From NCBI GenBank assembly GCA_030153785.1, contig JASKLF010000010.1, positions 1 to 64,000 on the forward strand: a stretch of 64,000 nucleotides of DNA, read 5' to 3'. Below the pieces are notes generated by a model. That model ran no database searches and was not told where the DNA came from. It saw only the letters and a program-made list of their open reading frames with translations. The DNA is from a bacterium (GTDB lineage: Bacteria; Synergistota; GBS-1). Made by a program: the position numbers and the translations under genes. Position 1 is the first letter of the stretch; each line of letters opens with the position of its first letter. Of this stretch, positions 1 through 64,000 are shown in pieces.

Positions 1-392
1 TAGGAGAAAGAGAGAGTTTTATCTTTCCTGCTTTCTTTCGTGTGCGGATAAGTCGGAAGGACACTTTGAAGGAGTTTGAAACAGCCATCAAAATGGCTCA
101 CCATATAAATCTGAAAACTCATAAGCGCAACAAAGAGAGCAAGAAGAATCTTCCATGTAATGCTACTCTTTAAAAGCTTGGGCAACGGCCTCATAAAGGA
201 TAGCTTCGAAACTATGATATCGTAAAAACTGCCTCTTGGACAGTTTATCGCACACCACCTTTTCCTTTTACCGAGAACAACCATGGTTATCAGATACCCA
301 AGGACAGCTACACCTATCAACGGATAAAAAACTCCCAACACCATCATCGCAAGGTAAAGCAAAACTCCCGCTATCCTAACAGCTTTCGTCAA
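1..392 (-). CDS. Membrane-bound 4Fe-4S-binding (polyferredoxin-like) protein, runs to the window edge, possibly truncated
   Basis: Not in the ORF track. Manual translation from TTG at 392 (SD GGAGGTG upstream): MTKAVRIAGVLLYLAMMVLGVFYPLIGVAVLGYLITMVVLGKRKRWCAINCPRGSFYD..., with hydrophobic helices and a WCxxxCPxG motif. Confidence 0.6.
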   Translation of the reverse strand, partial: MTKAVRIAGVLLYLAMMVLGVFYPLIGVAVLGYLITMVVLGKRKRWCAINCPRGSFYDIIVSKLSFMRPLPKLLKSSITWKILLALFVALMSFQIYMVSHFDGCFKLLQSVLPTYPHTKESRKDKTLSFS

Positions 393-472
393 GGCAGGTC
401 ACCTCCCAAAGTTATGCTCCAAGTTAAACTAAAAGTTAAGTTCATCCAAAACCTCTTTTAAACTGACTTTAA

Positions 473-501
473 ATAATACAAAGATGGGGTCAAAATGTCA
501 A
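473..501 (-). promoter_or_regulatory. Sigma70-type promoter for the Fe-S membrane gene
   Basis: Minus strand TTGACA-N17-TATTAT. Confidence 0.55.
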
Positions 502-519
502 GAGGGAAGCGTTTTTTCC

Positions 520-1068
520 TCAGCTACCTTTATGCTCGCTTAAAAGCTTGGACAAAACTTTCTCATGAACTTCAAGAGCTTTGTTACTGTAAAGAACGAA
601 CCGAATCCTTTTCACATATTTTAGCGAAGGTATCATCTCTAAAAGGGTCTTGAAGGCTATTTCGGCAGCTTCTTCCATAGGATAACCAAAGGCTCCTGTG
701 GAAATAGCAGGAAAGGCGATGGAATCTATTTTATGCTCCTCAGCGAGAAGCAAAGCGTTACGATAACACCTTGCCAAAAGCTCAGCCTCCGGTTTGTCAA
801 CCCCATAAACTGGACCTAAACAATGAATAACGTAGCGATTAGGGAGTTTATGTCCTCCCGTGATTACCGCTTCTCCAGGCTTTATGGGAGCCAACGCCTT
901 ACACTCCTCATAAAGACCCGGACCGGCCTTTCGATGGATAGCTCCCGCAACTCCACCACCAGGCCTAAGGTAAGCATTTGCAGCGTTAACGATCGCCGTA
1001 AAACCTTCCTGAGAAGCTATATCCCCTTTAACGCATTCAATTGTTACTCCAGAGACTTCAACCTTTAT
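520..1068 (-). CDS. Macrodomain protein (O-acetyl-ADP-ribose deacetylase/YmdB-like), apparent ATA start
   Basis: Frame is open upstream of the track start (894): IKVEVSGVTIECVKGDIASQEGFTAIVNAANAYLRPGGGVAGAIHRKAGP...AFPAISTGAFGYP carries the complete macro motifs. SD AGGTGA lies 6 nt before ATA at 1068. Confidence 0.85.
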   Translation of the reverse strand: MKVEVSGVTIECVKGDIASQEGFTAIVNAANAYLRPGGGVAGAIHRKAGPGLYEECKALAPIKPGEAVITGGHKLPNRYVIHCLGPVYGVDKPEAELLARCYRNALLLAEEHKIDSIAFPAISTGAFGYPMEEAAEIAFKTLLEMIPSLKYVKRIRFVLYSNKALEVHEKVLSKLLSEHKGS

Positions 1069-1166
1069 AACACATCACCTCTCGCAATCCCCTTTAATAA
1101 TTAGGGGTTTTCCCCAAAAGATTATATAAACGGTTTTAATCGTTAAAGAGCCCCTACCGTTTTCAA

Positions 1167-2324
1167 TTATTCGATGGTAAGTAACCCCCATCCAAGAGGC
1201 TTCCGTATCCCGCCATCGTCCCAGAGAAGGCGAGTAACAGGAAATGGCTTAGATTTTTTATTTTTCCCAGATTTTTTATCTTTTACAATCCCCAGTTGAA
1301 ATACATCCCTCATCCTTTCAAACTCTTCGGGACTAAAAACCATGTCTATGGTCTTTCCGAAAAAGGTGGTTCCCTTACCCAAAAGTATTAAAGCAGAGTT
1401 TCCTTTGCCATTTATATACCTTTCAAGCTCATCATAAATTTTATTATAAATTTTAGTTCCATGATTTCCCCTTTCATGCTTGATGAAGTCTTTAGCAAAT
1501 TCATTAAGCAACTCGAATATCTTTAGAATGGCATCCCTTTCGTATCCCTTTAAAAACTCCCAAAAATCCGAAGCTAAATTGTAAAGCGGACTTTTTCCTT
1601 TAAAAAGCCTTATATCAAGCTCTACCTCTTTGCCCTCATCCAAACACTCAAGAAACATGGGAGGTTCACTTTTTTCTCTCTTGAGATGAAACGAATAACA
1701 CTGAAATATTTTGAAATCATCCTGGGCTAAGGGTTCGCTATCTCTGACCCTCAAAAGCTTTAAAAAGTCGTCCTTGGCATCATACTTTTCCGAACTTGTA
1801 AATCTGGCCGAAAACGTTTTAAATTGCAAACCTGCGTTCTGATAAGCAAATTTAGGATTCTTTCTCTCATGCCTTACAGCATTCAACACATCGGCGGTTT
1901 TTAATTTCTTTCGCTTAAAATAACAATAAGCTACAGCCGTTCTTATAGCCCCCTTAACGCTACTTCCAGGTATATATTTACCCAAAGCGGAGGATACAAA
2001 CCTTTCAATTTTGACATCTCTATTTTTTCCTGAAGCTGACTTAAAATAAATTTTACCCTTTATAAGACCGCGAACATCATCCTTAGTTATTATTCCATCA
2101 TTTTTAAGGTCATTAATAAAATCTCCTACATTCTTCCCTTCCTTAATGGACTTGACATAATCATCGACTAACCCTTCGTTCTTAGATAAAAGCTCAAAGA
2201 GCTTAAGCTGGTCTATCACATATATATAGTTATCCTTTACAACGTAATCAACTTTTGGGTAAAAAGCGTACTCCTTTCCACCACCTATAAATATTGGGGT
2301 TAAAGACCTAAGTTTAACCCTCAA
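1167..2324 (-). CDS. csm5: Type III-A RAMP protein Csm5
   Basis: LTPIFIGGG, YIPGSSVKGAIRTA, LGKGTTFFGKT, C-terminal PLGW; last gene of the csm operon. Confidence 0.9.
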   Translation of the reverse strand: MRVKLRSLTPIFIGGGKEYAFYPKVDYVVKDNYIYVIDQLKLFELLSKNEGLVDDYVKSIKEGKNVGDFINDLKNDGIITKDDVRGLIKGKIYFKSASGKNRDVKIERFVSSALGKYIPGSSVKGAIRTAVAYCYFKRKKLKTADVLNAVRHERKNPKFAYQNAGLQFKTFSARFTSSEKYDAKDDFLKLLRVRDSEPLAQDDFKIFQCYSFHLKREKSEPPMFLECLDEGKEVELDIRLFKGKSPLYNLASDFWEFLKGYERDAILKIFELLNEFAKDFIKHERGNHGTKIYNKIYDELERYINGKGNSALILLGKGTTFFGKTIDMVFSPEEFERMRDVFQLGIVKDKKSGKNKKSKPFPVTRLLWDDGGIRKPLGWGLLTIE

Positions 2325-3310
2325 TTTACATCACCTACCGGAACGAGAAACGACTTTCCATTTCTAAAAATCCGAATATCTCCGGACTTCTCCTCAAAAA
2401 GCCTTCCTTTAACCTCACCCTTGTAAAAGGATCCTTCAGAAAGCATCATCACCCTTGACTTTTTAATGCTCCTTCCCCCTCCCATATAAACAAATCCGTC
2501 ATCCTTAACCAAAGAAAAGTAACATACATTGTCAATCTCATCCCTTAAAGGATAGACACGGGAAAGTCCCACATAGCCTACCACACTTTTAACCTGAGGA
2601 AAGATATTTCTCTCTTCTATCTCAAGCCTATTGAAAATCCCCATTCCCTCGCTTCTTCCCCCGCCAAGCCCTTCATCAGCGATGAACTTAACAACACTAA
2701 TCAGCTTCTCCTTCCAATATTCAGAAAGCTCACAGATAAAGTAAAATCCCAACGGATATGCGACCAATATTTCATTCGTAAAGAAAAGGTTTGAAGAGTA
2801 ATCTAATCTATCTATGGAAGCGTGAGGACGCTCCAGCTTAGCAAAAGGGAAAACCTTTTTAAGCTCCTCTTTTACAATACCGGGGACATAAAAAATATCC
2901 TCCCAAATTCCATCGATGGAAAAGTCATACCCATGATAAAAAGCCTTCTCCGATTCATCATAAACGATGCTCCTCCCTAACTCAAAAAACGCATCAAAAG
3001 ACAGCCACTTCACCTTTTTCACCTTTTTGACTTCTGAACTTCTACCTTCAGCTTCCCTCTTCCGTCCATAAGGAAGGATTGGGCGCGGTAAAAATAGTAT
3101 ATCCTCGCCCCCCCACCTTAATAAGGGGAACAAGGAAGATATCTTTATCTCATCCTCAGAAACAGCTTTAGCAAAGTTACAAAGTTCCTCTTCCCCGTAT
3201 AACTCCACCATTCCATTTGATAACGCTCCGAATAACGATGAAGAGCCAAAACACAGGTCTTTCCATAATAGGGTGGTTTTCTCCTTCGGGAAAAGCTTAA
3301 AAACCATCAT
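2321..3310 (-). CDS. csm4: Type III-A RAMP protein Csm4 (Cas5 group)
   Basis: SSLFGAL, ISSLFP, RPHASIDR, DEGLGGGRSEGMG, EGS; position in operon. Confidence 0.9.
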   Translation of the reverse strand: MMVFKLFPKEKTTLLWKDLCFGSSSLFGALSNGMVELYGEEELCNFAKAVSEDEIKISSLFPLLRWGGEDILFLPRPILPYGRKREAEGRSSEVKKVKKVKWLSFDAFFELGRSIVYDESEKAFYHGYDFSIDGIWEDIFYVPGIVKEELKKVFPFAKLERPHASIDRLDYSSNLFFTNEILVAYPLGFYFICELSEYWKEKLISVVKFIADEGLGGGRSEGMGIFNRLEIEERNIFPQVKSVVGYVGLSRVYPLRDEIDNVCYFSLVKDDGFVYMGGGRSIKKSRVMMLSEGSFYKGEVKGRLFEEKSGDIRIFRNGKSFLVPVGDVN

Positions 3311-4179
3311 TTTCCTTCGCCCTTCTCCTCATTAACCCTTTCGCGAACCCAATTCACAATCTTCGCATCCTCCAACTCTGAAAGGCCCTTAAAGGAGTCT
3401 TTGTATCTTTCTTCGCTCTTTTCCCCCTCGTAAAAGGAACGCCCCCTAAAGGCAATACTTATATCCATAAAGCTGATAACCCCATGCCCCCTTGAGCCAT
3501 GTCCACCAAGATAATCATCTTCAAGAAGCCTCATACCGGTTATAAGAGTCTTTAAAAGGTCGGCATCCTTTTCACTCAAAAGCTTCACGCTCATTGAAAA
3601 GTTAAAACGGGCTCCCGCAGGAACCCTCTCTACCTGTCGCGGGTTAGCCACCGAGGTAAGCCTATCAATAGCATTTTCATATTTAACTTCACTATACTCT
3701 AATTCAAGAAGCTCAGCACTTTCAAATTTTTCCTTAAAATGCTCCTCATCTAAAAAAGCATCTTTAACCAAAAGGCGCGTAGGATTCAAGGGAAACTTAT
3801 TCTTATTTGCAGGAACACCGAAAAGCTTACAAATATCGCATTTACCACAGGCACAAGGCTTACCTTCAAATTCAATATTCTTATTATTTTTAACCTGCTC
3901 CGAGTATTTTCCCCAAAACTTACTTAAATTTTCAAAAGTATAATCACCTAATTTATAATCCCCTTTTCCATCCTTGAGCTCCAGCAAAGCCCTCATTTTA
4001 CCCTTTAAAGATGAACCCGGTATATATGGAACGCCAAAGGGATCTTTAACTACGGGAAGGTCAACACCACCAACCTCAAGCACTTCCTTGGAACCACCGA
4101 TATGAAGTCCCGTTTTAGCCTCTATTTTGCCCTCTATAATAACTCTCCCCATAAACCTTGGGAAAGTCATCATATACAC
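3307..4179 (-). CDS. csm3: Type III-A backbone RNase Csm3 (Cas7 group)
   Basis: TGLHIGG...GGVD (catalytic Asp position), PYIPGSSLKGKMR, ENAIDR, NPRQVERVPAG, DYLGGHGSRGHG. Confidence 0.95.
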   Translation of the reverse strand: MYMMTFPRFMGRVIIEGKIEAKTGLHIGGSKEVLEVGGVDLPVVKDPFGVPYIPGSSLKGKMRALLELKDGKGDYKLGDYTFENLSKFWGKYSEQVKNNKNIEFEGKPCACGKCDICKLFGVPANKNKFPLNPTRLLVKDAFLDEEHFKEKFESAELLELEYSEVKYENAIDRLTSVANPRQVERVPAGARFNFSMSVKLLSEKDADLLKTLITGMRLLEDDYLGGHGSRGHGVISFMDISIAFRGRSFYEGEKSEERYKDSFKGLSELEDAKIVNWVRERVNEEKGEGK

Positions 4180-4184
4180 ACCCC

Positions 4185-4580
4185 CTATCCTTTATAAACC
4201 TTTTTATAACAAACAAACATCTTCATAAACTCTTTAAAATCCCTTAGGTCTTTCTCCTCCTTAACTTTCTTAATAATAGAATCTAAAAAGTCAGTTAACG
4301 AACTTATATCGTTTCTCGCTCCAACATAAGCCAATAAGGGTCTTAAGGACACTAACTCTTTGGGGGCCTTTTTCTTCCTGACGCTCGAGTAGATATTTCG
4401 TACCTGAGTAAAAGTGGCCTTATCTTTTCTAGCAAACTCCTTTACTTTTTCATAAAATTCGTTTAGCTTATCTGTATTAAGCTCGCTCAGTCTAAGGACA
4501 TTTTCCGCTATCTCCTCTTTTAACTTTTTTAACTCCTCCATGTTATTATTAGTCGTTTTCCTCCCCTGCATTCTATCCAT
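4185..4580 (-). CDS. csm2: Type III-A small subunit Csm2 (Cas11)
   Basis: Small helical protein with TQVRNIY, LAYVGAR and F..FVCYKK; lies between cas10 and csm3; likely start ATG at 4580 after GGAGG. Confidence 0.85.
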   Translation of the reverse strand: MDRMQGRKTTNNNMEELKKLKEEIAENVLRLSELNTDKLNEFYEKVKEFARKDKATFTQVRNIYSSVRKKKAPKELVSLRPLLAYVGARNDISSLTDFLDSIIKKVKEEKDLRDFKEFMKMFVCYKKVYKG

Positions 4581-4582
4581 GC

Positions 4583-6925
4583 CTACCGCACCTCCCTTGT
4601 CGAAAGATATGCAAGGCATGAGGCAATATACAATATGGCCGGATTCCTAACCTCAACAGGAATCCCCCCTATCTTAACCTTCCCTTTAAAGGGAAGCCTT
4701 TCGTATAAACCAACAAGATAATCCCTAAAATCTTTGTCCTTCATATTTCTCAGAGCATAAACGAAAAGCCATGGTCTCGGAAATCTAAAGCTCTCACCTG
4801 TTTCTCTAATCTCCCTTGCAAAGGCGATTACCCTGAAAAGAGAGGCTCTTGCTTCAGAAAGCTCGGCTTTCTTGAAATTCCCCTTAAGCTCCTCCCACAG
4901 CTTCAAAACCGCCTCATATTCCTTCTTTGTAAAAACCTCTCCCCAAATAGCAACGCCGTTTTTCTCTACGTATTTACTTTTGGCACGGTGAAGCTCCTCC
5001 TCTACCGTTTCCGCAGCTCTACTAACCGGGTAGTGGGGTTTAGCAAGAAATATGCCTACAGAAAAGGTTATATTAGGGTTCGAAGCAACATATCTTCTGA
5101 AAGCCTCCTCTATAACTTTGGCAATCTCAAGAGCCCTATTCCATGGAGATATTATTAAAGCGTCGTCTCCTCCTGCAAAAACGAGATAATCCGTATCGGA
5201 AATTATCTTCCGAGGGACATACCTTTCAAAGAACAGAGCAAGCATCCTGCTTAAAGCAGCGACTCTTGAAATGGAATAATTTTCCCCCAAGCCCTCTTTG
5301 AAAAGCCTTCCCAAGCTGTCCACATCCAGCTTTACATACCCTAAAAGGTCATCTCCTTCGCTCCTCTTCGATAACTCCTCAAATGTCTCCTTAGGCTTTT
5401 TAAGTAAAGCATTTTCAAGGTAAATCCGTTTTCTCCTATCGTCATCTTCTAATCTGAAAGCCTCTATGGAGTAACCAAAAGCCTTGAACAATGAAAAACA
5501 ATCCTCAATTTCCGTTTCAGGCCCGGGTTCAATTTCCTTGAAACCAATATAATTTTTATCGCCAAATCGCTGTGATAGCTCTATAAAGGAATTACACATC
5601 TTGCATATCTTCTGAGTAGCCGGGGGCTCATCGTAGTCTAAAAGTAACCTTCTTTCATTTTCCCCACATATGACACAATGTTCCTCATAGGAAGCTAACT
5701 CCCCAGGCGAACCAAAGAGAAGCTCGTATCCACCTTCTATTTCAAAAACTTCCTTAAACTTTGCCATCTTAACCTTAGAAAGCTTTTCCTGAAGAAGCTC
5801 AACGGCTTTAGCAAAGTTCTCCTCATGCTTCATGAAGAAATACTTATAAAAAAGAGGAATCCAAGCCAAGCTTATATAAACCTTCCCTTTTAAAGCTTTC
5901 AGTAGGTTCTTAGATATCTCCCTTTTAATCTCTTCAAGCTTATTCTCAGCAGAGCGAGGAGCTAAAATCCAAAAAGTTCCACCACCGATGTAAAGTGTAT
6001 TGACGAGCCTTAAGTCAAGTTTTCTAATTATATATCTCGCCACAACTTCCATTAACAAGGACAAAAACAAGGACCTTCCCTTTAAACTTTTTGCCGCTCC
6101 CTTAGAAGGTATATCGAAAATAAAACTCTGAATTCCTGAAAGGTCTCCTCCCACAAGCAAAAAGTCAGCTTCCTCCCCAATTCTGCCATTCCCACCCCTT
6201 AATAAGAATTCCCTAACATCTCTCAAGCGACCTTTCCAGAAATCCTCTCCATAACTTTCTTTCGCTCTTATCTCATGCCAGTAAGCAACTGCTATAGCAG
6301 CTGTAACCCTTGAATGGTCATACAAAGAAATATCTGGTGTAGCTTTTTCAACCTGTGAAGGAACACACCATAGATATCTCTCAAGTAGAGCTAAAAGATC
6401 TTCCTCGGTTTCTATCGCTTTCAGGTCGGATTCGAAACCCTCCTCAAGCTTATCGTAGCTATATTCCTCCTTCTCCCGGGGGAAAACAATATCTTCCTCT
6501 ATGCAAAGTTTTTCAAGGGGATAATACTTCCCTTCTCCCCCGTCGAAAACTTGGCTAAAGACGCTTAGCAAAGGCTCCTTATAGTAATACCCACTTCCTT
6601 TTTCTGCGTCACCCCTCCTTTCACCTGCAGAAAGATAGTCTGAGGTCTGAAGAACTTCTTCCCAGAAGCTTTCAGGCGCGTGATGTCGCAACAACAGCTT
6701 CTCGAGCCCTTCAAAATCCTTTTCTGAAAAATTAAGCCTTTTAAAAAGAGGTATCCCCCCTTTAACGTTATTGAACCACCAATGAGAATACTTAGGGTGA
6801 GCCCAACCGGTATCTGCATCCCTATACTCTTCCTTTTGGGATATTTGCGAATACTTTTTAGTTCGCTCTATGAACTTCCCAATATCGTGCAATAAAGCTC
6901 CCAGATAAAAAACATTCAACTCCAT
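4583..6925 (-). CDS. cas10: Cas10/Csm1 with HD nuclease and intact Palm cyclase
   Basis: LLHDIGK HD domain, PDISLYDH, GGDLSGIQSFIF, CxxC...CxxC, KLDVDSLG, FAGGDD. Confidence 0.96.
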   Translation of the reverse strand: MELNVFYLGALLHDIGKFIERTKKYSQISQKEEYRDADTGWAHPKYSHWWFNNVKGGIPLFKRLNFSEKDFEGLEKLLLRHHAPESFWEEVLQTSDYLSAGERRGDAEKGSGYYYKEPLLSVFSQVFDGGEGKYYPLEKLCIEEDIVFPREKEEYSYDKLEEGFESDLKAIETEEDLLALLERYLWCVPSQVEKATPDISLYDHSRVTAAIAVAYWHEIRAKESYGEDFWKGRLRDVREFLLRGGNGRIGEEADFLLVGGDLSGIQSFIFDIPSKGAAKSLKGRSLFLSLLMEVVARYIIRKLDLRLVNTLYIGGGTFWILAPRSAENKLEEIKREISKNLLKALKGKVYISLAWIPLFYKYFFMKHEENFAKAVELLQEKLSKVKMAKFKEVFEIEGGYELLFGSPGELASYEEHCVICGENERRLLLDYDEPPATQKICKMCNSFIELSQRFGDKNYIGFKEIEPGPETEIEDCFSLFKAFGYSIEAFRLEDDDRRKRIYLENALLKKPKETFEELSKRSEGDDLLGYVKLDVDSLGRLFKEGLGENYSISRVAALSRMLALFFERYVPRKIISDTDYLVFAGGDDALIISPWNRALEIAKVIEEAFRRYVASNPNITFSVGIFLAKPHYPVSRAAETVEEELHRAKSKYVEKNGVAIWGEVFTKKEYEAVLKLWEELKGNFKKAELSEARASLFRVIAFAREIRETGESFRFPRPWLFVYALRNMKDKDFRDYLVGLYERLPFKGKVKIGGIPVEVRNPAILYIASCLAYLSTREVR

Positions 6926-6947
6926 CTAAAATCAACTCCTTAACAAC

Positions 6948-7007
6948 TTGCTATGATAAAAAAAACCTGCTACCATAAACGATAGCATAAATGCCTTATT
7001 CTGTCAA
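6948..7007. promoter_or_regulatory. Overlapping divergent promoters for the csm operon (-) and the oxidoreductase (+)
   Basis: Minus: TTGACA(7007-7002)-N17-TATCGT with TGn extension. Plus: TTGCTA(6948-6953)-N17-TACCAT with TGn extension. Confidence 0.45.
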
Positions 7008-7029
7008 CAAGGAAAAGGAGGAATTGAAT

Positions 7030-8922
7030 ATGAAATTAAAAGGAGTCTGTTTTGCAGATTGTTGGGACGCATGTGCAATTGAATTCGAAAAAAATAGGGC
7101 AATAACCCTAAAACCAGACCCCCTAAATCCCTATACGCGAAACTTCCTATGCCAAAGAATATACAGGTTTCTTAAAGACAAAGAAAGCGAAAGAAGAATC
7201 CTGTTCCCACTCATAAGGGAAAAGGGTGAATTTAAAAAGGCTTCATGGAAAGAGGTTTTAGATTTAATAGCAGAAAAGCTTAGAGATCTTAAAAGGGAAG
7301 GGAAAGAAGATTCCATAGTTTTAGGAGTCAATACGGGAAATGCTGGATTATTACAAAGGCTTTCTGCCGTAAGATTTTTCTCTACATACGGCAAAATAAC
7401 TCTAATGGAAGGCAACTTATGTGACGATGCTGGAAACTTTGCTCACGAACTCGATTTCGGAGCCTGCTTCAATTATCCCCCGGAAAGTATTCTGGAAAGC
7501 AAAACGGCAATAATTTGGGGTAGAAACCCCGCAAGAACGAATATACACTTTATCCCCTTTATAGAAGAAGCGAGAAAAAGAGGAACATTTATCTACCTTA
7601 TCGACCCTATAAAAACAGAAACAGCAAATTTCGTAAGCAAACACATATCGGTTAAACCGGGAAGCGATATATACTTAGCAATGGCCATAGCAAAGGTTAT
7701 CCTTGAAAATAAATGGGAAGATAAAGAATTTATAAAAAGCAAGACCAGGGGTTTTGAAACCTTCAAAAGGCTTTTAGATAATTGGGGATTAAGAGAGCTC
7801 TCTGAGAAATGCGATGTTGCTTTAGAAGACATACAGGAACTGGCAAAAAGGTTATCCTTTGAAAAGCCTGTTTCTATATGGCAAGGCATGGGAGCACAAC
7901 ACTATTCTCATGGAACATCCACTTTCAGAGTAATAAATGCTTTATCAGCGATCACGGGAAACCTGGGAATTAAGGGAGGAGGTGTCTCTTTTTCACACTA
8001 TAGCACCACATCCTTCGATATGAACTGGACAAAAGGCAAACATGAATTCAATACCATCCCTAAGGCAAGTGTGGCTTCAGCATTTAAAAGGAAAACGCCC
8101 GAAGTTTTATGGATTCAAAGCTTTAACCTCTTCAATCAAACCCAGAATACGGGAGAACTAAAAGAGTTAGCTAAAAAGATTCCCTTGAAAGTGGTTATAG
8201 ACTTCAGATGGAATGAAACTACCGAGTTAGCCGATGTTATTCTCCCCTGCGCCACATATTTAGAAAAAGAAGATATAAGGGGGTCGTTCTGGAGCCCAGT
8301 AATAGGTTATCTACCCAAAATCTTTGAACCAAAGGGCGAAGCAATGGATGAATGGAGCATATACAAAGAACTATCAAAGAGATTGGGTTTTGAAAGGGAA
8401 TTTGGAAATCTGGAAGAAGCCATGGACGAGGCCTTCTCAAAATTGAAGCCCTTTGGCATTACCCCAGCCCTTCTTAAAGAAAAGGGGTGGATCATATCTC
8501 CGCTATTCCCAAAGATTCCTTTTGAAAACGGAAGTTTTCTAACGAGCGATAAAAAATTCCGCTTCGCGGAAGAGTTAAAGTTCCCGAAGGAAAACATTTC
8601 AGAGGAATATCCCTTTACCCTTATATCTCCCAAATCTTTAACCAGAACGAACTCCCAAAGACCCATAGAAAGGGAAATTAAGCTTGTAACCTGTTTAATA
8701 AACCCTATATGGAAGGAGAAATATCCCTTCGAAGAAGCTCTTTTGGTTTCCCCAAAAGGAAGCTTAAAAGTAAAACTCGTGTACTCTCCTAAAGTAAGAC
8801 CTGATGTCTTATCAATAGACCAAGGCGATACCGGAATAAACGACCTTTGCGAAGAACGATTAGCGGAAGATGGAAGGGGAGCTTCCTTTTTCGAAACAAG
8901 GGTGAGAATAGAATCAGTCTGA
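7030..8922 (+). CDS. Molybdopterin-dependent oxidoreductase (Mo/W-bisPGD family)
   Basis: N-terminal CxxxCxxxC...C Fe-S motif, WGRNP, IDPIKTETA, PGSD, ETTELADVILP; ATG at 7030 follows GGAGG. Confidence 0.85.
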   Translation: MKLKGVCFADCWDACAIEFEKNRAITLKPDPLNPYTRNFLCQRIYRFLKDKESERRILFPLIREKGEFKKASWKEVLDLIAEKLRDLKREGKEDSIVLGVNTGNAGLLQRLSAVRFFSTYGKITLMEGNLCDDAGNFAHELDFGACFNYPPESILESKTAIIWGRNPARTNIHFIPFIEEARKRGTFIYLIDPIKTETANFVSKHISVKPGSDIYLAMAIAKVILENKWEDKEFIKSKTRGFETFKRLLDNWGLRELSEKCDVALEDIQELAKRLSFEKPVSIWQGMGAQHYSHGTSTFRVINALSAITGNLGIKGGGVSFSHYSTTSFDMNWTKGKHEFNTIPKASVASAFKRKTPEVLWIQSFNLFNQTQNTGELKELAKKIPLKVVIDFRWNETTELADVILPCATYLEKEDIRGSFWSPVIGYLPKIFEPKGEAMDEWSIYKELSKRLGFEREFGNLEEAMDEAFSKLKPFGITPALLKEKGWIISPLFPKIPFENGSFLTSDKKFRFAEELKFPKENISEEYPFTLISPKSLTRTNSQRPIEREIKLVTCLINPIWKEKYPFEEALLVSPKGSLKVKLVYSPKVRPDVLSIDQGDTGINDLCEERLAEDGRGASFFETRVRIESV

Positions 8923-10395
8923 AGCTTTCTTCTTAAGCTCTCTTACGAAACTAAATATGTAAGGACCGGCAAGAGAAAGCACGATAAATATAAACAAGGC
9001 CAGAGATATAGGACGTGTAAAGAAGGGCAAATAGCTTCCATCCGTTTTTATAAGCCCTACGCGAAGGTTATCTTCTATCATTCTACCCAATATGAGAGCC
9101 AAGACCATGGGGGCAATAGGCATGTTTATCCTCTCCATGGCGTAGCCAAGCAAACCAAAGAACATCATAAGCCCCACATCAAAATAGCTATTCCTTAGAG
9201 CATAAGAGCCTATAATGGAGAATAAAACTACCGCCGCCATAACTACCCCCATCCTAAGGCTAACAAGATATGAAAAAACCCTTATGCCAATCCACCCTGC
9301 CGGTAAAAGCAAAATCTGAACCAAAACCGCCACAGCGAAAAGTTGATAAACAAGCTCTTTTGATTCCGTAAAAATCAGCGGTCCAGGCTTCAAACCGTAC
9401 ATCAGCATAGCTCCAAGAACAATAGCTGTTATAGAGTCACCAGGTAATCCTAAAGATAAAGCAGGTATCCACGAACCCCCTATAGCAGCGTTATTAGCGC
9501 TTGTTGGCGCAATAACACCACGAGGACTTCCCGTTCCTATCTCATCTCGAGCCATGTTTTTCTCTACACCATAGGAAACCCAGGCGGCTATATCTGCTCC
9601 AGAACCGGGCAACGCCCCTATGAAAGTTCCTATCAAAGCGCTTCTAAGAATTATGAATTTGTATTTAAACATCGTCCTTAAAGCCTCCCACACCTTCAAC
9701 CTTGTATCCACTTTAACACTCGGTAATTCCATTTTTTCTCCCAAGGAAAGCTTTTTTAGAACCTCGGAAATTCCAAAAAGACCTATCATCGCCGGGATAA
9801 AACTCACACCATCCATGAGATCCATAATTCCAAAGGTAAAGCGTGGATAACCAGTAGAAACATCTATCCCAATGGTAGAGATTAGGAGACCGAATAAGGC
9901 GGAAAGAAGCCCCTTAACCGTATTACCTCTGCTTAATACGGCCGCCATGCTCAAACCGAAGATGCCCAACCAGAAATACTCAAAGTTAGTAAAGCTTAAA
10001 GCTGCTTTAGCCAACGGAGGAGCTATCATAATAAGAATTAAAACACCAATAATCCCACCAATTGCAGAACAGAAAAGATCCAAAGTTAAAGCTAATTGAG
10101 CTTTACCTTTTTTACACATCTCGAAGCCATCTAAAGTCGCCGCTCCCGAAGCCGGCGTTCCAGGTATACGTAAAAATGTGGCCGGTATATCACCAGCAAA
10201 TATGGCTGTGAAAGAAACCCCTATAACCATCGCAAGACCCGCTATAGGCTTCATATAGTAAGTTAAGGGTATTATCAAAGCCACCGCCATAGTAGCTGTA
10301 AGTCCGGGCATGGCTCCCACGAAAATCCCAAAAGTCATAGCCAAGAAAAGGGGAAAAATAACATCAGGAGAAAGTATCTCAAAGAAATAAGACAT
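8914..10395 (-). CDS. tctA: Tripartite tricarboxylate transporter permease
   Basis: GAMPGL, RIPGTPASGAATLDGF, GALPGSGA, SANNAA, LGLPGD. Confidence 0.92.
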   Translation of the reverse strand: MSYFFEILSPDVIFPLFLAMTFGIFVGAMPGLTATMAVALIIPLTYYMKPIAGLAMVIGVSFTAIFAGDIPATFLRIPGTPASGAATLDGFEMCKKGKAQLALTLDLFCSAIGGIIGVLILIMIAPPLAKAALSFTNFEYFWLGIFGLSMAAVLSRGNTVKGLLSALFGLLISTIGIDVSTGYPRFTFGIMDLMDGVSFIPAMIGLFGISEVLKKLSLGEKMELPSVKVDTRLKVWEALRTMFKYKFIILRSALIGTFIGALPGSGADIAAWVSYGVEKNMARDEIGTGSPRGVIAPTSANNAAIGGSWIPALSLGLPGDSITAIVLGAMLMYGLKPGPLIFTESKELVYQLFAVAVLVQILLLPAGWIGIRVFSYLVSLRMGVVMAAVVLFSIIGSYALRNSYFDVGLMMFFGLLGYAMERINMPIAPMVLALILGRMIEDNLRVGLIKTDGSYLPFFTRPISLALFIFIVLSLAGPYIFSFVRELKKKASD

Positions 10396-10402
10396 ACAGC
10401 AT

Positions 10403-10891
10403 CTACCCCCTAAAAAGAAGTATCAGCTTGCCCTCGGGCAATGGAAGCTTAAACACGCCTCTAAATATCCAATAAATGAAAACAGCCAGGGCAAGCGAAT
10501 AAATAAGAGATTGAATCCACTTAACCCTAAACACTCTCATTAAAAAAACGCTAATCGCGGTCAAACCAGGAACAGCTCCTAAAAGGCTAAGAACAGGTTC
10601 GACTACAAAACCGGTCGATAGAACAGCTATAAATTTAAGAAGCATCTTCTTATCCAGGTTATCTAAAAAACGTATTTTTTCCCTCTTTTTAATCAAACTT
10701 AAACCGGAATTAACAATTAAAAATAGACCAAATCCCAAAATAAAAATGGCAACAAACCGAGGGAAAAAGCTTGGCCCTGGAAGCTCTTTATCACCGGAGA
10801 TAAATTTGGGGAAAGTTCCAGAGTAGTAAAAAACAAATGCTGAAAGAAGAACGCACAAAATCCCAAGCGCCAAATCCCATACTTCCATCAT
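10403..10891 (-). CDS. tctB: Tripartite tricarboxylate transporter small subunit
   Basis: About 4 TM helices, PGPSFFP, FKLPLPEG; lies between tctA and tctC. Confidence 0.85.
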   Translation of the reverse strand: MMEVWDLALGILCVLLSAFVFYYSGTFPKFISGDKELPGPSFFPRFVAIFILGFGLFLIVNSGLSLIKKREKIRFLDNLDKKMLLKFIAVLSTGFVVEPVLSLLGAVPGLTAISVFLMRVFRVKWIQSLIYSLALAVFIYWIFRGVFKLPLPEGKLILLFRG

Positions 10892-10920
10892 AACCGCCCC
10901 CCTCATTAAAAAAGGCACAA

Positions 10921-10950
10921 ATGGGGGTAGGATTTCAACCTACCCCCCAT
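10921..10950 (-). terminator. Stem-loop between tctC and tctB (attenuator or mRNA stabiliser)
   Basis: ATGGGGGTAGG...CCTACCCCCAT-like inverted repeat in the intergenic gap. Confidence 0.55.
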
Positions 10951-10956
10951 GTTACA

Positions 10957-11934
10957 CTATTTCTTCTTGAGATATCCACCAAGCTCAAGAACGGTCTTCC
11001 ACGCCTTATCCTGTTCCTCCACAAACTTTCTAAATTCCTCTCCCCTTCTTATCTTTATACCAAACCCGTTAGTTTCCATAAACTTCTTAAAAGCCTCAGA
11101 ATTGGCTATTTCAACTACAGCGTCCTCAAGCTTCTTCCTTATCTCTTCAGGTGTTCCCTTTGGAACGCCAACCCCTCTCCAAGTTCCAGCACTCCAGTTT
11201 ATACCAAGTTCCTTTAAGGTGGGAACATCAGGGAAAGCCGGGATTCTCTCGTCAGCCATAACGGCAAGCGCACGTGCCTGCCCGCTCTTTATGTAAGGAC
11301 CAGCTTCAGCTAATGAACAGGTAACCACGTGTATATGACCGCCCAAAAGTTCGGTTAGAGCCTGCGCAGCACCGGCAGTAGACGGTATCCATTTCACAGC
11401 ATCAACAGGAATCCCCGCTGCATGAAGCATTCCAATCCTCGCCAAATCCCAAATTCCTCCTGCAGCAACTCCGGAAAAGAGGTATTTGCCCGGGTTAGCC
11501 TTTATATCATCAAGAAGCTCTTTAAGGGTTTTCCAAGGAGCATCAGCTCTAACTGTAACCCCAGCCGGATCTTCATTAACCTGGGCAACATAATCAAAAG
11601 CCTCATAGGTAAGGTCAGTTAATCCCATCCAATGCATCGTAGCTAACTCCAAGGTAACTATCGTAATAGTGTAGCCATCAGGGGGCGCGTAAGCACCAGC
11701 TGCATGGCCAACTGCTCCAGCTCCTCCCGTTTTGTTAACCACTGTAAAGGGTTGTCCAAACTTCTTAGAAAGCTCATCTGCCAAGAACCTTGCGAGCCTA
11801 TCAGTTCCTCCACCGGCACCCCACGGACAAATCACAGTAACAGGTTTTTCAGGATAAGCAGCCCATGCAGAAGCAGAAAGCACGGGGATAAACGCAAAAG
11901 CTACCAAAACCGCTATCCATAAAAGCCTTCTCAT
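10957..11934 (-). CDS. tctC: Tripartite tricarboxylate transporter substrate-binding protein (Bug family)
   Basis: Signal peptide, YPEKPV, PWGAGGGTD, NKTGGAG, PDGYT, PDVPTLKELG. Confidence 0.93.
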   Translation of the reverse strand: MRRLLWIAVLVAFAFIPVLSASAWAAYPEKPVTVICPWGAGGGTDRLARFLADELSKKFGQPFTVVNKTGGAGAVGHAAGAYAPPDGYTITIVTLELATMHWMGLTDLTYEAFDYVAQVNEDPAGVTVRADAPWKTLKELLDDIKANPGKYLFSGVAAGGIWDLARIGMLHAAGIPVDAVKWIPSTAGAAQALTELLGGHIHVVTCSLAEAGPYIKSGQARALAVMADERIPAFPDVPTLKELGINWSAGTWRGVGVPKGTPEEIRKKLEDAVVEIANSEAFKKFMETNGFGIKIRRGEEFRKFVEEQDKAWKTVLELGGYLKKK

Positions 11935-12180
11935 CTTAACCCCTCCTTTTTAGAAAGTTACCACCTTGAAAAAGGTTAAAAGCTCTTCCCTTCTCCCACC
12001 CCCCTTTTTCAAAATATAACTAATAAGAAAATAGCTTCTATGTAAAGAATACCATTATCCATTCAATCCGTCAAGCATGAAATTTTCTTTATATAATCCT
12101 TCTAACCAAAATAGTCCCCTATAAAACTAAAACCTTCTATTTATCACGCATATTTACAAAATTCATAAACCAGATAAACA

Positions 12181-12213
12181 AAAATAAAAGGGCCGAAAGA
12201 TACTTTCGGCCCT
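12181..12213 (-). terminator. Intrinsic terminator after ktrA
   Basis: AGGGCCGAAAG-ATA-CTTTCGGCCCT, followed by a T-run on the minus strand. Confidence 0.75.
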
Positions 12214-12304
12214 AAAAAATAAAATCATACAATACTTTTATCAGAACCTATTGGTAAAATTAGAACACGGTTAGTGCTATAAAAACACCCCTCTTAAGAG
12301 TTTG

Positions 12305-13012
12305 TCAGGAGTTTTCCTCCACAAGTCGATTTACTTCCTCCACGCTTCCAACGAGATAAAGGATATCCTCTTCCGCAACAATATACTGAGGAGATGGCTT
12401 AGTTAATATCTTATCTCCTCTCATAATCGCAAGCAGGGTCACATCATATTTGTCGCGCAAGGCTAAAAATTCCTCCAGCGGTTTACCTAAAAATTTCTTG
12501 GGAGGTTTTATCTCGACTATTTTCAGTCCAGAGGAAACCTCCATAAAATCAATGATGTTGGGAAGAACCAGCTTCTGGGTTAACAGCTCCCCGTATTCGG
12601 CCTCAGGGAAGACCACAAAATCTGCTCCGATCTTTTCAAGAATTTTACGATGATAGGCACTTATAGCTCTCGCTATAACCAACTTCACTCCAAGTTCCTT
12701 CGCAAGAAGAGTTGTAAACACGCTTGCTTCCACATCATCCCCTATCGCCACTATAACTACATCGCTATCCTGAACCCCTGCATCTCTTAAAGCATCAATA
12801 TTTGTCGCATCAAGCACTTTCGCATAAGAGACGTGATCTTTTATCTCCTCTATTTTACGCTCATCTTTATCTATGGCCATTACGCTTTTTTCAAGATTCT
12901 CTAAAGCTATAGCCACAGCCATACCAAACCTGCCAAGCCCTATAACCGTAAAATTATTTAACTTGTTCTTTTCAAAGCCCAAATTCAACAGAATAGTGCT
13001 TAAGGAATTCAT
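12305..13012 (-). CDS. ktrA: Trk/Ktr K+ uptake regulatory subunit (RCK_N + RCK_C)
   Basis: VIGLGRFG Rossmann motif, LEKIGADFVVFPE. Confidence 0.9.
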   Translation of the reverse strand: MNSLSTILLNLGFEKNKLNNFTVIGLGRFGMAVAIALENLEKSVMAIDKDERKIEEIKDHVSYAKVLDATNIDALRDAGVQDSDVVIVAIGDDVEASVFTTLLAKELGVKLVIARAISAYHRKILEKIGADFVVFPEAEYGELLTQKLVLPNIIDFMEVSSGLKIVEIKPPKKFLGKPLEEFLALRDKYDVTLLAIMRGDKILTKPSPQYIVAEEDILYLVGSVEEVNRLVEENS

Positions 13013-13014
13013 AA

Positions 13015-14376
13015 CTATCCAACGCTCACCTCCTCTGTAGGATACTCCACCTGAGATTTTTTAGCAAAAAGAGAAACAAAGACCATACCAGCCGTCATGG
13101 TTCCGATTCTACCCAAGAACATGGTAAACACCAAAATAACCTTTCCAGCATCCGAAAGCTCAGAAGTAATACCTGTGGAAAGTCCCACAGTCCCAAAAGC
13201 AGAAACGACTTCAAAAAGACTCTCTAATGGGTCAAATGGCTCGCAGAGAAGAAAAAGAAACCAGGAAAATAAAACAAGGGATATCGACAGAACGAATATG
13301 ACAAAGGCTCTCTTCACAATCTCCCACGGTATAGCCCTATTACTGAATTGCACATTTTTACCGCCAAGTAAAACAGCATATATGCTCAACCATATAACCA
13401 TAAAAGTCACGGTCTTGATTCCTCCCCCTGTTCCTCCGGGAGATGCCTCTATAAACATCAATACTATTAAAAACAACAAAGTAGCAGGCTTCATTTTGCC
13501 AACATCCAGAGTGCTGAAACCCGCAGTTCTTGGAGTTACAGCCTGAAAATAAGAAGCCAAACATTTTCCTTTAAAATCTAAAGTGCCGAGAGTTTCAGGA
13601 TTACCACGCTCTAACAAAAAAAACATAACTGCCCCTATCAGAATGAAAAAGAGAGATACAATCAAAGCAATCTTAGAATGCAACCCCAAGTGTTTTTTTC
13701 TCCCTGAGAGCCTTTGAGTAATATCGTGGATAACGATAAAGCCTATTCCTCCAATCAATATAAGCATGGTCACCGTAAAAACCACATGAAAGTTGTCCAC
13801 ATACTTCTTTAAACTCTGAAAGTTACCCAAAATGTCGAAACCAGCATTACAAAAGGCAGAGATAGAGTGAAAGATGGCAAACTTTAAGCTCGTTAAAGGT
13901 GGATACTCCTTTACAAAAGCAAAATATAAGGAAATGGCCCCTAAAAGCTCAAGCGCAAAAACCGTAATAAAGACACCTTTCAAAAAGCTGATTATTCCTC
14001 CTATTGAAGTCGTATTCAAGGAATATTGCAAGACCAGTCTCTCTTTAACTTGGATATCCTTATTTAACATCACAATCATTCCTGTGGCGAAAACAGGATA
14101 GCTTAAAGCCCCTATTTGAATAAGGAGAAGTATAACCAGATGGCCAAAATCTGACCAATATGTCCCTGGATCAACAACCACAAGTCCGGTCACGCAAGTA
14201 GCAGATGTAGCAGTGAATAAAGCTATGAGAAAATCGGCAGGATCTCCAGAAGCAGAGGAAATAGGAAGCATTAGCAAAATAGTTCCGCAGAGGATTATAA
14301 CAATAAAGCTTAACGCAAAAAAAGCGGGAGGAGTTAGTCGCCTTTTCTTGGCCGTCTGACCATTTTCCACCACCAT
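13015..14376 (-). CDS. ktrB: Trk/Ktr K+ uptake membrane subunit
   Basis: FTATSATCVTGL, SAFCNAGF, TPRTAGF, SPGGTGGGIKT, SAFGTVGLSTG. Confidence 0.92.
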   Translation of the reverse strand: MVVENGQTAKKRRLTPPAFFALSFIVIILCGTILLMLPISSASGDPADFLIALFTATSATCVTGLVVVDPGTYWSDFGHLVILLLIQIGALSYPVFATGMIVMLNKDIQVKERLVLQYSLNTTSIGGIISFLKGVFITVFALELLGAISLYFAFVKEYPPLTSLKFAIFHSISAFCNAGFDILGNFQSLKKYVDNFHVVFTVTMLILIGGIGFIVIHDITQRLSGRKKHLGLHSKIALIVSLFFILIGAVMFFLLERGNPETLGTLDFKGKCLASYFQAVTPRTAGFSTLDVGKMKPATLLFLIVLMFIEASPGGTGGGIKTVTFMVIWLSIYAVLLGGKNVQFSNRAIPWEIVKRAFVIFVLSISLVLFSWFLFLLCEPFDPLESLFEVVSAFGTVGLSTGITSELSDAGKVILVFTMFLGRIGTMTAGMVFVSLFAKKSQVEYPTEEVSVG

Positions 14377-14426
14377 CAGTTTTTCTCCCCATCAATATAT
14401 AAAGATTCTTACTTCTACAGCTCAAA

Positions 14427-14455
14427 ATTCTACATCCATTATAAAGGAAAGTCAA
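14427..14455 (-). promoter_or_regulatory. Sigma70-type promoter of ktrBA
   Basis: Minus strand TTGACT-N17-TAGAAT. Confidence 0.6.
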
Positions 14456-14510
14456 ACAAAATAAGAGAAACACCTTTCTCTAGCCATTTTCCTCTCCCTT
14501 TCCCCCAAAC

Positions 14511-14534
14511 AAAAAAGGGGGCATAAAGCCCCCT
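14511..14534 (-). terminator. Intrinsic terminator of the pre-crRNA
   Basis: Minus strand AGGGGGC-TTTAT-GCCCCCT-TTTTT, 25 nt past the last repeat; supports minus-strand array orientation. Confidence 0.8.
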
Positions 14535-14559
14535 CCGCTAACAACACACACTCTCGCCT

Positions 14560-16995
14560 GTCGCAATCCCTTTTTCCTCAGGGAGTTTTTCCACAAAAGA
14601 ACAAGAAAGCTCTTTCAGGAAGGAAAGGCAGGTCAGTCGCAATCCCTTTTTCCTCAGGGAGTTTTTCCACTTTTAGTTATTAGGTTGGATAAGGTTAAGG
14701 ATTATGGGAAACATGTCGCAATCCCTTTTTCCTCAGGGAGTTTTTCCACATATATTGAGAAGCATGCGGAGGAGATATCTGAGAAGCCGGAGTCGCAATC
14801 CCTTTTTCCTCAGGGAGTTTTTCCACATAAAACACCAAAAAATACTACCTACGGGGCAGAAATAGGTCGCAATCCCTTTTTCCTCAGGGAGTTTTTCCAC
14901 AAACATTGGAGAGTGTGTAGGGTCAGAATCCCTTCTATGTCGCAATCCCTTTTTCCTCAGGGAGTTTTTCCACGGTAGTAGTTATGTTGAATTAGATTTT
15001 GGTAGGCATGTTAGGTCGCAATCCCTTTTTCCTCAGGGAGTTTTTCCACCAAAATTTTTTAATACATCTTTCTTTCCCACCACACCTATCACAATAGAGT
15101 GTCGCAATCCCTTTTTCCTCAGGGAGTTTTTCCACAAATATATGAATGCAATGAGTTTGCGTATTATCTGCAAATGTTTTGTCGCAATCCCTTTTTCCTC
15201 AGGGAGTTTTTCCACCTAAATATGAAGTAGTTTTTACACAAGGAGAATATGTCGCAATCCCTTTTTCCTCAGGGAGTTTTTCCACAGGCTTCAAAATAGA
15301 TGAAGGTTAGCCCGCCTCCCTCTTACTAGTCGCAATCCCTTTTTCCTCAGGGAGTTTTTCCACTGATGATGGAAAATGCGCGCTGGCTCCTGAGGAGGTT
15401 ACTCCTCAGGAGTCGCAATCCCTTTTTCCTCAGGGAGTTTTTCCACTGAAAAAGAGATTTGTGGTAGTTGAATTGTGGGACTGGAGAAATGTCGCAATCC
15501 CTTTTTCCTCAGGGAGTTTTTCCACCTTAAAGAGGAGGCGGAAGAAGATGTTAGGTAGTATGGTTAGAAAGTCGCAATCCCTTTTTCCTCAGGGAGTTTT
15601 TCCACAGGGAATGGTTAAAAATGGTAAAAGACGATGATTATTCGATGTCGCAATCCCTTTTTCCTCAGGGAGTTTTTCCACCCAAGGTGGAGGAAATTGC
15701 ACATTTCCTCCGCCGATTTTGATTGTCGCAATCCCTTTTTCCTCAGGGAGTTTTTCCACTAAAAGACAAAATAACTGTCAGTCAGTATAAAGGGTCGCAA
15801 TCCCTTTTTCCTCAGGGAGTTTTTCCACCCGACTTTGACTATTGCCCCATTCGTGGCAGCTATCAAAGCTGGTCGCAATCCCTTTTTCCTCAGGGAGTTT
15901 TTCCACACATGGAAGAAGTTGTACATTTCAACAAGTGATTTTGATTTTTGGTCGCAATCCCTTTTTCCTCAGGGAGTTTTTCCACACTATCCTTCTCCTG
16001 AACTAAAAGAGGAGCTGGAAAGATTGGGTCGCAATCCCTTTTTCCTCAGGGAGTTTTTCCACCTTTTCGCCTCCCTTGGCGTCCCGGCGCCCGTCCGGAT
16101 TATAGGTCGCAATCCCTTTTTCCTCAGGGAGTTTTTCCACCGGATGTTGGGCATGGCAAGACGGAGAGTGCGCGGAGGCTCCTGTCGCAATCCCTTTTTC
16201 CTCAGGGAGTTTTTCCACGAGGCAATTAGGTTGGAGCTGAAAGATGATTTTTGCTTTTAGTCGCAATCCCTTTTTCCTCAGGGAGTTTTTCCACTCAGCA
16301 AAAAGAAAGTAAAGAAAAAGAAGATAAAAGGTAAGTCGCAATCCCTTTTTCCTCAGGGAGTTTTTCCACTTTATACATGCAGTGAATTTTGCTACGCTTT
16401 ACAAGTCGCAATCCCTTTTTCCTCAGGGAGTTTTTCCACAAAGGAGGGGGTTGTGATGAAAAGGTTCTTGGTAGTTGAATTTTGGGTCGCAATCCCTTTT
16501 TCCTCAGGGAGTTTTTCCACTCAAAGGGGGGATTAATAATGAAAAAGAGGTTTCTCGTGATTGAAGTCGCAATCCCTTTTTCCTCAGGGAGTTTTTCCAC
16601 GGAATATTCTTTGGAAGTTTACACAACAAACGAGTTTTGCTAGTCGCAATCCCTTTTTCCTCAGGGAGTTTTTCCACGTACGGAACCATGTTGGTTTGGG
16701 ACAGGTATAGTTCCAAACCAAGTCGCAATCCCTTTTTCCTCAGGGAGTTTTTCCACTGGAAGGAGAAGGCAATAAATAAGGGTTTAGGTAGGATAGCGTC
16801 TGGGTCGCAATCCCTTTTTCCTCAGGGAGTTTTTCCACAGGTGATAGGAAAATGAAGGGTATGACGATCTCCTTTAGATGGTCGCAATCCCTTTTTCCTC
16901 AGGGAGTTTTTCCACAATATTGATGATGGGCATATTGTTTATGCATTATATGCCGATTGAGTCGCAATCCCTTTTTCCTCAGGGAGTTTTTCCAC
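14560..16995 (-). CRISPR. CRISPR array, 32 identical 35-nt repeats and 31 spacers of 34-51 nt
   Basis: Transcribed repeat GTGGAAAAACTCCCTGAGGAAAAAGGGATTGCGAC with a TCCCT/AGGGA stem and ATTGCGAC 3' handle; leader on the cas2 side, terminator on the other side. Confidence 0.99.
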
Positions 16996-17281
16996 CCCCA
17001 AGGGGGGTGGAAAAACAAAAACGCTTTAAAAAGGACAAGTTTTTGTTCGCTAATACCGAAAAACTCGAGTGATACCTCTTTCAAATTCTACCGTGAATTG
17101 CTAAACAACTTAGGCATGGAAAAGCGTTGATATTGCTAAACTCCGAATTCCTCAGATGTCTCACGAAATTATTTAATTTTTTCCATGTCAGTATCATCCG
17201 AGGATTGTATAAACAATATTTAATTGTCAAAGTTCATCCTAAAAGGTGCTTTTCGCCTCTTTTATAATGATATCACTAACA
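16996..17281 (-). promoter_or_regulatory. CRISPR leader
   Basis: AT-rich non-coding region between cas2 and the first repeat; possible TTGACA-N15-TACAAT (short spacing) near 17204-17230. Confidence 0.75.
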
Positions 17282-17566
17282 TTAAATTATGTCTATCTCT
17301 CCTTCCTCTAAACTTGGTGTCTTTCCTATGAACTCTATCGTTTCCACACATCTTTTACACAGCAGGTAAAATCTCACAGAATCGGTTTCCATATCTATAA
17401 TGGAAGAAGCCTTCCTCTTTATCTCTATAATAAGCTTTTCATCAACATAGCATTCAAATACGCTTTTCTGGACTCTTACGCCATATCTTTCAAGAAGCTT
17501 TGCCATCATCTCTCTCTTTTTATCGTCACTTATGTCGTAGGATATAACATAATACCTCTTACTCAT
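17282..17566 (-). CDS. cas2: CRISPR-associated Cas2
   Basis: YVISYDISDDKKR, GVRVQKSVFEC, DSVRFYLLC. Confidence 0.97.
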   Translation of the reverse strand: MSKRYYVISYDISDDKKREMMAKLLERYGVRVQKSVFECYVDEKLIIEIKRKASSIIDMETDSVRFYLLCKRCVETIEFIGKTPSLEEGEIDII

Positions 17567-18543
17567 GGCCTTAGTATATACGAAGAATAAGTAGACTCCC
17601 CTTTTATCGCTTTGGACAAGGCATGAACCTGCGCATTAATAGCGCTATCAAGCGAGCGTGTCCTAATTTGTCCTTGAAATTCGGCTATAACCTTTTTCAT
17701 TCCCTCATAAGTAAGGTAGACTCCTGCAGAATCCTCTTCATCCTCTTGAAAGAAGCGGAAATCTCCCAAAAGCAACATTCTTTTGTTGGAAAGTTTTAAA
17801 AATATTCTATCCATGCACGGTCTAAATTCTTCCATTAAATCAAGAGCTAAAGAGGGCCTTCCATAGTCTATGGAGTGATAGAACCCTATGTAAGGGTCGA
17901 GCCCCTCTTTATACAAAGCCGATTCCACAAAACTAAAAAGCAAAGTATAAAGAAAACTTAAAACTGCATTAGCCGGGTCTTCTGGAGGACGACGAGTCCT
18001 TGAGGAGAACTTAAATATATCGTTCTTAACGCATAAATTTAGTGCTCTGAAATAGGATTCCGCTGCAGTGCCCTCTATCCCCATCAAAGACTCCAAAGAG
18101 GGACAAAATTCTATTTTCATCAAGAGCGAACGCAAAAAGGAACATGCCTCGCCTATCTCCCGATTTTTCGTCTCCCACCTATACTTTTGCAAAAGAGATA
18201 TGGAGTTCCTTATTTTCCCCCTAACAAATTCCTTAGCCAGACTTAGCTTAAAATTCATATCCCTGCATTTCTCATACTGCATAAGCCTAAGAAAAATATT
18301 TTTAGAAAATTTGCCCTGGAGCCTTCCCCTATAATCACCCCTTGAAGAGAGAAAAACTACCTCTATCCCTTTTCTAAGAGAATAGCTTATCAGATAAGGA
18401 GATAAACGAACGTTCCCCAGTAGAATAATTTTTTCAACACTGCCATCGGCATAGCTTCTTACCACTTCATCACCTATCTTAACCACTATTCTACCTCCGT
18501 GAACGGAAAGTTCTGCACCTTGCTCCAAAACATAGACAACCAT
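17563..18543 (-). CDS. cas1: CRISPR-associated integrase Cas1 (no RT fusion)
   Basis: GIEGTAAESYF, RTRRPPEDPANAVLSFLY, GLDPYIGFYH, SLALDLMEEFR. Confidence 0.97.
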   Translation of the reverse strand: MVVYVLEQGAELSVHGGRIVVKIGDEVVRSYADGSVEKIILLGNVRLSPYLISYSLRKGIEVVFLSSRGDYRGRLQGKFSKNIFLRLMQYEKCRDMNFKLSLAKEFVRGKIRNSISLLQKYRWETKNREIGEACSFLRSLLMKIEFCPSLESLMGIEGTAAESYFRALNLCVKNDIFKFSSRTRRPPEDPANAVLSFLYTLLFSFVESALYKEGLDPYIGFYHSIDYGRPSLALDLMEEFRPCMDRIFLKLSNKRMLLLGDFRFFQEDEEDSAGVYLTYEGMKKVIAEFQGQIRTRSLDSAINAQVHALSKAIKGESTYSSYILRP

Positions 18544-18544
18544 T

Positions 18545-20326
18545 TTATCCTACATCCAAGATAATGTTTTCTCCATCGAACTTTAATGTATATCCTTCCA
18601 CACGAATCTTTTCCAAACCCCTCTCCTGCATATAGTTAGCTATGGAGTTTTCCACCCTTTTAAGCTCCATTTTAGCTTCCTCAAAAATCTTTCTAACCCT
18701 TATATATTCCATAACCATTACTAACTCATCGGGTTCTTCACGCTCAGCAGCTTTAAGATGAAGAAGAGGAGTTGGATAGCCTTCGATGTTTTTGCCGGCA
18801 AAACATTCCGTGCAGTTATCCTTAGTTATTTCAGGAATTTTGGACCTTATCTTAGGACAGCTCATGGGGTAACCACTTAGTTTGCTCTTTAAATAAACCC
18901 TTTTGTTCTGCACACCAGATAAGCTTAAAATAGAGTTCACCACCTTATCTCCATTAGAAAGGTTACCAAGCGTAAAGGTTATTACCGATATCTCAGGACC
19001 AGTTAAAGGAAAACCGCTTTTGCTCTTTTCATAAAGTTTGGCTATTACATTACACCTTGATTTTATGATCATAAACTCCTTATCCTCTTCCAGGATGAAC
19101 TCTCTCTGAGGAATATCTTCCTGAAGAACCTCTACAGAAACGGTCCTAATCAAGTTACCTAAAGATTTACAAGCTTCGCTAAACTCATCTTCAGAAACCA
19201 GCTCCATGGAAAGCAGATAAGATAGTTGATCCTCATAAGGTCCTCCATCGGGAGTTACAAATAAGCTTCTTCTCCCCGTTCTTTTATGAACCCCAAGAGG
19301 AAGCTTAATTAAGTTCCCTAAACCTCCGCTCTTAATGTAAGCTTGCTTGGGAAAAAGCTCGACAGAAACATCAACCGGAAAGGGTCTTAAAGACTCCATT
19401 AACGATAAACCGAATTCCCTAACTTTTAATGCCGATATCGGCTTTTTAAATAAAACCCAAACATGATAGCCCTTAAAACCAGAATATTCTATGTAAGACT
19501 TAAGTCCAAGTTCGTCGAAGCTTCGAGAAATTTTAGAAGCCAAAGAGATTAGCTCCTGGTCTATTCTGTTCTTTACAGAGGGAGAAGAAAGGTAAGAAGA
19601 AAGCTCAGCCTTCGCCACATCAATATCGAAAGCCAGAAAACAAACGGTGTTATCTTCTCTGAGCTGATATATCCCAAGTGTATAATTCCCGAGAATGTGA
19701 TTCTTTACCTGATTCAACGTTAACGGCTCCCTTATCGGCGTGAAACCTACCTCTCCCCTTGGCGTAACCCATTGTCTGGCATGAACTCCATCTCTTCCCC
19801 TAAAAAGAGAAAGATATTTAGCGAGGTGAATTTCGGAAGGAACCAAAAGCTCTTCAGTTATGATCTCCTGGTCCTTTTCTTTCAAACTTTTAAGAATCTC
19901 CTTAAAGATGGAGTCACCACTTAAAGATAATGCCTCCTCACAAAGGGCCTTCAGTTCCTCATACCTTTCTTGAATTTCATATATTCTTGCAAGCAAAAGG
20001 TAAAGGTGTTTTTCCTTGCGCCTGCCGAGAAATCTTTTTAAAAGCCTTTCGGCGTCATCAAGTCTCCCGCTGTCTATGTAGCTTTCTATTAAGCATTCAA
20101 GAGCGAACATGTTTTCTTCATCGTCCCTTAAAGAGAGACACAATTCTTGCTCAGCTAAGTTATTTAATCCCAAAGCCTTAAGGGTCTTAAAGGCTTCAAG
20201 ATGCAAGTTGCTATCAACCACGCCGTGAGCAGGAAAGCGGTTTTTTAATAGCTCCTCAGCTTCCCTTTGCTCCCCGCGCTCTATGAGAGCTTTAGCCTTC
20301 TCAAGAACATCTTTTAAATCCTCCAT
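18545..20326 (-). CDS. CRISPR-associated primase-polymerase (CAPP): TPR-like N-terminus, AEP core and Cys-containing PriCT-like domain
   Basis: Helical TPR-like N-terminus, FRGRDGVHARQW, AEP motif I FDID, motif II SGFKGYHVW, ELFPKQ, GNLIKLPLG, C-terminal Cys residues (RCNV, MSCPK, NCTEC); abuts cas1. Confidence 0.88.
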   Translation of the reverse strand: MEDLKDVLEKAKALIERGEQREAEELLKNRFPAHGVVDSNLHLEAFKTLKALGLNNLAEQELCLSLRDDEENMFALECLIESYIDSGRLDDAERLLKRFLGRRKEKHLYLLLARIYEIQERYEELKALCEEALSLSGDSIFKEILKSLKEKDQEIITEELLVPSEIHLAKYLSLFRGRDGVHARQWVTPRGEVGFTPIREPLTLNQVKNHILGNYTLGIYQLREDNTVCFLAFDIDVAKAELSSYLSSPSVKNRIDQELISLASKISRSFDELGLKSYIEYSGFKGYHVWVLFKKPISALKVREFGLSLMESLRPFPVDVSVELFPKQAYIKSGGLGNLIKLPLGVHKRTGRRSLFVTPDGGPYEDQLSYLLSMELVSEDEFSEACKSLGNLIRTVSVEVLQEDIPQREFILEEDKEFMIIKSRCNVIAKLYEKSKSGFPLTGPEISVITFTLGNLSNGDKVVNSILSLSGVQNKRVYLKSKLSGYPMSCPKIRSKIPEITKDNCTECFAGKNIEGYPTPLLHLKAAEREEPDELVMVMEYIRVRKIFEEAKMELKRVENSIANYMQERGLEKIRVEGYTLKFDGENIILDVG

Positions 20327-20340
20327 CTTTTGTCAGCCCC

Positions 20341-21795
20341 TTAATAGAGCCTGTCAAGCTCTTCCTTCAATATCCTATTAGCCTCATCATAGAAGTTCTC
20401 TTTAAAACCGAATCGTTCTTTAAATACCCTATAAACTTCCTCTAAATCTTTTACCTGCGATTCAGGAAATTGGACCACATCATGAGCAAAAGGCCCTTTG
20501 TTTCTTAGCTCTCTTAAGCGCTCTATCCTGGACTCTACGTCCTTATCGCAAATAATAGAATAGACACGCTCTATTTCTTCTATGGGCTTAACTATTTCCT
20601 CCCTCATCTTTTCGATGGCATACGATAAAATTGCCTTCTTTTCAACAAAATTCAGCTTTCCCTCTTCATCCGCCCCTGCCTTCTTAATTTTCTCGATGGC
20701 GCTCGATAAAATGCCCTTCTCATCGGGAAGATTCGCTTCATTCTTTAGCTTTTCCACTATCCCTTCCTCCTTTAGCTTATCAAATGCAACACTGAGCAAA
20801 AGATCTGTGAAGTTAAATAGGGCAGCACAGGCAGAGTGATATTCCCCTTTCTTCAAGTATATCTCCATCTCCTCAAAGGAAGCTTTTAAGCGAAATTTAG
20901 CATCGCTCATCTTCTGAATGCTTCCCAAAGTATTAGAGAAGTAGTCCCAAAATTTTTTCCTCCCTGGAAAATCCTTTTTAAGATCTCCTACGCAATTACG
21001 GGCATTCTTGAAGTCAAACAGCCTTCTTAATTTCATCGCCCTAAGGAGCGACTTTAGTTCGGAAGCCCCGAAAAGCCCGGACTCTTCAAGCTCCTTTAAG
21101 GCATCAGCATAGCTGTAAGAATCTATCAATCTCTTAATAACGGCCTTACGCTCAGAAAAAACGAGCTTTTCAAGGAATACACTTTCCTTAACCTGGGTTT
21201 CTTTCCCATCAGCGATTTTCATAAGGTTAAATATCTTCAATGGAGCGGGAATGTTTCTTAAAGCAAGTATCAGAGAGAAACACATCGCAGGGGTGCCCGC
21301 AGTAACCTGAACATAATTAACTGAAAAAGATTTAAGCTTCTCTTCCTCCTCATTAATGAAGTTCATGAAAAATTCGCTCATCTCCTCATGGCTCGCCGGA
21401 TTGCCCTTTATCACCTTAATGGAAACTTTCCCCTTAAAACCCTTCCCATAGCTCTTGGGTAGGAAATGGTCCTCTATAATTTTCGCAAGATATATGGTGT
21501 CCTGAGGGTGAGGAGCTTCCTGGTCTGTAGCAAACAAATATATGGAATCGGGAAGTCCCTTTTCTTCTTTAATACCAAATCTCAGGAAAGTAGGGAACGT
21601 GGGGAAAAATATTCTTACATCGGGAAGCAGAATGCTATCTTTCTTCTTATTAGTATCGAATTTTTCTTCAGAAAGTCTTAAATAGAGCTCTTTTGTTTTC
21701 TCTCTAAAATTGTTTCTTATATCTATCCTTTCCGAATTGCCGTTATATAATTGTAAATCATTATTACCAAGCGTATAAAGTAAACTCCACGTCAC
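20341..21795 (-). CDS. CARF-HEPN cOA-activated ribonuclease (Csm6/Csx1-like)
   Basis: CARF motifs YTLGNND, ATDQ...DT, VTAGTPAM; helical middle region; HEPN RNKGPFAH; likely GTG start at 21795 after GGAGG. Confidence 0.8.
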   Translation of the reverse strand: MTWSLLYTLGNNDLQLYNGNSERIDIRNNFREKTKELYLRLSEEKFDTNKKKDSILLPDVRIFFPTFPTFLRFGIKEEKGLPDSIYLFATDQEAPHPQDTIYLAKIIEDHFLPKSYGKGFKGKVSIKVIKGNPASHEEMSEFFMNFINEEEEKLKSFSVNYVQVTAGTPAMCFSLILALRNIPAPLKIFNLMKIADGKETQVKESVFLEKLVFSERKAVIKRLIDSYSYADALKELEESGLFGASELKSLLRAMKLRRLFDFKNARNCVGDLKKDFPGRKKFWDYFSNTLGSIQKMSDAKFRLKASFEEMEIYLKKGEYHSACAALFNFTDLLLSVAFDKLKEEGIVEKLKNEANLPDEKGILSSAIEKIKKAGADEEGKLNFVEKKAILSYAIEKMREEIVKPIEEIERVYSIICDKDVESRIERLRELRNKGPFAHDVVQFPESQVKDLEEVYRVFKERFGFKENFYDEANRILKEELDRLY

Positions 21796-21839
21796 CTTTC
21801 TACCCTCCCTTACCAAACAAAAATTCCTAATGGAGAAGC

Positions 21840-22330
21840 TCAAAAGAGCATGTCGGAAATATGTCTTCGAAGGAAATCCGCTTGACTGCGAAACGGCGTA
21901 GTTACACCAATAAAGATATGGAATTCTCGAAGTTCATTAATCTTGACCAGCAGTTTTTTAACCACTTCCGCTTCCTCATAATTTATGTTGTTCCTCTCAG
22001 CCCCTTCCGTGTGAATCCAGAGTATCCCTTGAAAATCTTTAAATCTTTGGTGAATCGAATATCACAAAACCTCTTATGTGACTAAACTCGGGAGAAAAAA
22101 AACCGATTCAAGCCCGTTTTTAAGGAGGTTAAGGAGATCGAATTTATAGGGAGGTTATTGGAAATTATAAGCGAATCAGGAATAGAAGATAGAATATTGG
22201 GCTGGACTACCAGATTCAGGTTCACCCCGTCTAAAGAGGAAAATCTCCTTCTAAGAGGCTCAAAAATGACACCATAGGCGCGTCGCTCATGATCAAATCC
22301 AAAATCAGAAACTAAAGGGGAACGAAACAT
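21840..22330 (-). pseudogene. Degenerate superfamily-1 (UPF1/DNA2-like, AAA_12-type) helicase remnant
   Basis: Minus frame 22061-21840 reads GILWIHTEGAERNNINYEEAEVVKKLL...IGVTTPFRSQADFLRRHI*. It has no SD-linked start and there are in-frame stops just upstream. Confidence 0.6.
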
Positions 22331-22337
22331 AAAAATG

Positions 22338-23273
22338 TCACCCCGCGACGCTTAAACTACCCAAAGCCACCCTCCCGAAACCAAATGTCGTGTTTTTGCC
22401 CACATGAAGCTCCCTCATAGCTCTCAAATAGGGTAAGAGAAAAGCGAAAACGGGCTTGTACTTTACACTTCCCATAACTCCGTAAAAAGGAATCCTTCGC
22501 CTTTGCCTATGGGAAAACCTTTCAAAAATCCCCTCGTTTAATGAAAAGCTTACTATGTTAACTTCGTCAAGCATACTCAATACATCTTTAAAAGGATACT
22601 GGCCATCTCCTCCACAGTGGAAGTAATCTAAAAGAACTATTCTCCTAAAGAAATTCCTCATCAGGGCAGAAAATTGCGGAATATCTAAAACCTCTCCATT
22701 AAAAACAAGCCTTAAGGGAGACTCTAAGATAAGCTCTACCAAAAATGGGGATAAATCCTCATCAAGGTCAAATTTAAGATAGTTATAGTCCTCTGTAGGG
22801 AAATCTATGCCATCACCCTTAAAAAGGTTTTTCCCGTTAAATGATAAGGAGTTAATCTCAAAATCCAAACTTCTCAATACATTCGAAAAGCAATAAGCAA
22901 AGTAAGGAAGATATTCGTTAGCTCTACCAATAAGGGTTAACTCTATGATTACCTTATCCCCTTCGGCGAGGGAAAGGTTCTTGAATGGAAAGTATATAAC
23001 AAAAGGGCGGGGAGCAGTTTCGTATTTACGCATGATTTTAGTTAGAGGCGGCGGAGAAGTTTCAAAAATTATGGCATAAGGACAGGAGGTCCTGAGCATA
23101 CATTTTATGCAATTGGAAGCCTTTCTTATACACACGAGCCTCCTAAATTCTGCTCCAAATTTGCCCCGCAATACGTTAGACCCAAAAGGCCCCATCTTCC
23201 TATCTTTCTTAGATATACATTCTAAGTCATATTTTCTCCAGTAAAGCATCCTCCAATAGCACCTCTCCCCCAT
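22338..23273 (-). CDS. cas6: Cas6 pre-crRNA processing endoribonuclease
   Basis: GSNVLRGKFG, Cys cluster, PRPFV, C-terminal G-loop LHVGKNTTFGFG; true start may be 23249. Confidence 0.9.
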   Translation of the reverse strand: MGERCYWRMLYWRKYDLECISKKDRKMGPFGSNVLRGKFGAEFRRLVCIRKASNCIKCMLRTSCPYAIIFETSPPPLTKIMRKYETAPRPFVIYFPFKNLSLAEGDKVIIELTLIGRANEYLPYFAYCFSNVLRSLDFEINSLSFNGKNLFKGDGIDFPTEDYNYLKFDLDEDLSPFLVELILESPLRLVFNGEVLDIPQFSALMRNFFRRIVLLDYFHCGGDGQYPFKDVLSMLDEVNIVSFSLNEGIFERFSHRQRRRIPFYGVMGSVKYKPVFAFLLPYLRAMRELHVGKNTTFGFGRVALGSLSVAG

Positions 23274-23976
23274 CTATCGCAAAGGGAACAATATCAAACA
23301 AATTAAGTTTAGAACAAAACTCCACATCTTTATATCTTCCATGGATTATGGCGTTCTTACCGCTCGCTGAATTCAGAAAAACGTCAAAGGCATCGCTTTT
23401 TAAAGCCCAGCTTTCAGCCACAAGAGCGGCATCATTAAGCTCTACATCTCCTAAAAAGTCCCGCAGTCTCGAAACCATGACCCCAGCACAGTAAAAATCA
23501 TCAGAGACAAAATTGCCTTCTTTCCCAGCACAAGCTATACCTATACCATCAAGGGAGTCCACGGAAAGAGTATTTAGAACAAGATTCACAACAGCATCAA
23601 GGTTAATCATAGAACCTATAATTACCTTTTTATTATTCTTTAAGAGCTTTCTTAAAAGACGGGTCCCATTGGTAGTAGTCAAGACCGCATGCTTTCCCTT
23701 TATCAAGGGAGAGTTTTCCATTATCTCCGTGGGAGAGTTATCAAGGTCAAAACCAGCGATCTTTACCCCGCCCCTTTCCCCAATAAGAAGGGTTTCGGGA
23801 TTCTCTCTTTTTATCCTTCTCGCCTCTCTAATAGAAGCGCTTACAAAGATTCGTTTCCCCCCACACGCGAAGAAGGTAACTATGGTAGAAGTGGCTCTTA
23901 TAACATCAAGAGCTACCCAAAGATACCTCCCTTGCGGTAACTTCTCAGATATGGATGGAAGGACATAAATTTTCAT
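23227..23976 (-). CDS. comB: 2-phosphosulfolactate phosphatase family protein
   Basis: DVIRATSTI, GERGG, FDLDNSP, LTTTNGT, CAG, DDFYCAG. Confidence 0.85.
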   Translation of the reverse strand: MKIYVLPSISEKLPQGRYLWVALDVIRATSTIVTFFACGGKRIFVSASIREARRIKRENPETLLIGERGGVKIAGFDLDNSPTEIMENSPLIKGKHAVLTTTNGTRLLRKLLKNNKKVIIGSMINLDAVVNLVLNTLSVDSLDGIGIACAGKEGNFVSDDFYCAGVMVSRLRDFLGDVELNDAALVAESWALKSDAFDVFLNSASGKNAIIHGRYKDVEFCSKLNLFDIVPFAIDGGEVLLEDALLEKI

Positions 23977-23979
23977 TCA

Positions 23980-24465
23980 TCATCCTCTCCTGAGCAAAGG
24001 AATGGCAACGGCCCCCAGAAGAAGTAATAAACCCATACTATTAAAGCGTGAACCGCTTACAGAACTACAACCCCCACCACACCACCAATCAAAATCAACT
24101 TTAACATAACGCGGGCCTGCCCATGTAGAGAGACCGTATTCATCCTCAACCTTGACATATATTTCATATTCTCCCTCCGACCAAACTTCATACCACAAAC
24201 TATCCCCGTAGTCAGCTTCCATACCATCTACATACCAGGTATAGAAAACCCTATCCCCATCAGGGTCATAAGCTTCAACGCGACCTTTTATGACAGCATA
24301 TTCATCGCAGTAATCTCCATAACAGTTATCCCAATAATCGTAGTAGTCTACCTCCACCCACCAGTCCGTTATTACAGGAGAACGATTTTGAGAATATGCT
24401 ACCCCCAAGGGGGCAAATATTAACGTTAGGATAAGCAATAAAATGAAAGGGCTTCTATCTCTCAA
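23980..24465 (-). CDS. Secreted PKD/Ig-like protein with a C-terminal GGGC-TM-basic sorting signal
   Basis: Signal peptide; NRSPVI...AYDPDGD...YTWYVDG...VEDEYG; tail CGGGCSS...LLLLLGAVAIPLLRRG. Confidence 0.65.
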   Translation of the reverse strand: MRDRSPFILLLILTLIFAPLGVAYSQNRSPVITDWWVEVDYYDYWDNCYGDYCDEYAVIKGRVEAYDPDGDRVFYTWYVDGMEADYGDSLWYEVWSEGEYEIYVKVEDEYGLSTWAGPRYVKVDFDWWCGGGCSSVSGSRFNSMGLLLLLGAVAIPLLRRG

Positions 24466-25700
24466 ATTACACCTCCTTTCTTCATTAACTCAAGAAGAAC
24501 TTCAACCACTTTTTGAGCAAACTCCGGATCGTTAATGTTATAGTCAAGCTCATAAACAGGTATATGGGGCTTAAGATTGGACTTTATAGCTTCAAAACAG
24601 GCTCTATCGGCTTCCGGGTCCCAGAAAGGCCCTCCCGGGCTGTCAAGCATGGAAACTCCCTTAAGGGGAATAAGTATGGCCACAGGGCCTTTACTCTCAT
24701 TAGCTGCCTTGGCTATCCATTCTCCTATCTTCTTATTCTCCTCCACATTCGTTCTAACCAAGGTGACATTAGGATTCCATTCGTAAATGTTTCTCGTTTT
24801 ATAAGATTCAGGAAGGGTGTCTTTCGCCCAAAAGTTAATCATATCAACACAGCCAGGAACCAATACCGTTGGAACTCCCCTCCTTGCTGCAGCAAATAAT
24901 CTGTCTTTACCGGCAGTAAGCACTCCACCGCCTATTTCATCAGCAAGCTCTGTCGTAGTTATATCAGCCACAGCCGAAACCAAACCCTCTTCTATGAGCA
25001 TCTCCATCGTTTTCCCGCCGGTTCCCGTGGCGTGAAAAACCAAGATTTCGTAGCTATCACCTAAAAGCTCCTTAACCTTCTCAACACAGGGAGTGGTATT
25101 ACCGAACATGCTTATAACTATCACGGGTTTTTCTGGAGCTTTCGCCATCTCTTCAGAAGCGCCATGCGAAAGCATACCCGCTAATGCTCCAACGGCATTT
25201 CTGTAAACTATTCTACTTATCCTATTTAAGCCAGCCACATCAACTATGGAGGGAATCATTATTATATCCTTCAATCCCACATAGCGGGAGACATCTCCGC
25301 CAGCTACAGTAGAAACCATGATCTTGGGAATACCTATGGGCAAAGTTTGCATAGCGGTTGTCGCTATAACCGTTCCCGCGCTTCCACCCATCCCCATTAT
25401 GCCGTCTAATTTCCCTTCATCATAAAGCTTTTTAACAACCTCCTTAAGCCCTCTGGTCATTACCTCCATAGCCAGAGCCTTATCTTTCTTCGATTGGAGC
25501 TCCTCTATACTTACTCCGCCCGATTTAGCCACCTCGTCCCTCTTTATGTCCGGCTCAAAGAAGGGTGCACCCACTACACCAAAATCAACGACGATAGTAT
25601 CGAAACCCATACCTCTAAGTAGGTCCCTGACATAGGCAAAATCCCGTCCTTTAGTATCAAGCGCTCCTACCAGAACAACCTTTTTAGCCATGACAACCAC
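24462..25700 (-). CDS. Tm-1-like ATP-binding domain protein (UPF0261)
   Basis: GALDTKG, GGSAGT, LPIGIPKIMVST, SIVDVAGLN, SMFGNTTPCV, FHATGTGG, DITTTELAD. Confidence 0.9.
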   Translation of the reverse strand: MVVMAKKVVLVGALDTKGRDFAYVRDLLRGMGFDTIVVDFGVVGAPFFEPDIKRDEVAKSGGVSIEELQSKKDKALAMEVMTRGLKEVVKKLYDEGKLDGIMGMGGSAGTVIATTAMQTLPIGIPKIMVSTVAGGDVSRYVGLKDIIMIPSIVDVAGLNRISRIVYRNAVGALAGMLSHGASEEMAKAPEKPVIVISMFGNTTPCVEKVKELLGDSYEILVFHATGTGGKTMEMLIEEGLVSAVADITTTELADEIGGGVLTAGKDRLFAAARRGVPTVLVPGCVDMINFWAKDTLPESYKTRNIYEWNPNVTLVRTNVEENKKIGEWIAKAANESKGPVAILIPLKGVSMLDSPGGPFWDPEADRACFEAIKSNLKPHIPVYELDYNINDPEFAQKVVEVLLELMKKGGVI

Positions 25701-25702
25701 TC

Positions 25703-26542
25703 CTATCGAGCCAACTTCAGAGATTTAAAAGCTTCAACCTGAGATTTAATAGCCCTCTCCGTGGGAAGACGTTCTATGCTCGAAGCGCCAAAGAATCCCA
25801 CCACCCCAGGCATCATAGCCAAAGCCTTACCCACATTCTCAGGCTCATCAAAAGGACCACCATGACATATAACCAAAATATCCTTGCGAACCCTTTTTGC
25901 CGCTTCAGCAATAGACATAACCTTTTCAACAGCCTGCTCAAGCGTCATAGCCACACCAGCGCCTATACTCCCCCCCGTGGTAAGCCCTACATGGGCTACT
26001 ATCATATCGGCACCAGCTTTAACCATTTCAACAGCTTGGTCTTCATCAAAAACATAGGGAGTAGTAAACATGTCGAGCTCATGAGCTATTCTTATCATCT
26101 CTATCTCCTTATCGTATCCCATACCAGTAGCTTCAAGGTTAGCTCTAAAATTACCATCAATCAAACCAACGGTTGGGAAATTTTGAACACCAGAAAACCC
26201 CATCTCTTTAAGCTCTTTAAGAAAAACAGGCATAAGCCTAAAAGGATCAGTTCCACAAACTCCAGCCAAAACAGGGGTATTCTTGACCACGGGCAAAACT
26301 TCTCTTGCCATTTCTACCACTATTGCATTGGCATCACCATAAGGCATTAAACCTGCCAGTGAACCTCTTCCACCCATTCTAAAACGACCAGAGTTATATA
26401 TGACTATAAGGTCTATGCCTCCAGCTTCCGCCATCTTAGCGGAAATTCCTGTCCCCGCTCCTCCCCCGATGATAGGCCTCCCTGCCTCAAGCTGTGCATG
26501 TAAACGAGCTAATATTTCCTCTCTTGTAAAACCTATCTTCAA
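25703..26542 (-). CDS. PEP-hydrolase-like TIM-barrel protein (partner of the Tm-1-like protein)
   Basis: [49 protein letters not shown]. Confidence 0.9.
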
Positions 26543-26582
26543 TTTCTGACACCTCCTTAACAGGATACTTTTTACAAACTCT

Positions 26583-26612
26583 ATTATAAAACTTATTAAA
26601 AGGATAGGTCAA
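26583..26612 (-). promoter_or_regulatory. Promoter heading the TIM-barrel...cas2 gene run
   Basis: Minus strand TTGACC-N18-TATAAT. Confidence 0.5.
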
Positions 26613-26658
26613 CACTTAAGATGACAAGCTTTAAAATCATTGATAAAATATCTAAAGG

Positions 26659-27492
26659 ATGAAAAAGTTTCTTTTGCTTTTGGGTGTTTTTATAGTTTCC
26701 TTCTCGGGAATAATGGTAAGAGTGAGCGAAAGCCAACCATCTGCTATAGCTTTTTATCGATGTATAATAGCTTCCTCACTATACCTTGTGGCCTTAAAGG
26801 GAAAGCTTAAAAGATTTGACACCAAAAAAGAAGCTCTACTCCTATCGGCGGGGATATTTTTGGCACTTCACTTTTATTTCTGGATAAGCTCTTTTGAACA
26901 CACAACCGTTGCGGGAGCGGTCATCCCTTTGATGGTTCAACCTTTCGTGACATCGATAATAGCCTTTCTAATATTTGGAGAGAGAGTAAATAAAAGGCAG
27001 GTTTTCGCCACTTTATTGGTCCTCGTGGGAATTACCACTATGATTTTTCTTGACGCCAAAACTTCTTTAAGGCTTTCCCTTGGGGACATACTTTCACTGG
27101 TGGGAACCCTTTTCCTCTGTGGATTCATAATAATCGGGAGATATATTATACCCAAAATTGGAACGCTAAATTTCAACACAAGGAGTTACATTATCGCAAG
27201 CCTTGTCTTATTAATAGCAAACCACCAAACGGTACTTCAGCCTTTTCCAATCAGAGAATGGCTCATTTTTCTGGGACTCGGAGGAGGATGCTCCTTCTTA
27301 GGTTATACCCTCATAAACAACTCTCTGAAGTTCTTCAAAGCGGGCATAATAGCGATGGCCTTGGTAGGGGAACCCGTATTAAGCATAATATGGTCGTGGA
27401 TATTATTAGAGGAACATATAACGATTCCTCAAGCTCTGGGGCTCTTCACATCTATCTTAGGTATGACAATGTTTTTTAGGTCTAAGTTTTAA
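26659..27492 (+). CDS. DMT/EamA family transporter
   Basis: About 10 TM helices in two repeats; LALHFYFWISS, GEPV. Confidence 0.85.
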   Translation: MKKFLLLLGVFIVSFSGIMVRVSESQPSAIAFYRCIIASSLYLVALKGKLKRFDTKKEALLLSAGIFLALHFYFWISSFEHTTVAGAVIPLMVQPFVTSIIAFLIFGERVNKRQVFATLLVLVGITTMIFLDAKTSLRLSLGDILSLVGTLFLCGFIIIGRYIIPKIGTLNFNTRSYIIASLVLLIANHQTVLQPFPIREWLIFLGLGGGCSFLGYTLINNSLKFFKAGIIAMALVGEPVLSIIWSWILLEEHITIPQALGLFTSILGMTMFFRSKF

Positions 27493-28065
27493 CCTCTCTA
27501 TCATGAGCTTCACTTTTTCCCTAAGCTCCTCTAAGTCACCATCGTTATAAATCACATAATGAGCCATTCTTTCTTTTTCCTCTACAGGAAGTTGATTTTT
27601 AATTCTATCCTTTATCTCCTCTTCCGTCCAGCCCCTGAATCTCCTCAATCGTTCAAAAACGGCTTCAGCAGGAGCAGATACTACTACAATGATATCTACT
27701 TCGTAAGTGCCGCCCGACTCCAAAAGTAGCGGAATCTCAGCGACGAGGTCTTCTCCACTCCTTCTGGCCTCGCTTATCTTGAACCTTATTATCTCCCTTA
27801 CAAAGGGATGAATTAGCGAATTCAAAAACTCTAATTTCTCTTTATTTTTAAAAACGATGTTCGCCAATACTTTTCTATTAACCTCTCCAGTCTCGTCGAA
27901 TATGCCTTCTCCAAAAACTTCCCTGAGCTTTGCCTTTATATTCTCACTTCTAAGAAGCTCATGAACCACCTCGTCAGCGCTGATTACACTTATACAATGC
28001 TCTTTTAGAATCTTTAATACCTCGCTCTTCCCACAACCGAGCCCACCAGTTAACCCAACTATCAT
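27457..28065 (-). CDS. coaE: Dephospho-CoA kinase
   Basis: GLTGGLGCGKS, ADEVVH, IHPFV, EIPLLLE. Confidence 0.93.
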   Translation of the reverse strand: MIVGLTGGLGCGKSEVLKILKEHCISVISADEVVHELLRSENIKAKLREVFGEGIFDETGEVNRKVLANIVFKNKEKLEFLNSLIHPFVREIIRFKISEARRSGEDLVAEIPLLLESGGTYEVDIIVVVSAPAEAVFERLRRFRGWTEEEIKDRIKNQLPVEEKERMAHYVIYNDGDLEELREKVKLMIERLKLRPKKHCHT

Positions 28066-29972
28066 ATATAATCCTCCACAACCACCCTGTAAAGGGGGTT
28101 AATTTCATCCACAAACATGGAAAGGGCATTAGAGAAGGTTGAACCATATATCCTCCTTCTTCTGGAAGCGGTCATATATAGCCTGTCCTTGGCTCTCGTC
28201 ATACCAACATAGCAAAGCCTTCTTTCCTCCTCAAGCTCGGCATGATTATTAAAGCTTCTATAAAGCGGGAAAAGCCCCTGTTCCATCCCTACCATAAAAA
28301 CCACCGGGAACTCCAACCCCTTTGAGGCATGAAGAGTAAGAAAGTTTACAGCGTCTTCGTCCTCCCTCCTTAAATCCTGGTCAGTATAAAGAGCCATCTT
28401 GTCAAGAAAGGCTTCAAGAGTAAGGTCTTTCTCCTCATCTTCCAAGCGAGATATGACCGTCAAAAGCTCCTCAAGATTTCTTATTCTATCTTCTCCCTCT
28501 TCTCCAAGAGAGCGAAGCATATCAAGATAACCGCTTTTTTCAAGAACCTCAGTAAAAAGCTCTTTTACAGACATACTGTAAACCTTTTCCCTTAGGCCAT
28601 CTATCAATTCGGCGAAGGAAAGCAAAGCGTCTGAGATTTTCCCTTTTGCAGGGAACGTTCTTACTCCCTCCCATATAGTTAGGTCATTGTTTAATATATA
28701 CTCCCGCAAGGAAAGTATCGTCCTTTTACCCACTCCCCTTGAGGGGGTTAATAAGGCCCTTTCAAGGCTCATTATATCCTTAGGCATGATAAGAATCCTC
28801 AAATAAGCAATGGCATCCTTTATCTCCTTTCTCTCATAAAACCGAATCCCATGCACAACCTTATAAGGCAAGCCGTGCTTAATGAAAACCTCCTCGTAAA
28901 ACCTAGATTGGGCGTTAGTTCTGTAAAGTAAGGCTATATCTTTATAAGCATATCCGCTCTTTCTAAGCGAAAATATCTCATCTACAATAAAAGCTCCTTC
29001 ATCAAAATCTGTTTGTCCCACATAAACCACTACCGGCTTTCCTCTCCCCCTTTCCGCTTTAAGCTTTTTAGGATACCTACTTTGGTTATTAGCTATTACA
29101 CTGTTCGCTGCTTCAAGAATAGACAAAGTTGAACGATAGTTCTGTTCAAGATACACTATCTTAGCATCCGGGAAATCTTCCTTAAAACTGAGTATTATAC
29201 CGGGGTCAGCTCCTCTCCAGCTGTGTATAGATTGGTCAGGGTCTCCAACGGCGGTCAACTTTCTCGTCCCAGAGGATATAATCTTCGCCAACAGAAATTG
29301 CGGTTTATTTATATCCTGATACTCATCTACAAGAACATACTTAAACCTGCTTGTATACTTTGACCTTATGTAACCGTCCATAAGAAGCCTCAGGGGCTCG
29401 ATAAGAAGGTCGTCAAAGTCAACAGCATGAAGGGCTTTTTTTCTTTTCTCGTATTCAAAATAGATATCAGCTAACACCTTATCCTTAGGGATATATGGAG
29501 TAAACTCTTCTGGAGAAACCATGGAGCTCTTAAGGTAGCTAATTTTAGACACACAATATTGAGGAGTGAGTCCATCAACCTTCGGGGAGACATCCTTCAT
29601 TATCTCCTTTATCAAAGCCTCTCTATCATCTTCATCCAATACCGAACCTTTAAACCCTTCCATTCTTAAAAGTCTCAAACCGAAAGAATGAAATGTAGAA
29701 AGTATCAAGCCCTCTACATCACCATTAAAAAGCTTTCTCACCCTTTCCTTCATCTCTAAAGCGGCCTTATTCGTAAAAGTAACAGCTAATATCTCTTCTG
29801 GATAGGCAATTCTCTCCGAAAGAAGATAGGCTATTTTATAGGTTATAACCCTTGTCTTACCACTACCGGCTCCCGCCAAAACTAAGAGAGGCCCTTCGGT
29901 GTAAAGAACAGCTTCCCTTTGTGATGGATTTAGATCATCAAGAAAGGTCGTATACCTCTGGCGCTCTATCAT
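28062..29972 (-). CDS. pcrA: UvrD/PcrA ATP-dependent DNA helicase
   Basis: LAGAGSGKT, TFTNKAA, VDEYQD, VGDPDQSI, LEQNYRS, TLHASKGLEF, EERRLCYVGMTRA. Confidence 0.92.
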   Translation of the reverse strand: MIERQRYTTFLDDLNPSQREAVLYTEGPLLVLAGAGSGKTRVITYKIAYLLSERIAYPEEILAVTFTNKAALEMKERVRKLFNGDVEGLILSTFHSFGLRLLRMEGFKGSVLDEDDREALIKEIMKDVSPKVDGLTPQYCVSKISYLKSSMVSPEEFTPYIPKDKVLADIYFEYEKRKKALHAVDFDDLLIEPLRLLMDGYIRSKYTSRFKYVLVDEYQDINKPQFLLAKIISSGTRKLTAVGDPDQSIHSWRGADPGIILSFKEDFPDAKIVYLEQNYRSTLSILEAANSVIANNQSRYPKKLKAERGRGKPVVVYVGQTDFDEGAFIVDEIFSLRKSGYAYKDIALLYRTNAQSRFYEEVFIKHGLPYKVVHGIRFYERKEIKDAIAYLRILIMPKDIMSLERALLTPSRGVGKRTILSLREYILNNDLTIWEGVRTFPAKGKISDALLSFAELIDGLREKVYSMSVKELFTEVLEKSGYLDMLRSLGEEGEDRIRNLEELLTVISRLEDEEKDLTLEAFLDKMALYTDQDLRREDEDAVNFLTLHASKGLEFPVVFMVGMEQGLFPLYRSFNNHAELEEERRLCYVGMTRAKDRLYMTASRRRRIYGSTFSNALSMFVDEINPLYRVVVEDYI

Positions 29973-30726
29973 TGAACACGGGAATAAGACTCCTTACCTC
30001 CTTTACCTTCTCCAAATCTATTTCCGCCAAAATGGCTGTCTCCATATCGCATCCACCAGCTATTAAATCTCCCCAAGGGTCGAACACAAAAGAACCACCG
30101 CTAAAGAGCAGGTCTCCCTCTTTACCGCATCTGTTAACTCCAACTACATAACATTCGTTCTCAACCGCCCTTGCCTGGAGAAGTAGCTTCCAATGAACCA
30201 ATCGGGCTGCTGGCCACTGCGCAGGAACAAAGATAACTTCAGCCCCTTTTAAGGCTAAGGTCCGAGCAAGCTCTGGAAATCTCAGGTCATAGCAAATCAT
30301 CAAACCACATTTTATACCATCAAGCTCAAATAAACAAATCTCGTTTCCCCGAGCAAAAGTCCTGTCCTCACCCATTAATCCAAAAAGGTGAACTTTACGA
30401 TAAATTCCCAGAAGTTTTCCTTCTCTATTGAATACAAAAGAGGTATTGTATATGTTACCCTTTTCAAAAAAGGGAATGCTCCCACCCACTACATTTACAT
30501 TATACTGAACAGCGATATCCATTAAAAACTTCAACGTCTTCGGGTTCTCGATAGGAGCTAAATCTTTCAGGTTCTTTATATCATAGCTTGTATCCCACAT
30601 CTCAGGAAGAACAATCACATCAGGATTTTTGCCCTTGATCCTTTCAAGTAACGCTCTAACTTTATTCCTGTTTGCCTCAGGGTCCCCCAATTTAACATCG
30701 AATTGAAACAAAGCAACCCGCAACAC
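29938..30726 (-). CDS. Carbon-nitrogen hydrolase (nitrilase/omega-amidase family)
   Basis: LPEMW, YRKVHLF, ICYDLRFPE triad, ARAVEN. Confidence 0.9.
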   Translation of the reverse strand: MLRVALFQFDVKLGDPEANRNKVRALLERIKGKNPDVIVLPEMWDTSYDIKNLKDLAPIENPKTLKFLMDIAVQYNVNVVGGSIPFFEKGNIYNTSFVFNREGKLLGIYRKVHLFGLMGEDRTFARGNEICLFELDGIKCGLMICYDLRFPELARTLALKGAEVIFVPAQWPAARLVHWKLLLQARAVENECYVVGVNRCGKEGDLLFSGGSFVFDPWGDLIAGGCDMETAILAEIDLEKVKEVRSLIPVFNDRAPEVYDLS

Positions 30727-30876
30727 ATTTGTCACCTCCCCCTTAACCATGTTCAAGGTTATTATAACATCTATATTAATGAAATGCAGTACTCGTGAAC
30801 CTCTAAAACAAATTAACTTAATAAAGAAGTGAATTTAACACAAGTGATATTTTTTGTAATATTTTTAAACTTTATA

Positions 30877-30905
30877 TAGACACTTTTAATAGGCTATGGT
30901 ATAAT
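30877..30905 (+). promoter_or_regulatory. Promoter of the sensor kinase
   Basis: TAGACA-N17-TATAAT with TGn extension, 10 nt before the GTG. Confidence 0.6.
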
Positions 30906-30915
30906 TTAGCCTGTC

Positions 30916-32394
30916 GTGTGGAAAAGGGTTAAAGCTGGGATCGGAACAAGGATTACAATACTAACTATCATAATCGTCGTCGTTTTCGCCCTTTCAGGCG
31001 TTCTGGAGATGAAGCTCCTTGAGAAAGGGAGAGAGACGATCGACTTCCTTTCCGCAGAAAGATTTACCCTTAATCACTTAAGGTTCCTTTCAAACTCTCT
31101 TGATGAGCTTCAGCGAGACTTTGAGATAGTTGCCTCCATAGGACAAGGGTGGATTCCCATCGCCGAAGAAAGAATTAACCTTATAAAGGAGTCTCTTGAG
31201 AGCTTAAGAAATACTAAACATGTTAAAGCGAGGATTTTCGAATCCTTCTCAGAGTTAAGAAAAAATTTTTCCGAATTTAAAAAATCCTCTAACTTCAAAA
31301 AACTCGAAGAGTGCGTAAAACTTGCAGGATACGCTTCGATGCTTCTCAAACAGACAGCAAGGGAAGTCGAGTTTGAAATCACCACAGCAGAAATAAATCT
31401 TAAAAACCTATTACAAGATTCTCAAAGAAAAGGATGGACGCTATACCTTACAGGTTTACCCGTGATTATAATTTTCGCTTATTTAATAATAAAGGAGAAC
31501 AAAAGAACCAATCTATCCCTTATAAACTATCTTAAAGAAATCGCCATCCAAGTTAGAAAAGGCGTTTTCCCCATTAGCACGCATCCCCTCATTCTAAAGC
31601 TACCAGAAGGGGAAACCCTCGCAAGCTACATTAATGAACTAATTGAACGCATAAACGAAAGTATGAGAAAGATGAAAGAGCTAAGCGAAGCGAAAACATC
31701 CTTTTTATCAATAGCCTCACACGAACTTAAGACGCCCCTCACTTCAATTTTGGGGTTTTCAGAAGTCCTCTTAGACAGGGAAAACCTTACGTGGGAAGAA
31801 AGAAAATACCTAAACATAATAAAAGAAGAAGCCCAAAGACTGTCTAACATAGTAGAGAGAATGCTTGCCTACATAAGGCTAAACTCCAGAGTCGATATAA
31901 AACCGATAGACATTAGATATGTGATAAACGCCACAAAAGAGGGCCTTGAAAATGAAGCGAAAAGAAAAGGGATTAAATTGAAAGTAGAAATACCAGATAA
32001 GGAGGTCAAGGTCGAAACAGATAGAGAAAGATTGGAAATCGCGCTTAGGGAAATCTTGGATAACGCCATTAAGTTTACGGAAGTAGGAGAAATAAAGGTA
32101 TCCCTTAAAGAATCAAAGGATCGGATTTTAATCGAGATAGAGGATAGTGGTCCAGGAATAGATGAAAAAAAGAAGGAAAGCATTGTTGAGCTTTTCACGC
32201 AAGGAGAAGGCTTCATTAATAGAAAGCATGAAGGCTTAGGATTAGGCCTACCTTTAGCTATCAAAGCTTTAAATGGAATAGGAACGCTCTCTTTTGAAAG
32301 CACGGGAAAGGGAAGCAAATTTTATATTAAGATTTTCAAGGATATTGAAAATTCCCAGAAATACGATATGATAAAAGATGATGATTCACTTTAG
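30916..32394 (+). CDS. Membrane sensor histidine kinase
   Basis: Two TM helices, SHELKTPLT H-box, LDNAIKFT, DSGPGI, GLGLGL. Confidence 0.92.
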   Translation: MWKRVKAGIGTRITILTIIIVVVFALSGVLEMKLLEKGRETIDFLSAERFTLNHLRFLSNSLDELQRDFEIVASIGQGWIPIAEERINLIKESLESLRNTKHVKARIFESFSELRKNFSEFKKSSNFKKLEECVKLAGYASMLLKQTAREVEFEITTAEINLKNLLQDSQRKGWTLYLTGLPVIIIFAYLIIKENKRTNLSLINYLKEIAIQVRKGVFPISTHPLILKLPEGETLASYINELIERINESMRKMKELSEAKTSFLSIASHELKTPLTSILGFSEVLLDRENLTWEERKYLNIIKEEAQRLSNIVERMLAYIRLNSRVDIKPIDIRYVINATKEGLENEAKRKGIKLKVEIPDKEVKVETDRERLEIALREILDNAIKFTEVGEIKVSLKESKDRILIEIEDSGPGIDEKKKESIVELFTQGEGFINRKHEGLGLGLPLAIKALNGIGTLSFESTGKGSKFYIKIFKDIENSQKYDMIKDDDSL

Positions 32395-32424
32395 AAGGAG
32401 AAAGTTGTAAACATCCCTCAGGAG

Positions 32425-33627
32425 GTGGAAGACTTGGTGAGTTTAGCAAAAAAGCTTGCCTCCATTGAACCTTCTGCAACATTAGCCATAACTGCGTTGG
32501 CTGGGAAGATGAAAAGGGAAGGAAAGGATGTTATAAGTCTTTCGGCGGGAGAACCCGATTTTCCAACCCCACGTAACATAAAAGATGAAGCTATAAGAGC
32601 AATTGAGGAAGACTTCACTCACTACACCCCCGCAGCTGGCATACCGGAACTTAAGGAAGCTATTGCTGAAAACTTTGAAAAAGCTTGGGGAGTAAAGTAT
32701 GACCCTAAGGAGGTTATTATATCGAACGGAGCGAAACATGTCATATTCAACGCAATCTTTGCTCTATGCGACGAAGGTGACGAAGTAATAGTAATAACTC
32801 CTGCATGGGTTAGCTATATAGACCAAATAAAACTCGCAGGTGGAAAACCGGTCATAGTGGAAACAAAAGAGGAAAACGATTTTATACCTGATCCCAAGGA
32901 TATTGAGAAGAAAATAACAAATAGGACGAAAGCGATAATAATAAACAGTCCGCACAATCCCACAGGAACTGTTTATCCCAAAGAAGTTTTGATAGAAATA
33001 GCAAGGCTATCCATGTCAAGAGGGGTATTGATAATAAGCGACGAAGTATATGATAAACTCTCTTATGAAGAAGAAAGCGTTCCATTAGTTCACCTTATAC
33101 CCGAAGCTAAAGACCATATTCTCACTGTAAACGCTGCTTCAAAAACATATGCTATGACGGGATGGAGAATTGGATGGGGATTGGGACCGGAAAACTTAAT
33201 TAAAGCTATGGGGGTAATTCAGGGGCACATGACTTCAAATCCGTGTTCTATCTCTCAAAGGGCAGCCTTGGAAGCTATAAGAGGACCCCAAGAAAAGGTG
33301 AGCGAAATGATAAGGGAATTTAAGGAACGTCGAAATCTCATCTGTTCTCTTCTTGAAAAAACGCCATACATAAGCTTTAAGAAACCTAAAGGAGCATTTT
33401 ATCTCTTCGTAAACGTCCAAAAGGCATTAGGCATGAAATATAGAGACGAAATAATAGATGATGACATATCCTTTACAAGGAAACTGCTTGAGGAAAAATT
33501 TGTAGCTTTAGTCCCGGGAACAGCCTTTGCTGCCCCCGGATATATCAGAATTTCCTACGCGGCTTCAAGAAGAGACATAGAAGAGGCTTGCAAGAGGATA
33601 AAAGAATTTGTAGAAAACTTAGTCTAA
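32425..33627 (+). CDS. Class I/II PLP-dependent (aspartate-type) aminotransferase
   Basis: [35 protein letters not shown]. Confidence 0.9.
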
Positions 33628-34737
33628 GAAATCTTTTAGTCTCTTACTACGTGTAGGATGTCTTAACTTCCTTAAAGCCTTGGCTTCTATCTGCCTTATT
33701 CTTTCTCTTGTAACTCCGAAGCGCTTCCCTACCTCTTCTAAAGTGGAAGGTTTTCCATCTTCAAGACCAAATCGGAGCTTCAATACCTCCCTTTCTCTCT
33801 TGGAAAGGGTGTTTAATATGCTTTCAAGCTGTTCCTTCAAGAGCTGTTTTGCAGCAGCTTCAGAAGGAGAGGGAATGTTTTTCTCTTCAACAAAATCACC
33901 AAGATGGCTATCCTCTTCTTCCCCTATCGGAGTTTCTAACGATATAGGTTCTTGAGCAATTTTAAGTATTTCTTCTATCTTCTCCGGCGGCATATCCATA
34001 GCCTCAGCTATCTCCTCTATTGTAGGTTCTCTACCAAGCTCTTGCACAAGCTGCCTTGAAATCCTCGTAAGCTTATTTATCGTTTCCACCATGTGAACAG
34101 GAATTCTGATGGTTCTTGCCTGATCCGCTATAGCCCTGGTTATAGCTTGCCTAATCCACCATGTAGCATAGGTGCTAAACTTATAACCTTTCCTCCAATC
34201 AAATTTCTCTACAGCCCTTATCAAACCCAAATTGCCTTCCTGTATAAGGTCCAAAAAGAGCAATCCCCTACCGATATACTTTTTAGCAATGCTCACAACA
34301 AGCCTCAAGTTGGACTCTATCAGCTTTTTCTTAGCTTCCATATCCCCTTGCTCCATTCTCTTCGCGAGCTCCACTTCCTCCTCCGCCGTCAAAAGGGGTA
34401 TCTTTCCAATCTCCTTGAGATACATTCTAACCGGGTCGTCTAAAGCCACCTCTTCTCCTATTTCCAAGTCTAGATCTTCTGCCTCTCCTATTCCTTCCTC
34501 CTCGCCCCTCTTTTCTGAAGCTCCCTTAACCTTTTCATAGGTCTCTGGTGAGTCAACAACATCTATACCCATCTCCATCAGGTTGACATAGATATCATCT
34601 AAGTCGTTAGGAGAAATAGTATTTTTACCTAAAAGCTCATCTATATCATCATAGGTAACATAGCCTCTATCCTTACCTTCTTCTAAAAGGGCCTTAACTA
34701 TATCAATTTTCTTAGAAAGATCGTTTCCCATTACCAA
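33619..34737 (-). CDS. rpoD: Primary RNA polymerase sigma factor
   Basis: [48 protein letters not shown]. Confidence 0.98.
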
Positions 34738-36475
34738 AACACCTCCCCCTTCGGAACTCCTTCAAAAGATTCAAATACTCGTTATATAAGGACGGAGGAA
34801 GTGAACCATTCCTTTTTAGCATCTCTTCAAGTTCATCGATCCTTCTTTTAATCTTGCGAGATAACAACGTTTTCAACAGCTCCTCAAAGTAAAGCCCTAC
34901 TTTTTCCTCTTCACAGGGAAGTTCTCTTAAAATCAAGTAAGATACTGTGCTACTTTGTTCTCCACCCCTCTCTTCAGCTTCCTCCATTATTCTATATTCG
35001 CTATACCCTTCCAAAATCCTCTCTACCACCCACCTTATTTTTTCATCTTCAAACAGCTCCAACCCGCCATATCCTATAAGCTTATCTTTGAGCTCAGGAT
35101 AGTTAGTTAAAACCAGGACTGCATCCTCCTCAGCCCTTTGGAACCCATCTTTTGAGGGTAATCGTGGAAGCGAAACCCCCTTTCTCCCTCTTCTAAGTCT
35201 GGATCGCAGGGCTTTTTCTACAACGCTTTCTGATACACCCAGCCTTTCTGAAAGCTTAGGTAGAACGAGAAGCCTGTCAACCTCAGAAAGTTCCATCAGA
35301 AAGTCTACTCCCCTTTTAAGAACCTCTCTCTTACTATCCATGCTTGACGGTTCATAATCCCTAAATATAATGTCTAACCTGAAATCCCAAAAACTACGCG
35401 CATTCTCAATAAGAGAGTTAAAGGCCTCGCTTCCATATTTGGCAACAAAATCATCAGGATCCATACCTTTTGGCATATCTAAAACCTTAACCTTAAGTCC
35501 CTTACTAACGAGAAGGGAAATTCCCCTTACAGTAGCAGACTCACCGGCAGCATCTGCATCATAAGCTATAAACACGTTACTAACATGGCGAGCTATCAAG
35601 TTGGCCTGAGCTTCAGTAAGAGAAGTGCCCAAGGAAGCCACAGCAAAGCGAATACCTGCCTGATACAATCTAATCATATCCATGTAGCCTTCAACCAGTA
35701 TTAAACTATCGAATTCTTTAGCGAAAGGTAAAGCTTTATCAATACCAAAGAGCATCCTCTTTTTACTGAAAACGATGGTTTCAGGAGAGTTTAAATACTT
35801 AGGCTCCTCATTTTGAAGGCTTCTTCCTCCAAAACCAAGAACCCTTCCCCGCTCATCACATATAGGAAAGATTATCCTTCCTCTAAATTTATCGTAACAA
35901 CGACCACCGAAGGAGATAGTTACAAGTCCAGCACGGGAAAGTTCCTCTGGATAAAATCCTTTGCTAATCATAAAGTTGGTGAGAGCCTCCCCAGAGGAAG
36001 GGGAATACCCAATTCTAAAAGTCTTGATTGTAGAAAGTTCTAATCCCCTTTTCTTAAGGTAAGACAAGGCCTCGCTTCCCTCATCACTCCAGAGCTTGGA
36101 CTCAAAAAAGTTAGTTGCTATTTCATTCAGCTTATAAAGCTTTTCCCTTTCGCGAGCCTCACGAGTTAAGCTTGAAGGGTCAAGGTCTCTCAAGGAAATA
36201 CCGGCTCTCTCAGCTAACCTCAAAACTGCATCGTGAAAGGAGGTTCTTTCAATCCTCATTATGAAACCTATAACATCACCGCCAGCACCACAACCAAAGC
36301 AGTGAAAGATCTGTTTTTCAGGGCTAACGACGAAGGAAGGGGTTTTCTCTGAGTGAAATGGACACAATGCCTTATAGTTCTTACCAGCCCTTTTCAAGGT
36401 AAGATACTCCGAGACTATATCAACTATATCGTTCCTTCTCCTAACCTCATCAATTAGACCTTCCGGAAACTTCAA
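34712..36475 (-). CDS. dnaG: DNA primase
   Basis: [11 protein letters not shown] zinc finger, [28 protein letters not shown] start at 36475 after GGAGG. Confidence 0.96.
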
Positions 36476-36498
36476 TACCAGCAACCTCCCAAAGACAA

Positions 36499-36537
36499 TT
36501 ATAGGGGACTTCAACCTTAGGTTGAAGTCCCCTATAA
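36499..36537. repeat. 39-bp near-perfect palindrome between hppA and dnaG
   Basis: TTATAGGGGACTTCAACCT-T-AGGTTGAAGTCCCCTATAA. Confidence 0.85.
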
Positions 36538-36562
36538 GAGCAGGTATAGTTCAAAAGTTTAT

Positions 36563-38515
36563 CTAAAATAGGCTTGCAAAGACCAAGGCTATTATGGACA
36601 TAAGCTTTATCAATATATTTAAAGAAGGACCTGCTGTGTCTTTGAACGGATCCCCTACCGTATCTCCAACCACAGCGGCCGCATGAGTAGGAGTCCCTTT
36701 GCCTCCATAGTGTCCCTCCTCTATGTATTTCTTAGCGTTATCCCAAGCTCCACCAGCATTGGCCATAAATAGAGCAAGCAATACTCCTGTAACTATGGAA
36801 CCTGCCAAAAGACCGCCCAACGCCTCTTTACCAAGGAAAAATCCTACAAGCAAAGGAGAAACTATGGCGAGTAGACCCGGCAATACCATTTGCTTTAAAG
36901 CCCCCGTCGTGCTTATATCTATACACCTATTGTAATCAGGTTTCGCTTTACCTTCAAGAAGACCTGGAATCTCTTTAAATTGACGGCGAACCTCCTCAAC
37001 CATGAAATAGGCAGCCCTACCGACAGCCTCTATAGCAAAGGAACAGAAAAGGAACGGAAGCATTCCTCCTATAAAGGTTCCAACGATAACCTTAGGAGAT
37101 ACAAGGGATATAACCTTGAGATTGACAGCAGTAGTATAAGCTGAAAAAAGAGCAAGCGCCGTTAAAGCAGCAGAACCAATGGCAAGCCCTTTTCCAATAG
37201 CAGCGGTAGTATTTCCAACCGCATCCAACCTATCGGTTATCTTCCTTACTTCAGGTGGAAGACCAGCCATCTCAGCTATACCACCAGCGTTATCAGCTAT
37301 GGGACCATAAGCATCCACCGAAAGGTTCATCCCTGTTAAAGCGAGCATTCCTACCGCTGAAACTGCTATTCCATACAATCCTCCAAAATAATAGGAAACA
37401 AGAATTGCTCCCGATAAAACCAAAACAGGCAACGCCGTACTTTTCATTCCAACAGCAACTCCCATCAAAATATCCGTAGCCGCTCCCGTTTGAGCAGATT
37501 CGGCGATCTTTTTAACAGGATTGTACAGGGAAGAAGTATAATACTCTGTTAAAAGCCCTATAGAAATACCAGCTATGTCACCAGCTACAACAGCCCAGAA
37601 CAAACGCAAATTTCCAAATAGAAACTTAGTTATGAAGAAGCTTGCAACTATTATAAGAATTCCTGTCACATAGGTTCCCCTTCTTAGAGCAAGCTGGGGG
37701 TCTTCGTCTTTCCTAATCCTAACAAAGAAGGTCCCTATTATAGCTGCCAAGATACCTACAGCAGCAAGTATCAAGGGATAAGCTACGCCTTTAAGCCCAT
37801 AAACCACAGCTCCCACTATCATAGCCGCTATTATAGAGTTAACATAAGATTCAAAAAGGTCAGCTCCCATACCCGCTATGTCTCCAACATTGTCTCCCAC
37901 GTTATCAGCGATAACAGCAGGATTTCTTGGGTCATCTTCAGGAATACCAGCCTCAACCTTACCAACAAGGTCCGCACCTACATCAGCAGCTTTGGTATAT
38001 ATCCCTCCACCCACACGAGCAAAAAGGGCTATAGAGCTAGCCCCAAAACCAAAACCATTAATTATATTAGGATCACCAAATATTGAATAAAGAACCGCAA
38101 CACCCAAAATACCGAGACCCACAACCGACATACCCATAACGGTTCCACCCAAAAAGGCAATCCTTAAAGCGGGAGCAACCCCTTGGGTTGCAGCATAAGC
38201 CGTTTTTCCGTTAGTTCTCGTAGCTATACTCATACCTACATATCCTGCTAAGGCAGAACAAAAAGCACCGGAAATAAAAGATATAGCGGTGTTTAAACTT
38301 ATCTTCCAAGCTAAAACCGCTGTAACAACCAAAACGAACGGAATCAGCACTTTGTACTCTCTAAAAAGGAATGTCATAGCTCCTCCATGAATGATGCCAG
38401 ATATCTCCCGAACCTTTTCAGGACCCGAATCAGCAATCCCCACCCTCTTAGCGGCATATGCCGCAAAAACAAGAGCCAAAATCCCAGAAGCAATGGAGAA
38501 AACTAAAACTCCCAT
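36563..38515 (-). CDS. hppA: Membrane-bound Na+/H+-translocating pyrophosphatase (K+-dependent type)
   Basis: [28 protein letters not shown] (Ala at the K+-dependence site), [10 protein letters not shown]. Confidence 0.95.
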
Positions 38516-38545
38516 GTTCAGGTAGCACCTCCTATATTTAATATT

Positions 38546-39607
38546 TTAGGTGTTATACCAGGCTTCACTCCTCCAAGGATGGGGGAGAAGAAGCTCGTTA
38601 TAAACTTGCAAAGCATACCTATCCGTCATGCCCGCTATGTAGTCGATAATCACTCTCTCTATTTTCTCAGACTCTAAGCTCTTTCTAAAGCTTTCCGGTA
38701 ATTGTTCAGGATGATCAAGAAAGAAACTGTAAAGCTCTTTAAGCATGTAGCGAACTCTGGGACGCTCCCTCTGGGCTATTTCACCCATATACACCCTTTC
38801 ATAAAGGAATTTCCTGAGCCCTTCCATCGCTATTAAGATATCCTCGCTCAGGATAATTTCGTTCTTATCCATGCTATTTTCAACACAATCTTTCACCATC
38901 TTGTCTATCCGCTCTCCATGGGTTTTGCCAAGAAATTCAATCACATCTCTTGGTAACTCTTCAAGGGACACCAAACCCGCTCTAATAGCATCATCAAGGT
39001 CATGATTCAAATATGCTATACAATCTGAGATTCTAACTACCATTCCTTCAAGAGTCAAGGGGGGAGAGGAAGAAAAACCTTTGCTAAAATCAACCTGTCC
39101 CTTAGAATGCTTTAATATACCATCTCTCACCTCCAAGGTCAAGTTAAGCCCATTACCATCCCTCTCAAGCTTATCCACAACTCTTAGACTTTGCTCAGCA
39201 TGCTTAAAACCACCAAGGCCGGCTTCTTTCGCTATTTCATCTAATGCCTCTTCGCCCATATGCCCAAAGGGTGTATGTCCAAGATCATGACCCAAAGCTA
39301 TAGCTTCCGTTAGATCCTCATTAAGACGCAAGGCCCTCGCTATCGTCCTCGCTATTTGGGCGACCTCAAGAGCATGCGTAAGCCTCGTTCTATAATGATC
39401 CCCTTGAGGAGATAGGAGGACCTGCGTCTTATATTTAAGCCTTCTAAAGGCCTTTGAGTGTATTATTCTATCCCTGTCCCGCTGATAGCAAGTTCTTAAA
39501 TCACATTCCCTTTCAGGCTTAAGCCTTCCCCTACTATTTTTAGCTAAAGAAGCATACTTAGATAAAATCCTCTCTTCTAAGCTCTCGGTTAACTCTCTTA
39601 AAAGCAT
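38546..39607 (-). CDS. dgt: dGTP triphosphohydrolase (HD family)
   Basis: RDRDRIIHSKAFRRL, RTRLTH, HDLGHTPFGH, DYIAGMTD. Confidence 0.9.
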   Translation of the reverse strand: MLLRELTESLEERILSKYASLAKNSRGRLKPERECDLRTCYQRDRDRIIHSKAFRRLKYKTQVLLSPQGDHYRTRLTHALEVAQIARTIARALRLNEDLTEAIALGHDLGHTPFGHMGEEALDEIAKEAGLGGFKHAEQSLRVVDKLERDGNGLNLTLEVRDGILKHSKGQVDFSKGFSSSPPLTLEGMVVRISDCIAYLNHDLDDAIRAGLVSLEELPRDVIEFLGKTHGERIDKMVKDCVENSMDKNEIILSEDILIAMEGLRKFLYERVYMGEIAQRERPRVRYMLKELYSFFLDHPEQLPESFRKSLESEKIERVIIDYIAGMTDRYALQVYNELLLPHPWRSEAWYNT

Positions 39608-42258
39608 TATCTCCCATCTTCGCTAAGCTTAGCATGAGCAGCTGCAAGCCGAGCCACAGGCACCCTGAAGGGAGAACAGCTTACATAGTTTAAGCCTATT
39701 TGATGGCAAAATTCTATCGAAGAGGGCTCGCCTCCATGCTCCCCACATATGCCTATCTTCAAGTTAGGCCTTGTTTTCCTTCCCTTCTCAACTGCTATCT
39801 TCATCAAAGCACCAACGCCGTCTCTATCCAAAACTTCGAATGGGTTATCCTTAAGTATTTTCTTCTCTATATATTGAGGCAAAAATTTACCTTCAACATC
39901 GTCTCTTGAAAATCCAAAAACGGTTTGAGTTAAGTCATTAGTGCCAAAGGAAAAGAATTCAGCATACTTAGCTATCTCATCGGCCGTTAAGGCTGCTCTC
40001 GGAAGCTCTATCATCGTTCCAACATGATATTCAACTCTTACCCCTGCTTTTTCCATTTCCTCCTCAGCAACTTTAACAACCATTTCCCTCAATATCTCCA
40101 TCTCACGCCAGTGACCTACGATAGGAAGCATAACATCTGGAAGGGGATGATATCCCTCTTTTGCCAATCTCGTAGCTGCTCTAAATATTGCCCTAACTTG
40201 CATTTCATAAATTTCGGGATAAACTATACCAAGTCTGCAACCTCTAAAACCAAGCATTGGATTTGCCTCCTGAAGAGCCCTCACCCTTTTTAGAAGTTCC
40301 TTCCTTTCTTCTATTATGGAAGCATTCTTCTCGGGTTCTTTCTCAAGCTCTATCAGTTCTTCAAGTATTTCTCTTTCTTTAGGAAGGAATTCATGAAGGG
40401 GTGGGTCAAGAAGCCTTATGGTAACGGGATAACCATCCATAGCCTTAAGGATCTCATAAAAATCCCCTTCCTGCATTGGAAGAATCTCATTCAGCGCCTT
40501 TTCTCTTTCCTCCCTCGTAAAGGACATTATCATTCTTCTAACAGCAGGCAACCTGTCCTCAGCCATAAACATGTGCTCGGTGCGACACAAGCCTATCCCT
40601 TTGGCTCCGAATTCCCTTGCCCTTTTAGCATCTTCGGGAGTATCAGCATTTGCCCACACTTGCAAACGGGCCACCTCATCAGCCCAAGAAAGAAGCTCCT
40701 TAAACTCAGGACTCATAGCAGGTTCAACCATCGGAACTTCTCCTAAAATCACTATTCCCTTACTACCGTCAATGGTTATTATGTCTCCCTTTTTAACCAC
40801 TACCTCACCGACCATAAATTGTTCATTTTCAAGGTCTATCGATATAGCCTCGCAACCAACAACACACGGCTTACCCATTCCGCGAGCCACAACAGCTGCG
40901 TGGCTCGTCATACCGCCTCTACTAGTTAAAACTCCCTGAGCAGCATAAAGCCCATGAATATCATCTGGTGTAGTCTCCGGCCTTACAAGTATTACCTTTT
41001 CCCCCTTACTACCCAATTCACTTGCCTCATCAGCACTGAAAACTACCTTTCCCGAAGCAGCCCCAGGCGAGGCAGGCAAGCCCCTTGCCAACACATCATA
41101 CTGAGCATTGGGGTCTACCTGTCTATGAAGCAATGTTTCTACGTGCTTTGGAGAAACCATTCTCACAGCAGTAGCTTTGTCGATAATACCCTCTTTGCAC
41201 ATATCCACTGCAATCTTCACAGCAGCCTGAGCTGTTCTCTTCCCAGACCTTGTCTGAAGAAGGTATAACTTTCCTTTCTCTACAGTAAATTCTATGTCTT
41301 GAACATCTTTATAGTACTTTTCAAGCTGTTCGCAAACCCTCTTAAGTTCTTCATATATCTCCGGTAAGGTTTCTGCCATCTTTTCAATAGGAAGGGGAGT
41401 TCTTATACCCGCAACTACATCCTCACCTTGAGCGTTAAGCAAAAACTCTCCATATATCTTCTTCTCACCAGTGGATGGATTTCTCGTAAAAGCAACTCCC
41501 GTTCCAGAGTCGTTACCCCTATTACCAAATACCATTGTCTGAACGTTGACCGCAGTTCCCATATCTTCCGGTATTCCGTGAATCTTCCTATAAACCTTTG
41601 CTCTCTCGTTATTCCAGGACTTAAAGACAGCTTCAATCGCCATAAAAAGCTGTTCCCAAACATCTTGAGGGAAATCCCGACCTGCTTCTTTCTTAACAAG
41701 TTCTTTATACTCCTCAATTATCTTTTTCCAAGTTTCCGCATCGATCTCGGTATCATATTTGACTCCCTTTTCCTTCTTCCACTTGTCAATAATATGCTCG
41801 AATTTATCATGGGATATGCCCATAACTACGTTCCCAAACATTTGGATAAATCTTCTATAGCTGTCATAAGCAAACCTTTCATCCCCAGTTTGAGCAATAA
41901 GGCCCTTTACCGTTTCATCGTTCAGACCCAGATTAAGAATGGTATCCATCATCCCGGGCATGGATATGGGAGCACCAGACCTTACAGAAACCAAAAGTGG
42001 GTTATTCACATCTCCAAATTTTTTACCTGTCTTGTTTTCTAAAATTTTTATCTTCTCTCTAACTTCCGGCTCGATATCCTTTAAGACCTTTTGACCTTCT
42101 TTAAGATACTTCCTACACACCTCTGTTGTGATGGTAAACCCCGGTGGAACAGGCAAACCCGCCCTCGTCATCTCCGCAAGTCCAGCGCCTTTTCCCCCAA
42201 GAAGGCTTCGTAGCTTTTCGCTTCCTTCCTCAAACAGGTATATTAGCTTTTCTGACAT
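39607..42258 (-). CDS. ppdK: Pyruvate phosphate dikinase
   Basis: LGGKGAGL, SMPGMMDT, GGMTSHAAVVARG, GLCRTEHMF, SFGTNDL, ICGEHGG. Confidence 0.98.
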   Translation of the reverse strand: MSEKLIYLFEEGSEKLRSLLGGKGAGLAEMTRAGLPVPPGFTITTEVCRKYLKEGQKVLKDIEPEVREKIKILENKTGKKFGDVNNPLLVSVRSGAPISMPGMMDTILNLGLNDETVKGLIAQTGDERFAYDSYRRFIQMFGNVVMGISHDKFEHIIDKWKKEKGVKYDTEIDAETWKKIIEEYKELVKKEAGRDFPQDVWEQLFMAIEAVFKSWNNERAKVYRKIHGIPEDMGTAVNVQTMVFGNRGNDSGTGVAFTRNPSTGEKKIYGEFLLNAQGEDVVAGIRTPLPIEKMAETLPEIYEELKRVCEQLEKYYKDVQDIEFTVEKGKLYLLQTRSGKRTAQAAVKIAVDMCKEGIIDKATAVRMVSPKHVETLLHRQVDPNAQYDVLARGLPASPGAASGKVVFSADEASELGSKGEKVILVRPETTPDDIHGLYAAQGVLTSRGGMTSHAAVVARGMGKPCVVGCEAISIDLENEQFMVGEVVVKKGDIITIDGSKGIVILGEVPMVEPAMSPEFKELLSWADEVARLQVWANADTPEDAKRAREFGAKGIGLCRTEHMFMAEDRLPAVRRMIMSFTREEREKALNEILPMQEGDFYEILKAMDGYPVTIRLLDPPLHEFLPKEREILEELIELEKEPEKNASIIEERKELLKRVRALQEANPMLGFRGCRLGIVYPEIYEMQVRAIFRAATRLAKEGYHPLPDVMLPIVGHWREMEILREMVVKVAEEEMEKAGVRVEYHVGTMIELPRAALTADEIAKYAEFFSFGTNDLTQTVFGFSRDDVEGKFLPQYIEKKILKDNPFEVLDRDGVGALMKIAVEKGRKTRPNLKIGICGEHGGEPSSIEFCHQIGLNYVSCSPFRVPVARLAAAHAKLSEDGR

Positions 42259-43078
42259 CCAACAGTCCCCTCCTTTCTAAATAATATATTATTTCATGAG
42301 CTGTCTCCTCTATAGCTTTATTCGTCACATCTATTACTGGGACACCAAGCCTTCTCATTATCCCCTCAGCATATTCAAGCTCTTCAACAACCCTATCAAA
42401 CCTGACATAGTTGACATCTGTGCTTAATCCCATAAGCTTAAGCCTCTCCTGCCTTATTTGAACAAGCTTTTCCGGATCCACAGTTAATCCAACTATTCTT
42501 CCCCTATCGACTTCCAAAAGCTCTTTAGGGAGCTCTATCTCCGGAACAAGCGGAACGTTGGCAGCAAAAATACCCCTATAGGCGAGATACATAGATACCG
42601 GCGTCTTAGAAGACCTTGAAACTCCTATAATAATCACATCAGCATCTTTAATCCCGGGTAGGTATTTTCCATCATCGCACTTGATAGCAAACTCTATTGC
42701 TCTCACTCTTCTAAAGTAAGCTTCATCCATTCTCCTCAATAGTCCAGGTTTTCCGCTGGCCTTAACTCCTGAAACTTTCTCAAAAGCAGTTACTAATGGT
42801 CCAAGAACGTCGATTTCTATTATCCCTCTTTCCTGTGCTTTTTGAGACATATATTTCCTGAGCTCTGAAGATGCTAAGGTATAAACCATTACCAGAGCAT
42901 CCCTTCCAGAAACCTTTTCCAATACTTCATTAACCTTTTCCTCATCCTGAACATGGGGAAATCTCTCTATATCGTAATCGAGCCCCTCAAATTGAGATAA
43001 AGCAGCCTTGCAAACCAATTCTGCCGTTTCACCTGTAGAGTCAGAAACAATACAAACTTTTATCTTCTCGTTCTTCAT
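42230..43078 (-). CDS. ppsR: PPDK regulatory kinase/pyrophosphorylase
   Basis: VSDSTGETA, DDG, GVSRSSKTP, AIEETA; adjacent to ppdK. Confidence 0.9.
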   Translation of the reverse strand: MKNEKIKVCIVSDSTGETAELVCKAALSQFEGLDYDIERFPHVQDEEKVNEVLEKVSGRDALVMVYTLASSELRKYMSQKAQERGIIEIDVLGPLVTAFEKVSGVKASGKPGLLRRMDEAYFRRVRAIEFAIKCDDGKYLPGIKDADVIIIGVSRSSKTPVSMYLAYRGIFAANVPLVPEIELPKELLEVDRGRIVGLTVDPEKLVQIRQERLKLMGLSTDVNYVRFDRVVEELEYAEGIMRRLGVPVIDVTNKAIEETAHEIIYYLERRGLLDVRKANIPV

Positions 43079-43080
43079 GG

Positions 43081-45135
43081 CTACACCGCCAAACTGGCTA
43101 TAGAGCCTATCCTTTCAACAAATTCCTTTATAGATTTAAGCAGTCTAAGCCTGTTTAGCTTAAGGTTTTCATCCGGAACCATAACAAGAACATTATCGAA
43201 GAAAGAATTTATATACTCGGTAAGCGGGAAAAGAGAAACCAGAAACTCACTATATTCTCCCTTCATAAAGTCAATATCCGATTTTTCTCTAATTTCTTTA
43301 AAAACGCTATAAAGCTGTTTTTCTGCATTCTCAACCAAAAGCTTCTCTTCAGGTTCTCCCTCTACATCAACCCCCTTAAGTATATTAACTACTCTGACAA
43401 ACGCAGAAGCGAACTTTTTAAACTCCTCTTTGTCCAGAAACTCATTTAAAACGGCAACCTTCCTCAAAAGCTCGTAGGGTTTGAACCAATCAGAAGCCAT
43501 GGCTGACTCTATCACCGTGATGGGAAAACCTTTTTCCCGTAATTGATTAGCCATTCTAACTTTTAAAAATTCGAGAACTTCACTCTTAATATTTTCAGGA
43601 GCTTTTAAAAGCTCCGAAGCTCTCGAAACAAGATATTCAAGCGACAGGTTTAAACCTTTCTGCCAGATTATCTCATTTATGGCACGGGCCTGCCTACGCA
43701 AGGCATACGGATCTTGAGAACCAGTAGGGGCTAAACCAACCATAAAGCAGGAAAGAATGTTATCAATCTTATCTGCTATGCCTACGATAATACCCGTCCA
43801 GGACAACGGTAGCTCATCTCCCGCAAAGCGTGGGAGATAATGCTCAAATATTCCCAAGGCTACCTCTTCAGGTTCTCCAAATTTTAACGCATATTCTTTA
43901 CCCATTATTCCTTGCAACTCTGGAAACTCGCTAACCATATCGGTCGCAAGGTCCGCCTTAGCTAAGTAAGCGGTTCTCGAAACCAGCTCTGGGGAAGAAG
44001 GAAAACCAAGGGAAGCATTGATATCTAATGCAAGCGCTCTTATCCTTTCCATCTTTTCATACATTGTGCCAATCTTCTCCAAAAAGATAATCCCTTTAAG
44101 CAGAGGAACTCTGTCCTCAAGAGGAATTTCCAAATCCTTCTTGTAGTAAAAATCTGCATCTTCAAAGCGAGCCTCCAAAACCCTCTCATATCCTTCAATT
44201 ATAGAATCCATTACCGTAGCCCTATTGTTGCTAACAGCGATGAAATAAGGAAGAAGCTCTCCCCTTTGGGAATATACAGGGAAATACCTCTGGTTCACTT
44301 TCATAACCATGACAAGAACTTCTTTGGGAAGCTTTAAAAACTCTTCCCTAAAGCTTCCTTTAACCACAACGGGATACTCGGTTAGGAAGACATTCTCCTG
44401 AAGCAAATCCTCATCTAAAAACTCCCTACCGCCTACCTCCCTTTGATATTTTTTAACACCTTCTTCAATTATCTTCCTCCTTTTTGAAGGATCAAATACT
44501 ACAAACTCCTCCTCAAGGAGTGAAAAGAAGTCACCAACATTTCGGACTTCAAACTCCCCTCTTCCTAAAAATCTGTGGCCACGGCTTTTCCTCCCACTCC
44601 TAAGTCCTTCAATTTCGAACTCAACCACATCATCTCCATAAAGAGCCAAAAGCCATCTTATAGGCCTAAGAAACCGCAGGTTACCTTTCCAACGCATTGA
44701 CTTAGGAAGAGGCAAGGACAACAAAACCTTAGGCAAAATTTCCTTTAGTACATCTATGGTTTTTCTTCCCCTGTGTTTTTTAACAGCAAATACATATTCT
44801 CCCTGGTCAGTTTCCTTGATAACTAAATCCTCCACTTTTACTCCTCTACTTTTTGCAAAACCAATCGCAGCCTGTGTAGGGACTCCTTGAGGGTCGAAAG
44901 CTACTTTTCTTGCTGGACCTTTTATCTCTTCAACTAAATCTTCCTGCTCTTCCGATAATTTGCTTACAAGGAGGATTAATCTTCTAGGAGTTCCAAAAGT
45001 TTTTATCTCCTCATACCTAAGACGCTCCTCATTAAAAAGAGAAACGGCCTTCTCCTTTAAAGCATCAAGAAGATCAGGCATGTTTCTTGCAGGAAGCTCT
45101 TCCGTTCCTATTTCGAAGATTAGATCTCTAAACAT
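43081..45135 (-). CDS. glyS: Glycine-tRNA ligase beta subunit
   Basis: EIGTEELP, TPRRL, EFPELQG, GSQDPYALRR. Confidence 0.97.
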   Translation of the reverse strand: MFRDLIFEIGTEELPARNMPDLLDALKEKAVSLFNEERLRYEEIKTFGTPRRLILLVSKLSEEQEDLVEEIKGPARKVAFDPQGVPTQAAIGFAKSRGVKVEDLVIKETDQGEYVFAVKKHRGRKTIDVLKEILPKVLLSLPLPKSMRWKGNLRFLRPIRWLLALYGDDVVEFEIEGLRSGRKSRGHRFLGRGEFEVRNVGDFFSLLEEEFVVFDPSKRRKIIEEGVKKYQREVGGREFLDEDLLQENVFLTEYPVVVKGSFREEFLKLPKEVLVMVMKVNQRYFPVYSQRGELLPYFIAVSNNRATVMDSIIEGYERVLEARFEDADFYYKKDLEIPLEDRVPLLKGIIFLEKIGTMYEKMERIRALALDINASLGFPSSPELVSRTAYLAKADLATDMVSEFPELQGIMGKEYALKFGEPEEVALGIFEHYLPRFAGDELPLSWTGIIVGIADKIDNILSCFMVGLAPTGSQDPYALRRQARAINEIIWQKGLNLSLEYLVSRASELLKAPENIKSEVLEFLKVRMANQLREKGFPITVIESAMASDWFKPYELLRKVAVLNEFLDKEEFKKFASAFVRVVNILKGVDVEGEPEEKLLVENAEKQLYSVFKEIREKSDIDFMKGEYSEFLVSLFPLTEYINSFFDNVLVMVPDENLKLNRLRLLKSIKEFVERIGSIASLAV

Positions 45136-45147
45136 ATCTATACCCCC

Positions 45148-46029
45148 CTAGAATTTGTTAAGCAAGGGGAAGCCCATTTCTTCCCTCTGCTTCATGTAGG
45201 CTAAAGCGCACTTCCTTGCAAGATTTCTAACCCTAGAAATATAGTTTGTCCTTTCAGCCACACTTATAGCTCCCCTCGCATCAAGAAGGTTAAAGGTGTG
45301 AGAACATTTTAGAACATAATCATAGGAAGGTAAAACTAAGCCCTTCTCTATAAGTCTTTCTGACTCCCTCTCATACATTTCAAAAAGCTTTCTAAGCATA
45401 TCTATATCCGCTTCCTCAAAGTTATAGATTGAATATTCGACTTCCCCTCTATGGTGAATATCGCCATAGGTGATAGAACCAACCCACTTAAGTTCAAAAA
45501 CAGATTTAACCTTTTGAATAAACATTGCTATTCTCTCTATCCCATAGGTAAGCTCAACTGGAATAGGATCCAAGTCAATCCCACCAACTTGCTGGAAGTA
45601 GGTAAACTGGGTTATTTCCATTCCATCAAGCCATACTTCCCATCCCATACCCCACGCTCCAAGGGTGGGAGCTTCCCAATCATCCTCAACAAATCTAATA
45701 TCATGCTCTTTAGGGTCTATTCCCAAAGCCTCTAAGCTCTTAAGGTAAAGCTCCTGAATATCGTCCGGTGCAGGCTTCAATATAACCTGATACTGGTAGT
45801 AGTGCTGAAGTCTATTGGGGTTCTCTCCATACCTTCCATCGGTGGGACGCCGAGAAGGTTCCACATAGGCAACACGCCAAGGCTCTGGCCCCAAAGACCT
45901 TAAAGTAGTAGCAGGATTCATAGTTCCCGCTCCCACTTCAATATCATAAGGTTGTTGAATAACACAGCCTTGCTCCGCCCAAAATCGTTCAAGCCTAAAT
46001 ATTACTTCCTGAAAATTCAAGCCCAACAC
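45148..46029 (-). CDS. glyQ: Glycine-tRNA ligase alpha subunit
   Basis: [42 protein letters not shown]. Confidence 0.98.
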
Positions 46030-46714
46030 CTCCCAAAACTCCCCTTAAAAGCATTTCTAAGTAAGTAATGACCTCTTCCAATCCTCTTGATGTATACTTG
46101 ATTCTCCCACATAATGCCAAGGGCTTTCTTCGCATCTCTTGCAAAAGATTCAACCCCTCTGTGAGCTTTAAAGCGGTACCCTCACCTGCGCAATTCCCAC
46201 ATACCAATATGGGAGTATCTCCTTTTACGAAAGCTTCTTTACTAATTTTACCACTACATGAAGAACAGGTATCAAGGCTCGGTAAAAAACCCAGAAAATG
46301 AAATATCTTTAATATCACAGCATACCTTAGTAAAATGGGGTCTCCACCACTATCAATTAGATCAAGGAAAACAAGTAGAGTATCAAAAAGTTCGGGCTCT
46401 GGCAACTCCAAGGGAGAGGTTTTATCAACGAGAGACAAAATAAACAAAGCAGATTCCAATCTATTTAGGGACCTCCTTATTTCCCAAAAAGGCTTTTTAA
46501 GTTCGTATTCCCGCAAATAAAAATTTCCTCCCACGGAACGATAAATATTTGATATCCCATAGTTCAAAGGTTCTATCGCACCACCAAAGCGATTCGGAAC
46601 TTTAGCACAACCTGGTGCTACTACAACGATTTTGCCAAGCTCACGAGAAAAAACAGATAAAATTTTATCCGACCTCACAACCTTTCTGTTGAGTATTATA
46701 GTTTCCAGCCTCAA
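45995..46714 (-). CDS. recO: DNA repair protein RecO
   Basis: OB-fold N-terminus, [12 protein letters not shown]...CGNC; era-recO-glyQ synteny. Confidence 0.85.
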
Positions 46715-46738
46715 GAACCGTTCTATCCCAATACAAGG

Positions 46739-47659
46739 TCACCCCTGATACTCAGAAAATCCAAGCCTTCTAACATCGCTTTCTGAAAGCCTCCAATCTT
46801 CCCTAACCTTAACCCAGAGCTCCAAAAAGACTTTCTTACCTAAAATGTATTCTATTTCCTCCCGCGCCATTCTACCAATTCTCTTTAGCATGCTTCCGCC
46901 TCTCCCTATAACTATCTTCCTATGAGACTCTCTCTCCACATACATGGTAGCCCTTATATAAACTAAGTTTTTCCCTTTCCTTTCCTCCATCTCCTCTAAA
47001 ACCACCGCTACCGAATATGGAATTTCTTGATGGAGCAACTCAAAAAGCTTCTCCCTTATAACCTCCGCAACCATGAACCTTAAAGGTTGGTCGGTAACCA
47101 TATCCTCGGGATAGAGAAACTCCCCCTCAGGAAGGTTCTGAAAGATTTTCTCCACTAAAATATCGAGATTGGTCCCCTTCGCAGCTGAAATGGGAATGAC
47201 TTCTCTAAAATAAAGCTTGTCTTGATAAAGCTCTATCGCCCGCCAGAAAGCTTCCTTATACTTCAAAAGATCTACTTTATTAACCAGAAGGAATTTAGGA
47301 GTGTCAACCTTGCGAAGCAGAGATATTATAATTTCATCTTCAGGAGAAATCTCTTGATCGCTAGCCTCCACAAGATACAAAATAAGGTCTACGCCCTCGA
47401 GAGCTTCGACCGCCATTTTGACCATCTCTTCGCCTAAAAGATGCTTAGGCTTGTGAATTCCCGGAGTGTCAACAAAAATAATTTGTCCCTCAGGTCTTGT
47501 CAATATACCCCTAACCTGAGTTCGTGTAGTTTGAGGCTTAGGAGAAACTATTGAAACCTTTCTCCCTAAAAGGGAATTCATGAGAGTAGATTTTCCTACA
47601 TTAGGTCTGCCCACCAAAGTAACAAAGCCTACCTTTTTCTTCATATTCATCGTCATCAC
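46739..47659 (-). CDS. era: GTPase Era
   Basis: GRPNVGKST, PQTTR, DTPG, NKVD, KH domain. Confidence 0.97.
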   Translation of the reverse strand: MMTMNMKKKVGFVTLVGRPNVGKSTLMNSLLGRKVSIVSPKPQTTRTQVRGILTRPEGQIIFVDTPGIHKPKHLLGEEMVKMAVEALEGVDLILYLVEASDQEISPEDEIIISLLRKVDTPKFLLVNKVDLLKYKEAFWRAIELYQDKLYFREVIPISAAKGTNLDILVEKIFQNLPEGEFLYPEDMVTDQPLRFMVAEVIREKLFELLHQEIPYSVAVVLEEMEERKGKNLVYIRATMYVERESHRKIVIGRGGSMLKRIGRMAREEIEYILGKKVFLELWVKVREDWRLSESDVRRLGFSEYQG

Positions 47660-48051
47660 AACCTGAATCCAAAGGGAATTAAATCCTTTAATCGCTGTTC
47701 AAGGAAAGTGCCATCAGGCTTTCCGACAAGAACAAGCATATCTTCTTCGAACTCATACAAGACCTGCCTACACGCACCGCATGGAAACGCATAGCAATCT
47801 CCATCCCCCACAACCGCAATAGCCTCAAAATTCTTACACCCGTTAGAAACGGCATTATATAAGGCAACTCTTTCAGCACAAACTGTTAAACCGTAAGAAG
47901 AATTCTCTACGTTACAACCAAGGAAAACTCTTCCATTTTTTCCAAGAATAGCAGAACCCACCTTAAACTTGGAATAAGGGGCATAAGCCCTTTCCTTAGC
48001 TCTGATAGCAAGTTCTATTAATTCTCTCTTTTTAGTTTCTGTAACCAACAA
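47656..48051 (-). CDS. cdd: Cytidine deaminase
   Basis: AYAPYSKF, CAER, PCGACRQ. Confidence 0.95.
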   Translation of the reverse strand: MLVTETKKRELIELAIRAKERAYAPYSKFKVGSAILGKNGRVFLGCNVENSSYGLTVCAERVALYNAVSNGCKNFEAIAVVGDGDCYAFPCGACRQVLYEFEEDMLVLVGKPDGTFLEQRLKDLIPFGFRL

Positions 48052-49066
48052 GCCTCACCCTTTCCTCTTTCTTAACCTCAATCCTTATGCCAAATAAGCC
48101 CAAGCTTCTTTCTATAAGCTCTAAAGCGGAGGCCAAAACTTCTGGATCTCCCACCGCTCTTATAACAACCGGGTCAACAGGAATAGGTCTATGGTTAACT
48201 AAAATCACTGGCCCCACACACCTTATAGAAGTGTGAGTCACCACTCTTTCCTGACCTATTTGAACACCCAGAGCACCAGCAGCAAAAAGCTCATTAACTA
48301 CATCCCTTAGGTCACTATCGTGAATTATATTAGACTCTCCTTCTTTCTTCTCTGCATCATAAATTCTTATAATGATACCTTCACCCTCTAAGGGAGCAAA
48401 CCCCGCAAGACTTGCTATAGTTTCAAGTCTATTTCTTAAAGTTGCAAGTTCCGCCTTAAGCTTATTAATCTTCTGCATCAATAAATCTTCATTAACAATG
48501 ATAGGATTCTCATTATCAATTTCTATTCTAAGGGAAGAATAGGCTCCTCTAAAAAATGGGTTTTCTTCTATCTTTCTCACTGATTCCATCGAGAGAAGTT
48601 TTTTCTCATCTTCTAATAGGACTTTATTACCACTTCCTGTTCCCTGTATCACTATTTCCGCAGTCCCTTTAAAATTCTTAACATTGGGGTCCGAAGAAAT
48701 TATTTTCAATATCTCATTCAAATGATAATTTCTGGCCTCCCTCATTATTGTTTCATAAACCAAGCTCCCGTAATAAAGAACGGCACTTAGCGTTTCCTCC
48801 GCCGTCAAAGCGGACTCGCTTTCGAACCTAAACTTGGCTAAGGCGCTCCTTACAGAGGGGTAATGCTGAACCCCAAATTGATTAGCCAAAAGCTCATAAT
48901 ACTGGAGAAGAATAATAGCCATGCCTTTAGCCTTTTTGAGCTCTCCCACCCTGCTACTAAACTCCCCAATATCCACAAACTTAAATAGGAAAAAGATATT
49001 AAGAACCAGTATTATCAATAGAAATGCTAGTATCCAGTTCTCTTTTCCCTTTAAGTTCCCAAACAT
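48032..49066 (-). CDS. DUF881-family membrane-anchored protein
   Basis: N-terminal TM, coiled coil, GEGIII, IHDSDLRDVVNELFAAGA, IRCVGPVILVN. Confidence 0.75.
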   Translation of the reverse strand: MFGNLKGKENWILAFLLIILVLNIFFLFKFVDIGEFSSRVGELKKAKGMAIILLQYYELLANQFGVQHYPSVRSALAKFRFESESALTAEETLSAVLYYGSLVYETIMREARNYHLNEILKIISSDPNVKNFKGTAEIVIQGTGSGNKVLLEDEKKLLSMESVRKIEENPFFRGAYSSLRIEIDNENPIIVNEDLLMQKINKLKAELATLRNRLETIASLAGFAPLEGEGIIIRIYDAEKKEGESNIIHDSDLRDVVNELFAAGALGVQIGQERVVTHTSIRCVGPVILVNHRPIPVDPVVIRAVGDPEVLASALELIERSLGLFGIRIEVKKEERVRLVGYRN

Positions 49067-49670
49067 ATTTATCTTCTCCCAATATCTCCCTCGCTAAAAC
49101 CCCACCAGAAATAACAAGTTTTATGGCCTGCTCTGAAGTTATAGGCAATCGGATAACATCCTTCGAAGGAACAAGAACCATAAAACCAGATGTCGGGTTA
49201 GGAGTCGTAGGAACAAAAACTATGAGAAGGTCATCCTCTTTTAATTCTAACCCCTTGCACATTCTATTGGTAACGAATCCTATACAATACATACCTTTCC
49301 TCGGAAATTCAACAAGCACAACTTCCCTAAAAGACGACTCACCTTTAACCAAAAGTATCTCAAGTATCTGCTTTATTGTCATATAAACTCCTCTTACAAA
49401 AGGAATCATGGAAAGTAGGTTTTCGAAGAAAGAAACGAGTCTTTTACCTATATAATTAGCTGTTAGCATTCCTAAAAAGATGGTCAATACCACTAACAAA
49501 CCAAGAAAGAGAAAGCTTAGGCCAGGAACTTGATACCCCGTTAACTTGAAAACTATCTTACCAAGATTTGCATCTACCCATAGAAAAGCCCTGTAAAAAA
49601 CATATATAGTTATAGTAGAGGGTATCACCAAAATGAGACCCGCAAAGAAATAATGCCTAAGCTTCTTCAT
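48999..49670 (-). CDS. DUF502-family membrane protein
   Basis: VVLVEFPRKG, FVPTTPNPTSGF, VISGG. Confidence 0.85.
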   Translation of the reverse strand: MKKLRHYFFAGLILVIPSTITIYVFYRAFLWVDANLGKIVFKLTGYQVPGLSFLFLGLLVVLTIFLGMLTANYIGKRLVSFFENLLSMIPFVRGVYMTIKQILEILLVKGESSFREVVLVEFPRKGMYCIGFVTNRMCKGLELKEDDLLIVFVPTTPNPTSGFMVLVPSKDVIRLPITSEQAIKLVISGGVLAREILGEDKYVWELKGKRELDTSISIDNTGS

Positions 49671-50928
49671 TCAAAACCTCCTTCTCTTTAGAAATCATTA
49701 CCTTCCTAATCCTGTTTTTCTTAACATCGAGAACTTTTAGTTTCAACCCTTTAAATGATATCTCTTCTCCCGATTTAGGTATTCTGCCAAACAAGGTAAA
49801 AAGCAAACCCGCTACCGTATCATATTCCCTTTCGTCTAACTCCATATCAGGCTCTATTTCAAACAACTCAAGGAGCTCTTCTAAGTTCATCCTACCGTCA
49901 ACTACATAAACGTTTTCACCTATCTTTTCTATAACTGGTAATTCCTTATCATATTCATCCTCTATCTCCCCCACTATTTCTTCTAATATATCTTCCATTG
50001 TAACCAGACCTGATGTGCCTCCATATTCATCAACCACGATAGCTATATGTATCTTCTTTTGCCTCAACTCATCAAAAAGCTCCTTGACAAGCTTGGTTTC
50101 AGGAACAAAATAAGGCGTTCTCACAACATTTCCAACCTTTTCATCCCATTTACCATCAGCCATCAAAGGAATTAAGTCTTTTGCATAAAGAACACCAATT
50201 ATATTATCGATATTACCTTCATAAACCGGTATCCTTGAATGTCCATACTCGCTTATAACTCTGACCACACTTTTAATAGGAGTAGATGCCTCCAAGCAAA
50301 CCATATCAGGACGAGGTATCATAATTTCTCTAACCACCTTATCTTCAAGGTTAATCACACTTCTTATTATTTTCCTTTCCTCCTCCTCCAATTCAACTTC
50401 ATCCCTTCTGGAAAGAAGAAGCTCCAACTCTTCTCTTGTAACAAGAGGATAAAGGAACTTCTTTTTAGAGCCCCCCAAAAGGTCTACCAGCTTCGAAAAT
50501 ACGACTACTGCTGGATAACACACAAAGGAGAGTAAATATATCAGATATATTACATATCGAGAAAACCTTTCTGCATACCTTAAAGCCAACCCCTTAGGCG
50601 TGATCTCCCCAAAGACCAAGATTACAAGGGTCATTAACCCAACCGCTAAGCCTATACCGATATTAGGGAGTAATTTGAGAGATAAAGAAGTAGCCAAAGC
50701 TGAAGCACTTATATTGACTAAATTATTCCCTATCAATATAGTTACCAAAAACCTTTGAGGATCGTTCAAAAAGCTCTCCCAAGCTTTGGACCTTGTAGAG
50801 TCATTTTTAACAAGTGCAAGAATTTTAGTCTTACTAAGAGAAATAAGGGCCGTTTCGGCCGCAGAAAAAAAGGCTGAGAGAGAAATACACACAAATAACA
50901 ACAATAGATCTGAACCCACAGGTTCCAT
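49657..50928 (-). CDS. HlyC/CorC (CNNM-CBS-CorC) family transporter
   Basis: [50 protein letters not shown]. Confidence 0.9.
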
Positions 50929-50954
50929 CTCTAAGCCATTCTCCTTTTACCCAA

Positions 50955-51401
50955 TCATATTAAATATTCCCTCTCCTTCGAGCGCATTATTAATTCCTCA
51001 TCCTTGGAAAGGTGATCATAACCCAGAAGGTGCAATAAACCATGAATAACAAGAAGTTTTACTTCTGAAGCCGGACTCCATCCATTCTCCCTGGCTTGAA
51101 GGATGGCCTTTTCGACAGAGACTATTACCTCCCCCAATATAGCGAAGGGAGCTTTTTTATCAAACTCATCTACCATAGGAAAGGCCAATACATCTGTGGT
51201 CCCCTCTCTTCCAGTGTAGGCTCGATTTAACGGCACCATTTCCTCATCGTCCACGAAAACCAGACTTACCTTTAGCTTTGACAAAGGGATGTCACCTTTA
51301 TATTCGGAACTTATTACCTTACGAGCCGTTTCCCTGATTTCTTTCTGTGATAGCTTCACCTTCCTTAAGAGCTTCTTTGGGTCGTTTATTAGGACTTTCA
51401 T
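50955..51401 (-). CDS. ybeY: rRNA maturation RNase YbeY
   Basis: TDVLAFP, HGLLHLLGYDH. Confidence 0.95.
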   Translation of the reverse strand: MKVLINDPKKLLRKVKLSQKEIRETARKVISSEYKGDIPLSKLKVSLVFVDDEEMVPLNRAYTGREGTTDVLAFPMVDEFDKKAPFAILGEVIVSVEKAILQARENGWSPASEVKLLVIHGLLHLLGYDHLSKDEELIMRSKEREYLI

Positions 51402-53388
51402 TTTCCTTTCCTCCTTCTGGATATTCTATCCTCGAGTGATACATACCCCTTAGTACTTTAACGAAAGCATGGACTATTCTTTCAAGGTCCCTAAAAGATA
51501 AAGGCGATTCAGAAAGCTGTCCATCCTCAACCTTCGTTTTAATGGTTTCCCTCACAACTCCCTCAAGCCTCGAGGGGGTAAAATCTGATAGAGAACGTGC
51601 CATAGCCTCGACAGAATCAGCAAGCATAACTATCGCCGCCTCTTTGGTTTGCGGTTTAGGCCCAGGATACCTAAAGTCATCAGGGTTAACTTCGTCTCCC
51701 TTCTCTTCCTTAGCTTTATGATAGAAATAAGAAACTATGGTTGTGCCATGATGCTGAATTATAATATCAATTATCTGCTGTGGCAGTCCATATTCTTTTG
51801 CCAGCTCCACGCTATCCTTAACATGAGAAACTATAACAAGCATACTCAAACTTGGTTTAATCCTGGCATGATAATTCTCCTGATCCATTTGATTTTCAAC
51901 AAAAAGATGCGGTCTCTTTAGCTTGCCTATATCATGGTAATAAGCACCAACTCTGGCCAAAAGAGAATCCGCACCTACTTCTTCAGCTGCTGCTTCCGCA
52001 AGATTAGCAACCAAAAGACTATGGTGATAGGTACCAGGAGCTTCTACTTGAAGCCTCTTTAAAAGAGGATGAGAAGGGTCAGCAAGCTCTAAAAGCTTTA
52101 GGGGAGAGACCAGCTCAAACAGATTTTCAATATAGGGCATGCTTCCAACAACGACAATGCTTGAAACTATCCCATTTAAGAAGCCTAAAAGGATGGTAGT
52201 CAATAAATCTAAAAGAGGAAGGCTTATAAATAATCCCATCGCAAGCAAAGCCAAAGCATTAACAAAACCCATAAGTAGCCCAGCCCTTATCAAAGTGCTC
52301 CTCTGCCTTATTTTTTTAAGTCCCATAACAGCCACAGTTCCACCAAAAACTCCTAATACGAAAGGTATGAAACCAGCTTCTTTGAACAAGCTCGTCGCAA
52401 ACCCCAAAAGCCAAGTAGCAAATATAGCAAATCTTGAACAGAACAAAACGGAGTAGGATATGGAAATTATCCCTATTGGAGCCAACGCAGGTGAAAAAGG
52501 AATCAAAAGCTTTGATATCAGAAAAAGCAAAACGACCGAAAATAGTAAGAAGTACAATAACCCCGTGTTGTCCAGCTTTTCAAGGTACCATTCTCTCATA
52601 TAAAAGTATATAAGTAAGCTTATCAAAATGGAAATCACAGCCAATCCGAACAATCGAAGCAAGACTTTGCCTTTAGAAAACCCAAGAGCATCAAGAACTA
52701 TCAAATGTTCCCTACTTAAAGGCTCTCCCTTACGAACCACAACCTCACCACGGTGTACCTTTATAACGACAGGAGCCATCTCCCTCATTAGTAACTGTTT
52801 TTGCTTTTCTGTCTCAGCCTCGTCCAAAATCACATTAGGTTTAACTTCTCTCAACAGAAAGTCCTTCAGCTCTAACAGCACTTCATCCCTAACCCCTAAA
52901 TCCTTCAAATAGGTTAAAACTCTATCTATAACTGAGGAGAGGCTCTTCTCGTCAATCCCTTTTTCATATTCATCAGCCAAAATCTTCAAAAACTGATCTT
53001 TATACTCCGTAGGAAGAAACTCAAAAGAGGAAAGCTTTTCTCTAAGAGTATCTAAAACTTCCTTAGTAACACGCTCATCTTTAACAAAAACGGCTTTGAT
53101 TCTTGAGACTGCCCTCTCCCTTACCTTACGAGTTTCCTCTTCATCCACTACCTCAATATCTCTGTAAGCCACTATATCAAAGGGAGCTTTCTCGCCAATC
53201 TTAGGGGAAAAAGAGAGAACGGGCAGCCAATCCCAAGAAAGCATAAGAAAAATTGCAAGACCTATGCCTCCAAAAATCAGGTTTATAGTTAACCTTCTCC
53301 TAAATAGGTTAAATATTTCAAACACTTTCTTGCTCTTACCGTTCTCTCTCTTTCGATTCATTCTCTCTTCTTGCTTCATACTCTTCAT
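51319..53388 (-). CDS. 7TM-HD phosphohydrolase (PgpH-like c-di-AMP phosphodiesterase)
   Basis: Extracellular domain, multiple TM helices, EAPGTYHHS, YYHDIGK, QHHGT, MLADSVEA; phoH-HD-ybeY synteny. Confidence 0.85.
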   Translation of the reverse strand: MKSMKQEERMNRKRENGKSKKVFEIFNLFRRRLTINLIFGGIGLAIFLMLSWDWLPVLSFSPKIGEKAPFDIVAYRDIEVVDEEETRKVRERAVSRIKAVFVKDERVTKEVLDTLREKLSSFEFLPTEYKDQFLKILADEYEKGIDEKSLSSVIDRVLTYLKDLGVRDEVLLELKDFLLREVKPNVILDEAETEKQKQLLMREMAPVVIKVHRGEVVVRKGEPLSREHLIVLDALGFSKGKVLLRLFGLAVISILISLLIYFYMREWYLEKLDNTGLLYFLLFSVVLLFLISKLLIPFSPALAPIGIISISYSVLFCSRFAIFATWLLGFATSLFKEAGFIPFVLGVFGGTVAVMGLKKIRQRSTLIRAGLLMGFVNALALLAMGLFISLPLLDLLTTILLGFLNGIVSSIVVVGSMPYIENLFELVSPLKLLELADPSHPLLKRLQVEAPGTYHHSLLVANLAEAAAEEVGADSLLARVGAYYHDIGKLKRPHLFVENQMDQENYHARIKPSLSMLVIVSHVKDSVELAKEYGLPQQIIDIIIQHHGTTIVSYFYHKAKEEKGDEVNPDDFRYPGPKPQTKEAAIVMLADSVEAMARSLSDFTPSRLEGVVRETIKTKVEDGQLSESPLSFRDLERIVHAFVKVLRGMYHSRIEYPEGGKENESPNKRPKEALKEGEAITERNQGNGS

Positions 53389-54331
53389 AGGCTTTAACTA
53401 TCTTCTGAACAAGCTCATGCCTCACCACGTCTTGTTCAGTAAGATAGACAAAAGCTATTCCTCCTATCCCAACAAGGATATCTCGGACCTCCACGAGACC
53501 TGACCTCTTATTAGGCAAATCTATTTGCGTTATATCACCAGTTATTACCATTTTAGAACCAAAACCCAACCTCGTTAAAAACATCTTCATCTGTTCAGGC
53601 GTAGCGTTCTGCGCCTCATCGAGAATAACAAAAGCATCGTTCAACGTTCGGCCTCGCATATAAGCTAATGGAGCTATTTCTATGGCACCGCTTTCCAAAA
53701 GCTTCTGAAACTTATCCATATCAAGCATTTCATAGAGAGCATCATAAAGCGGTCTCAAATAGGGTTCTATCTTCTCTTTCAGGTCGCCGGGGAGAAAACC
53801 AAGTTTCTCCCCAGCCTCTACAGCAGGTCTAACGAGAATTATCCTTCCCACTTTCCTACTCTGGAGATAAGAAACAGCCATCGCTACTGCAAGGTAAGTC
53901 TTGCCAGTTCCTGCAGGACCGATGGCAAAAGTTATATCGTTTTCTTTCACCGCTTCAACATATTTCTTCTGACCCAAAGTCTTAGGCTTTATAACTTTTC
54001 CTCTAACCGTAATATGGATAACATCTTGGTAGAGTTCCCCCAACTTAAGATCTCCACCCTGCTTAAGCATCCTAACGCTATATTTAAGTTCCTTTAAACT
54101 TATAGGGTGCCCCTTTCTGGCTATCTCCATCATTTCCTGAAAGAGAACCCCAGCCTTTCTCACCGAATCCTCGTCGTTTCCCACCATAACAAGCTCATTA
54201 CCTCTGGGAAGGATCTTTACGTTGAAGCTCTTTTCAACAAACTTCAGGTTTTCATCTTCCTTGCCAGCTACATTTATCATAACAGCATGATTATCCGCTA
54301 AAAACCTCAACTCTAACTTGGATCCACTCAC
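53336..54331 (-). CDS. phoH: PhoH-family ATPase
   Basis: GPAGTGKTYLA, RPAVEAGEKLGFLPGD, YMRGRTL, DEAQN. Confidence 0.95.
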   Translation of the reverse strand: MSGSKLELRFLADNHAVMINVAGKEDENLKFVEKSFNVKILPRGNELVMVGNDEDSVRKAGVLFQEMMEIARKGHPISLKELKYSVRMLKQGGDLKLGELYQDVIHITVRGKVIKPKTLGQKKYVEAVKENDITFAIGPAGTGKTYLAVAMAVSYLQSRKVGRIILVRPAVEAGEKLGFLPGDLKEKIEPYLRPLYDALYEMLDMDKFQKLLESGAIEIAPLAYMRGRTLNDAFVILDEAQNATPEQMKMFLTRLGFGSKMVITGDITQIDLPNKRSGLVEVRDILVGIGGIAFVYLTEQDVVRHELVQKIVKAYEEYEARRENESKERER

Positions 54332-54348
54332 TACCCCTTTATCACCCC

Positions 54349-54579
54349 CTAAACAGATTCAACACGAGTTACCTCAGGAACATGCTTCTTTATTGTAGAC
54401 TCCACCATTGCTTTCAAGGTAAGCTGTGCAAATGGGCAAGCGCCACATTGTCCCGTAAGCTTAACTTTAACCACACCATCTTCCTCAACACTCACAAGCT
54501 CAGCCCTACCACCCTCCATGGCAAGATAGGGATTAACCATTTTTTCCAAAACTTCTTTTACCTTACTTTCAATTTCCAT
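54349..54579 (-). CDS. NifU C-terminal domain (NfuA-like) Fe-S carrier
   Basis: VNPYLAMEGG, LTGQCGACP. Confidence 0.85.
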   Translation of the reverse strand: MEIESKVKEVLEKMVNPYLAMEGGRAELVSVEEDGVVKVKLTGQCGACPFAQLTLKAMVESTIKKHVPEVTRVESV

Positions 54580-54599
54580 CTTGTAATTAACCTCCTTTT

Positions 54600-55997
54600 T
54601 CATACAGGATATGCGTATTCGTCGATAGGGCTTTCAAAGCCCAGATCGATCTTAAACTTCCTTGCGTATTTCCTTCTGAGAAAATCAAGAGCTATCTGCG
54701 GGAAAAGGGCATAAGTTAAAACATCCTCTGGCTCTGCTGCCAATACACCAAGCTCCTTCCTGCACTTATCTAAGATGGGTTCAAGAAGATCGCCGGGTCT
54801 ACAATCTATAGGTTCTTCATCACCTATAGCCTTCTTTTTAACCTCAGGATCAATTGGTGCCGGCGGTCTGCCATATAGTCCCTTAATATAATCTCTTATC
54901 TCCTTTGGAATAATCTTGTACCTCTCCCCCAAAAGAACATTAAGCGTAGCCTGTGTTCCCACAAGTTGACTTGTGGGAGTAACCAATGGAGGATACCCAA
55001 GCTCCTTCCTAACTCTGGGAACTTCTTCGAGAACTTCCTTTAGCTTGTGCAATGCATTTTGCTCCTTAAGCTGATTTATAAAGTTAGAATACATACCGCC
55101 AGGTATCTGATAAACCAATACATTAACATCTACAGTAATATCGGGAAGCAAATGCTTATAACGCTCTCTTACCTTTTTAAGATAATCTGACAGGTCAATC
55201 AAGTAGTTAAGCTCTATACCAGTATCATAGCCCATCTCGTTTAAAACATAAATGAGAGTTTCCGTAGGTGGATGAGATGTCCCCATAGAGAAGGGAGACA
55301 TGGCTGTGTCAATGGCATCGGCACCAGCCTCAACAGCCTTAAGTAAAGCCATGGAAGCCATACCACTTGTGTAGTGAGAGTGAACCTGAACGGGAATATC
55401 ATACTTCTCTTTTATGGCCTTAACAAGCTCGTATGCCGCCTTAGGAGAAAGCAAACCTGCCATATCCTTTATACATATAGAATCGGCCCCTAATTCTACC
55501 ATATCCCTAACCATTTCTAAGTACTTTTCAAGAGTGTGAACAGGCGAAACAGTATAACTTATAGCAAGTTGAGCATGCGCCCCTGCTTTCTTAACGGCTT
55601 CAACCGCTACTTCCATATTCCGAACGTCATTCAAGGCATCGAAAATTCTAAATATGTCTATTCCGTTTATAGCCGCTCTCTCGACAAACTCTCTAACAAC
55701 ATCATCAGGATAATTCCTATAACCAACAACATTTTGCCCCCTTAAAAGCATTTGCAACGGCGTCTTTTTAAATTTCCTTTTAAGCTCTCTGAGCCTTTCC
55801 CATGGGTCCTCGTCCAGATATCGTATGCAAGTATCAAAGGTAGCCCCACCCCATACCTCAACAGAGTGAAAGCCAACTTCATCCATAGCCTCTGCTATAG
55901 GTAGCATATCCTCGGTTCTCATTCTCGTGGCTATCAAAGATTGATGCCCATCTCTCAATGTTAAATCAGTTATCCCTATCTTTCTCCCCCCTACCAA
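54600..55997 (-). CDS. Pyruvate/oxaloacetate carboxyltransferase (OadA/PycB/5S-like) without a biotinyl domain
   Basis: LRDGHQSL, WGGATFD, IKDMAG, HSH, PGGMYSN, PLVTPTSQ; TTG start at 55997. Confidence 0.88.
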   Translation of the reverse strand: MVGGRKIGITDLTLRDGHQSLIATRMRTEDMLPIAEAMDEVGFHSVEVWGGATFDTCIRYLDEDPWERLRELKRKFKKTPLQMLLRGQNVVGYRNYPDDVVREFVERAAINGIDIFRIFDALNDVRNMEVAVEAVKKAGAHAQLAISYTVSPVHTLEKYLEMVRDMVELGADSICIKDMAGLLSPKAAYELVKAIKEKYDIPVQVHSHYTSGMASMALLKAVEAGADAIDTAMSPFSMGTSHPPTETLIYVLNEMGYDTGIELNYLIDLSDYLKKVRERYKHLLPDITVDVNVLVYQIPGGMYSNFINQLKEQNALHKLKEVLEEVPRVRKELGYPPLVTPTSQLVGTQATLNVLLGERYKIIPKEIRDYIKGLYGRPPAPIDPEVKKKAIGDEEPIDCRPGDLLEPILDKCRKELGVLAAEPEDVLTYALFPQIALDFLRRKYARKFKIDLGFESPIDEYAYPV

Positions 55998-55998
55998 T

Positions 55999-56775
55999 TT
56001 ACAACACCTCTCCTTTCTTCGATTCTTCCCACAACGCTTCCATCTCCTCAAGAGAAAAGGAGGAAAGAGGCTTCCCTTGTTCGCGAGCCTTCTCCTCTAT
56101 GTATGAAAACCTCCGCTTAAACTTTTCATTTACATTATGTAAAGCTAACTCAGGGTTAACCCCCATAAACCTTGCCAGATTAACGATAGCAAAAAGTAAA
56201 TCTCCAAGCTCCTCTTCCATCTTCCTCGCATCACCACTATGATAAGCCTCCTTAAGCTCTTTCCATTCCTCTTCCACCTTCTTCATAACATCTTCGGTCC
56301 TTTCCCAGTCAAATCCAACCCTTCTCGCTCTCTCTTGAAGTTCATAAGCTCTAAGCAATGCGGGGATATGTAAAGGAACGCCATCAAGAATAGATTTCTT
56401 GTTTTTTTCCTCCTTTTTCATTCTCTCCCAATTCAACAGAACCTCATCAGCATCTTTAAAATTCTCCTTACCAAAGACATGGGGATGCCTATTAATAAGC
56501 TTTTCACTTATGGTTTCTATAACATCCTTAATATCAAACAAACCTTCCTCTTTAGTTATTTGTGCTTGAAAAACCACCTGAAGGAGAAGATCCCCTAATT
56601 CCTCCTTCAGAGAAACATAATCTCTCCTTTTTACGGCATCCACAACTTCGTAAGTCTCCTCAAGAAGATAAGAGAGCAAGCTTTCAAGGGTCTGTTTTTT
56701 ATCCCAAGGACATCCATTTTCTCCTCGAAGCATTTCCATTATGCCAAGCAAGCGTTCAAATTCTTTTCCTGCCAT
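55999..56775 (-). CDS. mazG: Nucleoside triphosphate pyrophosphohydrolase MazG
   Basis: [15 protein letters not shown] twice, RHPHVF. Confidence 0.95.
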
Positions 56776-59531
56776 CCATCCCTCATCTCCTTAAGTCTGG
56801 ACAAAATTTCATTCAAGAGCTTCTCTGCCAAAGAAAGAGAGATACCCTTTCTTTCAAACCGCGTATTAAAACAAGAAAAGCCAAAAGAAGAAAGAAAAGC
56901 TTTAGCTTCTGAACTTTTCCCCCAAATAACGGGGTGAAGTAGTATCAAAAGTCTACCATTTCGGTATGATATTTCAGAAATACCAGCCTCTTGAGCCATC
57001 ACCTTAAATTTAACGGTCTTCAAAAGATTAGACACAGTAATCGGAATATCTCCGTATCTTTCCTTAAGCTCCATCTCAAAGTCTTTAAGTTCTTGGATAT
57101 TATTTAAGCTAATCAATCTTCTATAGTAATATAGCCTTTCCTCCTCATCCTCCACATAATCCGAAGGAATGTAAGCATCTATCCCAAGATCGACCTTAGA
57201 AGATAAAACCCTTGGTAAATCTCCTTTAAGAAAAGCTATCGTCTCTTCAAGCATCTTACAATACAAATGAAAGCCAACAGAACTTACGAAACCGTGTTGC
57301 TCTGGACCAAGGATGTTTCCAACTCCTCTTATCTGCATATCTCTTAAAGCAAGCCTTAAAGACGAGCCAAGCTCTCCAAATTCTTTTATAGCCCCCAACC
57401 TTTCCTTACCAGCCTGAGTAAGTGCACTTTCATCTTCGTACAAAAAATATGCATAAGCCTGTTTATCTCCTCTACCAACTCTACCCCTGAGCTGATATAA
57501 CTGTGATAATCCCAAATGCTCCGCTTTATGAACTATGAGCGTATTAGCTGATGGAATGTCAAGTCCATTTTCTATGATCGTGGTGCAAACCAAAACGGTA
57601 ATTTCGCCAGATATAAAGTCAATCATCACCTTCTCAAGCTCTTCCTCGTCCATTTTGCCGTGAGCCACACCAACTTTAGCCGTGGGGACAAGATTGGATA
57701 TTCTGTCTGCGAAGGTATAAATATCCTCAACTCTATTGTGAACTAAAAAGACCTTACCACCCCTTTCGATTTCCCTAATTATAGCATTCTTTACAAGCTC
57801 GTAATCCCATTTTCCAACATATATTTCCACATTTTTCCTGCCAGCTGGAGGAGTATTTATAACGCTTATATCTTTAGCGCCACTTAAAGCCAAATAAAGA
57901 GTCCTTGGTATGGGAGTGGCTGTTAATGTCAGGACATCTACATCAACCCTGAGCTTTTTAAGCTTCTCTTTTTGCATAACACCAAATTTTTGCTCTTCAT
58001 CTATTATTACCAACCCCAAATCTTTGAAAGAAACCTTATCGCTTAAAAGCATATGAGTTCCTATAACAATATCTATGGCTCCCTTCTTTATTCCTTCCAA
58101 AACCTCGGCTTGCTCCCTCTGGCTCAAGAATCTCGTCAACATCGCTATGTTAATGGGAAATCCTTCCATTCTCTTCTTCATGTTCATATAGTGCTGAAAA
58201 GCAAGAACGGTAGTCGGACACAAAAAGGCAACCTGTTTTCCATCCATTACCGCTTTGAAAGCAGCTCTAAAGGCTACCTCCGTTTTACCATATCCAACAT
58301 CACCACATACAAGTCTGTCCATCGGCCGCGTAGACTCCATGTCCCTCTTAACATCTTCTATTGCCTTTAATTGATCAGGCGTTTCATCAAACTCAAACCT
58401 GGATTCAAATTCCTTTTGCCAAGAAGAATCTTTTGAAAAAGCATAGCCCGTTGAAACCGCTCTTAAGGCATAAATCTGAAGAAGCTCCTTAGCAACTTTC
58501 TCAACGTTTTTTTTAACCCTATTTTTTATTGAAGCCCAAGATCCTTTTTTCAAACTATCTAAGGACGGAGGAGTTTCACCTCCAATATAGGGGGACACCT
58601 TATCTATACTCATAGAAGGAACATATAATTTTTCCCCCTTGTTGTATTCAAGGAGCAAATACTCTCCTTCTACACCGTCCACCTTTATCTTAGCTACACC
58701 TCTAAAGATAGCTATACCATAATCCTCGTGAACAACATAATCTCCTTCTCTAAACGAAAGCTCTCTTTCTAAAAAACCAGGAATATAAGGATTCCAAGGA
58801 ATATTAAGACCGGCTTTTAACTCTTCTCTATAGAGGTAAAGAAAAGGTATCTTTTTATCCTTGGGAAATGGGAAAGCCTCTTCATCCAGATACAGGCAAA
58901 TTATCAGGGAATCCCTTGGAACGAGTTCCAGAAACGTCCCTTCCCCTTCATAATTGGGTGGATGTATTTCAACTTCACTTATCCTCCTTACGAAGCGGGA
59001 TTTTCCTTCCTCCTCCAAGACACCTATGTAATCAACCTCATCCTCAAAAAGAGAGATAATAATGATATTTTCTTTGAGTTTTATTTCTATAACATCTCCC
59101 TTTAGAGCAAACTCACCAGGAAATAAAGGGGGCTCACTTCTTCTGTATCCCATCTTTCTTAAACGAGATAAAAGCTCAGAATAACCAATAGCTTGACCTA
59201 CCTCAAGATGAAACGTGTCCTCAAACTTAAAACTCTTAGAGGTTGCAAGGTATAAGGGGATAAACACTAAAAAATTCCTACCTATTGAGAGGAACATTTC
59301 AGGAGATGATACTTTAACAACGTTCAAACCAAAAGAAGAAAGGAAATCATCACTTATCTCGGGAGGAGAAACACTTTCATCAAAAACTACATACAGGTTT
59401 CCCCAAGGATTGCAAAAAAGCTTTTTGACTATATACCAAAGGCCTCCCTTTCTAACCTTACCAACTCTAACTATTCTCTTGTTTACAAGTTCCTCTTTTA
59501 ACTTATCTATGAAAGACTTATCCATTCCCAA
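56739..59531 (-). CDS. mfd: Transcription-repair coupling factor with a shortened N-terminus
   Basis: [49 protein letters not shown] domain. Confidence 0.92.
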
Positions 59532-60090
59532 CGCCTATATTTTTAGCATTATAAAGAGACATAGCCTTCTCTATACCTTCGTTTAGTATAAACTCAACCG
59601 CCTCAGCTACCTTTTTCAAAACCATGGGAAGAAGCTTAATCTCCCTATCGGTAAACTCACTCAACACATAATATTCGTATCCGCTCGGCGGAGGAGGACC
59701 TATCCCTAACCTTATCCGCGGGATTTCCTCGGTACCTAAAGCTAAAATTATCGATTCCATTCCCTTATGCCCACCGGACCCCCCGGATTTCCTTATTCTT
59801 ATACTTCCAAAGGGAAGATAAAGATCATCATAAATAACCAAAACATCACGCGGCGAGACCTTATACTTTACAACGAGCTCTCTCAAGGCCTCGCCGCTCC
59901 TGTTCATATATGTTAAAGGCTTAACCAATATCAAATTATCGTCCTTCTTCCCAACTAAGGACCTACACTCATAACGATCTACCTTTATATTCCACCTCCC
60001 CGCTAAATAATCTATAACTCTGAAGCCGAAATTATGCCTCGTAAACTCGTATTTAGAACCCGGGTTACCTAAACCTGCAATTATTATCAA
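59518..60090 (-). CDS. pth: Peptidyl-tRNA hydrolase
   Basis: GLGNPG, TRHNFGF, KPLTYMNRSG, GGHKG. Confidence 0.96.
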   Translation of the reverse strand: MIIIAGLGNPGSKYEFTRHNFGFRVIDYLAGRWNIKVDRYECRSLVGKKDDNLILVKPLTYMNRSGEALRELVVKYKVSPRDVLVIYDDLYLPFGSIRIRKSGGSGGHKGMESIILALGTEEIPRIRLGIGPPPPSGYEYYVLSEFTDREIKLLPMVLKKVAEAVEFILNEGIEKAMSLYNAKNIGVGNG

Positions 60091-60099
60091 ATAGAGCTA

Positions 60100-60744
60100 T
60101 CACTCCTCCTCTTCTTTCTTCCCCTTAGAAGCTACCTCTGGCTCCGCAAGTTCAGCCTCTGCAGCTTCCTCAACTTCTTCTTCTACAGGCTCAGAAATTA
60201 CTACCACCGTCGTTTCAGGATCCTCCAAAACTTTGATACCCTCCGGAAGAACAAGGTCTTCAACATGAATAGAATCTCCTATACCCAACTCGCTTATATC
60301 AACTTCTATTTTATCAGGTATATTCCCCGGCAAACACTCAACCTCCACACTCCACAGGTATTGTTCAAGTATGCCTCCCATTTTAACTCCCTTACAGACC
60401 TCTTCACCAACCAACTCTATAGGAACTTCAACGGTAATAGCCTTACCCCTTTCGAGCTCAAGAAAATCTAAATGAAGAACTTCATCGGTTATTGGATCAA
60501 TTTGAATGGCCTTCACCAAGACATCGCACTCTCTACCACCATCAAGCTTCATCGTATAAACAGTATGTTCAAGGTCTCTTTCCGTTATGTTTCTTATGAC
60601 ATCCTTTCTTTCAAGTTTAATAGGTACCGCACCAAAACTTCCTCCATAAAGAATGGCGGGGATAAATCCCTCACGCCTTAACTTCTTAGATTCTCCCTTT
60701 CCGATCCTTTTTCTCAAAGAAGCCCTAAGCTCAGATGTCTTCAT
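60100..60744 (-). CDS. rplY: 50S ribosomal protein L25/Ctc
   Basis: [23 protein letters not shown], acidic tail. Confidence 0.95.
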
Positions 60745-61727
60745 TGTTCTTCTCCCTCCCGCTTAAAAAGCATACTTACCGAAAGATTATAATGTATTCT
60801 TCTAATAGCCTCGGCAAACAATGAGGCTATCGATTTGATCTTTATCTTTGGTATTCTCTTCTCTGGAGATATTGGAATGGTATCTGTTAAAAGAACCTCC
60901 TTTATAGGAGAATTAGACAATCTTTCCAAGGCATTTCCAGAAAGAACACCATGAGTAGCACACGCATAAACCTCTTTGGCTCCTCTTTCAAGGATAGCAT
61001 TCGCAGCATTAACTATCGTCCCTGCCGTGTCTATTATATCATCAACTATTATAGCTATCTTACCACTAACATCCCCAACTATCTCCATTACCTCAGAAAC
61101 ATTGGGGATTTCCCGTGGTCTCCTCTTATCCACTATCGCTATAGCGGACCGTAGATGTTCCGCAAAACGCCTTGCTCTAACAACTCCACCTACATCAGGG
61201 GAAACCACAACCACATCATCTCTATTTCCGAGCTTCTCCAAAAAATAGTCAGCCAAAAGAGGAATAGCCGTAAGATGGTCTAAAGGAATATCAAAGAAGC
61301 CCTGGATTTGCCCCGCATGAAGATCACAAGTTAATACTCTATCTGCACCTGCCGTAGTTATAAGGTTAGCAACGAGCTTTGCTGTTATTGGTTCCCTTCC
61401 CTGGGTCTTTCTATCCTGACGAGCATATCCATAATAAGGAATCACAGCCGTTATTCTTGCAGCTGAGGCTCTCTTCAGTGCATCAAGCATAATAAGCAAC
61501 TCCATGAGATTTTTATCACCAGGGTAACAAGTAGGCTGAATTACGAAAACATCAGCGCCTCTGACATTCTCCTCTATCCTAACATAAAGTTCTCCGTCAC
61601 TGAAACGCGATATCTTAACGCTAGACAGCTTTGTTCCTAACGCTGAAGCGATAGCTTCGGCAAGCTCAGGATTAGCAGTCCCTGACAAGATCCTCAAGCT
61701 ACCCCCAGAGTGGAAGCCATCAACCAT
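60741..61727 (-). CDS. prs: Ribose-phosphate pyrophosphokinase
   Basis: [37 protein letters not shown]. Confidence 0.97.
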
Positions 61728-63108
61728 TTTTCTTTTCCTCCCCTCCACGCCTTTTCTTAGCCCAACCCTCTATATTAACCTGCTTAGCCCTCGCAATCGC
61801 AAGACTTTCCGGAGGAACATCCTTGGTTATAACAGAACCAGCTCCCGTAAAAGCACCTCTTCCAATCCTCACGGGAGCAACAAGCATAGTATCACTACCT
61901 ATAAAAACATCGTCCTCTATGAATGTGGGATTCTTCTTAACTCCATCGTAGTTACAGGTAATCGTTCCTGCCCCAACGTTAACCCTCTCACCTATAGTGG
62001 CATCACCTATATAAGAAAGGTGGGGAACCTTGCTCCCTTTACCTATAAAGCTCTTTTTAACCTCCACAAATTTGCCTACATAAGCACTTTCATCCAAAAT
62101 CGTCTCCGGCCTTAGATAGGCGAAGGGACCTACCTCACATCCATCACCAATCCTACTTCCTTCTATAACAACGTTCTCCCTTATGACGACATTATTTCCA
62201 ATGAAGCTATTTACTATCCTTACATTAGGGCCAATAATACATCCCTCTCCAATCACACTTCTACCCTCTATAAAAACCATAGGATATATAACAGTATCCT
62301 TCCCAATTTCAGCGTCAGGAGATATATAAGTCATTTGGGGGTCTATAATGGTAACCCCCTTCTCAAGCATGAGCCTCTCGTTTATTCTCCTTCTGTATTC
62401 TCTTTCAGCTTCAGCCAATGCCTTCCTGTCATTGATTCCCATTATTTCAAAATTATCCTCTACCGAAATAGAACCTATCTTTAAAGAATTGAGAACTGCT
62501 ATCTTAACTAAGTCAGTCAGATAATATTCTCCTTGGGCATTATCGCTCACAAGCCTATCTATATTTTCTTTCAAAAAGCCTGTATCAAAGCAATACACCC
62601 CTGCATTTACTTCCCTTATCTCCTTCTCCTTATAAGAAGCATCTTTCTCTTCAACAATTTTCACTATATTTCCCTTTTCGTCTCTGACAATTCTCCCGTA
62701 ACCTGTGGGAGTGTCTAAAAAGGCCGTAATTAGGGTAATAACATTATCCTCTTGCAAATGTGACTCTATCAGCCTCTTAAGCGTATCGGAAGATAAAAAG
62801 GGAACATCTCCTGCAAGAACAACCACATTATTATACCTTTGCCAGAAATCTTTCGCAACCCTAACAGCATCGCCCGTTCCAGCTTGCTTCGGCTGGGTTA
62901 TATAGAAAGGACCCTCTCCTATCTCCTTCCTAACCAAGTCGCCGTTAAAACCGATAACTATCCCTATATCACAGCCAAAAGGCTTAACCGCATCCAAAAC
63001 GTAAGAAAGCATCGTTTTCCCACAGATTTTATGCAAAACCTTAGGAAGAGATGACTTCATTCTTTTACCTTTACCAGCTGCTAATATTAAAAAGGCTATT
63101 TCATTCAT
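61720..63108 (-). CDS. glmU: Bifunctional GlcNAc-1-P uridyltransferase/acetyltransferase
   Basis: [26 protein letters not shown], hexapeptide repeats, HLSYIGD. Confidence 0.97.
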
Positions 63109-63264
63109 AAGATTAATTATAGCACACTCCCCAAAGAGTACCTATAAAAAACTCCTAAAAATTAAAATCGAAGCTCTCTCAATATATTCAGTATTTGTCT
63201 TTCGATTAGAATAATTTTTAGTCTCATGTAATCAATCACAAAACACCAACCCAAAAATAAAAAA

Positions 63265-63339
63265 TGGCTGGGGTGGCTGGACTCGAACCAGCACTGCCGG
63301 ATCCAAAGTCCGGTGCCCTGCCACTTAGGCGACACCCCA
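63265..63339 (-). tRNA. tRNA-Gln(TTG)
   Basis: TGGGGTGTCGCCTAAGTGGCAGGGCACCGGAC-T-TTG-GATCCGG...GGTTCGAGTCC...CCA. Confidence 0.93.
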
Positions 63340-63472
63340 ACCCTAAGGTAGCAATATTATAACAAAAAGTTTACCAAGCTTCAATATATGATGAATCGAA
63401 GAGCCTGTATTTGCTCAACCACCTTGGGATTTGTAAACTCACAAATCATGCGCACTAAGCACAAATAAGGGC

Positions 63473-63501
63473 TTGAAAAATGAAAAGGCTGGTTATATAA
63501 T
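63473..63501 (+). promoter_or_regulatory. tRNA-Leu promoter
   Basis: TTGAAA-N17-TATAAT, 11 nt before the tRNA. Confidence 0.7.
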
Positions 63502-63512
63502 ATATACCGCGA

Positions 63513-63600
63513 GCCGGAGTGGTGGAATTGGGAGACACGCTGTCTTGAGGGGGCAGTGGGTTTTTTACCCGTGCGGGTTCAAATCCCGCCTCCGGCACCA
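63513..63600 (+). tRNA. tRNA-Leu(GAG)
   Basis: GCCGGAG acceptor stem, CTGTC-TT-GAG-GG-GGCAG anticodon arm, long variable arm, GGTTCAAATCC, CCA end. Confidence 0.93.
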
Positions 63601-63609
63601 TAAAGAAAG

Positions 63610-63645
63610 AAAAGCCCTCCAGCTTTACCATGCTGGAGGGCTTTT
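63610..63645. terminator. Bidirectional intrinsic terminator
   Basis: AAAAGCCCTCCAGC-N8-GCTGGAGGGCTTTT between the convergent tRNA-Leu and hydrolase genes. Confidence 0.85.
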
Positions 63646-63648
63646 AAA

Positions 63649-63999
63649 TTATATTACCGTCTCTCCTCCAGGAGCTAAAACCTCACAGGAAACTCCTAAC
63701 ATTTCCGCTTTTTTAGCAAACTCCTTTGGGTCTGCCTCAATAAGGGGCCAGGTACTATAATGCATCGGGATAACTTTCTTTGGCCTTATCAATTCAAGAG
63801 CCCTAAGGGCATCATCGATGTCCATAGTAAAGTTTCCACCTATCGGAAGAAGAGCAACATCTATCCCCTCATCTTTAAGCAGTGACATGTCTGCTATAAG
63901 ACCTGTATCACCAGCGTGATAAATCTTTTTCCCTTCAAAGGAGATCAAAAAGCCACAGGGATTTCCCCCATAAATCACTCTATCACCTTCTACTATCCC
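63649..63999 (-). CDS. Metallo-beta-lactamase-fold metal-dependent hydrolase (UPF0173-like), 5' part outside the window
   Basis: [26 protein letters not shown]; frame open to the window end. Confidence 0.85.
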
Positions 64000-64000
64000 A

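Follow-up and report, generated by a model that had tools for sequence, protein, structure and literature searches.

The window examined here, a stretch of 64 kb of DNA, carries a CRISPR array of 32 identical repeats (35 nt) and 31 spacers of 34–51 nt, with cas genes on both sides (Table 1). Two gene blocks, csm1–5 (1167–6925) and cas2–cas1–CAPP–CARF-HEPN–cas6 (17282–23273), lie entirely on the minus strand. The gene content assigns the predicted system to type III-A: Csm1 with both HD and GGDD motifs, Csm2–5, Cas6, Cas1, Cas2 and a CARF effector. The putative CRISPR-associated primase–polymerase (CAPP) adjoins cas1–cas2, passes the NCBIfam cut-off and contains DxD and SGxKGxH motifs; profile score, catalytic motifs and gene position thus all place it in type A1. 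The same arrangement, in which a type III locus has a primase–polymerase next to cas1 and cas2, appears in the accessible part of the paper describing CAPP type A (PMC8211822). About 7.6 kb of transport and metabolic genes (6991–14376) separate the csm operon from the array, and a macro-domain gene (520–894) lies directly downstream of csm5. In the host assembly (G000, 95.7% complete) we found no second array, no cas3 over the cut-off and no reverse transcriptase.

Table 1 Features of the type III-A locus and of the spacers discussed in the text (positions in the window; residues and scores refer to P0001)
Feature	Position	Strand	Description
csm2, csm3, csm4, csm5	1167..4619	-	Profile matches
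cas10/csm1	4583..6925	-	HD motif near N-terminus and GGDD motif
CRISPR array	14560..16995	-	32 repeats and 31 spacers; S1 at low end, inferred oldest
S1	14595..14635	+	Non-CRISPR contigs matched with 2 differences in 3/4 runs examined
S5	14901..14938	+	Perfect self match to host gene, G000:C4:135911-135948
S8	15136..15180	+	Residues 122–135; score 45; oldest of the 13
S11	15364..15411	+	Residues 86–100; score 66
S12	15447..15490	+	Residues 15–28; score 71, 11/14 identical
S14	15606..15646	+	Residues 107–119; score 45; out-of-query, new relative to earlier groups
S15	15682..15724	+	Residues 55–68; score 72, 12/14 identical; out-of-query
S17	15829..15871	+	Residues 66–78; score 60; out-of-query
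S18	15907..15950	+	Residues 56–69; score 54; out-of-query
S21	16141..16183	+	Residues 81–94; score 60
S24	16370..16404	+	Residues 123–133; score 28, weakest, just below null 99th percentile of 29
S25	16440..16485	+	RBS and start, another allele; residues 10–24; score 43
S26	16521..16565	+	RBS, start codon and first codons; residues 8–22; score 44
S27	16601..16642	+	Residues 117–129; score 42
S28	16678..16721	+	Residues 42–55; score 42; out-of-query, new relative to earlier groups
Presumed leader	16996..17281	-	Sequence between array and cas2
cas1 and cas2	17282..18543	-	
CAPP type A1	18545..20326	-	NF040561, 321.7 bits (cut-off 200)
CARF-HEPN effector	20341..21843	-	Csx1/Csm6-like
cas6	22338..23273	-	

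We infer the minus strand to be the crRNA strand, on account of the AT-rich leader-like stretch towards cas2, the uniform strand bias of 13 spacers described below and the harmless orientation that results for S5. This spacer matches a host gene which, by likeness, we take to encode phenylalanyl-tRNA synthetase alpha; its crRNA should have the same sense as the host mRNA and hence be inert, and such an orientation of a self-spacer fits an active RNA-targeting system. One of the contigs matching S1 stands at host depth (68.6 versus 70.8) in a strain whose short array is devoid of S1; a DUF1156 methylase as the target of S1 was considered and not confirmed.

Parts of the window recur in 13 metagenome runs from five studies of subsurface, shale-gas and oil habitats, and the listed runs include no RNA data. 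All four runs that were examined contain cas1–cas2 and the leader, the latter with no listed differences. Short arrays with a different set of spacers occur in two of them, S22 being shared by one, from which we conclude that the spacer set of the window is largely strain-specific; no contig in these four runs covers the 13 spacers described below.

Thirteen spacers tile one gene

A sequence-only reading of the array had proposed that at least 11 of the 31 spacers form four groups with alignable plus-strand translations, sampled repeatedly from homologous spots of a few small invader genes. When plus-strand spacer peptides were compared in ungapped BLOSUM62 alignments, seven of the 465 pairs, spanning ten spacers, scored at least 32, against a mean of 0.06 (maximum 1) in 300 dinucleotide shuffles and of 0.12 (maximum 2) in 300 draws from host coding DNA. 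Homologous clustering beyond chance is therefore real and the repeated peptide homology survives the shuffled control. The best DNA alignments between spacers reach 72–81% identity, and an RBS followed by a start codon occurs in 4/31 spacers, an enrichment that did not hold up (P 0.08).

From eight peptides of groups A, B and D (alignment A5) we built a profile, which was searched against 1.84 billion representative proteins and returned a single match at E <= 0.001, the protein P0001 (E 1.7e-10), which is encoded on a 24.5-kb NCBI contig and has the sequence MGGENSNKGGSKKMKKRFLVIELWDWRAYDPSRCRNGGSYAFCKMLVWDRWDPTPRWRKLHISSSEFDYCPIRGTFDSCPGCWAFDNGECGLAPEELTPQEAAQEVREWLKKAVDQNYSLEIYYTPEFAYFLQRFFREGQQPSLFFIYLP. 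Twelve spacers score 42–72 against P0001, S24 scores 28 and the remaining 18 score at most 24, where shuffled P0001 gives a 99th percentile of 29, a 99.9th percentile of 33.8 and a maximum of 39. Five of the matching spacers (S14, S15, S17, S18 and S28, scores 42–72) were absent from the query and so confirm the match independently. The weakest of the set, S24, is tied in register to S8 (pair score 41) and S27 (32); S17, which at the pair level joins its group through a short overlap only, scores 60 against P0001. Thirteen of the 31 spacers, 42% of the array, thus target one gene, P0001 or its alleles. All four proposed groups exist, but their membership grows to 13 with the addition of S14 and S28, and they map along one gene instead of a few.

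Along the gene the spacers follow the order S26, S25, S12, S28, S15, S18, S17, S21, S11, S14, S27, S8, S24. Because S25 and S26 contain an RBS and an ATG, the real start of P0001 is probably Met14, and the spacers then span positions -18 to +366 of a gene of ~411 nt (~137 codons). All 13 carry the mRNA sense on the plus strand; given minus as the presumed crRNA strand, all 13 crRNAs would be antisense to the mRNA.

The spread over the gene is even and without hot spots: eight pairs of spacers start within 25 nt of each other, compared to 9.7 expected from uniform placement (P 0.77), so the four groups are overlaps in the tiling of one gene and not the repeatedly sampled spots that had been envisaged. 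The start of the gene is covered by only three of the 13 spacers, which differ mutually, and likewise the end by three, implying that at least three alleles or paralogs were sampled. Overlapping spacers differ at 93 of 294 nt, or ~30% (one pair includes an offset 5' leader), which bears out the proposed sampling from different variants. The differences are not mainly synonymous, as had been supposed, since the overlaps comprise 33 identical, 24 synonymous and 28 non-synonymous codons. Nor are the group members dispersed along the array; they are confined to S8–S28, more tightly than random (P 0.007). In tests of closeness over ranges within the gene, consecutive spacers lie no closer to each other than in permuted order (P 0.64), and new spacers lie no closer to the nearest earlier one than uniform draws (P 0.78). 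The chance of finding 13 of 31 spacers in 430 nt under uniform uptake is 1e-3 if the target measures 3 kb, falls to 4e-7 at 6.6 kb and is 1e-13 at 24.5 kb.

Protospacer DNA was not found among phage and plasmid records, in 251–268 genomes of the phylum or in the viral contigs, where one chance match lies in an antisense frame, these collections being incomplete; it was not found in the host's own genome either. Two matches from a scan of similarly incomplete metagenome collections were rejected as chance, both being out-of-frame. Relatives of P0001 were absent among proteins of 82–263 and of 264–2000 residues, and neither a family assignment nor Acr homology emerged from Pfam, PHROGs, PADLOC, NCBIfam or PDB sequences; the Atlas is blank for P0001 and holds only unnamed clusters, under 0.9, for P0021. 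In the literature searched, mainly the main text of freely available papers, neither the P0001 family nor a CAPP system whose array tiles a single gene is reported. The predicted structure, strands followed by helices, is of low confidence (pLDDT 58.8), and this weak model matches no PDB fold above Z 5.6. Its sole viral fold match is a 106-residue siphovirus ‘zinc-ribbon protein’ (E 9.7e-4), a partly circular result as the model used the gut-family alignment described below.

Probable relatives in gut phages, and control arrays

A weak tblastn match (E 0.02) connects P0001 to an ORF of 112 residues in a gut phage, with a pairwise E of 5e-10; this ORF has 51 related proteins, one cluster member being named from Clostridium sp. 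AF34-13. With profiles of this family built without P0001, the protein scores 21.4 bits, with a maximum of 7.4 among 2000 shuffles, and 25.1 bits, with a maximum of 11.3 among 6538 host frames; at database scale the link has an E of 79 and is not significant. Taken together we regard P0001 as probably homologous to the gut-phage family. Two cysteines, Cys70 and Cys90, are invariant in alignment A9.

The genomic setting of the relatives was compiled from 22 loci, comprising 21 viral loci and the phage record. The gene comes first behind a sigma-70-like promoter in 20/22 and is followed by a helix–turn–helix (HTH) gene in 21/22, while a lysin gene ends at most 400 nt upstream in 17/21. At one locus, L106, a terminator-like hairpin precedes the relative and a palindrome covers the -35 box. 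Since 20 of the 21 loci are 78–100% identical to the query, they count as about one case. A first gene behind a strong promoter, with a lysin before and an HTH gene after it, suggests an anti-CRISPR-like layout. The acr–aca cassettes of temperate phages serve as the comparison here, and the relatives resemble them in the promoter palindrome, the HTH neighbour and, downstream in 2/21 loci, a truncated Cas8c-like gene; unlike such cassettes, neither the relatives nor P0001 have a sequence match to a described Acr or Aca, and the comparison is by layout only. The two phage-borne truncated Cas8c-like genes (L116:7496-8470 and L103:7354-8277) are flanked by small ORFs and HTH genes downstream of the lysin and are candidate type I-C inhibitors. 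The N-terminal half of an RNA 2'-phosphotransferase (L119:3625-3915) is found in the same kind of phage cassette.

Across 268 genomes of the phylum, csm1 is present in 22 and CAPP over the cut-off in four, including the host. This provided 12 control arrays of at least ten spacers, three with CAPP and nine in which no CAPP was found; six shorter arrays were dropped, and a genome of the same genus (G001), which has csm1 without CAPP, was left out of the controls, its array being cut at contig ends. At the strict score of 32 on the better strand the window has 15.1 homologous pairs per 1000, the highest of the 13 arrays. The three CAPP-containing controls (L046 3.3, L047 3.6, L048 2.0) are not more clustered than those in which no CAPP was found, of which L082 has 5.7, L074 4.0, L098 3.0, L093 1.7, L086 1.1 and L072, L080, L084 and L088 have 0. 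A looser end-overlap score, applied to nine arrays with one shuffle each, gives 19.4 for the window, 11.4 for L082, 10.7 for L047 and 8.2 for L046.

The runner-up on both scores, L082, belongs to a genome that is 71% complete (G232), and its array follows directly after csm1, csm3–6 and cas1. Without CAPP at the locus, the array (L082:16188-18940, G232:C5) tiles the start of one small gene: five spacers form a chain through a single reading frame, and further ones overlap pairwise. On contigs C10 and C56 this genome has arrays with a different repeat, which we take to be type I-C-like; they match the same gene on both strands, so that the control may not reflect type III alone. The target of L082 was not found in 79 genomes. 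Tiling at a CAPP-free type III-A locus means that CAPP is not required for it, and the part of the sequence-only reading that credited CAPP with the pattern finds no support; with few arrays to compare (three against nine), CAPP may still contribute. Two further observations come from the same survey. In a complete genome without CAPP, an array of at least 201 spacers lies beside csm genes (L098:7210-19989), and ~63 of its 199 distinct spacers fall into homologous clusters. At another locus (L097:3990-8603) a 1537-residue protein with partial matches to the RNA polymerase beta and beta' subunits is encoded beside an RtcR-like regulator and cmr and csm operons.

Accounting for the focus on one gene

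Published type III systems, cited here from the portions of text available, offer two precedents. In Streptococcus thermophilus, type III-A uptake forms hot spots driven by early promoters, requires no csm or interference genes and favours whichever gene follows the lysin, and the covered regions hold acr genes (PMC13575424). In Thermus, type III spacers are selected by survival for a narrow early region; those against the phiFa terminal repeat show a strong bias in strand and position, and the authors propose that this hot region harbours an anti-CRISPR gene (PMC7515739, PMC6452258). We consider it probable, if by no means settled, that ordinary type III-A immunity accounts for the array in the same way, through an uptake bias for early genes and survival selection under repeated challenge by one diverse family of viruses or mobile elements. 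The P0001 gene would be the first behind the invader's earliest strong promoter; naive Cas1–Cas2 uptake would be biased towards the first genes behind early promoters, and survival would retain a spacer only if it pairs with the early transcript concerned. Older spacers would fail against alleles ~30% apart, each new relative of the virus leaving a new spacer in the same gene, and CAPP would probably only assist integration without choosing the target.

This account draws support from the tiling of one gene, with five out-of-query spacers matching and the other 18 scoring at most 24, and from a concentration that is improbable even if uptake were uniform over 6.6 kb (P 4e-7). The even spread, the lack of closeness to earlier spacers and the tiling by a CAPP-free type III-A array point the same way, as does the position of the probable remote relatives behind promoter and lysin, which is that of natural type III-A spacers in the accessible portion of PMC13575424. 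In that system spacers accumulate on a small gene that stands first behind an early promoter, downstream of the lysin, natural arrays included. The fit is imperfect: the published peak is found 10–50 bp inside the gene and declines across the genes that follow, yet here the 13 spacers are even over one gene with only 3/13 at its start, their alleles are ~30% apart and CAPP is present. Similarly, the phiFa hot region extends over 6.6 kb and many genes whereas the region targeted here is ~0.4 kb, and no neighbouring early gene could be assigned to any of the 18 remaining spacers. The link to the gut phages (E 79), whose loci are near-identical and not independent, also tells against the account. 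The earlier suggestion that a diverse virus family is intensely targeted at one or two early, perhaps anti-defence, genes is thus supported and narrowed to one gene; the gene is probably of viral origin, and by analogy it may be expressed early and act against host defence, both attributes reaching it only via the remote relatives.

A function for P0001 could be added to this account. If its gene encoded an inhibitor of this type III-A system or its signalling, which we hold to be possible though rather unlikely, spacers against other transcripts would fail once the inhibitor was made, only those destroying its mRNA would be kept, and CRISPR pressure would drive the allelic divergence of the gene. 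One gene, not a multi-gene region, is in focus, and it encodes a small protein without a known family; the remote relatives sit in a cassette with a promoter palindrome and an HTH gene, some with the truncated Cas8c-like gene downstream, and Cas8 fragments of viral origin are known to act as inhibitors (bioRxiv 2023.06.24.545427, available part). The region is moreover the one in which PMC13575424 places acr genes. Against this, P0001 matches no described inhibitor in sequence, its structure model is of low confidence, the cassette was seen in gut phages with other hosts, its Cas8c-like neighbour would indicate type I-C, and position alone is able to explain the focus. On the most far-reaching version, which we put forward tentatively, P0001 would found an undescribed family of phage type III inhibitors, probably zinc-binding in view of the invariant Cys70 and Cys90, and the array would document an arms race, with spacers surviving only if directed at the inhibitor mRNA and the gene diverging meanwhile.

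The divergence of the overlaps, at 93/294 nt, goes beyond what recent escape gives, and the ‘alleles’ might instead be paralogs in an invader with several divergent copies of the gene, or the invader might be a very small element of which the gene makes up a large part. In genome G232, too, a second kind of array matches its target gene on both strands. However, the contig that encodes P0001 is 24.5 kb long, and no second member was found among proteins of 82–263 residues, where paralogs on the contig should have shown; we deem this reading improbable. We give still less credence to primed-like acquisition, by which Csm on a partly matching transcript, perhaps with CAPP, would recruit Cas1–Cas2 to the same gene. 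The 13 spacers do form a run, S8–S28, that begins after the first one (P 0.007), the window array is the most clustered of the 13 tested, the looser score places the CAPP-containing L047 and L046 third and fourth of nine, and the available text of PMC9048733 counts priming by type III systems among the questions still to be settled. A run in time is also expected from a period of exposure to one virus family, and the closeness to earlier spacers that Csm-guided, CAPP-assisted acquisition had led us to look for is missing within the gene, while the CAPP-free L082 ranks second on both scores. The accessible parts of the literature report no priming in the type III-A system of S. thermophilus (PMC13575424) and propose gap filling and prespacer synthesis for CAPP, with no role in target choice (PMC8211822); none is supported at the window locus. 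Priming may yet act over distances longer than the gene.

Ordinary early-gene immunity thus remains our preferred explanation: the mechanism is most likely a known one in extreme form, and it is the family of the target gene that offers a new lead. The preference of type III systems for early genes has already been published and the mechanism is not new; the case is extreme in that 42% of an array is directed at several alleles of one 0.4-kb gene. The window locus no longer counts as evidence for priming guided by CAPP. The case shows that nothing more than spacer peptides is needed to retrieve an invader gene of which a single sequence is known among billions. Type III inhibitors described so far are few (PMC11662646), and the P0001 gene and its gut-phage relatives represent concrete, cheaply testable anti-defence candidates. 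Should the inhibitor family prove true, the tiling of one gene by type III arrays would be a general finder of anti-defence genes, even without a virus genome.

Follow-up and report, generated by a model that had tools for sequence, protein, structure and literature searches.

What does a primase-polymerase do when its gene stands directly ahead of cas1 and cas2? The question is raised by a CRISPR locus in the window analyzed here, a 64,000-nucleotide stretch that opens contig JASKLF010000010.1 of assembly GCA_030153785.1 (Synergistota; GBS-1). The original prediction, made from the DNA letters alone, read three consecutive genes as an adaptation module, CAPP-cas1-cas2. This reading is supported by a curated family model (NF040561), by a PADLOC model, by a structural model of the AEP domain that matches a solved Prim-Pol, and by the gene order of the family. 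Taken together, the evidence makes it very probable that the locus, of type III-A, holds a CRISPR-associated primase-polymerase (CAPP) of type A1 directly ahead of cas1-cas2 and an array; a mechanism of prespacer synthesis is proposed for it below. Coordinates of all features are collected in Table 1.

Table 1. Features of the type III-A locus and of the CAPP protein, with positions in the window and supporting evidence.
Feature	Position	Strand	Evidence
Type III-A effector genes cas10/csm1, csm2, csm3, csm4, csm5	1167..6925	minus	TIGR02578 558.8 bits; TIGR01870, TIGR02582, TIGR01903, TIGR01899; all above cut-off
CRISPR array, 32 identical 35-nt repeats and 31 spacers	14560..16995	minus	
Leader, cas2 to first repeat (inferred)	16996..17281	minus	position and repeat orientation
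cas2, 94 aa	17282..17566	minus	PF09827 E 6.6e-22; TIGR01573
cas1, 326 aa	17563..18543	minus	PF01867 E 1.1e-89; TIGR00287 263.6 bits
CAPP gene (CRISPR-associated primase-polymerase type A1), 593 aa and stop	18545..20326	minus	NF040561; PADLOC PDLC01101; 231 homologues at E<=1e-5
CAPP residues 1-155, TPR domain, nine helices; predicted Cas1 docking face	19862..20326	minus	Pfam TPR_14; model; co-fold
CAPP residues 163-383, AEP / Prim-Pol catalytic domain	19178..19840	minus	PF22548; PDB 7nqd; Foldseek
CAPP residues 404-530, helical C-terminal domain, PriL-CTD-like (weak)	18737..19117	minus	invariant columns; model pLDDT 90.2; VIA-align
CAPP residues 531-593, long helix and three strands, diverged Mu Gam/Sipho_Gp157-like (PF22709)	18548..18736	minus	columns match PF22709 in relatives
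Csx1/Csm6-type CARF+HEPN gene, 500 aa	20341..21843	minus	PADLOC Csx1 E 7.1e-29; Csx1/Csm6 CARF+HEPN E 5.5e-24
82-aa ORF without known family, between cas6 and the Csx1/Csm6-type gene	22082..22330	minus	
cas6, 311 aa	22338..23273	minus	PF10040 E 3.4e-11; PADLOC Cas6 E 1.6e-63

The 593-aa protein belongs to class A type 1 of the CAPPs and has the domain order TPR-AEP-CTD. It scores 321.7 bits (cut-off 200) against NF040561, the curated NCBIfam equivalog for type A1 of these primase-polymerases, and is the sole match to that model in the genome; the PADLOC model named "PrimPol adaptation polymerase" (PDLC01101) recognizes it at E 6.5e-110. No reverse transcriptase (RT) family in Pfam or NCBIfam matches the protein itself. 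Its relatives include two that are 73% identical (P0002 and P0003). Its closest described counterparts are the CAPPs of Marinitoga piezophila (MpCAPP) and Marinitoga sp. 1137, which share the domain order and the catalytic motifs, belong to the first type of class A (CAPP-TPR), and likewise have cas1-cas2 and an array as neighbors within a type III locus (PMC8211822). The protein described here differs from the Marinitoga CAPP in having only 31-36% identity over the catalytic domain and in its length, 593 aa rather than 546 aa. Since NF040561 aligns residues 85-560 with profile positions 37-513 of 515, it has a longer TPR region and about 33 residues past the end of the profile. In a further difference, no Argonaute gene was seen near this module, the neighbors being cas6 and a CARF-HEPN gene.

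The distinctiveness once attributed to this copy was overstated. A TPR-AEP-CTD protein without RT is the first type of CAPP_A as published (PMC8211822), its C-terminal segment proves to be family-wide (see below), and absence of RT and Cas4 is usual in related loci. The CAPP family, its architecture, its gene order, the crystal structure of its catalytic domain, and its activities in vitro are all known already, and curated models name the protein automatically, so the identification carries little weight as a discovery.

The three genes are tightly packed, as had been stated. Between the CAPP stop codon and the ATG of cas1 stands a single base (18544), and the end of cas1 shares 4 nt (ATGA) with the start of cas2. 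Because of these 1-nt and 4-nt junctions, CAPP, cas1, and cas2 probably form one transcription unit. The array starts 286 nt beyond cas2. On the other side, 14 nt upstream of CAPP, lies the Csx1/Csm6-type CARF+HEPN gene, which also hits TIGR02672 under cut-off (E 5.9e-11). Next to it, the 82-aa ORF finds no match in Pfam, NCBIfam, or PADLOC. A distance of 7.6 kb, with unrelated transport and redox genes in it, separates the type III-A effector genes from the array, so co-regulation of the effector half and the adaptation half is not evident.

The order CAPP-cas1-cas2 is the rule in the family. Among 72 related loci with room for a downstream gene, 71 have Cas1 downstream on the same strand as CAPP, and 63 have Cas2 as well. 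The predicted lack of RT and Cas4 also holds: the 1.52-Mb assembly, 95.74% complete, has one Cas1 gene and no match to PF00078 or PF01930, a statement that applies to the assembled part because the genome is a draft in 14 contigs. One candidate explanation, that the gene is a decayed replicase left by a mobile element, is rejected because its motifs are invariant and its order with cas1 is conserved.

The AEP fold is present, as PF22548 matches residues 168-383 at E 1.1e-45, and with the TPR matches this gives an AEP-TOTE domain fused to TPR. The predicted model of the full-length protein has pLDDT 85.4. By Foldseek, its AEP domain superimposes on structures of Marinitoga sp. 1137 CAPP (7P9J, 7NQF, 7NQE, and 7NQD) with TMt 0.92-0.94 and rmsd 1.6-2.5 A at the 31-36% identity already given. 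The sequence match to PDB 7nqd (E 3.3e-41) aligns the motifs DIDxxK, GYHxW, and GGLGNLIKxPLGVHKxTG. The catalytic motifs described for this copy are indeed intact, with FDID at 233-236, SGFKGYH at 282-288, and GNLIKLP at 337-343; EEPDEL, after which the terminal segment had been placed, falls at 530-535. Residues D234, D236, S282, G283, K285, G286, H288, G337, L339, K341, and P343 are invariant across 24 full-length homologues. The TPR assignment for the N-terminal region also stands, as TPR_14 scores 27.7 bits (cut-off 23.5), helices in the model span residues 4-154, and Foldseek matches include MamA and CTPR.

Activity of the 593-aa CAPP is inferred by homology to the Marinitoga enzymes. Its relatives show DNA-dependent priming started with GTP, extension with dNTPs, and strand displacement (PMC8211822; PMC10345425). 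Of the CAPPs, only those of Marinitoga and Dysgonamonadaceae have known DNA primase, polymerase, and strand-displacement activities, and the D177A/D179A form of MpCAPP, the matching DxD mutant, is inactive (PMC8211822).

Past the AEP domain, the original label of PriCT is not confirmed. No PriCT model from Pfam matches residues 384-593 or 528-593 at E up to 10, that scan giving only weak rows for DUF7376, DUF7307, and PF22709, and there is only a modest fold resemblance to the Fe-S domains of primase large subunits. The best structural match by VIA-align for residues 408-530 is the PriL-CTD/p58C domain of the eukaryotic and archaeal primase large subunit, with Z 6.0, 5.1, and 4.8 for 6DI2, 5DQO, and 8D0K over 103-120 aligned residues (6DI2_A: rmsd 4.6, 118 aligned); identity is 11-14%, and such Z values lie in a range where helical domains can match by chance. 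Four conserved cysteines are part of the likeness. C425, C490, C508, and H523 are invariant in the homologue alignment, and the fourth cysteine, C505, is in CxxC spacing here, where most relatives have CxC. A search of PDB with a sequence profile of this domain finds nothing below E 0.048; Foldseek finds no PDB match at E <= 0.001 and none in BFVD, where the best row is a phage AE_Prim_S_like protein (E 0.087). In contrast to PriL-CTD/p58C, the domain here shares one polypeptide with the catalytic subunit and precedes a tail that resembles Gam/Gp157. In a review, the CTD of CAPPs is modeled in a role like that of Pri2/PriX (PMC10345425).

That tail, a long helix with a beta segment, had been taken for an extra of this copy. 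Instead it aligns in all 24 full-length homologues and is present in every one of 53 related loci whose C-terminal region is complete. PF22709 matches the same alignment columns in 34 of 40 relatives, and also in P0015 and P0013; this copy itself falls under the threshold (E 0.07, 13.5 bits, cut-off 27). Because VIA-align returns only generic coiled-coil rows (Z about 4) for the last 60 residues, the Gam/Gp157 label for the tail is Pfam's alone. The literature searched yielded no discussion of a Gam/Gp157-like tail in CAPPs, and for those who work on these proteins the useful point is that the tail appears to be a family-wide Gam/Gp157-like unit after a cysteine-rich, PriL-like helical domain.

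At the other end of the protein, modeling points to a partner. When CAPP residues 1-400 were co-folded with Cas1, the score was 0.61, compared with 0.01 for the best of three controls; such a score expresses the confidence of a model and is no measurement of binding. Among solved complexes, 116 of 157 attain that mark, and among mismatched pairs, 2 of 215, counts that are approximate here, where our own alignments were used. Between runs, at least 51% of contacts are shared, and the partner's pLDDT is 84 or more. The predicted interface joins TPR residues 12-151 to Cas1 residues 115-148, 294-297, and 325-326; predicted contacts in it include CAPP residues 50-55 and 81-89, and residues 131-146 and the last residues of Cas1. 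MpCas1 binds residues 1-360 of MpCAPP in yeast two-hybrid and pull-down assays (PMC8211822), and the part in which contact is predicted here, residues 1-400, corresponds to that published fragment. The co-fold and the Marinitoga two-hybrid data support docking of Cas1 on the TPR domain, and offer CAPP researchers a concrete, testable TPR-Cas1 interface.

CAPP likely helps make new spacers in this type III-A locus; published work, too, offers the role of CAPPs in adaptation as a proposal (PMC8211822). In the mechanism we favor, the TPR domain would dock on Cas1, and CAPP would then prime synthesis de novo on single-stranded fragments of invader DNA and extend the new DNA strand, giving a duplex prespacer for Cas1-Cas2. 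It could also fill repeat gaps after integration. We prefer second-strand synthesis for prespacers, rather than gap filling, as the main job: simple gap filling from an existing 3' end would have no need of the putative primase-type accessory domain, with four conserved cysteines, that the family retains. Should CAPP act solely after integration, extending 3' ends at the staggered cuts, copying the repeat, and resolving the intermediate with no part in prespacer formation, de novo priming would be needless, yet the primase-type domain with C425, C490, C505/C508, and H523 has been kept, and host polymerases handle gap filling in most CRISPR systems. We consider this alternative unlikely, while granting that a TPR tether on Cas1, as predicted, would bring the polymerase to the integration site. 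Post-integration gap filling is among the roles proposed for CAPPs, backed by strand-displacement synthesis, although characterized relatives also prime efficiently (PMC8211822).

A very improbable alternative is that CAPP replaces the missing reverse transcriptase, converting invader RNA to DNA so that spacers come from transcripts. Beyond the assembly's lack of RT, there is a strand bias that would fit: read on the strand whose crRNA is antisense to a purine-rich sense strand, 25 of the 31 spacers are rich in purines (mean 0.585). Such a bias can also arise by selection for type III targeting, however, and one spacer, which matches the host pheS gene perfectly, lies in the non-targeting orientation, which fits uptake blind to orientation followed by selection. 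Fusions of RT with CAPP do exist, both in related locus L068 and in the CART-CAPP proteins of Caloramator australicus and Geobacillus lituanicus, which share the Prim-Pol domain and CTD and also sit next to cas1-cas2 in type III loci (PMC10415136). Those proteins, however, carry an N-terminal RT and a Prim-Pol domain reported there as inactive, whereas the protein described here has TPR in that place and all its catalytic residues intact. Against the alternative, too, PMC8211822 describes MpCAPP and DbCAPP (Dysgonamonadaceae) as polymerizing poorly on RNA templates, and MpCAPP as giving no efficient priming on RNA. Least credible of all is a role as the effector in a conflict system of the TOTE type (TPR, OB, TBP, effector), with the gene acting against invaders on its own and merely neighboring the CRISPR genes. 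Pfam does name the domains accordingly, AEP-TOTE for PF22548 and Mu_Gam-Sipho_Gp157-TOTE for PF22709 in the C-terminal domain of relatives; these models describe the same kinds of domain, fused to TPR, in TOTE systems (Aravind, Iyer et al. 2022, via PMC12458937), and related locus L064 has a fusion of TPR with a cold-shock domain beside CAPP. But the ORFs scanned from 8914 to 32394 include no OB/cold-shock or TBP gene that could serve as partner. The constant partners are instead Cas1 and Cas2, with Cas1 following CAPP in the 71 loci counted above, and the 1-nt and 4-nt junctions imply a transcription unit shared with cas1-cas2.

The prespacer-synthesis reading also bears on the array, whose spacer statistics had been called unusual. 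The 31 spacers, of 34-51 nt (SD 3.6), have the longest mean and the widest spread among the 33 CAPP-linked arrays compared, which we regard as a mild oddity. A more specific proposal, improbable at present, is that the inner face of the TPR domain (12-151) would clamp Cas1 helices 115-148 together with the C-terminal tail of Cas1, and that products of primer extension, not a tight protein ruler, would set prespacer length in this lineage. Spacers that are the longest and most variable of the 33 arrays would then be explained, and the integrase would directly carry a primase that has a cysteine-rich domain like that of PriL and a tail like Gam. With a thermophile-sized genome, a single Cas1, neither RT nor Cas4, and long, variable spacers, this organism would make a clean natural case for the role of CAPP in spacer length or choice. 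This array's repeat, with up to 3 mismatches allowed, occurs in none of five related genomes, whose CAPP contigs are too short for arrays. Two crude tests for links among spacers connected 2 pairs by spacer-to-spacer blastn and 3 spacers by a repeat search. On the minus strand the repeat ends in ATTGCGAC, as do the repeats of arrays that follow cas2 in related loci.

The 593-residue protein encoded immediately upstream of cas1 passes the NCBIfam equivalog model NF040561, "CRISPR-associated primase-polymerase type A1", with a score of 321.7 bits (cutoff 200), and matches the PADLOC model "PrimPol, adaptation polymerase" with an E-value of 6.5e-110. TPR repeats precede its Prim-Pol catalytic domain (AEP), which Pfam recognizes as an AEP-TOTE domain at residues 168-383 (E-value 1.1e-45). 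The motifs FDID (233-236), SGFKGYH (282-288, expected as SGxKGYH) and GNLIKLP (337-343), all named in the original prediction, are present, and an alignment of 24 full-length homologs shows the catalytic residues D234, D236, S282, G283, K285, G286, H288, G337, L339, K341 and P343 to be invariant. An AlphaFold2 model (pLDDT 85.4) has nine helices at residues 4-154 followed by an alpha/beta catalytic domain. Structure prediction, proposed earlier as a check, thus returns the AEP fold: the best PDB matches are to the Prim-Pol domain of the CRISPR-associated primase-polymerase (CAPP) of Marinitoga sp. 1137 (7P9J, 7NQF, 7NQE and 7NQD), with target TM-scores of 0.92-0.94, rmsd of 1.6-2.5 A and 31-36% identity. 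By sequence, the match to 7NQD has an E-value of 3.3e-41 and aligns all three motifs. Zabrady et al. (PMC8211822) describe the Marinitoga D177A/D179A mutant, counterpart of the DxD pair found here, as inactive. The original observation holds for the most part, the reading of the locus as a CAPP-cas1-cas2 adaptation module was right, and the gene is a regular further member of a published, structurally characterized and automatically annotated family.

CRISPR-related features of the window
Feature	Coordinates	Strand	Evidence or remark
Macro-domain ORF, as called 124 aa	520-894	-	O-acetyl-ADP-ribose deacetylase-like
cas10/csm1 to csm5	1167-6925		full type III-A effector set
CRISPR array	14560-16995		
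cas2	17282-17566	-	strong family match
cas1, 326 aa	17563-18543	-	strong family match
CAPP gene, 593 aa	18545-20326	-	NF040561, PADLOC PrimPol model
Csx1/Csm6-type CARF-HEPN gene, 500 aa	20341-21843	-	PADLOC E-value 7.1e-29
ORF, 82 aa	22082-22330	-	unmatched in Pfam, NCBIfam and PADLOC
cas6	22338-23273	-	strong family match

On the minus strand the genes run cas6, the 82-residue ORF, the CARF-HEPN gene, CAPP, cas1 and cas2. The tight layout predicted for the last three can be read directly in the sequence, with one base between the CAPP stop codon and the cas1 ATG and an ATGA overlap of the cas1 stop with the cas2 start. A gap of 7 nt separates cas6 from the 82-residue ORF that follows it (8 nt counted from the cas6 stop to the ORF start). 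The effector genes lie 7.6 kb from the block at 14560-23273 that holds the array, cas6, CARF-HEPN and adaptation genes; between effector set and array are a molybdopterin oxidoreductase gene, on the opposite strand, tctABC and trkAH. Directly downstream of csm5, the macro-domain ORF as called spans only the C-terminal two thirds of its family profiles. In 34 more distant CAPP-linked Cas1 proteins the median length is 347 residues, about 20 more than in the window's Cas1 protein, which differs mainly by a gap of 12 residues after position 269, besides small gaps after 296.

A protein search that scored 7,997 candidates returned 231 relatives at E-values of 1e-5 or better, most of similar length with 96-100% query coverage. 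Several already carry the name "CRISPR-associated primase-polymerase type A1". The nearest relatives share 73% identity with the query. With a single genome taken from each species, relatives are encoded in 165 stretches, from Thermodesulfobacteriota, Synergistota, Vulcanimicrobiota, Planctomycetota, Myxococcota, Acidobacteriota, Deferribacterota and other phyla. Among the best 80 of these 165 loci, 8 could not be scored because the sequence stops too close behind CAPP; Cas1 follows downstream on the same strand in 71 of the remaining 72, and Cas2 as well in 63. We scanned the neighborhoods of the 15 loci of at least 13 kb, using 98 of 130 ORFs of at least 150 residues; the other 32, left out of the scan, encode CAPP or Cas1 or overlap those frames on the opposite strand. 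The neighboring genes encode type III-A or III-B effectors, CARF proteins and ring nucleases. The absence of RT and Cas4, presented originally as a distinguishing feature, holds for the assembly that contains the window (1.52 Mb in 14 contigs, 95.74% complete, with a single Cas1), but it is also the usual state: at that ORF length, which a shorter Cas4 would escape, Cas4 occurs in none of the 15 loci, and an RT in three, one of them (L068) an RT-PrimPol fusion and the others L078 and L084. Within the phylum, 4 of 41 genomes (the window's own and 40 relatives) have a CAPP match over the cutoff, and none occurs in the one other genome of the genus, a patchy distribution as expected of a mobile CRISPR module. 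Beside the CAPP gene of one related locus (L064:3667-4863, minus strand) lies a gene for a 399-residue protein that joins TPR repeats to a cold-shock-like domain. This protein is the TPR-OB component of TOTE systems (conflict systems named for TPR, OB, TBP and effector, the definition being taken as cited in PMC12458937), and the window holds nothing comparable.

The coiled-coil and beta segment after EEPDEL, thought at first to be extra to this copy, proves to be family-wide. It aligns column by column in all 24 full-length homologs, and a long helix with strands ends the protein in each of the 53 related loci where that region is covered. Pfam model PF22709, "Mu Gam/Sipho_Gp157-like domain of the TOTE conflict systems", matches this stretch in 34 of 40 relatives' regions scanned, and likewise in the homologous proteins P0015 and P0013. 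The window's own tail scores an E-value of only 0.07 and is probably a diverged version of the same domain. A Gam/Gp157-like tail shared across the family is one addition of the present analysis.

Before the tail comes a helical domain, residues 404-530, with C425, C490, C508 and H523 invariant; its fourth cysteine lies in a CxxC here versus CxC in most relatives. Modeled alone, the C-terminal region reaches a pLDDT of 90.2, and Foldseek finds no match to it in the PDB. For residues 408-530, VIA-align ranks highest the iron-sulfur domains of the large subunit of eukaryotic primase (6DI2, Z 6.0, rmsd 4.6 over 118 residues; 5DQO, Z 5.1; 8D0K, Z 4.8), followed by photolyase helical domains at Z 4.5-5.0. 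These Z-scores are modest, and the primase matches could reflect a common helical arrangement. They agree with a review in which the CAPP C-terminal domain is modeled in a Pri2/PriX-like role (PMC10345425). No PriCT model matched in a Pfam scan of the region, so the label PriCT holds only loosely, for a modest likeness in fold to primase large-subunit domains.

Co-folding of CAPP residues 1-400 with Cas1, a check also suggested at the outset, was run with separate alignments for each partner and three controls. The score was 0.61 (0.58-0.64 in three runs), against 0.01 for the best control. Of 157 solved complexes 116 reach this mark, as do 2 of 215 mismatched pairs; both counts are only approximate here because our own alignments were used. 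At least 51% of contacts agree between runs, with partner pLDDT of at least 84. On the CAPP side the modeled interface falls wholly in the TPR domain (residues 12-151); on Cas1 it involves 115-148, 294-297 and 325-326. The model supports docking of the TPR domain on Cas1. Searches of solved structures by sequence found no CAPP-Cas1 complex, so the prediction is unlikely to reproduce a complex already solved. It accords with the report that Marinitoga piezophila Cas1 binds the 1-360 fragment of its CAPP (PMC8211822), and the TPR-Cas1 interface is offered here as a testable model.

Relatives are described as starting primers with a purine ribonucleotide, mainly GTP, extending with dNTPs and displacing strands (PMC8211822, PMC10345425). 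By homology, the window protein would be a DNA-dependent DNA primase-polymerase. Carried on Cas1-Cas2 through its TPR domain, it would prime single-stranded fragments of invader DNA and then fill them in to give duplex prespacers; possibly it fills the repeat gaps afterwards. Were gap filling its only task, extension would proceed from an existing 3' end and need no primase-type accessory domain. Because the family conserves such a domain, we place priming first and rate gap filling alone lower. Capture of spacers from RNA templates and action as a stand-alone TOTE effector are also rated below priming on Cas1-Cas2.

The array, 286 nt from cas2, has 32 identical 35-nt repeats and 31 spacers of 34-51 nt (mean 42.5, SD 3.6). 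Its minus-strand repeat ends in ATTGCGAC, as do repeats of arrays downstream of cas2 in related loci; the array thus shares its reading direction with the cas genes, and its putative leader adjoins cas2. We compared it with 32 arrays recovered by a simple finder from the 80 related loci. Related arrays with the full 36-37-nt repeat recovered have mean spacer lengths of 36.3-40.0 nt, and SD is 0.7-3.1 among 22 arrays with at least ten spacers. The unusual spacer statistics noticed earlier hold up insofar as this array has the longest mean and widest SD of the 33, in a comparison made with a crude finder that clipped the repeat in several loci and inflated the means there. These long, variable spacers are one of three small additions made here. 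The repeat was found in none of five related genomes, and the CAPP contigs of the nearest relatives are too short for comparison.

On the plus strand, purines predominate in 25 of the 31 spacers (mean 0.585). The spacer at 14901-14938 is a perfect 38/38 copy of the host pheS gene (TIGR00468, 364.3 bits) at 135911-135948 of contig C4 of the same genome. Read from the minus strand of the window, its crRNA agrees in sense with the pheS mRNA, and the two therefore cannot pair. The spacer is self-derived and retained in an orientation that does no harm; this suggests that it was taken up from chromosomal DNA irrespective of strand. The spacers at 15447-15479, 16454-16486 and 16540-16572, and also those at 15682-15724 and 15907-15950, are diverged versions of one another, and appear to cover the ribosome-binding site and first codons of one small gene in related invaders.
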